From assembly GCA_026770705.1 (NCBI GenBank), contig JANJGN010000013.1, forward strand, positions 57,536,001 to 57,600,000: DNA of 64,000 nucleotides, written 5' to 3'. The notes below the pieces were generated by a model. That model made no database searches. It had not been told where the DNA came from and saw only the letters and a program-made list of their open reading frames with translations. This DNA comes from Isurus oxyrinchus (Eukaryota). Every line of letters begins with the position of its first letter. The first letter of the stretch is position 1. Shown here one piece after another: positions 1 to 64,000 of this stretch. Position numbers and translations under genes: made by a program.

Positions 1-2345
1 ATGAGGACTCAAAGCGTCAACTCTTTTCTTCTCTGCCGATGCTGCCAGACCTGCTGAGTTTTTCCAGAACAAAAGAACACATAGGTGTCGAAGTTGGTGA
101 TATATATCTAAACGAATGTGCTAATTAAGAATGGATGGTTGGGGAATTAAGGTATAGCTCTAGTGGGGGTGAGGGGAGCATAAAAGATTTAAAAATATTT
201 TAAAATAATGGAAATAGGTGGGAAAAGAAAAATCTATGAAATTTATTGGAAAAAACAAAAGGAAGGGGGAAGAAACAGAAAGAGGGTGGGGATGGAGGAG
301 GGAGCTCACGACCTAAAGTTGTTGAATTCAATATTCAGTCCAGAAGGCTGTAAGGTGCCTAGTCGGAAGATGAGGTGTTGTTCCTCCAGTTTGCGTTGGA
401 CTTCACTGGAACAATGCAGCAAGCTAAGGACAGACATGTGGGCAAGAGAGCAGGGTGGAGTGTTAAAATGGCAAGCGACAGGGAGATGTGGATCATTCTT
501 GCGGACAGACCGCAGGTGTTCTGCAAAGCGGTCGCCCAGGTTACGTTTGGTCTCTCCAATGTAGAGGAGACCGCATTGGGAGCAACAAATACAGTAGACT
601 AAGTTGGGGGAAATGCAAGTGAAATGCTGCTTCACTTGAAAGGAGTGTTTGGGCCCTTGGACAGTGAGGAGAGAGGAAGTGAAGGGGCAGGTGTTACATC
701 TTTTGCGTGGGCATGGGGTGGTGCCATAGGTGGGGGTTGAGGAGTAGAGGGTGATGGAGGACTGGACCAGGGTGTCCCGGAGGGAGCGATCCCTATGGAA
801 TGCCGACAGTGAGGGTGAATTTATTTATTAATTTTGCTTCCAATCTCCACCCCTCCATCATTTTCACGTGGTCCATCTCTGACACTTCCCTTCCCTTCCT
901 TGACCTTTCTGACTCAATCTCTGGTGATAGACTGTCCACCAATATCCATTACAAGCCTACTGACTCCCACAGCTACCTTGTCTACAGCTCCTCACACCCC
1001 GCTTCCTGTAAGGACTCCATCCCATTCTCTCAGTTCCTCCGCCCCCGTCGCATCTGTTCCGATGATGCTATCTTCAAAAACAGTTCCTCTGACATATCCT
1101 CCTTCTTCCTTAACCGAGGTTTTCCACCCACGGTCGTTGACAGGGTCCTCAACCGTGTCCGGCCCATCTCCTGCGCATCCGCCCTCACGCCTTCTCCTCC
1201 CTCCCAGAAACATGATAGGGTCCCCCTTGTCCTCACTTATCACCCCACCAGCCTCCGCATTCAAAGGATCATCCTCCACCATTTCCACCAACTCCAGCAT
1301 GATGCCACCACCAAACACATTTTCTCTTGACCCCCCGTCGGCATTCCATAGGGATCATTCCCTCCGGGACACCCTGGTCCACTCCTCCATCACCCCCTAC
1401 TCCTCAATCCCCACCTATGACACAACCCCATGCCCACACAAAAGATGCAATACCTGCCCCTTCACTTCCTCTCTCCTCACCATCCAAGGGCCCAAACACT
1501 CCTTTCAAGTGAAGCAGCATTTCACTTGCATTTCCCCCAACTTAGTCTACTGTATTCGTTGCTCCCAATATGGTCTCCTCTACATTGGTGAGACCAAACG
1601 TAACCTGGGTGACCGCTTTGCAGAACATCTGCGGTCTGTCCGCAAGAATGACCCAAATCTCCCTATCGCTTGCCATTTTAACACTCCACCCTGCTCTCTT
1701 GCCCACATGTCTGTCCTTAGCTTGCTGCATTGTTCCAGTGAAGTCCAACGCAAACTGGAGGAACAACACCTCATCTTCCGACTAGGCACTTTACAGCCTT
1801 CCGGACTGAATATTGAATTCAACAACTTTAGGTCCTCCATCCCCACCGCCTTTCTCTTTCTTCCCCCTTCCTTTTGTTTTTTCCAATAAATTATATAGAT
1901 TTTTCTTTTCCCACCTATTTCCATTATTTTAAAATATTTTTAAATCTTTTATGCTCCCCTCACCCCCACTAGAGCTATACCTTAATTCCCCAACCATCCA
2001 TTCTTAATTAGCACATTCGTTTAGATATATATCATCAACTTCAACATCTATGTGTTCTTTTGTTCTGTTGTCTATGACATCTTTTGATGATTTGCTTCTA
2101 TTACTGCTTGCTTGTCCCTACAACCACACCCCCCCCCACTTCTCCCCCACCCCCCACAACACACACACACCTTAAACCAGCTTATATTTCACCCCTTCCT
2201 TGGATTCACCTAGTTCTGTTGAAGGGTCATGAGGACTCAAAACGTCAACTCTTTTCTTCTCCGCTGATGCTGCCAGACCTGCTGAGTTTTTCCAAGTAAT
2301 TCTGTTGTTGCTTTGGATTTCCAGCATCCGCAGTTTTTTGTTTTT
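1..2345. mobile_element. Penelope-like element (Neptune-type) 3' fragment with inverted segments: 1-67 (+), ~68-819 (-), ~820-2345 (+)
   Basis: ORF 834-1889 and inverted ORF 306-635 encode a GIY-YIG endonuclease (NLVYCIRCSQYGLLYIGETKRNLGDRFAEHL) preceded by a Cys-rich linker (CPHKRCNTC). ORF 800-1330 encodes the PLE RT C-terminus (LPFLDL, YKPTDSHSYL). The pseudo-LTR tail ends ~2345. Frameshifted. Confidence 0.93.
2212..2250 (+). ncRNA. Degenerate minimal type-I hammerhead ribozyme motif in Penelope pLTR
   Basis: AGTT-CTGTTGA-AGGGTC-ATGA-GGACTC-AAAA-C-GTC-AACT: helix I AGTT/AACT, helix II GGGTC/GACTC. The GAAA core is mutated to AAAA in this copy. Confidence 0.55.
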
Positions 2346-2349
2346 ATTC

Positions 2350-3310
2350 ACTTTAGCTAGTCTCTTTCCTTTTATATACTTGTAGAAGCTTTTGCTATCA
2401 GTTCATATATTTTGCGCTACTTTTCTTTGATAATTTATCTTTGCCCTTTTTATTATTTTCTTTAGTAATCCTTTCTTGATTTTTAAAAATTTCCCAATCT
2501 TCCAGTCTACCTTTGCAATTTGGTATGCCTTAGTTTTTGCCTTTATGTTATCTTTAACTTCCTTGCTTAGCCATAGATTCTTTTTCCCCCCTCTTTCTTC
2601 CTCTTTGGAATATATTTTACTTGGGAGGAATTGAATATCTCCTCAAACATCTGCCACTGTTCATCAACTTTCCTACCTTGTAGTCTTCCTGCCCAGTCCA
2701 CTAGGGCCAAATCTGCCCTCATGCCTATGCAGTTACCTTTAACTCCAGAACACTAGTGTGGGACTAAAGTTTCTCGCTCTCAAACTGAACTTGAAATTCT
2801 AGCATGCTATGATCACTCTTGCCTAGAGGATACTTTACTATGAAATCATTAATTAATCCCATCTCATTACACAAAATGAAATCCAGAATAGTCTGGTCCC
2901 TGGTTGGTTCACAACATATTGCTCCAAGAAACAATCTCTAATACACTCGGTGAACTCTCCCTTGAGGCTATCCTTGCCAATTTGATTAATTCAGTTTATA
3001 TGCATATTTAAATTACCCAGGATTATTGCTGTGCCTTTCTTACATGCTTCCAGTATTTCCTGGTTTATACCATGCCCTACTGTTGAACTACTGTTTGGGG
3101 ACCTATAGATTACTCCCACCAGGGACTTCTTTCCCTTGGTATTTCTTATTTCTACCCAGGCTGGCTCTATGCCTTGCTCTCTAGTGCCTATATCATTCCT
3201 CACTATAACACTGATCTCTTCCTTTATTAACAAAGCTACACCACTGCCTTTTCCTTCCTGCCTATCCTTCCAAAATGTGAAGTACCCTTGGATATTCAAC
3301 TCCCAAACCT
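2350..3310 (-). mobile_element. CR1 LINE fragment (APE endonuclease region of ORF2)
   Basis: ORF 2991-3299: WKDRQEGKGSGVALLIKE...LVGVIYRSPNS...IILGNLN. Confidence 0.88.
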
Positions 3311-3379
3311 GTTCTCAAATTTCAAGTACAATTCTACTGCTGCTAATGGTCCACAGAACCTCATGGAAGCCCAGTTTTG

Positions 3380-4030
3380 AGTTGTTAGATTGGTTCAAAA
3401 TCTGTCCCACTTTGGACGGTTGTAGTGCCACAACACAATGGAGGGTATCCTCAATGTGAAAGCAGGACTTTGTTTCCATAAGGACTTTGAGGTGATCATT
3501 GCTACCGATACCATCATGGACAGATGCAGCTGAGACAAGCAGGTTGATGAGAATGAGATAAAGTTTTTCCCTCTTGTTGGTTCCCTCACCACCTGCTACA
3601 GACCCAATCTAGCAGCTACGTCATTTAGGATTCAGTTGGCTTGGTTTGTTGTGGTGCAACTGAGCCAGTCTTGGTGATGGACATTGAAGTCCCCCACCCA
3701 GGGTACATTCTGTGCCATTCCATCCTCAGTGCTTTTTCAAGTGGTATTCAGCATGAAGGAGTACTGATTCATCAGCTGAAGTTTGTGGATGGATGTAGGT
3801 GGTATCAATGGAGATTTCCTTGCCCATGTTTGACCTGATACCATGAGACTTCATGGTGTCTGGACTCAATGTTGAGGACTCCAAGGGCAACTCCTTCCCG
3901 ACTGTATACCCCTGTGCCCCGACCTCTGGAGGGTCTGTACTGCCGGTGGGACAGGACATATCCAGGGATGGCCATGGTGGTGTCTGGACATTGTCTGTAC
4001 ATTACGATTTCGTGAAGATTACTATGTCAA
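3380..4030 (-). mobile_element. CR1-clade LINE fragment, endonuclease region; same family as 49815-53070
   Basis: MVREPTRGKN, IPGYVLSHRQ, HEVSWYQVKHGQGNL fragments; homologous to 50200-50830. Confidence 0.85.
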
Positions 4031-5289
4031 GCTGTTGCAAATGCTTACTCTTGCAATTTTCCACTTCCTTGTTTCCACCTATTCAATATTCTCCTGAGTT
4101 CAGGGTCACCATGGATTCACTTTAGCAGGCTCCACATTTACCTTTACTGCCCCACATCTAGTTACACTAGCCGTCCATAGGATGGTAACAATGAAGCCCC
4201 GATATATGTGTCCTAGATACTGATATCTCACACATATTTCTATGAGTGTTTATTGTATTTTACAGAAAGAGGAGGTCAAGCGTAAAGCAGCAGGTTGGTT
4301 TTACATATAATTATGAATGAAGAGAGCAGAATTATGGTGAAATTAAGTGCAATCCTAAGCATGGTGCCTGTGCCTGATTCCTTGACCAATCCTCATCCCC
4401 TGTATTCTGCAGTGAGACCTGCTGACATCGTATATATGACACTACATTGTGTAGACCCAAACTATCAAATGTTCATTAAAAGTTTTATCCTGAAGCATTA
4501 CTTGGTGCTGCCCACGATGTTCATCAAAGGTTGTACCACTGATTCACTTGTTATCCAAGAACTGAAGAATTGATGCCTGATGAACAGCTTATGCATCCCA
4601 CAACTGGGTGTATGATCTGACCTTCTAGCAGATAGGACAGATAAGACTATCTAATCCTGAAGGATGTGTGGTGCTGAAGTGGTAATGTTGGGTTAACTTG
4701 TGATGCTGACAAAATTGTGCCCCCCAACGCTCCCCTCATAATGTTGAACCTTTTGAACTTTAAGCTGTGAAGTGAGATATAAGCTTTCTCATCCGCTTTC
4801 CTCAAACATTCATGGTTGGCCATGGGCCTCTTTCCAGTGCTGTCCTTTATTGTTCATTGTGCCTTGGGCACTCCAGATTCTAACATTACTTACCAGCAAC
4901 AACTTCACTGCCTGCTGCTGCATTGCCCCATTACTCTGTTCGAGAGGGGAGAGCCCTGACTCTTGTGCCTCTTGATTAGTGAGCTATGCAGCAGACAATA
5001 GTGAACCAAGCAGGCCGGTCCTTTACTGTATTATTCACTGAGATGGATGCTTGTACAATTCTGGATCTATATCAGCACCAGTCAATGCCTTCAATGGCAT
5101 AGAGTAATTGATTCCACAGTCTCATATCTGCATAATTTAAACATTGTAGCAGTATTCTAGCCCATTGTGACCTTTTAACGTACTTAAATATGAGTAACTT
5201 AATCCCTCACAGAATGATTAGGCTGTAATAGTGAGTGTGTCCTCTTGTGAAGGAACAAGTGGCATTCTGAAACTCCATTCTGTGCATTC

Positions 5290-5556
5290 CTGCTCCATTC
5301 ACTCCTCAGTTGGTGATTGTACCTCCAGCCAATTAGGATTCACACTCTGAAACTCTCCTTAAAACCCAGCACCTCTCTCCTCTCCTTTAACAATTCTTGC
5401 AACTTACCTTTTTCACCATACTTATGATCACCCCTCCGAATACCTCCTTCATTAGCTCAACATCCATACTTGTCTACATGTTTCTCCTTGGCACCATCAT
5501 CTGTAAACACAATATTAGATTCTACATGTACATCGACAATAACCAGCCTTACCTCA
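5290..5556 (+). mobile_element. L2-like LINE fragments; the 3'-most piece is the target of the LTR element and continues at 22127
   Basis: ...aaccagccttacCTCA resumes after the LTR element as CTCAacatcacctctctcgatc... Confidence 0.6.
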
Positions 5557-7109
5557 TGTAGTAAAAATCAAGTTTAATAAATAGTTGTAGTCCAGTTATG
5601 TGTAATAATCAAGCAATCTAATTATATTAATGAATTAACCTAATATTATATTCTACTTAATTGTCAGACACTATGTCTATGTGACTACATCTTTGTCTGT
5701 GAAGATGTAGCTGTATTCCTATCGAACAGGTGAGACATGCCTATGCCTATGTGCAAAACTATGGTTTGTAGTTGAATTACAGAGCTATTGCAATGAAGAC
5801 AGTCAAGGTTGAATGCTCTGGTGCCTGGAGCTGGATCCGCACAAAAACTCCCTGGTCATTAAAACTTATCAGATATACTTGATACATAGAACTCAAAAAA
5901 GGAGCTTACAGTTTCCCTTTCTGTCAGCCTTCAGCCTTGCGTTCTGTGTTTTTAAATTGGCTTAGTTCTCTTAATATGGCATTAAGTTGTTAACTCCACA
6001 GTAATGCCTTAAAACGAAGCAGCTGCTTTCTTTCAAAGAGAATTTATATAACAGCCATTGTATCACTTTGGCTCTGTAAGCTTAAGCTCTGTATTAGTTT
6101 TGTAGCTTTGTAGTCTTTTTCCATTTGCTCTTGTTACTTATGGGCATGTATTAATTGAGTGTATCCTGCTGTATTTTGAGTATTATCTTGCTACCTCACC
6201 TTTATACATTAATTGCCTTTATACGTTGGGTTCATGCATGCTATGCATAGAATTTATCTAGAAAGTAATTTTGTAATTTCTGTATTAATCTTAACACTGT
6301 GTGATGTGCCTTTTGTTATATTATTCACTAATAATTCAACCATACCACTAAGCTGGCAGGTTCCTTCGAATTCCACACAAGTGATGCAGTCCCTTCAACC
6401 ATAATACTAAGAAGTCCTCATTTTAATGAGAATTCCCTAAGGCATGTAATTTTGACACCTATACATCAATCAAGTATTGAGGATGATGAGCTTCAAAGTG
6501 ATGAATGACACCGTACATCAGATGGTTTATGTTAGGTATGTGGACAAGGAGAGTTTATAATGATGGATACAGCATATTATAAGGTACCACATTGTCTCTG
6601 TAGAAATCATTACATTTAATGAAAGAATAAAGGAATGATGTAATGAAGGGTACAATTTCACAGGTGACTGGCACCTTAAGAAACACTGCCTGAACCAATC
6701 AGAGTCTAGTAATATCACTGAAATGAGTATGGGCAGCAACCCATTTAACAGGGTTAAAAAGACAGTAGCTGCCAACAACAATTCACACGGAGTGTGAAAC
6801 TGAAGGTGAGGCAAGAGGCTGCATGCCCAGCTGTGAACAGCAAAACTAGAGTTTGCTGAATGCAAAGTGACAGAGAGAGGAGACCCATGGTGGACATGTG
6901 CCGAGGACTAAATCAGGAGTCAAAGCCCTTGTTGAACCAGTGAAGTTAATGTCTAACCTTTGATAAGTATTACTTCATTACTTAATAAATGTTTCCTGAT
7001 ATTACAACACCACTTATTGCCTGCTGGTTACAGACTCAAACAAATAAATTAATATAAAGTGGGTAAGGACTCACAAAGTTAGGGTTATAACATCCAGAGA
7101 ACTCTGACA
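5557..7109 (+). repeat. 5' LTR (~1.55 kb)
   Basis: 5557-6240 aligns by eye to 15432-16143. 6960-7109 aligns to 21975-22126 (…ataacatccagagaactctgaca vs …ataacagccagggaactctgaca). Followed by the PBS. Confidence 0.85.
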
Positions 7110-7112
7110 ACT

Positions 7113-7130
7113 TTTTGACCCCGACCTGAT
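7113..7130 (+). promoter_or_regulatory. Primer-binding site, tRNA-Trp-like
   Basis: TTTTGACCCCGACCTGAT matches the complement of the vertebrate tRNA-Trp 3' end (TGGTGACCCCGACGTGAT) at 15/18, and lies 3 nt after the LTR CA. Confidence 0.7.
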
Positions 7131-7189
7131 TCTTTGAGATTGAAATAGTAATATCCTGTGCCCGTAAAGAAGGACCTTGGTGGTTCTGT

Positions 7190-7472
7190 CTGGCCACCAC
7201 TCACATCAGGAAGGGCAGCAGATACACCACCACATGGAATTCCCCTCCAAGCCACTTACCACCCTGATTTGGAAATATATTGCTGTTCTTTCACTGTGGC
7301 TGGGTCAAAATCCTGGAACCCCCTCCCTAACAGCACTGTGGGTGTACCTACACTACAGGAACTGCAGTGGTTCAAGAAGGTAGCTCATCACTACCTTGTC
7401 AAGGGCAATTATAGATGGGCAATGAATCCTGGTCTAGCTAGCGATGCCCACATCCTGTAAATTAATAATAAA
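7190..7472 (+). mobile_element. 3' end of CR1-clade LINE inserted in the ERV leader
   Basis: Same 3' UTR/tail as 52640-53070 (…gcgatgcccacatcc…). Confidence 0.8.
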
Positions 7473-7738
7473 ATGAAATGTTAAGGGTCCTAGGGATCAT
7501 GGTGAGTCTGTAAGCGACTCAGGCACTTTTAAAGATGACATCTAAAACTACATTTTCTCCGTACTAAGAAAGGTTGGACAAAGAGTCCAGTAATTATGTC
7601 CAGAAAGCACTCACTGAGTGACTGGACAAGGGGGTCAGAGTCCCTTTTGAAGAGATAGCCTGTTCAGCCAAGGGGTTGGTGGAAAATAAAGTAAAGGCTA
7701 TAAAGGAAAAAGACATTTTGATTAATGGAGTATATTTC

Positions 7739-8005
7739 TGTTATTATATGCCTTTAAGGGGTATCAGCATGACATCACCAGAAATGAAATGTGTCATGTG
7801 ATCCAGTCTTGGTTTCACTTTTGCTTTGAGAACAGCTATACACACAGCTCTGATGTCTTCAACGTTTATACCTATGTATAACTGTTCTCATTTGCCTAGT
7901 CTTAATAAGTGAACCCACAACGTGTCTCCCAAACCCTCTTGAGCGTTTGGTGCCTTGTGTCTTGTACAGTAAATAAGCCTACGGCTTTATATCCTTATAA
8001 TAACA
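7739..8005. mobile_element. Solo LTR (267 bp) inserted in gag
   Basis: Perfect 10-bp inverted termini TGTTATTATA/TATAATAACA and 5-bp TSD ATTTC (7734-7738, 8006-8010). Confidence 0.85.
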
Positions 8006-8687
8006 ATTTCGGTACTCAAAGATGATGAGGCTTTTAAACAGAAACAGGCGGAAGTTAAGAGCTTAAGGAAACAATTGCAGCAGAAAACTCAGGAGATAAA
8101 TAGATTAAAGCGGCAGATCTGTTCTGTGGAATGAAGAACTGAAGAATTAGCTACCACATGACAACAGCAGAGCATATCCAGTTTGCATGCAAGAGCTGCT
8201 GTTGTCTAAGTCCAGTAGCTCAGAAAGGAACTCGCCTCATGTCAGAAAAATAAGCAGAGGCTCGCACAGGAGTTCTGTAGAGCCAGAGAGGCTTTAAGGG
8301 AAGTGGCTAACCAGCCTCACGGAGAAGAGGGTCACTTAAGTGTACACTTAAGATACCGGCATGAAAAGGGAAATTAGGAAAACAGCAGGTACTGGTATCA
8401 ACTATTACAGTCGGGTGGTTAAAGGAGTGGATGTGAAGGAATTGGGAGACGGTGTACATTGGGATCGTTTGAATGAGAAGCGACCCCGTAAGGTTACAGG
8501 AATGGCTGGTTGACGGACTATGACTCTAGGTAGAATAGTCTCAACCCTCCGGATGGTTTCTGCACAGATAACATCTGACCTGCAGGGCAATGTCCAAACC
8601 ACAGAACTCCAGGTGCGCTCCCTCCCGCCAGTCAGTCGGAAGCTAGTGCTCATTCCACAGGGAGGCGATCCGACAGAATTTAATAGG

Positions 8688-8935
8688 AAAAAAAAACAGA
8701 ATTACCTGGAAAAACTCAGCAGGTCTGGCAGCATCGGCGGAGAAGAAAAGAGTTGACGTTTCGAGTCCTCATGACCCTTCGACAGAACTTTCTGTCGAAG
8801 GGTCATGAGGACTCGAAACGTCAACTCTTTTCTTCTCCGCCGATGCTGCCAGACCTGCTGAGTTTTTCCAGGTAATTCTGTTTTTTTTTTGGATTTCCAG
8901 CATCCGCAGTTTTTTTTTGTTTTTATTTTTATATT
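8688..8935. mobile_element. Penelope pLTR-only hairpin insertion with 100-bp perfect inverted arms
   Basis: Arms 8688-8787 and 8790-8889 with a 2-nt loop; TSD AGAATTTAATAGG(A) at 8675-8688 and 8936-8949. Confidence 0.92.
8751..8789 (-). ncRNA. Minimal type-I hammerhead ribozyme motif (mirror copy on + at ~8789-8827)
   Basis: AGTT-CTGTCGA-AGGGTC-ATGA-GGACTC-GAAA-C-GTC-AACT: GUC triplet and 1-bp helix III typical of PLE minimal hammerheads; core A6 is T. Confidence 0.65.
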
Positions 8936-9762
8936 AGAATTTAATAGGAGGTGCGCTAATTTTCCGAGGGCTGGTCTGAAATGGGATGATCTGGATCTGA
9001 AGCCTGTGTCCCTACCATCGTGCTCAAATTCCTTAAAGGTGGACTCCCAATTGACTCAAAAATGTTGATCTTTCTGGGCATATCGTTAATTCAATTGGGA
9101 CCCGGAAATTGAATCTGGCGCCAGTGGTGAGTCAAACTAAACAGCAGGCAGCTGAGACCCCAGGCTCTTTGCGAGCCGCCTATATGACCTCTACCAGCGT
9201 TCACAGATCCAACCACTACTCCCCCCCCCACCCCACCCCCGCCCCCCATCACCCCACCCCGGCTATCTCCAAGCTAGGGAAAGATCAGAAACAGTTTAAC
9301 ACCACGTTTCTGGACCAACCCCAACCTTCAGTTAAGTCAGCTTTGGGTATACCAACTGGTGTCACAGGGCAGCAGATGGAGTCCACTAAGTCCAAGAGGC
9401 ATGGGGAATAGGAAACATATTCAGCCACAAGCACTTAAAAACAGCCCATCCCAAAGAAAACAGTAGCGTTAGTACAGGGGCAAAATTGAAATTTCCCAAG
9501 GGGACAGACTGGCCCTTGTTATAACTGTGGGAAACCTGGATGCCCAGCTAGGGATTGTAGGAACCTGATGCTCTGGTCAGGAATCCCACCCCTGCAAGAC
9601 TTACACCCATTCCTGAGCTTAAACCTTCTGGAATAGAACAGGAGGTTGCCCAGTTATTCACCCTGCTGAAAACTCAAACTGTCACTGGCAGACAGGCAGT
9701 GTCTGTTGTAGCTGGAGCCATCACCCCCTCCACTGGAAGGACCCCCAGAAGGGTCCCAATGA

Positions 9763-10069
9763 AGGGGTTTGGCCCCATTGTTCTGGACGGAAGTAGGAAT
9801 CCGTCATGACGGTGATGGGAGGCCAGTAATTCCTGCTGTTTTACCAGGGGCCCAGCAGCAGACTATGCTGGTAGATACAGATGTCTCCTTTACCATAATT
9901 CATACCTCACACCCTTGCAGCAGCTGGCAAGGATTGTTTATCATTTAAGGGATTTAATGGAGCTTCTGCTGTCACTTTTGTAGGAAAGGCTTCTGACCAC
10001 TGATTGGGAGGCCTTGCCTACAGGGTGTGGTCAGCTGTGTATATGGTTATGTCTGGAGAAGTGGAAATT
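9763..10069 (+). pseudogene. ERV aspartic protease remnant
   Basis: HDGDGRPVIPAVLPGAQQQTMLVDTDVSFTIIH (decayed LVDTGA motif, D at 9874), then a GFNG flap-like segment. Confidence 0.75.
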
Positions 10070-11990
10070 GTTTTTTATTCATTCACGGGATGTGGGTTTC
10101 GCTGGCTGGGCCAGCATTTATTGCCCACCCTTGTTGCTCTTGAGAAGGTGGTGGTGAGCTGCCTTCTTGAACCGCTGCAGTCCATGTGGTGTAGGTACAC
10201 CTAAAGTGCTGTTAGGAAGGGGGTTCCAGGATTTTAACCCAGCGACAGTGTAGGAACGACGATATATTTCCAAGTCAGGATAGTGAGTGACTTGGAGGGG
10301 AACTTACATGTGGTGGTGTTCCCATCTATCTGCTGCCCTTGTCCTTCTAGGTGGTAGTGGTCATGGGTTTGGAAGATGCTGTCTAAGGAGCATTGGTGAA
10401 TTCCTGCAGTACATCTTGGAGATGGTACAGATTGCTGCTGCTGTGTGTCGGTGGTGGAGGGAGTGAATGTTTGTGGATGTGGTGCTAATCAAGTAGACTG
10501 CTTTGTCCTGGACAGTGTCCAGCTTCTTCAGTGCTGTTGGAGTTGCATTCATCTAGGCAAGTGGGGAGTATTCCATCATGCACCTAACTTGTGCTTTGTA
10601 TTTGTTGGACAGGTTTTGGGGAGTCAGGAGATGAGTTATTTGTCACACAATTCCTAACTTCTGACCTGCTTTTGTCGCCACAGTATTTACAAGGTTAGTC
10701 CAGTTCAGATTCTGGTCAATGGTAACTCCCAGGGTGTTGATAGTAGGGGATTCAGTGATGGTAATGCCATTGAACATCAAGTGGCGATGGTTGAATTCTC
10801 TTTTGTTGGAGATGGTCATTGTTTGACACTTGTGTGGCGTGAATGTTACTTGCCACTTGTCAGCCCAAGCCTGGATATTGTCCAGGTCTTGCTGCATTTG
10901 AACATGGACTGCTTCAGTATCTGAAGAATCACAAATGGTGCTGAACTTTGTGCAATCATCAGTGAACATCCCCATATCTGACCATATGATGGAAGGAAGG
11001 TCATTGATGAAGCATCTGAAGATGTTTGGGCCTAGAACACTACCCTGAGGAACTCCTGCAGTGATGTCCTGGAGCTGAGATGACTGACCTCCAACAATCA
11101 CAACCATCTTCCTTTGCGCTAGGTATGACTCCAACCAGTGGAGAGTTTTCCTCCTGATTCTGATTGACTCCAGATTTGCTGTGGTTCCTTGGTGCCACAC
11201 TCGGTCAAACGCTGCTTTGATATCAAGGGCAATCACTCTCACCTCGCCTTGGTAGTTCAGCTCTTTTGTCCATGTTTGAACCAAGGCTGTAATGAGGTCA
11301 GGAGCTGAGTGGCTCTGGCAGAACCCAAACTGGGTGTCAGTGATCAGGTTATTGCTAAGCAAGTGCCACTTGATAGCACTGTTGATGACCCCTTCCATTA
11401 CTTTATTGATCGTCAAGAATAGAATGATAGGGCGGTAATTGGCTGGGTTAGATTTGTCCTGCTTTTTGTGTAGAGGACAAATCTGGGCAACTTTCCACAT
11501 AGCTGGTAGATGCCAGTGTTGTAGTTGTACTGAAACAGTTTGGCTAGAGGCGCGACAAGTTCTGGAGCACATGTCTTCAGTACTTTTGCCGGAATATTGT
11601 CAGGGCCCTTAGGCTTTGCAGTATCCAATGCTTTCAGCCGTTTCATGATATCACATGGAGTGAATTGAATTGGCTGAAGACTGGTATCTGTGATGCTGGG
11701 GACCTCCGGAGAAGGCTGAGATGGATCAACCACTCAGCACTTCTAGCTGAAGATTGTTGCGAATGCAGGTAAGGACAGCATATTTCCTTCCCTAAAGGGC
11801 ATTAACCAACCCGATAGGTTCTTACAACAATCAACAATGGTTTCATGGTCATCATTAGACTTTTAAATCCAAATTTTTATTGGATTCTAATTTTGCCATC
11901 TGCTGTGGTGTAATTTGAATGCTGGGTCCCCAGAGCATTACCCCGGGTGTCTGGATTACCAGCCCAGTGACAATAACACTATGCCACTGC
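10070..11990 (-). mobile_element. CR1-clade LINE (RT region + 3' tail) with a tRNA-SINE head joined at its 5' side (11767-11990)
   Basis: ORF 10643-11572 RT motifs ([26 protein letters not shown]). 11767-11990 is the SINE head in the same orientation. Confidence 0.9.
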
Positions 11991-12594
11991 AAAGATTATT
12001 GGGAATTACACACAAGTTGCATTTTTCCCACCACCCTCGGTCTTCTGGTATAGTCAAAAGGGAACCAGAACCATAAAGACGATGTCAAAAAAGTTATACA
12101 GATTACCCCACTCAGTGGGTTAATATGCTATTATTGTGCCTCATGGCCATAGGTCAATGCCTCACAGAATGAATGGGGTCTCCCCTTTGCAGGAAATGAC
12201 AGGGAGATGCATGAAAACTCCAGGCCATCTGACACTGACTAATTGGTCCAATGATACAGGAACCTTGGAGCTCCAAGTGGATAGAACAGAGAGTGGAACA
12301 TACAGCTGGGGTAAACCACCATGGGGCAAGGCATTTAGGAGCCAAAGGAGCAAGGCAAGAAATATTTTGACAAGAAAGTAAGACCATTTGAATTCCAGGA
12401 AGGGGGTCATGGTTATGGTGCTTAATTACAGCAAAAAGGAAAATGTATTTGAGCCAAAATGGAAAGTGCCATTTTCCATGGTAGACAAATTGAATCCAGC
12501 TGCATATCTGATACAGTTCCAGGAAATAGGGAAATCAAGGGCTAATGACAGGATGAGATAACATATCACTCAGTTAAAAGCTGCAAAAGAATAA
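11991..12594 (+). pseudogene. ERV integrase C-terminal remnant
   Basis: GITHKLHFSHHPRSSGIVKR (HPQSSGxVER-like), SMPHRMNGVSPLQEMTGR, EPKWKVPF (GPF/Y module), HITQLKAAKE*. Confidence 0.8.
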
Positions 12595-12654
12595 ATACTC
12601 CTCCTTTCTCAGTTTCAGATCAGACAGGAGGGTAATCAAACTAATACAATTGTG

Positions 12655-14000
12655 AATTTATTGCCATCACTAATTGCCCTTGAGAGGATGGTGGTGAGCT
12701 GCCTTATTGAATTGCTGCAATCCATGTGCTGCAGGAATGCCCACAGTCCTGTTAGGAAAGGAATTCCAGGATTTTGACCCAGCAGGGCAGTGAAGGTATA
12801 ATCTCAAGTCAGGATGGTGTGTGGCTCAGAAGGGATATTGCAGGTGGTGGTGATCTCATGCATCTGCTGCACTTCTAGGTAGTAGAGGTTATGGGTTTGG
12901 AAGGTGCTATCGAAGAAGCCTTGGTGAGTTGCTGCAGTGCATCTTGTAGATGGTACACACTGCTGCTACTGTGGTGAATGGAGTGAATGTTTATTGCACT
13001 GGATGGGATGCCAATCGAATGGGCTCCTGGATGGGGTAGAACTTCTTGAGTGTTGTGGGAGCTGCTCTCATCCAGGCAATCACAGAGTATTCCATCACAC
13101 TCTTGACTTGTGCCTAGTAGATGATGGACAGACTTTGGGAAGTCAGGAGGTGAGTTACTTGCTGCAGGATTCCCAGCCTCTGACTTGCTCTTGTAGCCAC
13201 AGTATTTATATGACTAGTCCAGCTCAGTTTCTGGTCAATGTTAACCCCTCAAGATGATGATAGTGGGGTATTCAGCAATGGCAATGTCAATGAATGTTAA
13301 GGGGAGATGGTTAAATTCTCCCTTGTTGGAGATGGTCATTGCCTTACGCTTGTGTGGCTTGAATGTTACTTGTCACTTATCAGCCTGAATATTCTCCAGG
13401 TCTTGTTGCATTAGGACATGGACTGCTTCAATACCTGAGAAGTTACAAATGGTACTGAACATTGTGCAATCATCAGTGAACATCCCCACTTCTGACCTTA
13501 TGATAGAGGGCCGACCATTAATGAAACAGCTGAAAATGGTTGGGCCAAGGACACTACCCTGAGGAACTCCTGCAGTGATGTCCTGGAGCTGAGATGATTG
13601 ACCTCCAACAACCACGGCCATCTTCCTTTGTGCTACCTTCGGAGAGTTTTACCCCTGATTTCCATTGACTCCAGTTTTGCTGGAGCTCCTTGATGCCACA
13701 CTCTGTCAAGTGCTGCCTTGATGTCAAGGGAAGTCACTCTCACCTCATCTCTTGAGTTCAGCTCTTTTGTCTGTGTTTGGACCAAGGCTGTAATGAGGTC
13801 AGGAGCTGGGTGGCCCTGGTGGAACCCAAACTGAGCATCAGTGAGCACATGATTGCTGAATATGTGCTGTTTGATAGTACTGTTGACAAGAGTGATGTGG
13901 TGGTAATTGGCTGGGTTAGATTTGTCCTGCTTTTTGTGAACAGGATAAACCTGGGTAATTTTCCATAATGTCAGGTAGATGCCAGTATAGTAGCATTATA
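12655..14000 (-). mobile_element. CR1-clade LINE fragment (RT + 3' tail)
   Basis: ORFs 13373-13621 and 13633-13848 with [26 protein letters not shown]. Confidence 0.9.
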
Positions 14001-14004
14001 GCAG

Positions 14005-15014
14005 TGTTGTTGAGCTTAAAAAAAAACAGGTTAGCTTTATTATACTTAAACTGATCTAAGTTAAATAATAAAATACACTCCAACTTTCACACATGTACAA
14101 TTGAAGGTCCCACATGCACACAAATAGATTACAGTGTGGGGAAAGATAGGTTGGTCAAATTAGAGACCATAAAACAAAAGGAATATACAGCCTGTAGTTT
14201 GGTGACTTGGTTGTCTCCAGGGTGAATTTGGTGGCCTTGCAAATTTTCTTCAGTGGTCCCAATATTTCTGGTTTAAACATGTAGATGGTTAATTTGGCTG
14301 TTTCCCTGGAGTCTCCATCTGCAGCAGGGGCACCCTGGATGGTCGGCAATCAGGGTTTGAAACTTTCAAGGTGGCTTGAAGAGAGAAGGAGGAAGTAGGG
14401 ACACTACTTGAGTCTTCCTTCATCAGTGTCTCAGCTGCTTGTCCTCCTGCTGCAGAGAAAGCAGAAGATTAAGCACACAAAGGGTAGGCCTGTCACATGA
14501 CCATCACCCAGTGAGTCAAATATGGTTGTCAATAATGTATTCCCCCTTGCAACTTTAACTATTCAATGTCTGGGAATCCCCCTCTGACAGTGAGGATCCG
14601 AAAGTTCAAGTTTAAGATATTAACATTGTAGCTTGACTAGTTCATGTTTGGGGACCCCCTTTCTGCTAGGGTCCTATTGTCCAAGCGATTAGACTGAATG
14701 CTTCATCTCCGTCAGTTGAATGCCTCAAGTAATTGCCTTGATGCCTCGCTACTGGGGACAGGATATGTGGTTCACTCATATTCCCCAAGTTATTGTCCTT
14801 GATGGATCTTTGCAGATATGCTGTTTCCTTCCCAATGGATTGGAATGTGGAATGTACATGGTGCAAAGTCAGGTAGCCAACTTTAGCTATGAGCTCAAGT
14901 CACTTGCAACTCTGCATTTCAAAAGTCTTTTTAAAAAAGTTCAGTTGAGGTTTCCAGCCTGATTAAAAATCATTATTTGACATAAAATACATTTTCATGA
15001 TATCTCTGAGCTCA
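14005..15014. mobile_element. Probable solo LTR of another family
   Basis: ~1 kb non-coding block between the LINE and the env remnant, with TGAGCT/AGCTCA-like inverted ends; no clean TSD seen. Confidence 0.35.
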
Positions 15015-15381
15015 CGTTTAACTTTGTGATGCAAGAGGAGGCAGTAAAGGCAATAGATCATCTAGGGTACCCCACATCCACTGTGTCCTTGAATCTAAAA
15101 TCCATAGTCATGTCTCATAATCACCTGGTAAAGATGAAACAAAACAATGAGGAGTGAGAGAAAGCAATTAGAAATCTAGGAGCTAAGCACTGGTGAGAAA
15201 CTGTTATGAATGTAGTTTAGCACCCCGGTTAAGAATCCTGTCTGCATTATTTGTACTAGTAAAGGTAGTGACAACCATCCTGATAATATTCATACTCTGT
15301 CACCTGAGACATCTCACCCTAAGACTTCAGAGACGTACCACTAATTTGGGTTGGCTGGCCCTGAAACCCATAAAGCAATGA
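15015..15381 (+). pseudogene. env-like C-terminal remnant (heptad segment, Trp pair, transmembrane helix)
   Basis: HLVKMKQNNEE*EKAIRNLGAKHW*ETVMN then, after a frameshift, PRLRILSALFVLVKVVTTILIIFILCHLRH…*, directly upstream of the 3' LTR. Confidence 0.5.
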
Positions 15382-18175
15382 CATAATTAATGATGGATCA
15401 ATAAGTCTATTTCACCCTTAAGCAGGCAACTTGCAGTAAAAATCAGGTTTAATAATTAGTTTGTAGTCCAGTTATGCGTAATAATCAAGTACTTAAATAA
15501 TGTTAATTAATTAGCCAATATTATATTCTACTTAATTTTAATTAATGTCAGACACATGTGACTATATCTTTGTCTCTGAAGATGTAGCTGTATTCCTGCC
15601 CAACAAGTGAAACATACAACATGGCCTTAGCCTATGTGCAAAACTACGGTTTCGTGGTTCAATCACAGAGTTATTTCTGTGAAGACAGTCAAGGTTGAAT
15701 GGTCTGGTGCCTAAAGCTGGAATTGGGTCTGCACACAAGCTCCCTGGCCATTAAAACCTATCAGCTATACTTGATTCACAGAGTTAACAGTGTCCCCTTT
15801 TGTGATAGAAGAACTGTCATCCTTCAGCCTTGAGTTCTGTGTTTTTAGATTGGCTTATTTCTTTTAATATGGCATTAAGTTGTAAATTGCACAGTAACGT
15901 CTTAAAAAGAAGCAGTTGCCTTCTTGCCAAGATAAATTATATAACACTTCTATGTATTACTTTGCTTCTGTGAGCTTAAGAATTAAGTTCCGTAATTACT
16001 TTTGTTGTTATGCAGTCTTTTTCCTTCTGCTCTTGTTATTTACAAATATGTATTAATTAAATGTATCCTGCTATATTTTGTAAGTATTTCTTACTACCTC
16101 ATTTTTATCCACTTATTGCCTTTATAGACTTGTTTCATACATGTGATATGGACAGGGGAGATAGATAGACTGAAACCTCCAATTCCCTTTCCTGTCTGTC
16201 CTTAATTAGTGTAGTTTAATTTAGATAAGACTGATGTGTTTTCCCATCCCCCATTGGTGTGCAGTCAATTTACAACTCACCAGCAGCAGACTTCCATGCA
16301 TTTAAATGCTATTTATTCACACACTCATCCCACAAAGGTTTATTGCCACGTCAATCACACAACACACGCCCAAGGAAGATACAATTAAAGTCAGTAGTGC
16401 ACTTCTACAAATATTAAAACCAAACAGGATAGATGGCTATTCACATGTCTCTGAGAGTCCAGTGAAGGTGGGAGCTTTCCCCACTCCGGAATTAAAGTTC
16501 AGGTAAGTTCAGATAGCTGGGGTCAAACTCAGATTAACTGAAGGGTTCCTTCAAAGTAAAGACTGTCCAACAAGCTGTGTTGACAGGCCCTGATGGCTGT
16601 TGTAACTGGAGGTCCAATTTCTTTCAGGTAAACTTGGAGCTGTTTGAAATAGTTTGCAGGAGGCTTTTAAAAGGCTTTAAGCCTCACAGGTCTTGAAAAG
16701 GCAGCATGATACTATCTTTCTTTGCAGCTGTGATGTTGTTGCTGGTATCTTGCAGATTGCACTGTCTCTCAGTTTTTGGATAAAAGGAATTCAAAATCAG
16801 AGAGCACTTTCAATCACATGATGAATTGCCACCTATGCACAATGGAAGGCAAATGATGATCTTCCATATTGAAAGTGTTCCAGTCACTTGGACAAAAGCC
16901 ACTGAATTCAAAGGGACCTGCCAATGCTTGGCATGATTTAATTAAAAATGAATAACATAACAAAAGTGTACACTGAGACAGTACACAGCCTAATGATTCA
17001 TGTAGAAATTACAAAGATACTTCATACATAAAATCTACACATAACATGTGTCATAACATGTGTGGGATGAAGATAATATAATTTAAAAAAATATATTTAT
17101 ATACTTATATTCCTTTTAAAATGTACCTTGATGAACTGTAAGATGGCTGCTGTGTAGCTACCTGACTTTTGCAACAGTCTAACAAGCTTTCTTGAAAGTT
17201 CCAAGTTGGATTATAATGACCAGGGTTCTCCCTTGAATTGACATACCTAAAACAGCACTCTTCTGTGGAATTTCATATTTGCTAGTGTCAAGGCTTACTC
17301 CAAAACACAGGGACAATAAACTCGCAGACTCTCTGACCGAGGGTCTGCCATGTAATAAAGGAGGGCTATCGAGACAGAGTATCCACAATGAAGTGTGGAA
17401 GACCAGGTGACTGAAGGGCTAACTTGGGAGACAAGGCCCACACTGAGCCAGTAAAGTCTTTGCCTAATGTTTGATAATATTTTTGAGTAAGGTGGACTAC
17501 GTCTGAATGAAACGGAGACAGAGAGACTACTTGGAAATTTGATTTAAAGTGGGAATTCAATGGGTAGCTCTTTCTCAAGCTTAATTTTAGTTTAAGAGTC
17601 AGACCCTGGCCTAGAAGTAGAAGTAATTAACCTTCAAATAAATTAAATTGCATTGTTGAACAGGAGTCAGCCTGGTTCAGCTGAAAGCCCTTGGTTCAAT
17701 TCAGTTTATTAACAGTTGCATTGAGTACAAGAGTAAGGAGGTCTTGTTGAACTTGTAAAAGATACCAGTTAGGCCTCATCTGGAGTACTGTGTCCAGTTT
17801 TGGCAGGAAATTTGCATGAATGATTCCAGGGATAAAGAACTGAGGATAGATTGGAGAGGTTGGGACTGTTTTCCTTGGAGAAAAGAAGGCTGAGAGGAGA
17901 CTTGATAGAAATATTCAAGATCCTGGGTAAATAATGAGAAACTGTTCCCACTCGAGGGAGCATCAAGAACTAGAGGGCACAGGTTCAAAATAGCTGGCAA
18001 AAGGGGTAAAAGTGATATGAGAAAAAATGTTTTCACACATAGAGTGGTTGGAGTCTGGAATAAATTCCTGAGAGAGTAATGGAGGCAGGTTCAATCGGAG
18101 TATTAAAAAGAGAAACAAAAACAAAAATGCCTGGAAAAACTCTGCAGGTCTGACAGCATCTACAGAGAGGAGCAC

Positions 18176-18214
18176 AGTTGACATTTCAAGTCCATATAAC
18201 TCTTCATTAGAACT
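18176..18214 (-). ncRNA. Degenerate hammerhead motif in 3' pLTR
   Basis: AGTT-CTAATGA-AGAGT-TATATGG-ACTT-GAAA-T-GTC-AACT. Confidence 0.5.
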
Positions 18215-21200
18215 AAGGAAATAGAGAAATGAGGTGAACTATAAGCTGGTGGGGTGGGGGGGGGGGGAGAGACAGGTAGAGCTGGGTATGGGGCCAGTGA
18301 TAGCTGGAGGCAAAGAAGGGATTGCTAAAGATGTCATAGACAAAAGGACAAAGGGGTGTTGATGGTGGTGATATTATCTGAGGAATGTACTAATGGGGAC
18401 ATTAAGGGTAGCAAGCTGGATAAGCTAGTGGCAGATGGCCCTAGTGGGGGTGGGGTGGGGTGGGGGGAAGGGATCGAAATGGGCTAAAAGGTGGAGATAA
18501 AACAGTAGATTGAAATAAATTTAAAAATAGGTGGGAAAAGAAACATATGTTTGTAAAAAAATGATAAATTATTGGAAAAAGGGGGATTGGAAAGGGGGTG
18601 GGGATGGAGGAGAGAGTTCATGATCTGAAATTGTTGAACTCAATATTAAGTCCAGAAGGCTCTAAAGTGCCTAGTCAGAAGATGAGGTGCTGTTCCACCA
18701 GTTTGCATTGAGCATCACTGGAACATTGCAGCAGGCCAAGGATGGGCATGTGGGCATGAGAGCAAGGTGGTGTGTTGAAATGGCAAGCGACAGGGAAGTC
18801 TGGGTCATGCTTGCGGACAGACTGAAGGTGTTCTGCAAAGCAGTCACCCAGTCTGCGTTTGGTCTCTCCAATGTACAGGAGACCGCATTGGGAGCAGCGA
18901 ATGCAGTAGACTAAATTGAGGGAAATGCAAGTGACATGCTGCTTCACTTGAAAGGAGTGTTTGGGCCCTTGGATGGTGAGGAGGGGGGAAGTAAAGGAGC
19001 AGGTGTTGCAACTTTTGCGGTTGCATGGGAAGGTGCCATGGGAGGGGGTTGAAGTGTAGGGGTTGATGGAGGAGTGGTCCAGGGTGTCCTGAAGGGAATG
19101 ATCACTGCAGAAAGCCACCAGGTAGGGGTGAAGGGAAGATGTGTTTGGTGGTGGCATCATGCTGGAGTTGGCGGAAATGGCGGAGGATGACCCTTTGAAC
19201 ACGCAGGCCAGTGGGGTGATAAGTGAGGACAAGGGGAACACTATAATGGTTCTGGGAGGGAGAGGAAGGTGTGAGGGTGGATGTGTGGGAGATGGGCTGG
19301 ACATGATTGAGGGCCCTGTCAACCACCGTGGGTGTTAAACCTCAGTTAAGGAAGAAGGAAGATATGTCAGAGGAACTGTTTTTGAAAGTGGCATCATCAG
19401 AACAGATGCGATGGAGGCGAAGGGACTGAGAGAGTGGGATGGGGTCCTTACAGGAAACGAGGTGTGAGGAGCTGTCATCAAGGTAGCTGTGGGAGTCAGT
19501 GGGTTTGTAATGAATATTGGTGGATAGCCTATCACCAGAAATTGAGACTGAGAGGTCAAGGAAGGGAAGGGAAGTGTCAATGATGGACCACATGAAAATG
19601 ATGGAGGGGTGGAAATTGGAAGCAGAATTAATAAAATTTTTCCAGATCCAGACAAGAGCATGAAGCAGCACCAAAGCAGTCATCGATGTATTGGAGAAAG
19701 AGCTGTGGGAGGGGGCCGGAGTAGGACTCGAACAAGGAATGTTCTACACACCCCATAAAGAGACAAGCATAACTTGCCCATGCAGGTGCCCATAGCCACA
19801 CCTTTTAGTTGGAGGAAGTGTGATGAGTTTAAGGAGAAATTGTTCAGTGAGAGAACAAGTTCAGCCAGACGGAGGAGAGTAGTGGTGGATGGGGACTGTT
19901 CAGGCCTCTGTTTGAGGAAGAAGCGGAGAGCCCTCAGACCATCCCGGTGGGGGATGGAGGTGTAGAGGGATTGGACGTCCATGGTGAAGAGGAGGCAGTT
20001 GGGGCCAGGGAACTGGAAATTGTTGAGCATGACAGGAATCACGAATGTAGGTGGGAAGAGACTGGACAAGGGGAGAGAGAATGGAGTCAAGATAGCAAGA
20101 AATGAGTTCCATGGGGCAGGAACAGGCTGACATGATCTGTCTGCTGCGACAGTTCTGTTTGTGGATTTTGAGTAGGAGGGCCGTGCGAGGTTGGGAGACT
20201 ATGAAGTTGGAAGCTGTGGAGGGAAGATCTCCAGAGGAGGAGGTCAGTGATAGTCCTGGAAACAATGGCTTGATGTTCAGTGGTGGGGTCATGGTCCAGG
20301 GGGAGGTAGTAGGAAGTGTCTGTGAGTTGACTCTCAACCTCTGCGAGGTAGAGGTCAGTGCACCAGACAACAACAGCACCACCCTTGTCAGCGGGTTTGA
20401 TGACAATGTCAGGGTTGGACCTGAGAGAACGGAGTGCAGCAAGTTCAGAAAGAGACAGATTAGAGTGGATGAGAGGAGCAGAGAAATTGAGGCGACTGAT
20501 GTCACACCGACAGTTCTCAATGAAAAGATCAAGAGAAGGTAAGAATCCAGAGGGAGGGTCCAGGTGGAGGGAGAATATTGGTGGCAGGTAAAAGAATCTG
20601 TTGAATGGGGAGGGGACTCCTGCCCAAAGAAGTGAGCATGGAGACAAAGGCGGTGGAAGAAGAGTTCAGCACCATGCTGAGCCCGAAATTCATTGAGGTG
20701 AGGGCGTGAGGGTATGAAACTGAGTCCTTTGCTGAGCACTGAACGTTCAGCGTCAGAGAAGGGAAGGTCAGGGGGTATGGTGAATACATGGCCAGGGCTG
20801 GGATTGCAAGATGGGATGGGGACAGAGGGATGGGCAGGGGTGGAGGGTCCTGGCGTTGGTGTGGATGAGTTGTTGGAGCTTGCGTTCCTTTGCACCTGAA
20901 AGAAAGACAAAGTTTCTTGTTGAAGCGTTGGATGAGACGAAGAATAATATGAAACTGGGGCCAAGGACAGCTTAGAGATAGGGTGCGTCAGTGCTGCTGG
21001 AGGGAGAGGTTGAGTGTGTTCATATGGCAGCGCATGGCACTGAGTGTGGATCTCAGGATGCGGCGAGAACTGCAGTCTAAGGATCGTTGTATGTCCCGGA
21101 GATACCTGTAATCCTGAGTGGGTTCGAAACATGAGGGATGGAACTTCAGTTGGAATCCATCTGGGGTAAGTCGGAGATGGAGACAGTCACTGAAGAATGA

Positions 21201-21474
21201 AATATGGCTGTGAAAGCAAGTTTTAGTAAACACCTTGTCACACACCAGGAGAAAAATGGAAAGCAATGAAGGTGAGCAGGGCAAAAGAGTCAGGTGGAAA
21301 TCCTGTCGGAGAGAAGAGTGATACTTCTTCAAGGTAGACATTCCTTGAAGAGAGGTGGCAGTCAATTAAACACTAAGATAAAAGCAAAATCCTGTGGGTG
21401 CTGGAAATCTGAAACAAAAACAAAAATACCTGGAAAAACTCAGCAGGTCTGACAGCATCTGCAGAGAGGAACAC

Positions 21475-21513
21475 AGTTGACAGTTCGAGTCCGTATAACT
21501 CTACATCAGAACT
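21475..21513 (-). ncRNA. Degenerate hammerhead motif in 5' pLTR
   Basis: AGTT-CTGATGT-AGAGT-TATACGG-ACTC-GAAC-T-GTC-AACT. Confidence 0.5.
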
Positions 21514-22126
21514 AAGGAAATAGAGAAATAAGGTAAAATATAAGCTGGTAGAGGGGGGTGGGACAGATGGAACTGGGTAGGGGGCCAGTGATAGGTGGAG
21601 GCAAAGAAGGGATTGCCAAAGATGTCACAGACAAAAGGACAAAGAGGTGTTGATGGTGGTGATATTATCTAAAGGATGTGCTAATGGGGATATTAAGGGT
21701 AGCAAGCAGGACAAGCTAGTGGCAGATGGCCTAAGTGGGGGTAGGATGGGGGGAAAGGATTGAAATGGGCTAAAAGGCAGAGATAAAACAATAGATCGAA
21801 ATAAATTTAAAAATAGGTGGGAAAAGAAAAATATATTTTTTAAAAAGAGAATTGGATTGCTATCTAAAAAGAGAAAACATGCAAGACTATGGGAATAAGT
21901 CAGGGGGTGGGACTTTCAGAGAGCCAGTGCAGAGTCGATGGGCTGAATTGCCTTCTTCTGCACTGTGATTCTGTGATATGTATTACCTTTGTTACTAAGT
22001 AAATGTTACCTGATATTATAACATCAGATTATCTCTTACTGTCTGCGGGTTATAGTCTGAAACAAATTAACATTAGTGGGCAAGGACTTATGAAGTTAGA
22101 CATATAACAGCCAGGGAACTCTGACA

Positions 22127-22885
22127 CTCAACATCACCTCTCTCGATCTCTCCAGTCTCTGAAATTTCTCACATTGCCCATCCAATATCTAGCAGTGGAT
22201 GAACAGGTATTTCCTCAAACTAAACATTGAGAAGACTAAACTATTATCTTAGATCCCAGCTACAAAATCGTCCTCTAGCTGCTGACTCCAAATAGCCTTT
22301 TGCCAAATATCTGATGTTGAACTGGACAGTTCATGGACTTACTGGCGTGTTTGGCCCTAAATGAGTTCCTGATGATGTATTAGCTCCACCAGCAAGATCA
22401 TTGACTTTCACCTCTGTAATGCCCACCTCTGCCCTGCTGAAGCCCTGATCCATCCAGTCCAAATGTGACTATTCCAATGCTCTTCCACCTTATGTAAATT
22501 TGAGCTCATCCAGACCTCTGCTGCTCATATTCTAACTCATAGTAGCGCTCATTCACCCATCACTCCTGTGCACAATGATTACATTGGATTCAAGTTCAAC
22601 AGTGCCTTGATTTTAAAATTATTATATCTGTTTCCAAATCCCTCTATGACCTTATCTGCACTCTTCCCCACCAGCCCCATCTGAGTAACCTCTTCCAGAG
22701 ATCTCTTCAATCTTCCAATTCTGGTCTCAGCATCCATGATTTTAATCATTCTAACATTCCTTCAGCCGGCTGGGCCCTCAGCTCTGGAGTTCCCTCTCTA
22801 AAACTCTCCTTCTCTCTGCCCCTTTCTGTCCTGATAAGCCACTGCTTAAACCTACCTCTTTTACCAAATTTTAGGTCAAACTTTA
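22127..22885 (+). mobile_element. L2-like LINE 3' region
   Basis: Decayed L2 RT-tail motifs (gactattccaatgctct, ctcatccagacctctgctgc, tcacccatcactcctgtgc, ttgattttaaaatt). Confidence 0.7.
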
Positions 22886-22887
22886 GG

Positions 22888-23262
22888 GGAAGGTGGTGCT
22901 ACAGTGGTAATGTCACTGGACTAGTAATTCATTCACTCAGGCAAATGCTCTGGGGATATGGGTTCAAATCCCCCCAATAGAACTCAAATTCAACCAACAA
23001 ATCTGGAATTGAAAGCTAGTTTTCATGGTGACCATGAACTGATCATTAATTGTTGTAAAATACACATCCAGTTCAATAATGTCCTTTGGGGAAGGAAACC
23101 TGCCATCTATACCTGGTTTGGCTTGGCCTATGTGTGACTCTAGGTAGGAACATAGTTGACTTTTAACTGCCCTTGGAAATGTTCAATCAAGGGAAATTAG
23201 GGATTGGCAACAAATGCTGGCCTTGCCAGTGACACCCTCATCTCAGGGAATAATAAAGAAAA
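22888..23262 (+). mobile_element. tRNA-derived SINE
   Basis: A-box-like ggtgctacagtgg, B-box gggttcaaatcc, and a 3' tail shared with the CR1-clade LINE (aaatgctggccttgccagtgac…). Confidence 0.85.
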
Positions 23263-23312
23263 CTTATAATGTGGCTTGGGGTCACATTTTGTTTTATTAT
23301 GCCTTTGGATAT

Positions 23313-24278
23313 TGTTACGAAGATGTACTTTTTGGAAGAAAAAGATACAACTTCTAATGCTTATTTTCTAGCCAGATGTTAATAAACTGCAATTCCATGA
23401 AGACAATGGAAAGACTGCCAGCCAGACGAATATACAACTTGCATCGCACCCCAAGTGGGATAAAAAGGAACAGAGCCTCAACTGTGCCTCCCCATCCCTG
23501 CCCCCAGGGAATGGGAAAGAACCCATCTCCTGTTGACATTTACACTAATGCTCTTAAAAAGTTTCTGAAGTGAGACATCAAATGTGCATTAACCCTTTCT
23601 ACAATAAAATGACTACGGTTGACATAGTAATTGAATTGCTCTGGAATAAACAGCCAGCAGGACTTTAATAACTGCTTGCCAAGCCAGGGAGAGGAGTGGA
23701 GATGGAAATGCTATGCTGAAAGGCTGAAAATAAAGTGTCTCTCCCTCTCTTGAAAGTTTTGTGGCTGATTTTCATAGCGCCATTCTGAGAAGAATAATCT
23801 GCTGCAAACTGAGATCTTTGGGGATAAAACATTGAAATCTTTGCTGTACAGCTACATCCAGGAACACAACTGAACAAAATGGCTGCAATGTGGAATCACT
23901 GCATCGAGACCAGCTAAAGGACAGTTAAGTGTGTATTTCTTTGCTTATTTTCTTCACGAATTGTAAAAATTTTTAAGCCTATTCTATCATCTGCACCAGT
24001 GTCTGTGTGGGGCCTGGGGAATGTGGGTGAGATACGAATGAGGATTACAATTTACTTAGTTTTTTCTTGCTTGGAAAGTAGGATCAATAAATTTAAATTG
24101 TTTTTGGACTTAAATTCAGAAAAGCTGTCTGAATAATTCTTTATAATCTGATAGTAGGACTCCTGCAATATTGGCAAAGCATATCCTCACTAAATTCACA
24201 CAGAAATCTTGTTACAGCCAGACCTGGAGTGGTAAATTAGGGGAATCAATTTTTACTCCTCCTCATGTGGTTGTAATA
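23313..24278 (+). mobile_element. Solo LTR (Gypsy-like) inserted in the L2 tail
   Basis: TGTTAC…GTAATA termini, near-TSD ATAT/ACAT, AATAAA near 24086; the L2 tail resumes at 24279. Confidence 0.6.
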
Positions 24279-25020
24279 ACATTTTACTACTTTAAAAATG
24301 CAATATAAATGCAAGTTGCTGCTTTGATTACTTTCCAGTGAAGCACTTTGGATTTTAATAAGATAATGGGCTGAATTTTCATCCTTGTGGCGGGAACTGG
24401 GAAAATTCCCAGCTTCGTGCATCTGCCTCAAGAAAAGCTGGCTCCAGTGGCATGATCTTCATTGCCAGTCGACTGTTGAGAGCTGCAGTTGAGCCACCTG
24501 ACCCTGGAAACACATTAGAGGCAGAGGCGGGCCCCAATTAGGAAGCGGGCTTTTCATGTCTCATGACCTGTCTTCAGGACCATCCTAAGTCGCTCACTAT
24601 GACAGGAAGAAGGTTGTGAAGGGGTTGCAAGGGAGAAGGCCTCATTACATTGTCATGTCAGTATAAGTTTTAAATGTTGCCCAACTGTTTATTATTGCTG
24701 AAAGATATTGCCGATTAGGAGCCTTCCATAGAAAATCTTAGATGCTGAAGTCTTCCTATTGATAATGTGTAAGGAGTGTCCACACAGCTGACATTCACTG
24801 TTGGCAAGGATCCACCACACCCAGCCATGTAGATGTCAACATCTTTGCAGCTGTAGCAGGTCACGACACTGTACAGCAAGTGGAATGAGCATGGCACATC
24901 AGGGGCCGGTATCAGGGCCCTGCATGCAGATCCTTCATGTCCAGCCACATGGCATTTCATTTGTCACATTTTCAACTATGGGCGCCAGTTATGAAAGTAT
25001 AATAATTCTCATAATATTAT

Positions 25021-25864
25021 TGTGATTTATTGTAAAAGTAGGTTAATAGTGGGGTTTATATAGTTTCTCTATGTGTGTGGGATTTAATTGAATTGGGGAC
25101 AGCTGGCCTGGAGGCTTTTGATTCTTCAGAAATAAGCTAGATTTGAAATGTTAATTATGTAAACATGGCTGAAGTTTTAGAAGGTGAACTGAGGAGAATT
25201 TTCAATTTTAGATGAATCAGGGTAGTGTGAATTTCAAAGAAATGGTAGGATGTTACACCTAGCCAGAGAAGCTATGCCAAGCAGAGTGTTTATTTTCCCC
25301 AAAGGTTACTAATAGTATTAGCACCATGAAAAAATTTATATTATGAGGAAAGTAAAGTTCCAAAGACATATCAGAACAATGGAATTTGCATTAAAAGGTA
25401 TAAACTTGTATAAAGGAGAAGAGGCTATGTGTTAGAGGGGAAGGCATTGTAAGGTTTACCAGAAGTGTGAAAAGCCTCCAGTAGTTATGCATTAGCTGCT
25501 GGGAAAAGCCACTTTGAATTCTACTGTCCAGGGTATTGTGTTGACTTGCCTGAATCTGTTTAAATCTATTTGTTTTTACTGTTGCCTTAATGGGGGTGTA
25601 ACTGGAAGACAGATTAATTAGAGGTTTTAGGAGTTATTATAGAAGTAATTTATAGACCTATGTATGTGCTTAAAACATTTTCTTTTGTTAATAAATGTTT
25701 AGTTTAGTTTTGTAAAAATCTTTAGGGTCTTGATGGACTTATTACTACTGAATTCAGGGCACAGATCTCGAAATGAAAAACAAATTGCAAAATCATTGTG
25801 ACTGCATGATCAAGCTTCCCTCGTGGATTTGACCTGCCTGGCACACATCATCTGTCGCATCACA
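25021..25864 (+). mobile_element. Solo LTR nested in the Harbinger
   Basis: TGTGAT…ATCACA inverted termini, internal AATAAA (~25690), non-coding. Confidence 0.55.
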
Positions 25865-28289
25865 ACAGCACCCAAAAGTACCTCGCCCATATCGTGACAT
25901 CAGCACACTAACCTTGCAGATATGTTTTACTCCTAGGGAGTATTCCAGCAGGGTCCTATAAGCTCCAGACCACCCGATGACATTCTGGGGCACTCCGACA
26001 CAAGCACAGCACACCCAAGCCATGAGCGGAACACCCAACAACATAAGCCTGAGCACTACTTGCGAAGAAAGCTCCAGTAGGCTGTTGCACATGGGTATTC
26101 AATAGTGCAGCAAAAAGAGAGAATTATAACTCATCCATGTGCTTTATTCATTGTCATGGCAGAATGTCCCAGATGGGCAACGTGACTGAGTCTCATGCAG
26201 TAAATGCACCCAGGTGCTGCAACCAGCATCTGGAGAAAGTTGTGCAGGAGGTAGAAGGCCAGAGGGAACACTGTATCTAGCAGGTAGAAGGAACCCCCTC
26301 TGACGTCATGAAGAAAGCTTGTTAGGCAATCGCTGCTTGGTGAGTGCATTACGTGATATGTTTGAACATGGATTCAGTGCTGTAAGAGGTTCAATGACCC
26401 ACTGTGCTCAGGCAAGGTGAGCTGTTTAACTGAAGGGTACACTTGCCTATGGTTTGGGTCTCAGGCGACTGAGACATCAGGTGGGACACAATTTCTGCAT
26501 ACATCACCACCAACAGGGATGACCGGATCTGCATTACACTCTTGTATGTCCAAGCATAAATGGGGTGGCATCTGAATGCCCACTTTGACACATATAGACC
26601 ATGTTCATACCTGGTTGCAGGATTCAGTGTTCCTAAATGTGACTTTATTGTTCATTTACAGGAGAAGAGAGCTCAAAATGCTAAGGCCTGGACAAGGGGT
26701 GGGCAGGTAAACCTAAGGGTGATTCATCCAGTGGAGGGGAGGGCTGAGCAGATAGTGCACGTGCTTTCCCAGCCACTTTAGGAGGTGGTGAATTGCCCAT
26801 TGCAGGTGCCAAAGACTGTTAAAGGCACCTTCAGTTCCATGGTTTTTCAGTACAGGGGTGATGGACTGAGAATAATGGGCAGCTGGCACATGGTAGAGCA
26901 TGAAGGAAGGTTCCAGGCCAAGGCTTCTGCTCGTATGGTTTTTGATCATGACCTGTAACTGCATGTGCACTTACATTGAGCAAGGATTGCATTAATTATC
27001 TCGTGTCTCACACAGATCCCATCATCGCACACCCACCCATCAGAGCCGCAACTTCCCTAGAACATGAGGGGGAGGAAGAAGAGATATCCAAGGAAACATC
27101 ATCCCATCTGACAGGCCAGTACAGATACTAGCACTGCGGAGGGAAGTAGCACACATTTAGAGTCAGTTGTACATGATGAAGGACATAGCACCAGAATGCA
27201 GGAGGAGATGTCTGAGTCTGAAACATTTTTGCACAGTCTCTCTCAGAGGAGAGGGCGGTGATGATAATGCTCTCGCTGGCAGAGGTGGGCCTCAGGAGTC
27301 ACTTTATGGGGCACAGTATTTGATCAGCAACAGCAGATGTGCAGACGTCTGGTGGAGTCCCCCAAGGCAATGCGCACTCAGGCACTGCGAGTGGAGGGAT
27401 CCATGGCAGGGATAAGCTTGATCTTGTCTTGTGGGCTCGACTGCATGAGCCTTCACCATGAGAGACTGGCTAATCACATGGACTGTCACATGCAGCATCA
27501 CTCCGAGCAGACACACAAGCAAAGGGAGCAAAGCTCACTCAGCTGCCTGGAGCAGTCTGTTCAGAGTATAAGCACTGAACTCCATGGAATACATGAGGAG
27601 CTGTGTACCCATAACAGGGAATTCTCACTGGTGGCACAGCAAATGCTGGAATGGATGACTGTTGAGCCTCAGCAGCCCACTCCATACAACCTTTCAGAAA
27701 GCCAATGCAAGGCTGAGAAGGTTCAGGTACTGATGAGGCCTCTGTGAGCAGTTCTGCACCCCCACTTCCACAGCTTCCCCAGCCCCTCTGTCAAAGCCCT
27801 CCTCTGTGCTATGCTCCAGTGACCACAGTGTCTCTGCAGAATTGTGGGTGCCACAGTTTCAGGTAGGTCTCCAAGAAGTACCTGCACAAAAGTAGGCCAT
27901 AACACTCCTCAATGTCTTACAAACGGAGAGGTGAGCAGACTGCCTCCACCTCCTCTGAGGCAACATGGGGGACACCGTGTAGGAGTGTTTGAGCTCAAAA
28001 GATACTGTGCCATTTCAATCACTGCTGGGTTTACATGTAGTGTTGTATCTCTAAAAGTTAATTGTACCTTTTTCATTTTCTGTAAATGCACCATATCAAT
28101 CAAAGGATGGGTGTATTGGTCCATACTTGTTGAGTGGCACATGAAATAACTGGGCAAACATGACCTTACTAGTGTCACTGAAGATTACAGCCAGGAGTCC
28201 ATCCCTCAGTCACCTGACAGTTGTGAAAAGGTTGCTTGTCTGTCATAGTCAAGATGGGTGCTCAGTGAAACTTACACTGTTGATATCAA

Positions 28290-29065
28290 CCATGGGATGT
28301 GGGCATTGTTGGCAAGGTCAGCATCTATCGCTTATCTTTAATTGCCCTTGAGAAGATGGTGGTGAGGTGCCATTTTGAGGTGCTGCAGTCCATGTGGTGT
28401 AGGTACACCCACAGTGTTCTTAGGGAAGCTGTTCCAGGATTTTGCCCCAGCAACAGTGAAGGAATGGTGATATATTTCCAAGTCAAAATTTTGTGTGGCT
28501 TGGTGGGGGCATTGCAGGTGGTGGTATTCCCATATATCTGCTGCCTTGTCGTTCTAGGCAGTAGAGATCGCGGGTTTGGTAGGTGCTGTTGATGGATCCT
28601 TGATGAATCGTTGCTGTGGATCTTGTGGAACACACTGCTGCCACTGTGTGTTGGTAGTGGAGGGAGAGGACATTTAAGATACAAAATGGGGTCCCGATCA
28701 AGCAGGCTACTTTGCCCTGGATGGTATTGAGCTTCTTGTTGTTGTTGGAGCTGCACTCATCCAGTCAAGTGGAGAATATTCCATCACACTCCCCATTTAT
28801 GCCATGTAGATGGTGGACAGGCTTTGGGAAGTTGGGAGGTAAGTTACTCAGCCAGATTTCCCGGCCTCTAACCTGCTCTTGTAGCCGCAGTACTCATATG
28901 GCTGCTCTAATTCAGTTTCTGTCAATTGTAAGCTCCTAGGATGTTGCTAGTGTGGGATTCAGCGATGGTAATACCATTGAATGTCAAGGGAGATGGTTAA
29001 ATTCTCTTATGCTGGAGATGATAACTGCCTGGCATTTGTGTAGCATGAATGTTACTTTATGCTGC
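28290..29065 (-). mobile_element. CR1-clade LINE 3' fragment
   Basis: Homologous to 10070-10860. Confidence 0.85.
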
Positions 29066-29679
29066 CCAGTTTTGAGATGCAGTGTTTCTGTGGGGGCATC
29101 CATCATATTTGCCTGTCCTGAGTCTCAACTTGCACTGCACAGGAGCTCTCTTGACATAGATGCCAGGTTTTGCTTACTGACTAGTCACTGTCGATTTTGC
29201 AGCCTCCAAAAATCACTTGCAGGCCCTTCTGTTGCAAAGCATCTCAAGTCTGTCCCTATGGATGGCTGAATGCAGACTTATGAAGAAAAAGATTTTAGCC
29301 ATTGTGATCCATCTCAAGGACACTTGTAGGTTTTCACTCTTGTTAGGGAATGGTCACCCCCTGGAAGATGTGAGGTACATATGGTCTCAAAGGCACTTGG
29401 CAGCCATTTGCTTCCAAGGGTGCATCTATATCCTCAATGTTGCTTAGGAGAACCACCTCTATATTAGGTGCTCCCTGTTGACTATGGCGTCTTGCGCTGA
29501 GCTGATTTTTTTAGGTACCCAGGCATACCATCCTTAATTTTCCTCATTGTCCCCCTCATCCTCTTGATTGTCCTCCTTGCTTGCATCTTCATCTGAGGCA
29601 GATGGTTCCACCTCTTTTGCCAGTCTACTTCTCTTGGCTCTGGATTTTGAACCCGTACACCCCATCACTGCATTTATAT

Positions 29680-29947
29680 TCATTCATGGGATGTAGGCAT
29701 CACTGGCCATTTATTGGCTGTCCCTCATTGAGAGGGTATTTTTTTAAAGAGTGGGTCTGAAGTCACATGTAGGCCAGACCAGGTAGGCACAGCAGATTGC
29801 CTTCCCTAAAGGGCATGGTTTCATTTCTTTTAATTCCAGGCTTTTATTGAATTCAAATTTCACCACATGTTGTGTAGGATTTGAATCTGGGTCCCCAGAG
29901 CATCACCCTGGGTCTCTGGAATACTAGCCCAGTGACAATACCAGTGT
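29680..29947 (-). mobile_element. tRNA-derived SINE (internally deleted)
   Basis: Reverse complement of the SINE head and tail seen at 22888 and 61824. Confidence 0.8.
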
Positions 29948-30389
29948 CTCCTAGTGTCCAGCCTCCCTGGAGTCCTGGCTTCAAACTGAACTCAAAACTG
30001 CTAGTTTTTCTGTGTGTGTCTGTGGGAGGGGCCTGCCTCTCTGGACCCCTGTTTCTAGGCAACAGCATAGCCTCTCTTGTTTGTTTAACTTAGCTGCCAC
30101 AGCTGTAAAACACTCATTCAAAATGCAGGCATCTTTAAAAGTGAAACTAAAACTCAATTTGACCTTTCATAACACAGAGGTACAGAAGTACGAATCAAAC
30201 TTAAAACATTAAAGATAAAACTCATTCCTAACACCCACAAATGCAAATATAACTTATTTAAACTGTCTCTATTTCCTAACAGCATTTACCTATATAATTA
30301 TTTTTAATGCTGTACAATACCCATGGTGCTGCTTAGGAGTTTTCCTGAATAAGGAGATATTAGAACCAAAAGTTTAGACAAAGACACAG

Positions 30390-33300
30390 GCAGACAGAAT
30401 GGAAAAGGAGGAGGAGTAGCCCTGAGAATAAAGGATGACATAAGGGAAGGAGCGAGAAAAGACTTTGGCTCAGAAGATCAGGAAGCAGAATCAGTTTGGG
30501 TGAAAATTAAGAATAACAAGGGTCAGAAAGCACTGGCGGGCAATTATAGCTCCTTAATAATTGTTATGCTGTTGGGCAGAGCATTAAGCAAGAATTTGCT
30601 TAAGGCAATGGAATAAGCAAGTAAGCATGCAAGTACAGCAAGTCATTATGAACGCAAATGGAATGTTGACCTTTTTTGCAACGGGAAGTATAAAGGTAGG
30701 AACGTCTTACTATAACCGTACATGTCTTTGGTGAGGCCACACCTAGAATACTGTGTACAGTCTTAGTCTCCTCACGTAAGAAGTGCTATACTTGCATTGG
30801 ATACAGTTCAGAGAAGGTTCACTAGGCTGATTTCTGTGATGAAGGAATTGTCTTAGGAGGGAAGGCCAAGCAGGTTAGGCCTGTACTCATTGGAGTTTAA
30901 AAGAATGAGAAGTGATCTTATTGAAACAAAAGGTTCTAAGGAGGCTCATGGGGGAATTCTAAAACTAGGGGTATTTGCACGGTTTACAAATAAAGTGCCT
31001 CCCATTTAAGACAGAAATGAAGCAAAATTTCTCCTCTTAGAGGGTCATTAATCTTTGGAATTCCCCAGAGATCATTTGAGGCTGGGTCATTTAGCCAGAA
31101 TGTTGACCCACTGGGGAGTCAAGGGTTATTGGGGACTGCCTGAAAAGTGAAGTTAAGGCCACAATCATATCAGCTGTGATCCTATTGAATGGTGGATCCG
31201 GCTTGAAGTGCCGAATGGCCTACTCCTGCTACTATTTCTTATGATCTTATGCGGCACATTAGTCTTCATACAGACTGGAAAAATTAAATTTTCGAAGGTA
31301 ATTTGGAAAATGAGTTGGTAGAATGCTTTCAAAACAGTTTCCTGGAACAATATGTTGTACCAGCTAGGGATAAAGTTATTTCAGATCTAGTGTATTATGG
31401 CTGGGTTAATTACTAATCTCATAGCAAAAGGTCCTCTGGGAATAAGTGATCACAATACAATTACATTCCACTTTAAGTTTGAAAGCAACATATTCCAGTC
31501 CGAAACAAAACACTTACACTTAAAAGAAGCCAATTACATAGGCATTAGGGAAAAGCCGGCTAAGGTTGATTAGGTAAATAGACTTATGGCAGTAAATAAA
31601 GAGTGGGAAAAATTCAAAGAAACAATTCAAAATGTTCACAAAAATGCATTCCATTAAAAAGACCTCAACAAGGAATATCCATTCATGGCTTACCAGGGAA
31701 GTTAAGGATGGTATTAGATTAAAAGAAGAGGCTTACACTGTTGCAGAGAATAGTACTAAGACTGAGGATTGGGAAGCCAACAATTGGTGACCAAATTTGA
31801 TAAAAAGAGAAAAAATACAATATGAGAGTAAATTAACAAGGAACAAAAAAAAAGGATTATCACAGCTTTTACAAGTATATAAAAAGGAGAGTACAGAAAT
31901 AAATGTTGGTTCCTTAGAGGCAGTGACAGCAGAGATTATCTTGGGGAATGAAGAAATGAAAGGGACATTGAACAAATAACTTGTGTCTAAAGGCACAAGT
32001 TACATACCAGAAATAAGGATTAACCAAGAAACTAATACAAGTGAGCAAGGAACTTAAGGTCACTAATATTCGTACAGAAAAAATATCGAAAAATCCAACA
32101 TTCCCCCCAGACCTGATGGACTATATCCTAAGATTCTAAAAGAGGCAGTGGCAGAGATAGGCTCTGATATACAGGTTATGACTTTCGAAACTCTCTAGAT
32201 TCTAGAATGGTGCCAGTGGATCGAAAGTTAACGAATGTAATGTTCCAAAGGCATCTGATAAGGTGCCACAGAAAAGGTTATTATGCAAGAGAAGGGCTCA
32301 TGGAGTTGGGGGTGATATCTTAACGCGGATGGAAGATTAATGAATGGACAGGAAGCAGACAGTAGGGATAAACAGAGCATTTTCAAGTTGGCAGGCTGTA
32401 ACTAGTGGAGTGCCACGTAGATTAGTACTGTGGCCTCAGCTATTTACAATTTATACTAATGAGTTAGATGAAGAGCCCTAGAGTAATGCATCTATATTTG
32501 CTGATGATACAAAGCTAGGTGTGAATGTAAACTGTGAGAGCAATGCAAAGAGGCTGTAAAGTGATGCAGACAGATGAAGCAAATGAGCAACAAGGTGGGA
32601 GATGGATTATAATATGGGGAAGTTTGAGGTTATTCACATAAAAAACTGAATATTTTTTTCAAAGGAGTGAAACATTTTCATATTGTTATTTAGAGAGAGG
32701 GTGCAACAACCAATTGGGAAGGCAAATGGCATGCTGGCCTCTATTGCAAGGGTTTGGAGTACAAGAAGGAGGTCTTGCTAAATTATATAGGGCTTTGCTA
32801 AGACCACACTTGGAGTACTGTGTGCAGTTTTGGTCTCCATATATACTTGCGTTGGAGGTAATACAGTGAAAGCTCACTAGATTGGTTCCTGAAAGAGTTG
32901 TCCTATGAGAGGCTGAGTGAATTGGGCCTGTACTCCCTGGAGTTTAGAAGTATGAGGGGTGATCACATTGAAGCATACAGCAGGCCAAATGGGATTAACA
33001 GAAGTACTCAGCGACACTCAGAGGTTGCTTCCCACAGCCTCAGGATAAGAGGTCAGTCATTTTGGACTGAGATGAAGAGAAACTTTATCACTTAGAGGAT
33101 TGCAAATTATTGGAATTGGCCAACCCAGAAGATGTGGATATTCAATCATTGAGTGTGTTTAAGATTGAAATTTTTAATCTCTCAGGGAATCAAAGGATAT
33201 GGGGAATGGACAGGAAATTGGTGTTGAGGTAGAAGATTAGTCAAGATTGTACTGAATGGTGGAGAAGGCTCAAAGGGCTGAATGGTCTACCCTTGCTGAA
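30390..33300 (+). mobile_element. Old CR1 LINE (EN-RT-tail) with a nested CR1 3' end at ~30620-31230
   Basis: Decayed motifs ggagtgccac, tttgctgatgatacaaag (FADDTK), LGLYSLEFRSMRGD. Confidence 0.8.
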
Positions 33301-33689
33301 TTTAATGTTTTAAAATTTAAAAAATTTATTTCCATACAATTCACGCACGATAGAAATGATCATGATTATAGTTCTTATGGCACTTGTGAGATTCAAATTC
33401 ATCAATACTTATAATTTGTTATTGCATGTTTGTACGGGATAGGAAGATCATAATCACTAGGTTGAAGGCTGAGTCCTCTTGACGGAAATAAAGGGAGAGA
33501 GAAATAGAGAGATATATGAGTCATGACGCATTGATAGAAAAGAAAGTTAGAAAGCTGAATTCTCATGTTATACGTTGAGATAATTACAGTTGATTACCAT
33601 ATATGAGTTTACACATTTACAATGTAAGTGCTGATTTAAATGGAGAGAAAGAAGGACGATATTGGGAGCAGTGTTTGAGATTTTGAAGA

Positions 33690-35145
33690 AATTTCTCCTC
33701 ATCTCAGTCCTAAATGGTCTACTCCATATCCTCAGACTGTGAACCCTGGTTCTGAACTCCCCACCATTGGGAACATCCTTCCTGCATCTGCCCTGCCTAG
33801 TCCTGTTAGAATTTTATAGGGTTCTATGAGATCCCCCTCATTCTCCTGAACTCCAGCGAATATAATCCTAACCGACTCAATCTTTCTTCATGTGCCAGTC
33901 CTGCCATCCCAGGAATCAGTCTGGTAAACCTTCGCTGCACTCTCTCTATGACAAGAACATCCTTCTTCAGATAAGGAAACCAAAACTGCACACAATATTC
34001 CATGTATGTTCTCATCTAGGCCCTGTATAATTGCAGCAAGACAACTCTGCTCCTGTACTCAAATCCTCTCTCTATCAAGGCCAACATACCATTTGCCTTC
34101 TTTCCAGCCTGCTGCACCTGCATGCTTACCTTCAGCGACTGGTGTACAAAGACACCAGGTCTCGTTGCACATTCCCCTGTCTCAATTTATAGCCATTCAG
34201 ATAATAATCTGCCTTTCTGTTTTTGCTACAAAAATGGATAACCTCACATTTATCCACATTGTACTGCATCTGCCATGCATTTGTCCGCTCACTCAGCTTG
34301 TCCAAATCACACTGAAGCATCTCTGCATCCTTCTCACAGCTCACTGAACTTTGTGTCATCTGCAAATTTGGAGATATTACATTTAGTTCCCTCATCTAAT
34401 TCATTAATATATATTGTGAATAGCTGGGGCCCCAGCACCAATCCCTGCGGTACCCCACTAGTCATTGCCTGCCATCCAGAAAAAGACCCGTTTATTCCTA
34501 CTCTTTGTTTCCTGTCTGCCAACCAGTTTTCTATCCATCTCAAGACACTACCCCCAATCCCATGCGCTTTAATTTTACATGCCAATCTCTTATGTGGGAC
34601 TTTGTCAAAAACCTTCTGAAAGTCCAAATAAACCACATCTACTGGTTCCCACCCATCAACTCTACTAGTTACATCCTCAAAAAATTCCAGTTGATTTATC
34701 AAGCATGATTTCCCTTTCGTAAATCCATGCTGACTCTGTCCGATTCTGCCACTGTTTTCCAAGTGCTTAGCTATTAAATCTTTTCTAATGGACTCTAGAA
34801 TTTTTCCCACTACCAATGTCAGGCTGGCTGGTCTGTTTTCTCTCTACCTCCCTTTTTAAATAGTGGGGTTACATTAGCTACCATCCAATCTGTAGGAACT
34901 GTTCCAGAGTCTATAGAATCTCAGAAGATGACCACCAATGCATCCATTATTTCTAGGGCCACTTCCTTAAGTACTCTGGGATGTAGATTACCAGGCCCTG
35001 GAGATTTATCGGCCTTCAATCCTGTCAATTTCTCCAACACCATTTCCCTACTAATACTGATTTCTTTCTGTTCCTCCCTGTCACTAAACCCTATGTTCCC
35101 CAACATTTCTGGTATGTCATTTGAGTCCTCCTTTGTGAAGACAGG
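33690..35145 (-). mobile_element. CR1 LINE RT fragment
   Basis: ORF 34334-34816 YLDFQKVFDKVPH, SGVPQGLVLGP, FADDTK. Confidence 0.92.
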
Positions 35146-35714
35146 ATGGTTGATGATGAGTACACAAAGCTCAATGAAGTAATTTGTGAAAAATGTAATA
35201 TATAGAAAAATATCAAAGAGTGACCGAGAAAAGGTTAAGGGTTGACATTGCTAGTATACAAGAACTGTTAGACAGAAAGAAGATCTTTGAGATAAAATGG
35301 TTCAAGGCAAGTCACCAACTATTGGACTGCATTATTAAAAGGAATTCTTGTTTGAAAAAATTGTTTTAGATCCTAGAAGAGGGCTGTTTTTTTATTATGA
35401 TGGGTTATACAAAATATGGAAAATCCTTTTATCTTTGATTTGCTTTGTAATTGTGTGTGTTATAAAGTTTTTGTTTGAAGATAAAAGGAGTATCTTTTAA
35501 TGGTATATTAATTATATTGTTAAAATAGACAGGTGAAGGGTATTGTTTAATTAAATACCTAGAGCATTTATAAAGAGAGACTGCTGAGATTTTGGGGTAA
35601 TGGGTATCATCCAGACATATGTAAATAAACCTAATATCAAAAAAAGGATTGGTGTCTAGTTTCATACTGCACCATCTGGCTTGAAATCAGGTTAAAAACA
35701 TCAAATTTACAAAT

Positions 35715-36890
35715 CATGGAAGATAGGAGGCTAGCCAAGAGTTGACTGGAATATTCATGTTTAGAGGTAACAAAGGCATGGATGAGAGTTTCAGTTGTAA
35801 ATGACCTGAGGCAGGTGTGGGGTTGGGTGTTATTACAGAGATAGAAATAGGTAGTCTGAGTGATGGCATGGATATCTGACTGGAAGCCCTTCTGGGGTCA
35901 CATATAATATCAACATTGCAAACTGTCTGGTTCACCTTCAGACAGTTGCCATGGAGAGGGATGGAGTTGGTAAATGGGGAACAGAGTCTGTATTGGGAAT
36001 TGAATACAATAGCTTCAGTCTTCCCACTAATTCATTTTGGAGGATATTCCTGTTCTTCCAGAACTGGATTTTTGACAAGCAGTCTGATAAAATAACAACA
36101 GTGCAAGGGCTGGAGAGGTTATGGTGACATAGAGCTGGCTACTTTTAACGTGCATAGGAAAGTTGACACAATGTTTGTGGTTGGTGTTGCTGATGGACAG
36201 TATGAGAAATAGGAGGATTCCAAGGATAGATCATTGAATGACACCCAGGGTAATGGTGCAGGAACAGGGAGTGAAGCTTTTGCAGATGATTCTCAGGCTA
36301 TGAACCAATAAATACAGTCCCTCTAGCTGGAGGTTGTTAGAGAAGCATTGGAAGAGGATGACATGGTCCACAATGTTCAAAGGCTGCAGGCAGATGAAGG
36401 AGCACAAGGAGGGAGAGTTTACTTTGTCACACTCACTTTGGTTGTTATATGTGACTTTGCTAATAACTGTTTAGGTGCTGTGACAGGGACAGAAACCTGA
36501 TTGGAGAGATTCAAAAATGAAGTTCCAGGAAAGATGGGCACTCAGTTAAGAGGCGACAATGCATTCGGAGTCTTTGGTAAAGAGAAGGAGGTTGGAGATG
36601 GGGCAATAGTTTGCAAGGATGGTGGTGTCAGGATTTATTTTAAAGGAGAAATGGTGATGGCAAATTTCAAGGAGAGATGGACTTTACTTGAAAGGGGAGA
36701 AACATTAACAATATCAGTTAACATTGAGACCAGAAAGGGAGGGTGTGTGGTCAACAGTTTTATGGAAGTATGATCAAGGCAGCAGGAAGTGGGCCTCATG
36801 GACATAATAAGTTCAGAACAGGAGTGAGGAACTATCACAGTGAAACTAGGGCAAGATCTGAGTTCAGAGATAGGCAAAGACAAGTTATTT
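35715..36890 (-). mobile_element. L2-like LINE fragment
   Basis: ORF 36635-36883 MRPTSCCLDHTSIKLLTT…MLTDIVN…KFAITISPLK, typical of the L2 pre-RT region. Confidence 0.7.
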
Positions 36891-37499
36891 AAATGTTAGG
36901 ATGTAAACTTTAAAATTGAGACATTGTGGAACAACAATCATCTGACTCAATTATTGCTGAGTGTTCCATTAAATTATAGTGCAGTTTATCTAAATGTATT
37001 TCCAAATAGCAATTTGCTTTATTAAACCTTTCACTCGGAGAAGTGGCCATTAATGGGTTTGGCAGCTTTTCACTGAGAGGTGCAGCCAAAGTAGTGGTGA
37101 ATTACATTTCACTCAGGGAGTCCAAGTTGCTGTAGCACAAGCATTTTTAAATATAAGTTGTAATTTGCACCTATGGATAGTGATGGTAGATGCTCCACAT
37201 CCTTTCTACCACATGACTGATGAGGAATCTCTCCCACTCTTACTGCCTGCAATTGGTGTGAGTTGGAAGGTTTTGCAAGTCGATATTCAAACTATTTGGC
37301 TATGTTATGAATGCACCTTCCTTGGCCAACAAGTCCTGGCATGGGACTCAAACCCAGAGCCTCTGGCTCAGAGGGAGGGATGCTACCTGCCTAACAATAA
37401 GACCTCCTTATACAGTCAAAGTACATGCCTGAAACAAGTGATGTGCCTCTTTCCCATGCCAATAGTGTTGTCCTGGCATAGTTATGACTAATATTTCAA

Positions 37500-37930
37500 T
37501 GTTAAGGGCCAGATGGGCTTAGCTTACTTCTACTCATGCATATTAAGGCTCTGCCAGAAAGAATAGAAGCATATGAAGAAACAGGAATGCTCCCTATGGA
37601 TTCACAAAAATATTCCAGGGTCCTGACAAGGTCATGCATGGATTTGAATGCAAGGAGGAGAATATTAAATTGGAGGTGGTGTTGCACTGGGGGTCAATTT
37701 AGTTCAGAAGGCAAAGGGGTGAACAGGGCTTGGTGCCAGTTGGATAATGCGCAATGTAGATTTAGATAAGCTGAATGGTGGAAGATGTGAAAATGGCCAG
37801 TAGAGTATTGGGATAGTGGAATCTGGGAATACCAAAATCAGGAATGAGGGTTTTAGCAATAGAAGGCAGGGTCAGAGACACACAGTACTGCTGGGGTCTA
37901 AATTGGTGTACTTTGTGATGGAGATCATGT
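37500..37930 (-). mobile_element. L2-like LINE 3' fragment
   Basis: ORF 37502-37687 QHHLQFNILLLAFKSMHDL (L2 C-terminal motif). Confidence 0.6.
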
Positions 37931-39702
37931 TATATACATACATTTAGCTGATACAGGACCATGATATTCTTCAGTCATTTTCGTAAAATTCACCCTTTAA
38001 TCTTGATTAGGCCTTTTAAATAAGCTTCAAAGGTGGTCATAAACATTCTATGTATCACACTGCAGTTTTATATTCTGCAATCAGAGGGTATGATGTCAGA
38101 TGTAGCTTAGCAGTTGTGGCTTTTAAGATCTGACTGGCTATTAAGTTCCAATTATTGGGATAGATATACCTAAGTCCTGTGCAACAGTAGATATGTTGAT
38201 GTGAGAGGTGTTATTGTTTCACTAAAACCACCAAATTCTCAGCTTCGGAAGAACGTGTAACAATATATTCTCACCATGGACCAAAAGCAATCTACCCACG
38301 TATTGCATTACTTGAAGTAATTACGCGCCTTCATCCATCTCATTTTTAAATTAGCTTTGTGCCTGACACTCTATAGCGCCCAAAATTTTCCTTTTCTCTC
38401 CGTCCCTTTAATCAGCGATCAGATTATAGTGTAAATGACTAGCCAGATAATTCAAAGTATCTTGGTGACTAAGCTTTTGGGGAATAGAAATAGTAAAAAG
38501 GTATGTTTTAGCATTAAACTGGATGCAAAACTAATTTGATTGTTTTGCCTTATCAACGTATTTTGTTTATCAACATATTGCAAGCAATCGTGCATCAGTA
38601 ACACTCGGAAACTTTGCCTTCAAAATTTTCCTGGCCATTTCTGTGTGTGTGAATCCAGAATAATCCAAGTTGTATTATAATAGAATGCTAATATTTTATT
38701 GAGAGCCTTACAGCAAACCGTAATAAGTTGACACTTTCATTTGTTGCACTGTCCGTGTATCTTCCTTGCAACATGTTTTAAACGCAAAATTCTCCGGGAA
38801 TTTTCTCCGGCGTCCTTCTACGGGAGATTGGCGGAATTCTTGGATAAAACGATTAAAAACGGCCTTTTACACAGATTCTCCTGGATTTCCGCCGAAGTTA
38901 TGGCGGGAGATCAGGAGTAGACCTGTCGAATTTCCGGGCTAACAGGGTCAAAATTTCGTTTGGCGATCACACATTAATGGGTTGAGATTCACATGGTGAG
39001 CAGTTCAGAATCGAAATTTATACCCAATGGAATTATTTTTCCAAAAGTCAGGACACTCTTGTGTTTCAGTGGTTTTCTTCAAAGACCCAGCGGCGATGAT
39101 GATGAAATGATTAGTGACCCTTTAGGTAGTGCTTGAAATCGACATTCTTAAATGTTTTCCCATTCTCCAGCTTGCTCTCAAACAGCTGGTTGCTGTTGGG
39201 AAAGTAATGAAGTGGGGGCCAGAAAATGCCTTGTTGTCTCTTTAATAAGCGCTAGCAGATATTTAAAGTGCCATTGTGGTGTTTCACGAGGTCCCAAGCC
39301 ACTACTCCAATCATTGGCTTTACCAATGTTAAATGTGGGCTAGACCAACATTCCAAATGATGAGCCCATCTTGATCATCTCGTCACCTCTTTAACACCGA
39401 AAGTATTCGGTGAAGAGATATCTTCACAGGGTGTGCACCACCAAAGGGCCAAATTCCCCGATCGGGTGCTCATAACCGTGTGTCTGCCTTTTCTAGATAT
39501 TAATTTAAACAATCAGAAAATCAGAAAATAATATCGCGCCGAACTCCAGGCAGGAGTGTGGGACTGTGGAGTCAGCTCTTAGTATCCTCATTCCCTGAAT
39601 TTAAGGCGGTGGCTAATTTACATCACTCAGGCTGATCTTTAATGTGAGTGAAACTCCATCATTGAAAACATTAAACTGTTTTGAAGGTATTAATAAACCA
39701 TT

Positions 39703-40438
39703 GGGCTGGATTTTTGCTGTCAATGTTGAAGCATCGACACTTGTCACTGACCTGGAAGAAAGCTGCCTACAAAGAATGAGCAATTCCTGTGGCTTGGGTT
39801 TCCCCTTTCCTGGCATCAGTTTGAATCTGCACCAAATTAAGGGGGTCTCAGGTATCCAGAAACAGTGATGTCATCAAGCAGACCAAGCAGCTAATCAGAT
39901 TCAAGTATTCTCATAGACAGCAAACCAAAAAGCAAAAACGACTGAAATTCCTTTACTTTTAATGTTTAGAGTTAGGAGAATAAATGATTGGAACAAACAA
40001 TTGAGACTATTGTAAAATCAAAATTTTTACTATCTTTTAAAAATATTATTTTTAATCTGTGGAATTTCGTGTCATAATGGAGAAATTTCACATTCAACAT
40101 ATAAAATTACTCTTTCAGGGTCAGTGAGGGTTTTTTTTAGCAATAATTGTGAATTTCTTGTGCCGCTAAAAACTCAGTTACACCTCATTCAACAAGTTAA
40201 GGGTCCTGCTGCACGACAGAGCATTACAATGCATGTTTTTATTAATTCAATAAATTTTAATTGATTGCACTTTGGGGGACCTCAACAGTTTACCGTCTGG
40301 AGAAGCAGAGAACCGCTGACAGCAACCTCCAGGTTTAACTGCGCATGTGAGGACTCCAAAAGTTGCTGTCATTTTCAGAATAGCGGTGATGATGAACGCT
40401 GCCAAGTTTACCATAATTACTATACAAAAATCCAGGCC
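39703..40438. mobile_element. Non-autonomous DNA transposon (MITE), probably Harbinger-type
   Basis: TIRs GGGCTGGATTTTTG / CAAAAATCCAGGCC (13/14); 3-bp flanks ATT/GTT. Confidence 0.7.
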
Positions 40439-40639
40439 GTTTGTCTTCTGTACACAAGTATGTCAGATGACGAGATATCTCCAATCTGCAGCAAGCCATA
40501 ATCTTACTCCTCACTCAACTTTCGACTCAGCCTCTCATGTTATACAACTGATTGATTAACACCTGAACATTACAATAGCATGTGGAATGACAGAAACAGA
40601 ACCGTTCCCATTTTAATGTTAAATGATGATGTAGAGGCT

Positions 40640-40905
40640 CTAGTAATAAAAGCGGAAAATGCTGGAGGTAATCAGTAGATTAGGCAGCATCTGTGCAGGG
40701 AGAGGAAAACATAGGCAGAAAGACTAAAAAGGAGAGTCTATGATGGGGTGGAGCGCAGGAGTAGTTGAATGACAAAATGATGGTGCAGTGCAAGTAGATT
40801 TGAGAATGAGTGTTCATTTTTCTCTACACAGATGTTGCCTGACCTGCTGAATGTCTTCAGCATTTTCTGATTTTACTTTCGCTTTCCAGCATCTGCAATA
40901 TTTAG
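40640..40905. mobile_element. Old Penelope pLTR fragments in inverted arrangement
   Basis: gaaaatgctggaggta…ggcagcatctgtg (40657-40695) vs cacagatgttgcctgacctgctga…tccagcatctgca (40828-40898). Confidence 0.55.
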
Positions 40906-40976
40906 TTTCATCAGAAACAGTAAAGGACTGTAAATTGCAGCTTACTGAGAAACTGAGCTTCCTTCTTCTCTTTAAA

Positions 40977-41063
40977 CTACAGCTGGGAGTAAACCATTTG
41001 CACTTCATTTCCACTTTCTGTCTTGGGCTCTGCTTTGCAGATATTCACAGCTGCATATTACGC
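40977..41063 (-). CDS. Predicted exon 4 (terminal, cytoplasmic) of the IgV receptor; in-frame TAA at 41058-41060
   Basis: Acceptor cactaat…ttgtcctacatttacag|; phase 0 reads A*YAAVNICKAEPKTESGNEVQMVYSQL* with two tyrosine motifs. Confidence 0.62.
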
Positions 41064-41459
41064 CTGTAAATGTAGGACAACGTATTAGTGGTCCATATTT
41101 TGATATATGTAGAGTTAGCAAGCAGCTAATTAATTTTTGATTATTAGTCTGCAGACGTTAAAACAAATTCACAGTGGCCGTGACTTCAAACTGACGGCAA
41201 TGTAGAGATAAGTACATTCACACGATGGTAATTCACTTTTGAAACATGTCTATCAGTAGGTCACTTAATTAGTATTTCATTATCTTTAATTGCCGCATCC
41301 TGGTTGTGGCATTAATTTGTAATATCCATTGAGGGCTGTGTAACTACATGTCTGGTAGGATTCTCTATGTATTTTGTACATCAGACTAATAGCTAATTTG
41401 TACAAAGTGCAGGACATGATACAATTGGGTTAAACATAATCTTATTACAGGTACAGTAC

Positions 41460-41509
41460 CTCTGGGACGGTTCCGGTAAACAGAACGCTGTGTTCAACTG
41501 ATTGCTTCT
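41460..41509 (-). CDS. Predicted exon 3 (cytoplasmic, 50 nt) of the IgV receptor
   Basis: Acceptor ttttcggttgttttgtcattgcag|, donor GAG|gtactg; phase 1 to 0; reads QKQSVEHSVLFTGTVPE. Confidence 0.68.
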
Positions 41510-43126
41510 CTGCAATGACAAAACAACCGAAAATGATTTCTTGCGAAGCTTTCGAGTTAAGCCGAATCTGTAACCGAATTAAGTGTTTATTCTCGGGAAA
41601 AGAGAATTCAATGGATTGTATTGGCCTGCCACGTGAGAAAGTGCCAGCCTCAGTATTATTGCTCTTAGAATCTTTTATAAACTGGAAACGCAGAAGTATT
41701 TTGAACTAGAATAGGAGATAAGGCATGTAACAACACTACTTTGGGACCTGAATCACGGATCAATTTTACTCCATCATAAATGCTGCTCCGTTGCACAATA
41801 GTTAAAGATTGCAGCTCATGGAAGTACAGTTATACTGGATGACAGATTTGTCTTATAGCTGTATGAGAATCAATGAGATTTACGAGACATTAAGAAGCAA
41901 TATTTTCAACAGGCCGTTTATAGGAAAGCAATTGAAAGCATTTTTCAGGCTTTTATGCTAGCGGTATAAATCTATTTGGATTACAGCCTATAATATACGC
42001 GCATCTGGACAGGCAGCTTATCTGCAAGATACGTACTTACATTATAGATAACAGGCCCCACACAGAACAATTATAGCAGCGTTGGTTTCACACTGAAACA
42101 CCTAACTCATTCTTGCTGTACTTTACGCTCCAATATCATGTCTATCTTGAGCATAAGGGGAATTGAAAATTCTTACAGTTGCGAACCATTGGGACAGACT
42201 AGGACATGGTTTGGAATTCAATGTAAATAAAGGTAATGCATATTGGAACAAAAACAAGAAACGTGTAGACCACGAATCGGTCTAATTTTGTGAAGACTGT
42301 GAAGGTCGTGGAGCCAGGTAAGCGCAGCCCGTGGGAGAGAAGTGTCTCCCTTTATGGGGCAAAACGTTTATATATTGGACTGAGAGTTGAGACCACTTGG
42401 TTGATAATATCCAGTCCCACGGTGCTAGGTTAGGGACAGCTCAAGATATCTTCATTTAGGAAAGGAAGTAAGGTAAAAATCTAGCTCTTAAAATGCCAAG
42501 AGACAGGCATAATGTAAATGTAAGCGACTGTGAGTCGAGAATTAGAAGCCACGGTACAAGAGATACCACAGAGCAGCCGAACAGACTCCCCAAAAATCGG
42601 TAACTTAATAAAGGACTAATCTGGGTTTAGGATAGGGGTGACGGTTACAGGAAAACTCGAGTAAGGATATAGGTAACTGTTATCCTGTGATACCCGGCAG
42701 CTGATGTGCTTTTGTAAACAAGAAAATGTCATGATTGCTGAAATCATGGATATGACAATGGATTGATCACTGAATCCGGGGTATTTTGCTTTTAGGTGGG
42801 AGTCCAGTGAAAATTTGGAAAATAAAATTATCTCAGGATTTGTAGAAAAGGTGAACTTCATATGCCAGGTTGATTTTTTTCTTACTGATAAATGTGGTAA
42901 AAACTGTACAACAATTACAAACTTTGATAAATTCCAGTTACCATATTTAAGCACATATATAACAACATATTCTGGCTGAAATAATTTTACGTGGAAGAAC
43001 AGTAACCGTTTGCCCTCAAGCATTTGTTAAAAGACGTCATTATATTAATTGGAGAATATTTGCTATTTTTGATTAAAGTTGTATATCATAAACCTAACAT
43101 TGCTATAATGAAAGTCTAATACTCAC

Positions 43127-43243
43127 GTCTTGCTTTCCTGTTGCGTGCAGCTACAAGGAAAATAACGCATAAAATCACCAGCGGACACAGCAGGAAAGAC
43201 CACTGGACTTTGATTTTCCTGGAATCATGATCTTTAAAAGATT
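43127..43243 (-). CDS. Predicted exon 2 (stalk + transmembrane) of the IgV receptor
   Basis: Acceptor atttctttaaag| (alternative in-frame acceptor gives start 43231), donor C|gtgagt; phase 1 to 1; ESFKDHDSRKIKVQWSFLLCPLVILCVIFLVAARNRKAR is a TM helix plus basic stop-transfer. Confidence 0.82.
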
Positions 43244-43687
43244 CTTTAAAGAAATTCGTATATATTTATCACAATTTTAAGTAAAAATCTCTGCCAAACA
43301 ATACGTCCTTCAACTAGTGTGATTGTAAGTGGAAACATGTAAAAGAGAAATTGTTGTTATTGCACCTCTCACTGTGCGGTAACCCCAGGATGTACATGTT
43401 TTTCTGGGTTCCTTTCACATTGTAACCTTTAATTACACGTCTCAAGCACATAATATAACACATGATTTGATATTCTGCGAGGCGTTAGCCTGTATTTCCC
43501 CCCGCCATCCCCCCCCACCCCACCCCTCGGCTGCTTTAGGGACAGAATTATCGCATTTAAAGTTACTGGTCGACGAATTCCCAGAAAGGTGAAATTTGGT
43601 CATCCAATAACGTATTGGACTGACCGCATTTCAAATTCTGAGTTTTCTGCCGACTGTTCACCTTCATTCCAGGGGGTGCAAATGTGG

Positions 43688-44105
43688 GGAGGCGTTGGCG
43701 TAGTGGTATGGTCACTGGATGAGTAATTCTCTGGGGGATCCGCGTTCGAATCCCCAAATTCAATAGGAGTCTAGAATCAGATGTCAGAATTACCTGGACA
43801 AACTCAGCAGGTCTGGCAGCATCGGCGTAGAAGAAAGGAGTTGACGTTTCGAGTCCTCATGACCCTTCACCGGAGCTCTTTTCTTCTTCGCCGATGCTGC
43901 CAGACGTGCTGAGTTTGTCCAGGTAATTCTGTTTTTGTTTTGGATTTCCAGCATCCGTAGTTTCTTGTTTTTATCTTATTAGAATCAAATGTCGTTGTCG
44001 TAAGTACCTTCCTCTCTCCCTTTAGGGAAGGAAAACTGCTTCCTGTACTTGTCTACATATGACCCACAAATTGTGGTGGTTGGCAATCAAATGCTGGCCT
44101 AAAAA
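43688..44105 (+). mobile_element. tRNA-derived SINE in intron 1, split by a Penelope hairpin
   Basis: Perfect A box TGGCGTAGTGG (43696) and B box GTTCGAATCC (43744); tail …aaatgctggcct. Confidence 0.8.
43786..43979. mobile_element. Penelope pLTR-only hairpin insertion
   Basis: Inverted arms of the same sequence as 8688-8935; TSD TAGAATCAGATGTC / TAGAATCAAATGTC (43772-43785, 43980-43993). Confidence 0.88.
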
Positions 44106-44227
44106 GTACTGTGCAGGATTTCTGTCAGATAACATATAGTCAGAAATGACCTCAGTGGAACACAACATTCTAAGTTGTAGCTGAGAAAAGAACAACAAAA
44201 TTATGAATTAATAATATTTTTGCGATT

Positions 44228-44455
44228 GGAGGTGGTGGCACAATGGTATTGTCACTGACTAGAGCTTTATGGGACCTAGGTTCAAATCCTGCTATAGCAG
44301 ATGGTGAGATTTAAATTCAATAAAAATCTGGACAGCCATTGCCATAAAAACCCAGTTGGTTTGCTGGTCTGGCCTACATGTAGTTGACTCTTAAAAAATG
44401 GACTGGGCAATAAATGCTGGCCTAGCCAGCAATGCTCGCATCCAATGAATAAAAT
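44228..44455 (+). mobile_element. tRNA-derived SINE (deleted copy)
   Basis: ggtggcacaatggtattgtcact…ggttcaaatcc…aaatgctggcctagccagc. Confidence 0.8.
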
Positions 44456-44599
44456 CAAGGCTACTTGACCATGATGGTGGAAGCAGAATAGTAACACAGT
44501 TATTCTCCAAGCAGAGAATGAAGTTCAAAATTCTTACATGGGCAAAGGAGGTGATGCAAATCCTGGTTGCCACGTAACATTGAGAGGAACAGAATAATT

Positions 44600-45945
44600 G
44601 TTGCAAAAACGCTATCTAATATTTACAATTTTATGTATATTTAGCCTGTAATGGCTATCAGATCATATTTATTTACTTCAATGTGTGCTATCAATTTGTT
44701 TACTCTTAGTTTTTTGTTATCTTTGTGACATCTAGTCTTGATTCTTTGTGCATTCCTAGGTTTTTTCTCTCTGTTCCTTCCTGCCATTCTCCAACCCTTA
44801 TTTGCTATATTACTATTTTCCTCTCTTACCTTGCCTCTAATCTTTGATATACCACAACTTTCCACATTTGATCCCTTGCCTCCACTATTTAGTTTAAAAC
44901 CTTCTCTACTTCCCTAGTTATTTGGTTCACAAGAACACTGGTCCCAGCCTGGTTCAGGTGTAGACTGTCCCAATGGTAGAGTCCCACTTTCCCCAGTATT
45001 GGTGCCAGTGTTCCACAAACCAGAACCCACTTCTCACACACCAGTCTTTGAGTCAAGTATTCATCTCTCTAACTGCATATACCCTATGCCAATTTGCACG
45101 TGGCTCAGGTAATAACCAAGGGATTATAACCTTTGAGGTTGTGCTTTTCAATTTACTGCCTAGCTCCTCATACTGTCTATGAAGAATCTCATTCTAATTC
45201 TACCTATGTCATTGTTATGTACATGGACCAGGACAACTGGATCCCTCTCACCAAACCCTAGGAGTTCTTGTGCATGAGTCACAGAAGTTAGAAGGAAGGT
45301 ACAGCAATTAATTAAGAAGGCTAATGGAATGCTGTCCTTAACTACAAGAAGAATTGAACATAAAAGTAAGGATGTTATGCTTCAGTTATACAGGGGATTG
45401 GTGAGACTGCACCTCGCATACTCCTTATTTAAGGAGGGATGTAAATGCATTGGAGGTGGTTCAGAGAATGTTTACTACATTGATACCCGGCATGTGTGTG
45501 TTGTCTTATGAAGAAAGGTTGGACAGACTGGGCTTGTTTCCATTGGAGTTTAGAAGAGTGAGGGGTGATTTGATTGAAGTATACAAGATCCTGAATGGTC
45601 TTGGCAAGGTAACGTGGAAAGAATAATTCCTCCTGTGGGTGAATTCAGATTTAGGGGGCACTGTTTTAAAATTCGTCCCTTTAGGACATAGATGAAGAGA
45701 ATTTTTTTCTCTCAGAGGGTTGTGCGACTTTGGAACTCTACCTCAGAAGGTGGTGGAGGTGGGGTCATTGAATATTTTAAAGACAGAGGTAGATGGATTC
45801 TTGTTAGGCAAGGGAATCAAAGGTTTACGGAGTTAGATGGGAATTTGGAAATCAAAACACAAGGAAATCAGCCATGATCTTATTGAATGGTGGAGCAGGC
45901 TCGAAGGGCTGAATGACCTACTCCTATTTCGTATGTTCATATTCA
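44600..45945. mobile_element. Two CR1 fragments in intron 1: 44600-45270 (-, ORF1 end/EN start) and 45270-45945 (+, 3' end)
   Basis: NKLIAHIEVNKYDLIAIT; KSKDVMLQLYRGLVRLHL; CR1 tail …gggctgaatgacctactcct. Confidence 0.8.
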
Positions 45946-46487
45946 TTACAATGCTGTTCAATACCAGAAAATAAATTTAGACTAGAATGTCTCTGACGCG
46001 CTAACCACACCTATACCAATTACTGAATTAATCTGAAGTAAAATTATATTCAGGTTTTCCACACTGATTCACTGAAACCAGTTGCATGTTGAACGCACCC
46101 ATATTTTGTACCCATTTTTTCCACTTCCTCCGCTGAATGTTTTGTTTGTCACTGGATAAAGGTTCAATAGATGCCGAGTTCCCACCTTTACTTCTCCCAA
46201 ATGACAATTCTCCGTAATCCTTGCTTCAGTCTGCTCCTGGTCCCATACACCCCAACACTTTCCAACAAGAATCACTAGCACTGAGTCATGACCAGGAGCA
46301 GCAGTCCTGATCATTCGCCCTTTTTCAGACGGTGCGCTTCGCCAATTGTAACTCTGAATCTCAGTCCAGTGTTCAACTGTTTTAACCTTCACAGCACCAA
46401 TAAACACTGGGGCATGAATACAGTGATGTGACGGGTTGAATTACCATGAGTACTGCCACACTTTGAAACATAAATAATAGGACCTAC

Positions 46488-46905
46488 CTGTAACTGTCAA
46501 TGTGCTTCCATTGCCCCTCATACCTTCAGTGGACGGTGGATTCAGACTCATCAATTCACAATAATATGTGCCACTGTCCCCAGGCTGGAGGTGGTTTATT
46601 GATATCTGCGATACATTTCGATCTTGGTCTTTTCTATTTACCACCCGGATTGACTGATTACTCTTGCATCTGTCCATGTAAATAATATAGGTCGGATTAT
46701 TTTGGTTTCTTGGTTGGTGAAGCCAGTTGATTACGAAGTCCTGAATTTCATCAGCAGAATAGACACAGGTCAGGTTCGCTGTCCCTCCTTCGGTCACAAG
46801 CAGAGAATCTGGGGTCTGGTATACCCGAATCCCTTCGGCAGCACTCAGTGTCCAGTCAGGGCAGAAAATAGACATCTGCATCAATATTAATATCATGATG
46901 TTCAT
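46488..46905 (-). CDS. Predicted exon 1 (signal peptide + IgV/VJ-type domain) of a PD-1/CD28H-like type I receptor; an upstream in-frame ATG lies at 46980
   Basis: MNIMILILMQMSIFCPDWTLSAAEG leader. V-set hallmarks: TANLTC (B-strand Cys), FVINW (C-strand Trp), DSGTYYC, J-like GNGSTLTVT. Phase-1 donor ACAG|gtaggt at 46488/46487. Four N-glycosylation sequons. Confidence 0.9.
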
Positions 46906-47170
46906 GTTAACCAGGCGACACCGGAGAACATCAGCCTTCAGGTTTGCAAGAGTCAGCAGAGGCACTCGGTTATTGTTCATCTTTCACAGCTCTCGGTGCG
47001 GATGTGGGACGTGGGGAGTTTAGAGTTGGCCACCCGCCTCTTGCTAGTTACGCGTGGGTTTCAAAGCCCAACTCTGCTGCTCAGTATTCTCAGATAAACT
47101 CGCGCTCACCACAGAGAGCAACGTGGAACCCAGCGATAACCAGCACCGGCGACGTCAGTACAAAACAGTA
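46906..47170 (-). promoter_or_regulatory. CpG-rich putative promoter/5' UTR of the IgV gene
   Basis: Dense CpGs, near-CRE TGACGTCG (minus strand, ~47150-47157), GATA motif (cagataa ~47092). Confidence 0.4.
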
Positions 47171-47244
47171 ATTTAAGGCTTTGATGCCTCTCCTCTAGTC
47201 TTCATATTTAGCCTGGCTATTGTCGCATGATTAATGTGTTTTTT

Positions 47245-47590
47245 TTTATTCATTCACGGGATGTGGGCTTCGCTGGCTGGGCCAGCATTTATTGTCCATC
47301 CACTTAATTGCCCTTGAGAAGGTGGTGATGAGCTGCCTTCTTGAACCGCTGCAGTCCATGTGGTGTAGGTACACCCACAGTGCTGTTAGGGAGGGAGTTC
47401 CAGGATTTTGACCCAGTGACAGTGAAGGAACAGCGATATATTTCCAAATGAGGATGGTGAGTGTCTTGGAGGGGAACTTGCAGGTGGTGGTATTCCCATC
47501 TATCTGCTGCCCTTGTCCTTCTAGATGGTAGTGGTCGTGGGTTTGGAAGATGCTGCCTAAGGAAATGTGTCTAAGGAAATGAGCCTTGAG
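47245..47590 (-). mobile_element. CR1-clade LINE 3' end
   Basis: Close match to 10070-10390. Confidence 0.88.
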
Positions 47591-48429
47591 ACAAATCGAA
47601 TCAACGGGCAAAATAAATTCAGTTCAATTACAGTTTGTAACTGCCCATATTGCTAGTAAATATAAAATCAATTGCTGCATCGAATCAAATCTGCAAAAGT
47701 TTCCCTGTGCGAGTAAATGTTTAAATACACTTTGCTGATAAATACTGGTGGGAGATAAGCCCGGAGAGGCGGTTTGAAGCTTTCAGTGCAATGACAGTGC
47801 TTTCCTATTCTCGTTTCCTGGCAGTCACACAGACAGTAATGCAGGGTTAATGCCCACAGCACGGGCACAGTGTAGCTGGTACAAGATGTGAACTTAGAGA
47901 ATGTGTTTTTCTTCACGATAATTGTGAAAAATTGACCTGTGACTGATTTGGATTCAGTGCGTCCCTCTGTTCCCCAGCTGCCTGCAGGCACTATTCCTCT
48001 ATCGAGGTTTGTGGTGTGAACAATAATTTTTAATTTATTAATTTTTTTATGGTTCTGGCTCTGAATCATTCAAGGCATTGTAGTCTCGTGGTTAGGGCAC
48101 TTTTTCCTGGCTGGGGAACCACAACCAGGGTGGGGGTGGGGTGGGGAGGGGGGGGGGGGGGGGGGCGGGGGCGGGGTGTCAACGCCTTTGTGGTCAAAGG
48201 AAGGAAACTTCAAATTTTGCAACTTGGAATGTTAGAACATTCATGGATAACCTCAAGGTTGACCACCTGGAAAGAAAAACTACAACAATATAGTAAGCTA
48301 TCAAAACTCCAAACTGACATTGCTGCCCTCAGTGAGGCCCACCTTCCTGGGAAGGGGCAGCTGAAGGAAAAAGCCGAGGGACACACCTTCTACTGGAAAG
48401 AAAAGACTGACAGCAGCCCTCACGTCCAC

Positions 48430-48775
48430 ACAAATAAAAACAGAAAGTGCTGGAAATACTCAACAGGTCTGGCAGCATCTATGGAGAGAGAAAGTTACCA
48501 TTTCGAGTCCAATGTGACTCTTCTTCAGAACTGAAGGAGGGTAGAAAAGTGATGGGCTATCTGCTGTCATGAGAGGAGGGGAGAGGAGGAACAAAAGGGA
48601 AGGTCTGGGAAAGGCTAGAGGGTCAGAGAGCTAAAATGACAAAGATGTCATGGAACGTAAGGCAATGGGAGTGGTTATGGTTGTAGTAAAGTGACACAGT
48701 ATTTGTCCAGAGTGAGTATAAATGCCACAATAATAAACATCTGAAAGCAAGAAACATGAAAACAAGATTCAAGCT
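48430..48775 (-). mobile_element. Penelope pLTR fragment containing a hammerhead motif (48493-48532)
   Basis: AGTT-CTGAAGA-AGAGTC-ACATTG-GACTC-GAAA-TGGT-AACT on the minus strand; canonical CUGANGA core. Confidence 0.7.
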
Positions 48776-49119
48776 GGTACATGGCAAAAAAATCAGAATC
48801 AAATGTGGGACAGGGGCTATTTACCTTATCCAAGATCAACTTCCTTCTGCTCTCAGTATTAACTGCCACCTAGGTGGAAAGCTCTTTAGTCTCAGTTGCC
48901 TCTGTGCCAAAACTAAACTGACCACCATAGACATACATGATCTACTGTTTGAGGAAGACTGCAGTGCTCACTCTGCACCAGGTTTACAAGCTGCACTTGA
49001 TGTCTTCAATCCTGCATACAAGAAGCTCAGCCTCTCCTTGAATGTTGCCAAAACAGAACTCATATGTCCACTGACACCTGGTCAGTCAAATATTCCACCT
49101 CCATTTGGCTTCATTGGTA

Positions 49120-52100
49120 GGGAAACTTTTGGAAACTATAGTTCGGGACAAAATCAATTGTAACATAGACAAGTGCAGGATAATTAAGGAAAGCCAGCAT
49201 CGATTCATTAAGGGAAAATTATGTTTACCTAACTTGCTGGAGATTTTTGAAGAGGTAACAGAGAAGGTTGATAAAGGCAATGCTATTGATGTGGTGTATA
49301 TGGATTTTCAAAAGGCATTTGATGCAGTGCCACACAACAGATTTGTGAGGAAAATTCTAGCTCATGGAATGAAAGGGAAAGGAGGTACTTGGATAAGAAA
49401 TTGGCTGAGTGACAGGAAACAGAGAATAATGATAAATGATTGTTTTTCAGATTGGAGGAAGGTTTGTAGCGGAATTCCCCAGGGGTCAGTGTTGGGATCC
49501 TTGCTGCTCCTGATATATATTAATGACCTAGACTGTGGTGTGCAAGGTATGATTTCAAATTTTGCAGTTGATACGAAGATTGGAAATGTTGTCAACCATG
49601 ATGGGTATAGTCTTGAACTTCTAAAGGACATAGACATTTGGTGGATTGGGCAGACAAATGGCAGATGAAGTTCAATGCAGTGTAGTGTGAGGTGACTCAT
49701 TTTGGCAGGTAGAATATGGTGAGACAGTATAAAATAAATGGAGAAACTCTGAAGAAGGTGCAGGAACAGAGGGATCTCAGTTTATATGTGTTTATATGTG
49801 GGGGGGGGGGGGGAGAGGTGATAGTGTAGTGGTATTGTCATTGGACTAGCCATAGCAGATGGTGAAATTTGAAATCTGGAATTAAAGGTTCAATGATGAC
49901 CAGGAAGCCATTGTTGTAAAAGCCCATCTGGTTCACAAATCCCTTTAGGGAAGGGAATCTGTCACCCTTACCTGGTCTGGCCAACATGTGACTCTAGACC
50001 CACAGCAATGTGGTTACTCTGAAATGGCCTAGCAAGGCACTCAGTTGTAACATGCCATGACAAAGACACAAAAAAGGAATGAAACTGGACGGACCATCAA
50101 GCATTGACCTAGGCACTGGAAATGACAACGATAATCGCAGGCCTTACCAGCCCTGCAAAGTCTTCCTCATTAACATCTGAGGGAGAGTGTCTCACAGACT
50201 AGCCAAGCAACAGCCTAACATAGCCATCCTCATGGAATCATGCCTTACAGATAATGTCCCAGACTCTACCTATCATCATCCCTGGGTATATCCTGTCTCA
50301 CTGGCAGGACAGAACCAGCAGAGGTGGCAGCACAGTGGTATACTCAACATCAACTCTGGAACCCATGAAGTCTCATTGCATCAGGCCAAACATGGGCAAG
50401 TAAATCTACTGCTGATTACCAAGTAGCTCACTCCCTCAGCTGATGAATCAATGCTCCTCCATGTTGAATGTCACTTGGAGGATGCACTGAGGGTAGCATG
50501 GGCACAGAATGTTTTCTGGATGGGGGACTTCAATGTCCATCACCAAGAGTGGCATGGTAGCACCACTACTGACCGAGGTGGCTGAGTCCTAAATTACATA
50601 ACTGCTTCCCTGGGTCTGCAGCAGGTGATGAGGGAACCAACAAGAGGGAAAAACATACTTGACCTCATCCTCATCAACCTGCCTGTCGTAGATGCATCTG
50701 TCCATGACAGTATCAGTAGGAGTGATCACTGCACAGTCATTGTGGAGATGAAGTCCCACCTTTACACTGAGGGTACCCTCCATCATGTTGTATGGCACTA
50801 CCATCGTGCTAACCGGGATAGATTTCGAACAGATTTAGCAACACAAGACTGGGTATCCATGAGGCACTGCGGGCCATCAGCAGCAGTATTGTACTCAAAC
50901 ACAATCTGTAACCTCATGGCCCGGCATATTCCCCAATCTACCATTACCATCAAGCCAAGGGATCAACCCTGATTCAATGAAGAGTGCAGGAGGACATGCC
51001 AGGATTAGCATCAGGCATACCTAAAAATGAACTGTCAACCTGGTGAAGCTATAAAACAGGACTTCTTGAGTGCGAAGCAACAAGTGATAGAGCTAAGCAA
51101 TCTCACAAGCAACGAGTCAGAAATAAGCTCTGCAGTCCTGCCACATCCAGCAGTTAATGGTGGTGGACAATTAAACAACTCACTGGAGGAGGTGGCTCCA
51201 CAAATATCCCCATCCTCAAGGCTGGAGGAGCCCAGCACATCACTGCAAAAGATAAGGCTGAAGCATTTCCAACAATCTTGATCCATCTTGGCTTCCTCCG
51301 GTGGTCCCTAGAATCACAGATACCAGTCTTCAGCTAATTCGATTCTCTCCATGTGACATTAGTGCTGAAGGCACTGGATACTGAAAAGGCTTTGGGCCCT
51401 GACAATATTCTGGCAATAGTACTGAAGACTTGTGCTCCAGAACTTGCCATGCCCCTAGCCAAGCTGTTCCAGTACAGCTACATCACTGGCATCTACCCAG
51501 CTATGTGGAAAATTGCCCAGATATGTCCTGCTCACAAAAAGCAGGACAAATCCAACCCGGCTAATTACTGCCCCATCAGTCTACTCTCCATCATCAGTAA
51601 AGTAATGGAAGGGGTCATCAACAGTGCTATCAAGTGGCACTTGTTTAGCAATAAACTGCTCACTGATGCTCAGTTTGGATTCCGCCAGGGCCACTCACAT
51701 CCTGATCTCATTACAGCCTTGGTTCAAACATGGACAAAAGAGCTGAACTCCCGAGGTGAGGTGAGAGTGACTGCCTGTGACATCAAGGCAGCATTTGACA
51801 GAGTATGGCATGAAGGAGCCCTAGCAAAACTGGAGTCAGTCGGAATCAGGAGGAAAACTCTTCGCTGGATGGAGTCATACCCAGCACAAAGGAAGATGGT
51901 TGTGGTCAATGGAGGTCAGTCATCTCTGCTCCAGAACATGACTGCAGGCTTTCGTCAGGGTAGACTCCTAGGCCCAACCATCTTCAGCTGCTTTATCAAT
52001 GACCTTCCTTCCATCATAATGTCAGAAGTAGGGATGTTTGCTGATGATTGCACAATGTTCAGCACCATTCACGATTCCTCAGATACTGAAGTAGCCCATG

Positions 52101-53745
52101 CCCAAATGCAGTTAGGCCTGAGCGATATCCAGGCTTGGGCTGACAAGTGGCAAGTAATATTCATGCCACACAAGTGTCAGGCAATGACCATCTCCAACAA
52201 GAGAGAATCCAGTCATCGTACCTTGATGTTCGATGGCATTACCATCACTGAGTCCCCCACTATCAACACCCTGGGGGCTACCATTGACCAGAAACTGAAC
52301 TGGTCTAGCCATATAAAATACTGTGGCTACAAGAGCAGGTCAGAGGCTAAGGACCATGCGATGAGTAACTCGCCTCCTGACTCCCCAAAACCTGTCCACC
52401 ATCTACAAGGCACAAGTCAGGAATGTGATGGAATACCCCCCATTTGCCTGGATGAATTCAGCTCCTACAACACTGAAGAGGCTGGACACCATCCAGGACA
52501 AAACAGTCCACTTGATTGGCACCACATCCACAAACCTTCACTCCCTCCCCCACTGACGCACAGTAGCAGCAGTGTGTACATCTACAAGATGCACTGCAGG
52601 AATTCACCAAGGCTCCTTAGACAGCACCTTCCAAACCCACAACCATGACCACATAGAAGGACAAGGGCTGCACATAGAAGGGGACATCACCACTTGGAAG
52701 TTCCCCTCCAAGCCACTCACCATCCTGACTTGGAAATATATCGCCATTTCTTCACTGTCGCTGGGTCAATATCCTGGAACTCCCTTCCTAATAGCACTGT
52801 GGGTGTACCTACATCACATGGACTGCAGCGGTTCAAGAAGGCACATCACTTTTATTCCTTTTGCCAAGTATTTTGAATCTGTGCCCTCTAGTTCTTGGTG
52901 CTGTCTTGAGTGGGGACAGTTTCTCACTATTTGCCCTGTCCATACCCCTCACAGTCTTGAATACCTCTATCGAGTGTCCTCCTATCAAGTTGCCCAACGG
53001 CAACTAGGGATGGGCAATAAATGCTGGCCCAGCCAGTGAAACCCACATCCCATGAATGAATCAAAAAAAATGTCATTGATAGTGGCAGTGTCTGTTGAGA
53101 GAGCAGTTAATAAAGCATATAATATCTTAGGCTTTATTAATAAGGACATTGCAAGAGTAAGGAGGTCATGTTGAACTTGTACAAGCCACTCGTTAGGCCT
53201 CATCTGGAGTACTGCATCCAGTTCTGGGTGCCACACTTGAGGAAGAATGTGAAGGCATTGGAGAGAGCGCAGAGGACATTCACAAGAATGATTCCCATTT
53301 AAAGAACTATATTTATGAGGTTAGTTTGGAGAAGTTGGAACTGTTTGCCTTAGAGAAGAGAAGGCTGAGAGGAGACTTGATAGAGGTATTCAAGATTATG
53401 AGGGGTATGGACAGGGTAATTAGTGAGAAACGGTTCCTGCTCAAGAGAGCACCAAGAACTAGAGGGCACAGATTCAAAATAATTGGCAAAAGGAATAAAA
53501 GTGATGAGGATTTTTTTTTTCACCTGGGGAATGGCTGGAGTCTGGAATGAACATCCTGAGGGGGTGGTGGAGACAGGTTTGATTGAGGTATTCAAAAAGG
53601 AATTGGATTATTATCTGAAAAGAGAGCATATGCAAGGTTATGGGGATAAGGCAGGGGAGTGGGACTAGGTAGCATGCTTTCTCAGAAAGCCAGACTCGAT
53701 GGGCCAAATGGCCTCTTTCTGCACTGTAAAGATTCTGTGATTCCA
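49120..53745 (+). mobile_element. CR1 LINE (RT 49120-49800; 3' end 53075-53745) split by the 49815-53070 element
   Basis: ORF 49105-49668 YMDFQKAFDAVPH, SGIPQGSVLG; tail …ctgcactgtaaagattctgtgattc. Confidence 0.88.
49815..53070 (+). mobile_element. Near-full-length CR1-clade LINE: tRNA-SINE-like 5' head, APE endonuclease, RT, 3' tail
   Basis: Head 49815-50050 matches the SINE 5' half; EN motifs from ~50150; ORF 51353-52648 RT (DIKAAFDRVWH, FADD); A-rich tail ends ~53070. Confidence 0.88.
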
Positions 53746-53999
53746 TATATGTTGCAGGAGAAACTCTGGAATATGTTGAGCACTCCCCATGTCTTGGCTG
53801 CTCCCTCTCTCAAAAGGCCACTGCTGATGAGGAAATCCAACACTGGATCAGCTGCACCAGCTCAGGCTTCTACAGACTACAGCAGTGAGTGTTTGACAAC
53901 AAAGACCTCCGCAGGAAGTCTTAGTGTACAGAGCAGTTAAGGAACAAAAAGGAAGCAAATCTTATACTCTGGATCCCACTGCCTTGCAGTACATCCTGC

Positions 54000-56880
54000 T
54001 CTGTGTGCCTAAAGATCTGTGAATCAAGAATTGGACACTTCAGTCACATGCAGACCCATGGCAGAAGCTCACGACCTTGAGTAGATGTCATCCTTGAAGC
54101 GAGGGACAAACACTGCTGCCAATCTTTTATGTTCCTTGATATCCAACAGGCTCTAGATTTGGGAGTCTAGAGTTGTTTTTTTTCTGTGAGCATATTTGTT
54201 TTGAACTGCCATTGTCTCCTCATTGGCTGCCTCCCATTGCTTTGGCTCTAATTTACTTTCATAAGTTATTTTCAATCCTCTTTTATCAAAGCACATCTCA
54301 GCTCAGTAAAGTTCACCTTTCCCCAATTGAAAACTTTTATCCCTCCTCTATCTTTGTCCTTTTCCATAACTATTCTAAATCTAAACAAATTATGATCACT
54401 ACCACCAAGATGCTCTCCCACTGATAACCCTTCCATGTGCCTAGCTTCATTTTCTAAAACTAAGTCGAAAACGATCTCTTCACTTGTTGGGCTTACTACA
54501 TGTTGGCTAATAAGTCCTCCTGAAGCATTTTAAAAATTTGAAGCCTTATATATCTTTTACACTGTTTCTATCCCAGTTAAATCTTATTATTGTTGAAGTC
54601 CCCTTATTGTTTTTGCACTTCTCAAAAATATGCACTTAGATTTGCTCTTCTTTCCCTTTCTGACTAATGGGGGCTTAAAGTGTACTTCCTTTCTTTCTTC
54701 TTCGGTTCAACTTGTGTATCCTTATTGGATGATGCTTCCAGCATATCATCACAGCTGTGATTGTTTCTTTAGCCAATATTGCTATCCCAGTCTTTCTTTA
54801 ATCCCCTTCCCAATCTGGTCTGAAAACCCTGAAACAGTAATATTGAGTTGCCGCTCCTGCCCTTCTTTAAGCAATGTTTCAGTAACAGATATGATATCAC
54901 ACTTTCAAGTATCTAATGCTTCCCTCAGCTCATCTGCCTAATTCACTGGATTTATTGCATTCAAGTTCTGCATTGCATGCCAAACTCCTTTACTGTGTAT
55001 TTTCTAAGCTTTGTTTCCTCTGCCTTCCACCTTCACTTACTCCTTTTCTGCCTATCATTTCCAGGTTTGTTTCTCTCCCTTCTGAATCTACACTGGTAAC
55101 TGTTCATATCGGTCTCACGCTTGTGCTGATTTTAACATTTTGCTCTGTTCTTTTTATGGCGCCCTTTTTTATTGGACCAATGGCCTGTGACTTACAAAGA
55201 GCTTTGGCGTTCCCTAATTGTGATAAACCAAACTGCACGAATGGAAAAAGCATTCTCCACCATCACAAACCACATTTTTTTTGGATTAGCTGATGTTTAT
55301 CAAGGGTGAAGGAAAAATGGTCACTCAGCTTCCTGATAATTCAAAGTCCTTTACTACGCTAAATTGCTTGTTCGATTTAACAATGCAAACAATGTGAGGA
55401 GTAGGAATTTACTGCTCTGAATATATCACAGTAAAAGCCCAGTGAAAGAGGAGGTAGTTCAGATACTAGATGGGCTAAAAATTGATAAAGAGGAGGCATT
55501 GGAAAGGCTGGCTGCACGTAACTGGATAAATCACTAGGCCCAGATGAGATGCAACCCAGGCCGTTGACAGATGTAGGGATGTAAGTGAAAGCACCGTGAA
55601 TGTTGCCAAGGTCTCTGGTTGAGATCTTGTTTTTTGTGATTTGCATCGCAAAACCTGGTTGAAATGCAAAAAAGCAAAACATTGGTAATGGACAGCAAGC
55701 ATTCAGTTGGAAGCTCATTCTGCCTGAGGCTAATGGGATTACTTGCCCATTCAGCCCCTCTGATTGGCTCTTCCACATTTGTGTGCTTCCTGCCATTCTA
55801 AATTGGGTGGTAACTATGGAGACGGTTTACTAATTGGCTGCCTGCAGTAAGATTAGGCCAGTCACTCCTCAGCTCCATTTCAAATGGGAGACCCCTTATT
55901 TTGAAAATATGCCCTCAAGTTCCAGACTTCCCCACAAAGTGGAAACGTCCTCTTGGCATGCATCCTGTCGAATCCCCTCAGAATTTTATGTTTCAGTAAG
56001 ATCACCTCTCATTCATCTAAACTCCAATGACTATAGGCCTAACCTGCTCAACCTTTCCTCATAAGAAAACCCCTCATCCCAGGAATTAGCCGAGTGAACA
56101 TTCTCTGAACTGCTTCTAATACAATAATATTCCTCCTTAAGTAAGGCAACTAAAACTATACACAATACTCCAGATGTAATCTTGCTAAGGTCTTGTACAG
56201 CTGTAGCAACACTTAAGTACCTTAATATTACATTCACCTTGAAATAAAGGCCAACATTCCAACATTCCATTTGCCTTCCGGATCACTTGCTGTAACTGTA
56301 GGCTAGCTTTGGTGACTCATATACCAGGCACCAAGATCCCTCTGTGCCACAGATTTCTCAGTCTCTCTCTATTTAAATACTATTCTATTTTTCTATTTTT
56401 CCTGTCAAAGTGGACAAGTTCACATTTTCCCACATTATATTCCACCTGTAAATTTTTCCCCACTCACTCAACCCAACTGTTCCCCTTTGCAGAGTCTTTG
56501 TGTGATCTTCACAACTTACTACCCACCTTTGTGTCATCAGCAAGTTTAGCTACCATACGTTCAGTCCCTTCATCCAAGTCATGAATATAGATTATAAATA
56601 GTTGAGGTCCCAGCACTGATCCCTGTGCAACTCCAATAGTTATGATTTGACAAGGCAAAAATGACCCATTTATCCCGCAACTCTCTGCTTCCTGTTAGCT
56701 AACCCATCCTCTATCCATGCAAATATGTTACCCTCTACCCCATGAGCTCTTATCTTGTGTATTAACCTTTTATGTGGCACCCTTTCAAATGCCTTTTGAA
56801 AATCCAAATACCCCACATCTACTGGTTCTCATTATCTATCCTGCTTGTTACCTCCTCAAAGAACTCTAATAAATTACAGC
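54000..56880. mobile_element. Several CR1 fragments (54000-55050 -, 55400-55620 +, 55870-56880 -)
   Basis: EN and RT motif fragments; ttgtgtcatcagcaa (ADDT on minus strand), FSYEERLSRLGL. Confidence 0.7.
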
Positions 56881-57862
56881 CAGAGTGCTTGTGAAAAGTA
56901 AAGGATCCATTTACAGGGAGAGCACTTGTGGACTTCATTTAAAACAGAGAGCGGTGAGCATGTGGACTTTATTTAAAGCAAAGAGTGGTGAGCGTGTGAA
57001 CTTTTTTCAAAGCAGAAAGTGGAGTGAGAATGTGGACTTTATTTAAAGCAGAGAACGAGGTGAAAGTGTGGACTTTATTTAAAGCAGAGAGCGAGGCAAT
57101 AATGTGGACTCTATTTAAAGCAGCGAGCGAGTAAGCGTGTGAACTTTACTTAAAGCAGAGAGCGAGTGAGTGTGTGAACTATAATTAAAGCAAAGAGTGG
57201 GTGAGCATGTGGACTCGATTTGAAACCAATCAGAGAGACTTCATTTAAAAAGACAGAGAGCAGCTGATTGGTGAGTTGGATTGGTGAGTATTTCTAGTCT
57301 TTAGATTAAAATTAACGTTTATAGTTAGTATTTAGATCTCTAGTTTTTATTTTCTCTTTCTTAAAAATAGCCTGTTAAATATAAGATCGATACTGGTGTA
57401 AATAATTAAATCCAATAAAGTGTAAAGGGCAGGGATTCTAGAGGAATTAATTAATAAATTAATTTAAATAGGATAGCGATGGCAGGATGGGTGATATGTT
57501 GCTGCTGCGGCATATGGGTTCTGCTGGACACCAAGGTGATCTGTCGAAAACACATCTGTAGTAAATGTTTGTAGCTTGAGGAACTTCGGATCTGAATTAA
57601 GGAACTGGAGTCTGAGCTGCAGACGTTGCAAGGAGGGGGAAAGTTACCTGGACACGTTGCTCTAGGAGGTGGTCACACCCCACAGGTTAGATAATTCGAA
57701 TTTGGCCCGTGATCAGGGACAGGAGGGTGTGACTGCAGGTGAGGCAGGTATGGGGACCCAGGGGTAGTGTTCAAGGAGCTTCAGCTCCTGAAATTGTCCA
57801 ACAGTTATGAGGTTCTTGCAAGCAGTGTGGACGAGAGCAGCATAAAGTGTATTCGGGGCAGT
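56880..57862 (+). mobile_element. CR1 5' end with ORF1 zinc-finger/leucine-zipper remnant
   Basis: From 57479: MAGWVICCCCGIWVLLDTKVICRKHICSKCL*LEELRI*IKELESELQTL. Confidence 0.75.
56925..57230 (+). repeat. Tandem repeat of ~9 copies of a 34-36 bp unit in a CR1 5' UTR
   Basis: Unit ~TGTGGACTTTATTTAAAGCAGAGAGCGAGTGAGCG starting near 56927, 56961, 56995, 57031, 57067, 57103, 57138, 57173 and 57208. Confidence 0.9.
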
Positions 57863-60800
57863 TAGAGTCATAGAGTCATAGAGGTATACAGCACAGAAAA
57901 GACCCTTTGGCCCATCGAGTCTGCGCTGGTCAAACAAGTACCTAACTATTCTAATCTAATTTTCCAGCACTAGGCCCATAGCCTTGTATGTCATGGCATC
58001 ACAAGTGCACATCCAAATACTTCTTAAATGTTATGAGGGTTTCTGCCTCTACCACCCTTTTAGGCAGTGAGCTCCAGATTCCCACCACCCTCTAGATGAA
58101 AAAATTATTTCTCACATCCCCTCTAAACCTCCTGCTCCTTACCTTAAATCTATGCCTGCTGGTTATTGATCCCCCCACCAAAGGAAAAAGTTCCTTCCTC
58201 TCTGCCCTATCTATGCCCCTCATAATTTTATACACTTCAATCATGTCCCCCCTCAATCTCCTCTGCTCCAGGGAAAATAACCCCAGTCTATTCAATCTCT
58301 CCTCATAACTAAAACTCTCCAGCCCAGGCAACATCCTGGTAAATCTCCTCTGCACTTTTTCTAGTGCAATCACAGCCTTCCTACAATGTGGATTCCAGAA
58401 CTGCATGCAATACTCTAGCTGTAGCCTAACCAGCATTTGATACAGTTCCAGCATAACCTCCCTGCTTTTATATTCTATGCCTTGGCTAATAAATGCAAGT
58501 ATTCCATATGCCTTCTTGACCACGTTATCTACCTGTCCCACTACCTTAAGGGACTGGTGGACATGCATACTAAGGTCCCTCTGATCTTCAGTACATCCTA
58601 GGGTCCTACCATTCATTGTGTATTCCCTGCCTTGCTTGTCCTGCCCAAGTGCATCTCCTCACACTTATCCAGATTAAGTTCCACTTGCCACCAATCAGTC
58701 CATCTGACTAGCCCGTCTATATCCTCCTGTAACCTAAGGCTATCCTCCTCACTATTTATCACCCCACCAAATTTTGTGTCATCTACAAATTTACTGATCA
58801 ACCCTCCTACATTCAAGTCTAAATCGTTTATATATACCACAAACAGCAAGGGACCCAACAGCGATCCCTGTGGAACCCCACTGGACACAGGCATCCAGTC
58901 ACAAAAACACCCCTCGACCATCACCCTCTGCTTCCTGCCACTCAGCCAGTTCTGGATCCAGTTTGCCAAATTGTCTTGGACCCCATGGGCTCTTACCTTT
59001 GTTATCAGTCTCCCATGTGGGACCTTATCAAAAACCTTGCTGAAGTCCAAGTAGACTTTGCCAAATGCATTGCCCTCATTTACATGCCTGGTCACCTCTT
59101 CAAAAAATTCAATCAAATTGGTCAGACATGACCTCCCCTTAACAAAACCATGCTGACTGTCCTTGATTTATCCCCACCTCTGCAAGTGTAGATTAATTCT
59201 GTCCCTCAGAATTGCTTCCAATAGTCCTCCCACCCACCCCCCTTGAGGTTAGACTGACTGGCCTGTAGTTCCCTGGTTTATCCCTTCCTCCCTTCTTGAA
59301 TAACACTGGCTGTCCTCCAGCCCTCTGGCATCTCTCCTGTGGCCAGAGAGGTATTGAAAATTATTGCCTGCGCCCCTGCTATCTCCCCTCCCCCTTGCCT
59401 CATCCAACAGCCTGGTATACATTTCATCCGGGCCTGGAGATTTATCTACTTTTAAGCCTGCCAGTCCACTTAGAACCTCCTGCCATTCTATGCTAATTTC
59501 TTTAATTATATCACATTCCTCCTGCTTGATTTCCATACCCACATCGTCCCTCTCACTTGTGAACACCAACACAAAGTATTCATTTAGAACCCTACCTACA
59601 TCTTCCAGCTCCACACACAAATTACCACTATGGTCCTTAATAGCCTCTACTCTTTCGCTAGTTATCCTCTTACTCTTAATGTACTTGTAAAATAACTTTG
59701 GATTTTCCTTTATTTTACCTGCCAATGTTTTTTCATGGCCCCTTTTTGCTCTCCTAATTTCCTTTTTAAGATTCCCCCCTTCACATTCTATACCCCTCTA
59801 GGACTACTGCTGTTTTAAGCCTTCAGTAACTGCCATAAACCTCCCTTCATCTATTTATCCAACCCTGTATATCCCTCGACATCCAGGGTTCCCTAGATTT
59901 GTTGGTACCACCCTTTATCTTTACTGGGATATATTGGCCCTGTACTCTCCCTACTTACTTCTTGGTTGAGTTCCACTGCTCTGACACAGATTTACCTAAA
60001 AGTAGCTGCTCCCAGTCCACTCTGGCCAAATCATATCTGATCTTATTAAAATAGGCCTTCCCCAGTTTAGAACTTTGATTTCTGGCCCATCCTTGTCCTG
60101 TTCCATAACAACCTTGAATCTAATGGAGTTATGATCACTATCTGCAAAATGCTTCCCCACTGATACCTCTACCACTTGCCTGGCTTCATTCCCTAAAATT
60201 AAGTCCAGGACCTTCTCTTGTAGGATCTTCTACATGGTCTCCTGGATGCATTTTAAGAATTCCACTCCCTCTAAACCTATCACACTAAGACTAATCCAGT
60301 TAATGTTGGGAAAGTTGAAATCCCCCACTATTACTACCTTATTATTTTTACATTTCTCTGAAATTTGCCTACATATCTGCTCTCCTATTTCTCTCTGACT
60401 GTTTGGGGGCCTACGGTATACTCCCAGCAATGTGATTGCTCCTTTTTTGTTTTTATGTTCTACCCATATGGCTTCATTTGAGGAGCCTTCTAAGATGTCA
60501 TCCCTCCTTACTGCTGTAATTGATTCCCTGATCAAAATTGCAATACCCCCTCCTCTTTTACCTCCTTTCCTGTCTCGCCTGAGGACTGTATATCTTGGAA
60601 TATTGAGCTGCCAATCCCACCCCTCTCTCAACCATGTGTCTGTGACAGCAATGACACTATACTTCCGTGTGTTAATTTGTGCCCTCAATTCATCTGCTTT
60701 ATTCGTCAGACTCCTTGCATTAAAATAAATACCATCCAACCTTTCCAAACTCCCTTGTGCATTAACTGGCCTATAATTTCTATGCCTTCCAGATTCACTT

Positions 60801-61080
60801 GCTCTCTCTTCTAATTTTGGCTGTGCATCTCCCCCTGCTGAATCTTCTCTCAGGTTCCCACCCCCCTGCCAGGCTAGTTTAAACCCACCCCAACAGCACT
60901 AGCAAACCTCCCCACAAGGATGTTGGTCCCATTCTGGTTCATGTGCAACCTGTCCACCTTGTACAGGTCCCACTGCCCCCATAAATGGTCTCAATGTCCC
61001 AGAAATCTAAAGCCCTCCCTCCTGCACCATCTCTCCAGCTACGCATTCACCTGGACTAACCTCTTATTTCTATACTCACT
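57863..61080 (-). mobile_element. CR1 LINE, near-complete ORF2 (APE + RT) with ORF1 C-terminus and tail
   Basis: ORFs 60230-60748 (YFNARSL…VGDFN), 58613-59116 (YLDFSKVFDKVPH, SGVPQGS, FVDDTK) and 58092-58616; tail (ctatgact)n. Confidence 0.93.
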
Positions 61081-61084
61081 AGTG

Positions 61085-63450
61085 CAGTAGTTTCCTAGAA
61101 CAATATGTTGTGTATCCAACCAAGGATCAGCCTTTTCTGGATCTGGTAATGTATAATGGGGCATGTTTAATAAATGATTTCAGAGCAAAGGATCCCCTAG
61201 AAAACAATGACCATAACATGGTGGAATTAAGCATTCAGTTTTAGAGTGAGAAACTTAGGTCAGAAACATCTGTGCTTAAATAAGGGTGATTACAAAGAAA
61301 TGAGGGCAGTGTTGCTGGAGTGGACTGGGAAAGGAATTTAGCAGAAAAGACGGTTGATGAACAATGGCAGATGTTTAAGAAAATAGTTCATGACTTACAA
61401 CAAAGATATATCCCAATGAGGAAGAAGGATTTTAGGAGGGGGTAAACCATGATTAACCAAGGAACTTAAGGACAGTACCAAAGTGAAAGAAAAAACATAC
61501 ATTGTGGCAAAGATTAGTGGTAAGCCAGGGGATTGGGAAAGTTTTAAAAACCAATGGAAGATGACCAAAAAGTAATAAAGAGGGAGAAGATAAACTTTGA
61601 GGATAAACTAACAAGTTATATAAAAATGGACAGTGAGAGCTTCTTTAAATATGTAAAAGGGAGACGAGAGGCAAATGTCAATATAGGCCCCTTAGAGAAT
61701 GAGGCTGAGGAAATAATAATGGAGAACCGGGAAACAGCAGATGAGTTGAATAAATGCTTTGTATCAATCTTCATGGTAGAAGACACTAATAGCATACCAA
61801 AAATACTATTTTTTTGTGGGGAGGAGGCAGTGGTGTAGTGCTATTGTCACTAGACTGGTAATCCAGAGACCCAGGTTAATTCTCTGAGGGACTTGCATTC
61901 AAATCCCACCATAGCAGATGGTGGAATTTGAGTCCAACAGAACTCTGGAATTCAAAGTCTAATGATGACTGTGAAACCATTGCAGATTGTCATAAAAACC
62001 CATCTGTTTCACTAATGTCCATTAGGGAAGGACCTGCTGCCCTTACTTGGCCTGGTCTACATGTGACTCCAGACCCACAGCAATGCAGCTGACTCTTAAA
62101 ATTCCCTTTGAGCAAGGGTAATTGGGGATGGGCAATGCTGGCTAAGCCAGTGATGCCCACATCCAATAAATAATCAAGCAGAGTCAGCTATGCTTCATGA
62201 AGGGGATCTTGTGCCTGACAAATTTATTAGAATTTTTGAGGAGGTAACAAGCAGGATAGATAAAGAGGAACAAGTAGATGTAATATATTTGGATTTTCAA
62301 AAGGCGTTCGATAAGGTACCACACATAAGGCTACTTAATAAGATAAGAGCCTGTGGTGTTGGGGGTAGTTTATTAGCATGGATAGAGGACTAGCTAACTA
62401 ATAGATGATAGAGAGATGGGAAACAGGGGGCATTTTCAGGATGGCAACCTGTAACTAGTGGAGTGCCACAGGGATCAGTGCTGGGGCCAAAATTATTTAC
62501 AATACACATTAATGATTTGGATGAGGGAAATGAATGAACTATCGCCAGGTTTGTAGACGACACAAAAATAGGTGGGAAGGCAAGTGGTGAGGATGACACA
62601 AAGAACATACAGGGGGGTATGGACACGTTAAGTGAGTGGGCAAAAATGTGGCTGATGGAATATAATGTGGGAAAGTGTGAAGTTATGCACTTTGGCAGGA
62701 AGAAAAGAGGAATATTATTTAAACAGAGGAAGACTGATGAAAGCTGCAGCATAGAGGGATTTGGGAGTCCTCGTACATGGATCACAGGAAGCTAGCATAC
62801 AAGTTCAGCAGGTAATAGGTAAGACAAATGGAACATTGGCCTTTATTTCAAAGGGAATGGAATATAAAAATAGGGGGAAGTCTTGCTAAAACTATACAAG
62901 GCACGAGTTAGACCACACCCAGAATACAGGAAAGATATACTGGCATTGGAGGCAGTCCAGAGAAGGTTTGCTAGGTTGATTCCAGGTATAGAGGGATTTT
63001 CTTATGAGGAGAGGTTGAGTCGGTTGGGTCTGTACTCATTGGAGTTTAGAAGAATGAGAGGTGATCTTATTGAAACATATAAGATTCTTAGGGGGATTGA
63101 CAGGGTAGATGCTGAGATGTTGTTTCCCCTTGTGGAAGAGTCTAGGACCAGAGGGCATAATCTCAGATTAAGGGTGTGCCCATTTAAAACAGAGCTGAGG
63201 AATTTCTTCTCTCAGAGGGCAGTCAACCTGTGGAATTCTTTAATGCAGAGGCCTGTAAGTGCTGGGTGGTTAAGAATATTACAGGCTGAGTTAGACAGAT
63301 TTTTAATCAGTAAAGGAATCAAGGGATATGGGGAAAAGGCAGGAAAGTGGAGTTGAGGATTATCAGATCAGCCATGATCTCATTGAATAGTGGAGCAGAC
63401 TCAATGGGCTGAATGGCCTACTTCTGCTCCTACGTCTTATGGTCTTAAAT
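61085..63450 (+). mobile_element. CR1 LINE fragment with a nested SINE
   Basis: YLDFQKAFDKVPH; LGLYSLEFRRMRGDLIETYKIL; CR1 tail. Confidence 0.9.
61824..62170 (+). mobile_element. tRNA-derived SINE
   Basis: ggcagtggtgtagtg…ttcaaatcccacc…gatgcccacatcc. Confidence 0.85.
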
Positions 63451-64000
63451 TAACCAAACATGATTTCCCTTTCTCAAAACCATGTTCACTCTGACTGATC
63501 ATATTACGATTTTCTAAATATCCTGCTATTACCTCCTTAATAATGGATTCAAGCATTTTCCCAGACGGTTGATGGGCTAACTGGCCTATAATTTTCAGCT
63601 TCCTGTCTTCCTCCATTCTTGAATACAGGTGTTACATCTGCAGCTTTCTAACCCACTGGAACCTTTCCAGAATCCAGGGAATTTTGGAAGATTGCAACCA
63701 ATATACCTACCATCTGTGTGGCCATTTCTTTTAAGATGCTAGGATGCAAGCTGCCAGGTCTCGGGGACTTGTCAACCTTTAATCCCAATAGTTTTTCCAG
63801 AACCTTTTCCATAATGATTGTGATTGTTTGAAGTTCTTATGTCCTTTTTATCTCTTGATTTTCAACTATTGTTAGAATGCTTTTTGCATCTTCTACTTTG
63901 AAGACTGATATAAAATAGCTGTTCAATATTTCTGCCATTTCTTTATTTCCCTACCCTCACCTTCCAAGGGACCAACCCTCACTTTAGCTACTCTTTTTCT
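63450..64000 (-). mobile_element. CR1 LINE fragment
   Basis: Reverse complement of the CR1 pre-RT region (catgatttccctttc…; gttgacaagtccccgagacctg). Confidence 0.8.

Follow-up and report, generated by a model that had tools for sequence, protein, structure and literature searches.

Two questions arise at this locus on the minus strand of the Isurus oxyrinchus contig C13: to which receptor family does a small single-IgV gene belong, and can its product signal? In the window (the whole stretch of 64,000 nucleotides analyzed), this gene, copy A, has four real exons of 418 nt (46905-46488), 117 nt (43243-43127), 50 nt (41509-41460) and 87 nt (41063-40977), and the compatible phases on which a preliminary description had built its four-exon model are borne out by three GT..AG introns out of three, with phases 1, 1 and 0. 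Translation may start at ATG 46980, the RefSeq start, or at the in-frame ATG 46905, which agrees with the starts of most relatives. The V-set domain is recognized by Pfam (PF07686, E 3.3e-17), and copy A has the one extracellular V domain of IgSF type and the one transmembrane segment (helix hydropathy 2.71) that broadly characterize the CD28 family. The Pro-Pro FG loop, GNG strand and uncharged transmembrane helix described earlier are all present as well. A tandem paralog, copy B, lies 53.5 kb from copy A, just beyond the window. The features of copy A, including the tracts homogenized with its twin, are:

46373..47240, minus strand: tract homogenized with copy B (95.8% over 874 nt; exon 1 98.2%)
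46488..46980, minus strand: exon 1, leader and complete VJ-type IgV domain in a single exon, with a phase-1 GT donor
43127..43243, minus strand: exon 2, short stalk, uncharged transmembrane helix and basic stop-transfer sequence
42364..42969, minus strand: second homogenized tract, in intron 2 (98.2% over 606 nt)
41460..41509, minus strand: exon 3, the first cytoplasmic exon, without tyrosine
41367..41374, minus strand: deletion junction in intron 3, where about 1.29 kb of copy B is missing, the 135-nt ITSM exon included
41058..41063, minus strand: coding part of the last exon, a single codon followed by TAA at 41060-41058
40977..41057, minus strand: remnant of the ancestral tail exon, now 3' UTR, with two tyrosine motifs and a second stop, TAG, at 40979-40977

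The last exon had been taken for an open coding exon, which is refuted by its phase 0 reading of GCG and then TAA at codon 2. The product comprises 196 aa if translation starts at ATG 46905 and 221 aa if it starts at ATG 46980, and 24 of its residues lie past the membrane with no tyrosine among them; copy A thus lacks the tyrosine-based cytoplasmic motif broadly expected of the CD28 family, and the tyrosine motifs 3' of the TAA are untranslated remnants. An assembly error is ruled out as the origin of this stop, because the counterparts of copy A in two further genomes, the RefSeq models of white shark (XP_041058997) and basking shark (XP_078410778), terminate at the identical C-terminal residue. 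We found no overlooked phase-shifting exon in intron 3; the additional exon of copy B has phases 0/0 and is deleted in copy A. The post-stop remnant is identical to the last exon of copy B at 73 of 87 positions (83.9%), and the adjoining intron at 86.5%.

Copy B consists of 310 codons in five exons of compatible phase, agrees with RefSeq LOC121286045 and has a V-set fold in its AlphaFold model; one of its exons has a GC donor. Its tail carries TIYATV, which fits the ITSM consensus, together with ADYSTV and MIYSQL, both of which depart from the strict ITIM at position -2; the strict V[DE]YSTV or VVYSQV occurs in relatives. Neither the missing signaling tail of copy A nor this ITSM/ITIM-bearing twin just outside the window had been mentioned in the preliminary description. 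Among 11 genome matches to copy A, two reach 99-100%. Identity between the copies is 98.8% in the V domain (413/418 nucleotides of exon 1 from ATG 46905), 93% in exon 2 (109/117), 92% in exon 3 and 83.9% in the last exon, and aligned blocks outside the two homogenized tracts are mostly 79-89% identical. The loss of the 135-nt ITSM exon is seen as a jump of the alignment in copy B from C13:57523654 to 57522368. Both copies have direct orthologs in Carcharodon carcharias (LOC121286047 and LOC121286045) and Cetorhinus maximus (LOC144687998 and LOC144687101), and the RefSeq orthologs of copy A share its stop position; all four are annotated only as uncharacterized proteins. When comparing the six proteins of these three species, we found 22 variable sites: species accounts for the pattern at 3 of them (one in V, two in exon 2), copy at another 3 (each in exon 3), and neither at the remaining 16. 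The sorting of V and transmembrane sites by species and of tail sites by copy, just six informative sites in total, points to an old lamniform duplication accompanied by gene conversion. Copy A itself is almost certainly a truncated duplicate.

To see whether these exons occur in transcripts, 4 of the 13 listed sequencing runs were examined (X1, X2, X8 and X11), the RNA nature of X1 being our guess. The second contig record of X1, a spliced A-type contig, links exon 2 with exon 4 across 51 intervening letters, about the size of exon 3, which is consistent with the predicted exons 2-3-4. Contig pieces of X1 also cover 46488-46962 (exon 1) without gaps, as well as exon 2, and those of X8 cover 46664-47003 (the V exon), likewise gapless. 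Run X11 yielded no piece of a copy A exon, and run X2 behaved like DNA. Mismatches between the window and the sequenced organism amount to about 1% (13 of 1173 letters in X2), which marks the source of the runs, judged by these letters, as another individual or a close species.

A profile search returned 13 relatives among 4208 candidates, all of them chondrichthyan, from 11 species, with no bony-fish member among the 13. A tyrosine-based tail motif is found in copy B, as it is in the non-lamniform relatives, and in all eight non-lamniform elasmobranch species there are models with tyrosine-bearing tails, which we take as the ancestral state. The family has the FG-loop register YxC-x6-P-x7-GxG (the CD28 family being broadly marked by YxC-x6-P and then GxG), and the same spacing occurs in the CD28H, HL and X entries of the CD28-family survey by Quiniou et al. 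(2024; PMC11599192, suppl. 4); this register is also common to shark multi-V and V-C1 proteins and hence not specific. A PDB sequence search gave antibodies only among the best 60 of 3530 matches, the V-set matches from Foldseek and VIA were tied (VNAR, TCR, CD79b and PD-1; Z 13.3-15.4) and do not separate families, and the ESM Atlas placed the domain in generic V-set clusters at 0.95-0.96, CD28 included. The proposed chondrichthyan single-IgV type I receptor with a CD28-family FG-loop register and an uncharged transmembrane segment is supported, and we consider kinship with the CD28 family in the broad sense very probable.

The candidate within that family is CD28HL3, to date described from bony fish alone. 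The 2024 survey, which came upon none in cartilaginous fish, defines its block by prkab1, pla2g1b and tmem233 (PMC11599192). All three markers are on the same contig as the pair, 2.7-3.7 Mb off and not adjacent to it: naming neighbor genes by Pfam family and position, we located CCDC60-like, PLA2, TMEM233-like and PRKAB genes within C13:49.3-54.8 Mb and the genes PATZ1 and DRG1 within 62.97-63.03 Mb, which puts PRKAB 2.7 Mb and DRG1 5.4 Mb away from the pair. Its direct neighbors are RPLP0 (66 kb from copy B), PXN and a Sir2-family (sirtuin) gene, and in human the RPLP0/PXN/sirtuin stretch has PRKAB1/CIT on one side and PLA2G1B/MSI1 on the other, according to the gene list of PMC11867633. The alligator-gar HL3 gene model is fused to DRG1, unlike the shark pair, whose immediate neighbors differ. 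The pair also adjoins Ig lambda clusters. Scans of C13 covering about 1.4 Mb near the markers and the pair (among them 200 kb at PRKAB/TMEM233, 200 kb and 40 kb at PLA2, and 210 kb at PATZ1/DRG1) revealed no further non-Ig IgV exon, and the loci matching CD28/CTLA4, CD28H, HL1, HL2, CD28X and PD-1 are all on other contigs.

Of the CD28HL3 accessions in PMC11599192 (gar XP_015221322, sterlet XP_058850216 and bichir XP_039627580), the gar protein was searched against the genome as an isoform of the suppl. 3 accession, and copies A and B were matches 1 and 2 of 12, with weak scores of 40.8 and 39.5 bits and the next at 33.3. Reciprocity fails, gar HL3 ranking 7 of 37 against the family profile; with the alligator-gar protein, an exon on C33 (33.6 bits) ties with copy A (33.2); and a gar HL3 search of the protein collection returned only two gar proteins among 7996 scored. 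The trees held two gar HL3 sequences, without bichir, sterlet or teleost HL3. In the first, the HL3 link had a support of 40/39 and PD-1 was pulled in by long branches; the second, with 34 rows, did not resolve the link either, 17 of 51 rows being omitted (PD-1, both CD28/CTLA4 exons, C36, C7, P0110, VH and C783, plus nine rows that were near-duplicates or closely related). An AU test rejected neither a union of the family with HL3 (p 0.50) nor one with NCR3-like exons (p 0.30). In motifs, the pair resembles CD28HL3 in its single IgV domain, equal-length YxC-x6-P-x7-GNG loop and uncharged transmembrane segment, and copy B in having at least two inhibitory-type tyrosine motifs, with 54 residues from first to last compared with 40 in bichir and 61 in sterlet. 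It differs in that identity to gar CD28HL3 is 29% over 112 aligned residues, the tails do not align, and copy A has no tyrosine. The CD28HL3 CDR3 motif YxCxxxxx[I,A,V,L]P is absent, an N preceding the proline in A and B; the carp CD28HL3 entry in the survey's own table likewise departs from the strict loop (PMC11599192). Because this strict motif fails, we file the pair as a candidate cd28hl3 rather than a member, and we hold orthology to be moderately probable.

The strongest alternative, to which we would give about one chance in three, is a separate chondrichthyan VJ-type lineage, be it a cd28hl3 paralog on the same ancestral chromosome, a relative of the shark multi-V or V-C1 receptors, or a divergent subtype of the shark "NCR3 family", subtypes of which were reportedly described by Kinlein et al. 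in 2021. The family profile scores shark two-V and V-C1 proteins at 60.9-64.5 bits as against 48.4 for gar HL3, its hits are exclusively chondrichthyan, and the AU test leaves the union with NCR3-like exons standing. CD28-family genes typically have the leader in a separate exon, whereas here leader and V share one. Against such a lineage, the exons that we take to be NCR3-like form their own clade (100/99) on C21 and are without FG-loop prolines, the location in the HL3 block combined with an inhibitory tail would be a coincidence, and the scanned part of C13 holds no rival IgV exon. NCR3/NKp30 and the pair share a non-rearranging VJ domain in one exon and the GxG strand. Activating NKp30 has a charged transmembrane residue; the pair has none, and it differs further in its proline-bearing FG loop and in the inhibitory tail of copy B. 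As for CD28X, marked by a PPP loop and a YEDM tail motif, the family has a PPS loop and no YEDM, and a CD28X-type exon is on C11.

We arrive at a combined reading, which we regard as evenly balanced: that copy A is a truncated tandem duplicate, likely serving as a non-signaling decoy for copy B, and that the pair is likely the shark cd28hl3 ortholog. A transcript with its stop codon in the last exon escapes nonsense-mediated decay, and that of copy A should therefore do so. Copy A would likely reach the cell surface and compete for the ligand of a likely inhibitory copy B, a B7-type ligand being our guess from the family. Since its transmembrane helix has no charged residue, no pairing with an activating adaptor is expected. 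Ligand-bound copy B would, from its motifs, recruit an SHP-type phosphatase through the ITSM and ITIM-like tyrosines; copy A, its binding face presumably kept matched by gene conversion, might titrate the ligand or dilute copy B complexes and thereby weaken the inhibitory signal. Paired and decoy receptors whose similarity is maintained by gene conversion are reported elsewhere, as for CEACAM1 and its partners (PMC5112662, PMC11646289). The likeness lies in tandem genes with a near-identical ligand-binding domain and divergent tails, and the difference in copy A having neither an ITAM-like motif nor a charged transmembrane residue, which makes it tailless rather than activating, and in the gene family.

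Whether copy A works as a decoy or is simply decaying is an even question on its sequence. It may, though we think it rather unlikely, be a transcribed, functionless duplicate whose tail has decayed and whose 5' half is intact only through overwriting from copy B. Conversion alone could preserve a useless copy intact. In keeping with a functionless copy, the ITSM exon is deleted, the last exon has two stops and an intron-like divergence beyond the first, and the 98.2% tract is intronic, which implies that conversion is not tied to coding function. On the other hand, exon 3, which is not converted because its sites sort by copy, has an open frame, is spliced and shows no difference over 17 residues among three species, a point of little weight at shark rates of change; moreover, the splice sites are intact and copy A is retained in two shark families. 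A signaling copy A is far less probable: a minor isoform would skip exon 3 and use an AG 13 nt into the last exon, bringing YSQL into frame. Copy A has this AG and copy B lacks it, and beyond the TAA the remnant frame stays open as far as the terminal motif, but the sole A-type contig includes exon 3 and is spliced at the first acceptor (contigs do drop rare forms), and the remnant has diverged like intron.

That the gene is shark PD-1 or CD28H, the link drawn in the preliminary description, can practically be dismissed, since PD-1 is on C2 and the CD28H-type EIP exon on C12, and these separate loci refute orthology. The idea could draw on a Callorhinchus relative auto-named "programmed cell death protein 1-like" and on human PD-1 among the tied structural matches (Foldseek rank 19; VIA Z 13.5, rank 45). 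However, the sequences published for shark PD-1 represent another protein, distinct from this family (PMC12151841, suppl. 1), and their V sequence, tail motifs and locus exclude orthology: the tail motif has a single genomic match, at C2:210301261, a PD-1-type V exon lies 17 kb upstream of it, and the PD-1 ortholog ranks 32 of 37 V domains against the family profile. Shark PD-1 (PDCD1) likewise combines a single IgV domain with an inhibitory tyrosine tail, and copy B presumably works in the same way, but PD-1 differs in locus and V sequence, lacks the loop prolines and GxG, and has its ITIM before its ITSM, whereas in copy B the ITSM comes first. CD28H orthology is rejected as well, the EIP motif of the CDR3-like loop (the mark of CD28H, HL1 and HL2) being absent here and carried by other loci.

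Part of this is already known: both genes are modeled, unnamed, in RefSeq, and paired or decoy receptors are a familiar pattern. The white shark, catshark, whale shark and elephant shark records are unnamed in the non-subscription literature searched (Kinlein 2021 lay outside this scope), which, subscription papers aside, held no report on "CD28HL3" beyond PMC11599192. The motifs of this receptor family are absent from the nine supplements of that survey, bar one unrelated 7-letter match, and a built-in decoy twin of a CD28HL3 checkpoint is not described in it. The survey omitted cd28hl3 from the ancestral jawed-vertebrate set because none was found in cartilaginous fish (PMC11599192). We tentatively propose that CD28HL3 is as old as jawed vertebrates and this family its missing cartilaginous branch, a second ITSM/ITIM checkpoint alongside PD-1 to which mackerel sharks might have added a conversion-matched, membrane-anchored dominant-negative twin, although we consider this full picture doubtful. 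The interest is chiefly one of comparative immunology. If true, a shark candidate in the right block would make the ancestral set complete and contribute a second ancient checkpoint receptor, one whose inhibitory tail is kept across sharks and rays; and copies A and B, which in a natural pair combine one binding domain with two different tails, would make decoy control of a checkpoint directly testable.

We found that copy A, the gene in the window, is a real gene that the preliminary description had partly misread. The positions of its four exons stood, with three GT..AG introns in phases 1, 1 and 0, and exon 1 does encode the leader and V-set domain ascribed to it (PF07686, E 3.3e-17), but exon 4 is not open: a TAA at 41060-41058 forms its second codon in the spliced frame. 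The product is 196 aa long (221 aa from an upstream in-frame ATG), with a 24-residue tail that contains no tyrosine. The nearest database proteins are RefSeq models from white shark (XP_041058997; 99%, V exon) and basking shark (XP_078410778; 94%), which end at the same residue as copy A, and the stop is therefore old. In one sequencing run, guessed to be RNA, one contig fell on exons 2 and 4 with 51 letters between them, and depth was zero in three intron bins; the run thus contains spliced sequence of the A type. A search of the shark's own genome returned 11 matches, two of them at 99-100%, namely copy A and a tandem paralog, copy B, on the same contig (JANJGN010000013.1, C13; the other contigs of the assembly are likewise abbreviated):

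Window 46980-40977, minus strand: copy A, exons 1-4
C13:57529414-57521930, same strand as copy A, 53.5 kb away: copy B

Copy B, to which white shark LOC121286045 corresponds, has 310 codons in five phase-compatible exons, and its predicted model contains a V domain fold at residues 51-167. The transmembrane segment is uncharged in both copies; only copy B has a tyrosine tail, with the motifs TIYATV, IVYSNP, ADYSTV and MIYSQL. About 1.29 kb of intron 3 is absent from copy A, and in copy B the same stretch holds a 135-nt ITSM exon (C13:57522542-57522408). This exon has a GC donor, intron 4 beginning with GC, and is kept in the white-shark model and skipped in the basking-shark model, so copy B may be alternatively spliced. 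The V domains of A and B differ at 2 of 139 residues; the exons become less alike towards the 3' end, with 98.8% identity for the V exon and then 93%, 92% and 83.9%. Non-coding blocks are mostly 79-89% identical, the exceptions being a 98.2% tract in intron 2 and the intron ends adjoining exons 1 and 2. The region shared by the six proteins compared (three species) has 22 variable sites, of which three sort by species (in V and exon 2), three by copy (in exon 3) and 16 by neither. From these six sorting sites and the identity gradient, we infer that the duplication predates the split of the white and basking shark lineages and that the 5' half was probably converted later.

A search with a profile built from nine relatives picked out 13 of 4208 candidate proteins; all 13 belong to cartilaginous fish, namely sharks, rays and a chimaera (11 species in total). 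Tyrosine-bearing tails occur in all eight non-lamniform elasmobranch species, starting with TxYATL/V and closing with YSxL-type motifs; the chimaera model ends early and looks incomplete. The ancestral state is thus the long inhibitory-type tail, and copy A is derived. In the protein collection, the gene appears to be single-copy outside lamniforms. Copy A is a twin, without the tail, of a conserved but unnamed receptor of inhibitory type found in cartilaginous fish; the passages of PMC12227049 and PMC10751288 on VJ-type genes and MHC position do not describe the gene. We propose that copy B, judging by its motifs (ITIM and ITSM consensus as defined in PMC12151841), would act as an inhibitory receptor by recruiting SHP-type phosphatases. 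The copy A message should escape decay because its stop lies in the last exon. The protein would have no signalling of its own and has no charge for an activating adaptor, so that it would bind the ligand of copy B and dampen copy B. The main rival explanation, which we regard as possible but rather unlikely, is that copy A is in slow decay, masked by gene conversion; paired receptors homogenised by conversion have a known precedent in the CEACAMs (portions of PMC5112662 and PMC11646289).

The PD-1/CD28H mosaic with a full tail that had been suggested for copy A did not hold, as copy A is a tailless twin and the PD-1-type and CD28H-type exons lie at other loci. Copy A is not PD-1: the shark PD-1 sequences in the relevant part of PMC12151841 are a different protein. 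The shark PD-1 tail motif has a single occurrence in the genome, on C2; the V exon that matches PD-1 and lies upstream of it ranks 32nd of 37 against the family profile. Loop motifs from one portion of PMC11599192, applied to the genome, placed CD28/CTLA4-type exons on C14, CD28H-type on C12, HL1- and HL2-type on C1 and CD28X-type on C11. The CD28H-type V exon (C12:40653880-40654242) has a loop near that of epaulette-shark CD28H (PMC11599192, from supplement 4); the same survey reports the gene missing from great white shark. On C1, two EIP-type (HL1-like) V exons in tandem, with 36 kb between them (C1:122472723 and C1:122509008), represent another duplicated CD28-family gene.

The long ORFs elsewhere in the window (1-40000 and 47200-64000) are, by translation, remains of LINE- and Penelope-like retroelements, and no further host gene was seen in these translations. 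Immunoglobulin light-chain clusters, labelled lambda type from their sequence, occupy C13:57601532-57746000, starting 18 kb from copy A. Some of their V exons are germline-joined. One split V (C13:57605213-57604923) ends with a CACTGTG heptamer accompanied by a nonamer-like sequence, and a C exon of its own lies at 57601532; this may be a rearranging lambda-2-like cluster.

According to PMC11599192, cd28hl3 (HL3), a CD28-family gene of bony fish, is the sole member for which the survey came up empty in cartilaginous fish; its defining features there are an ITIM/ITSM tail and a chromosomal block shared with prkab1, pla2g1b and tmem233. In favour of this identity, gar HL3 is among the 150 matches listed for the white shark protein (E 1.3e-6), and copies A and B come first of 12 matches when gar HL3 is searched against the genome. 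The family forms a clade (support 92/94 with 48 rows, 95/86 with 34 rows), and the trees do not settle its sister group. Exons on C21, which we take to be NCR3-like, form their own clade. In an AU test, the penalty for joining the family to gar HL3 is 0.08 log units (p 0.50), and that for joining it to the NCR3-like group is 5.49 (p 0.30); neither union is rejected. Against orthology, the family profile places gar HL3 only at rank 7 of 37, and two-V and V-C1 proteins of sharks as well as a lungfish protein score higher; an alligator-gar query scores a C33 exon and copy A about equally; neither copy has the strict HL3 loop motif; and their tails cannot be aligned with the gar HL3 tail. Given this unsettled sister group, rank, tie, loop and tail, we treat the A/B pair as a candidate orthologue, somewhat more likely than not, and stop short of counting it as a member. 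The C33 exon (C33:10404519-10404890), a single VJ-type exon of an unnamed family, has the next-best score with gar HL3; it clusters (98/95) with two-V and multi-V proteins of sharks, of which some have ITIM-like tails. The lungfish single-V protein Protopterus XP_043925707 has the chimaera family member as its best of 51 V domains (51.8 bits) and is a possible lobe-finned relative of the family; the trees do not group the two.

The gene content of C13 also speaks for cd28hl3. Human gene order, as given in PMC11867633, runs CCDC60, TMEM233, PRKAB1, CIT ... RPLP0, PXN, SIRT4, PLA2G1B, MSI1, and from CCDC60 to MSI1 spans the markers given for cd28hl3. The direct neighbours and other genes of interest on C13, named by Pfam family and position, are as follows:

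66 kb from copy B: RPLP0, direct neighbour on one side of the pair
57.39-57.43 Mb: paxillin, direct neighbour, RPLP0 side
C13: CTU1-like gene, direct neighbour, RPLP0 side
57.21 Mb: Sir2-family exon, direct neighbour, RPLP0 side
49.3 Mb: CCDC60-like exons (5 of 5 matches)
53.86 and 60.2-60.3 Mb: PLA2 exons (5 of 12 matches)
54.756 Mb: CD225 exon (1 of 45 matches)
54.81 Mb: AMPK-beta exon (1 of 3 matches)
62.97 Mb: PATZ1
63.03 Mb: DRG1

An alligator-gar gene model fuses HL3 to DRG1. No further non-immunoglobulin IgV exon was found in the C13 sequence surrounding the pair and the markers, about 1.4 Mb in all. Beyond the immunoglobulin clusters lie LRR (GP1BB-like) and septin exons (C13:57760000-57795000); the pair thus lies where genes located on human 12q24 and on 22q11 meet. 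Overall, the copy A/B receptor is a reasonable candidate for the cd28hl3 that has been missing from cartilaginous fish.
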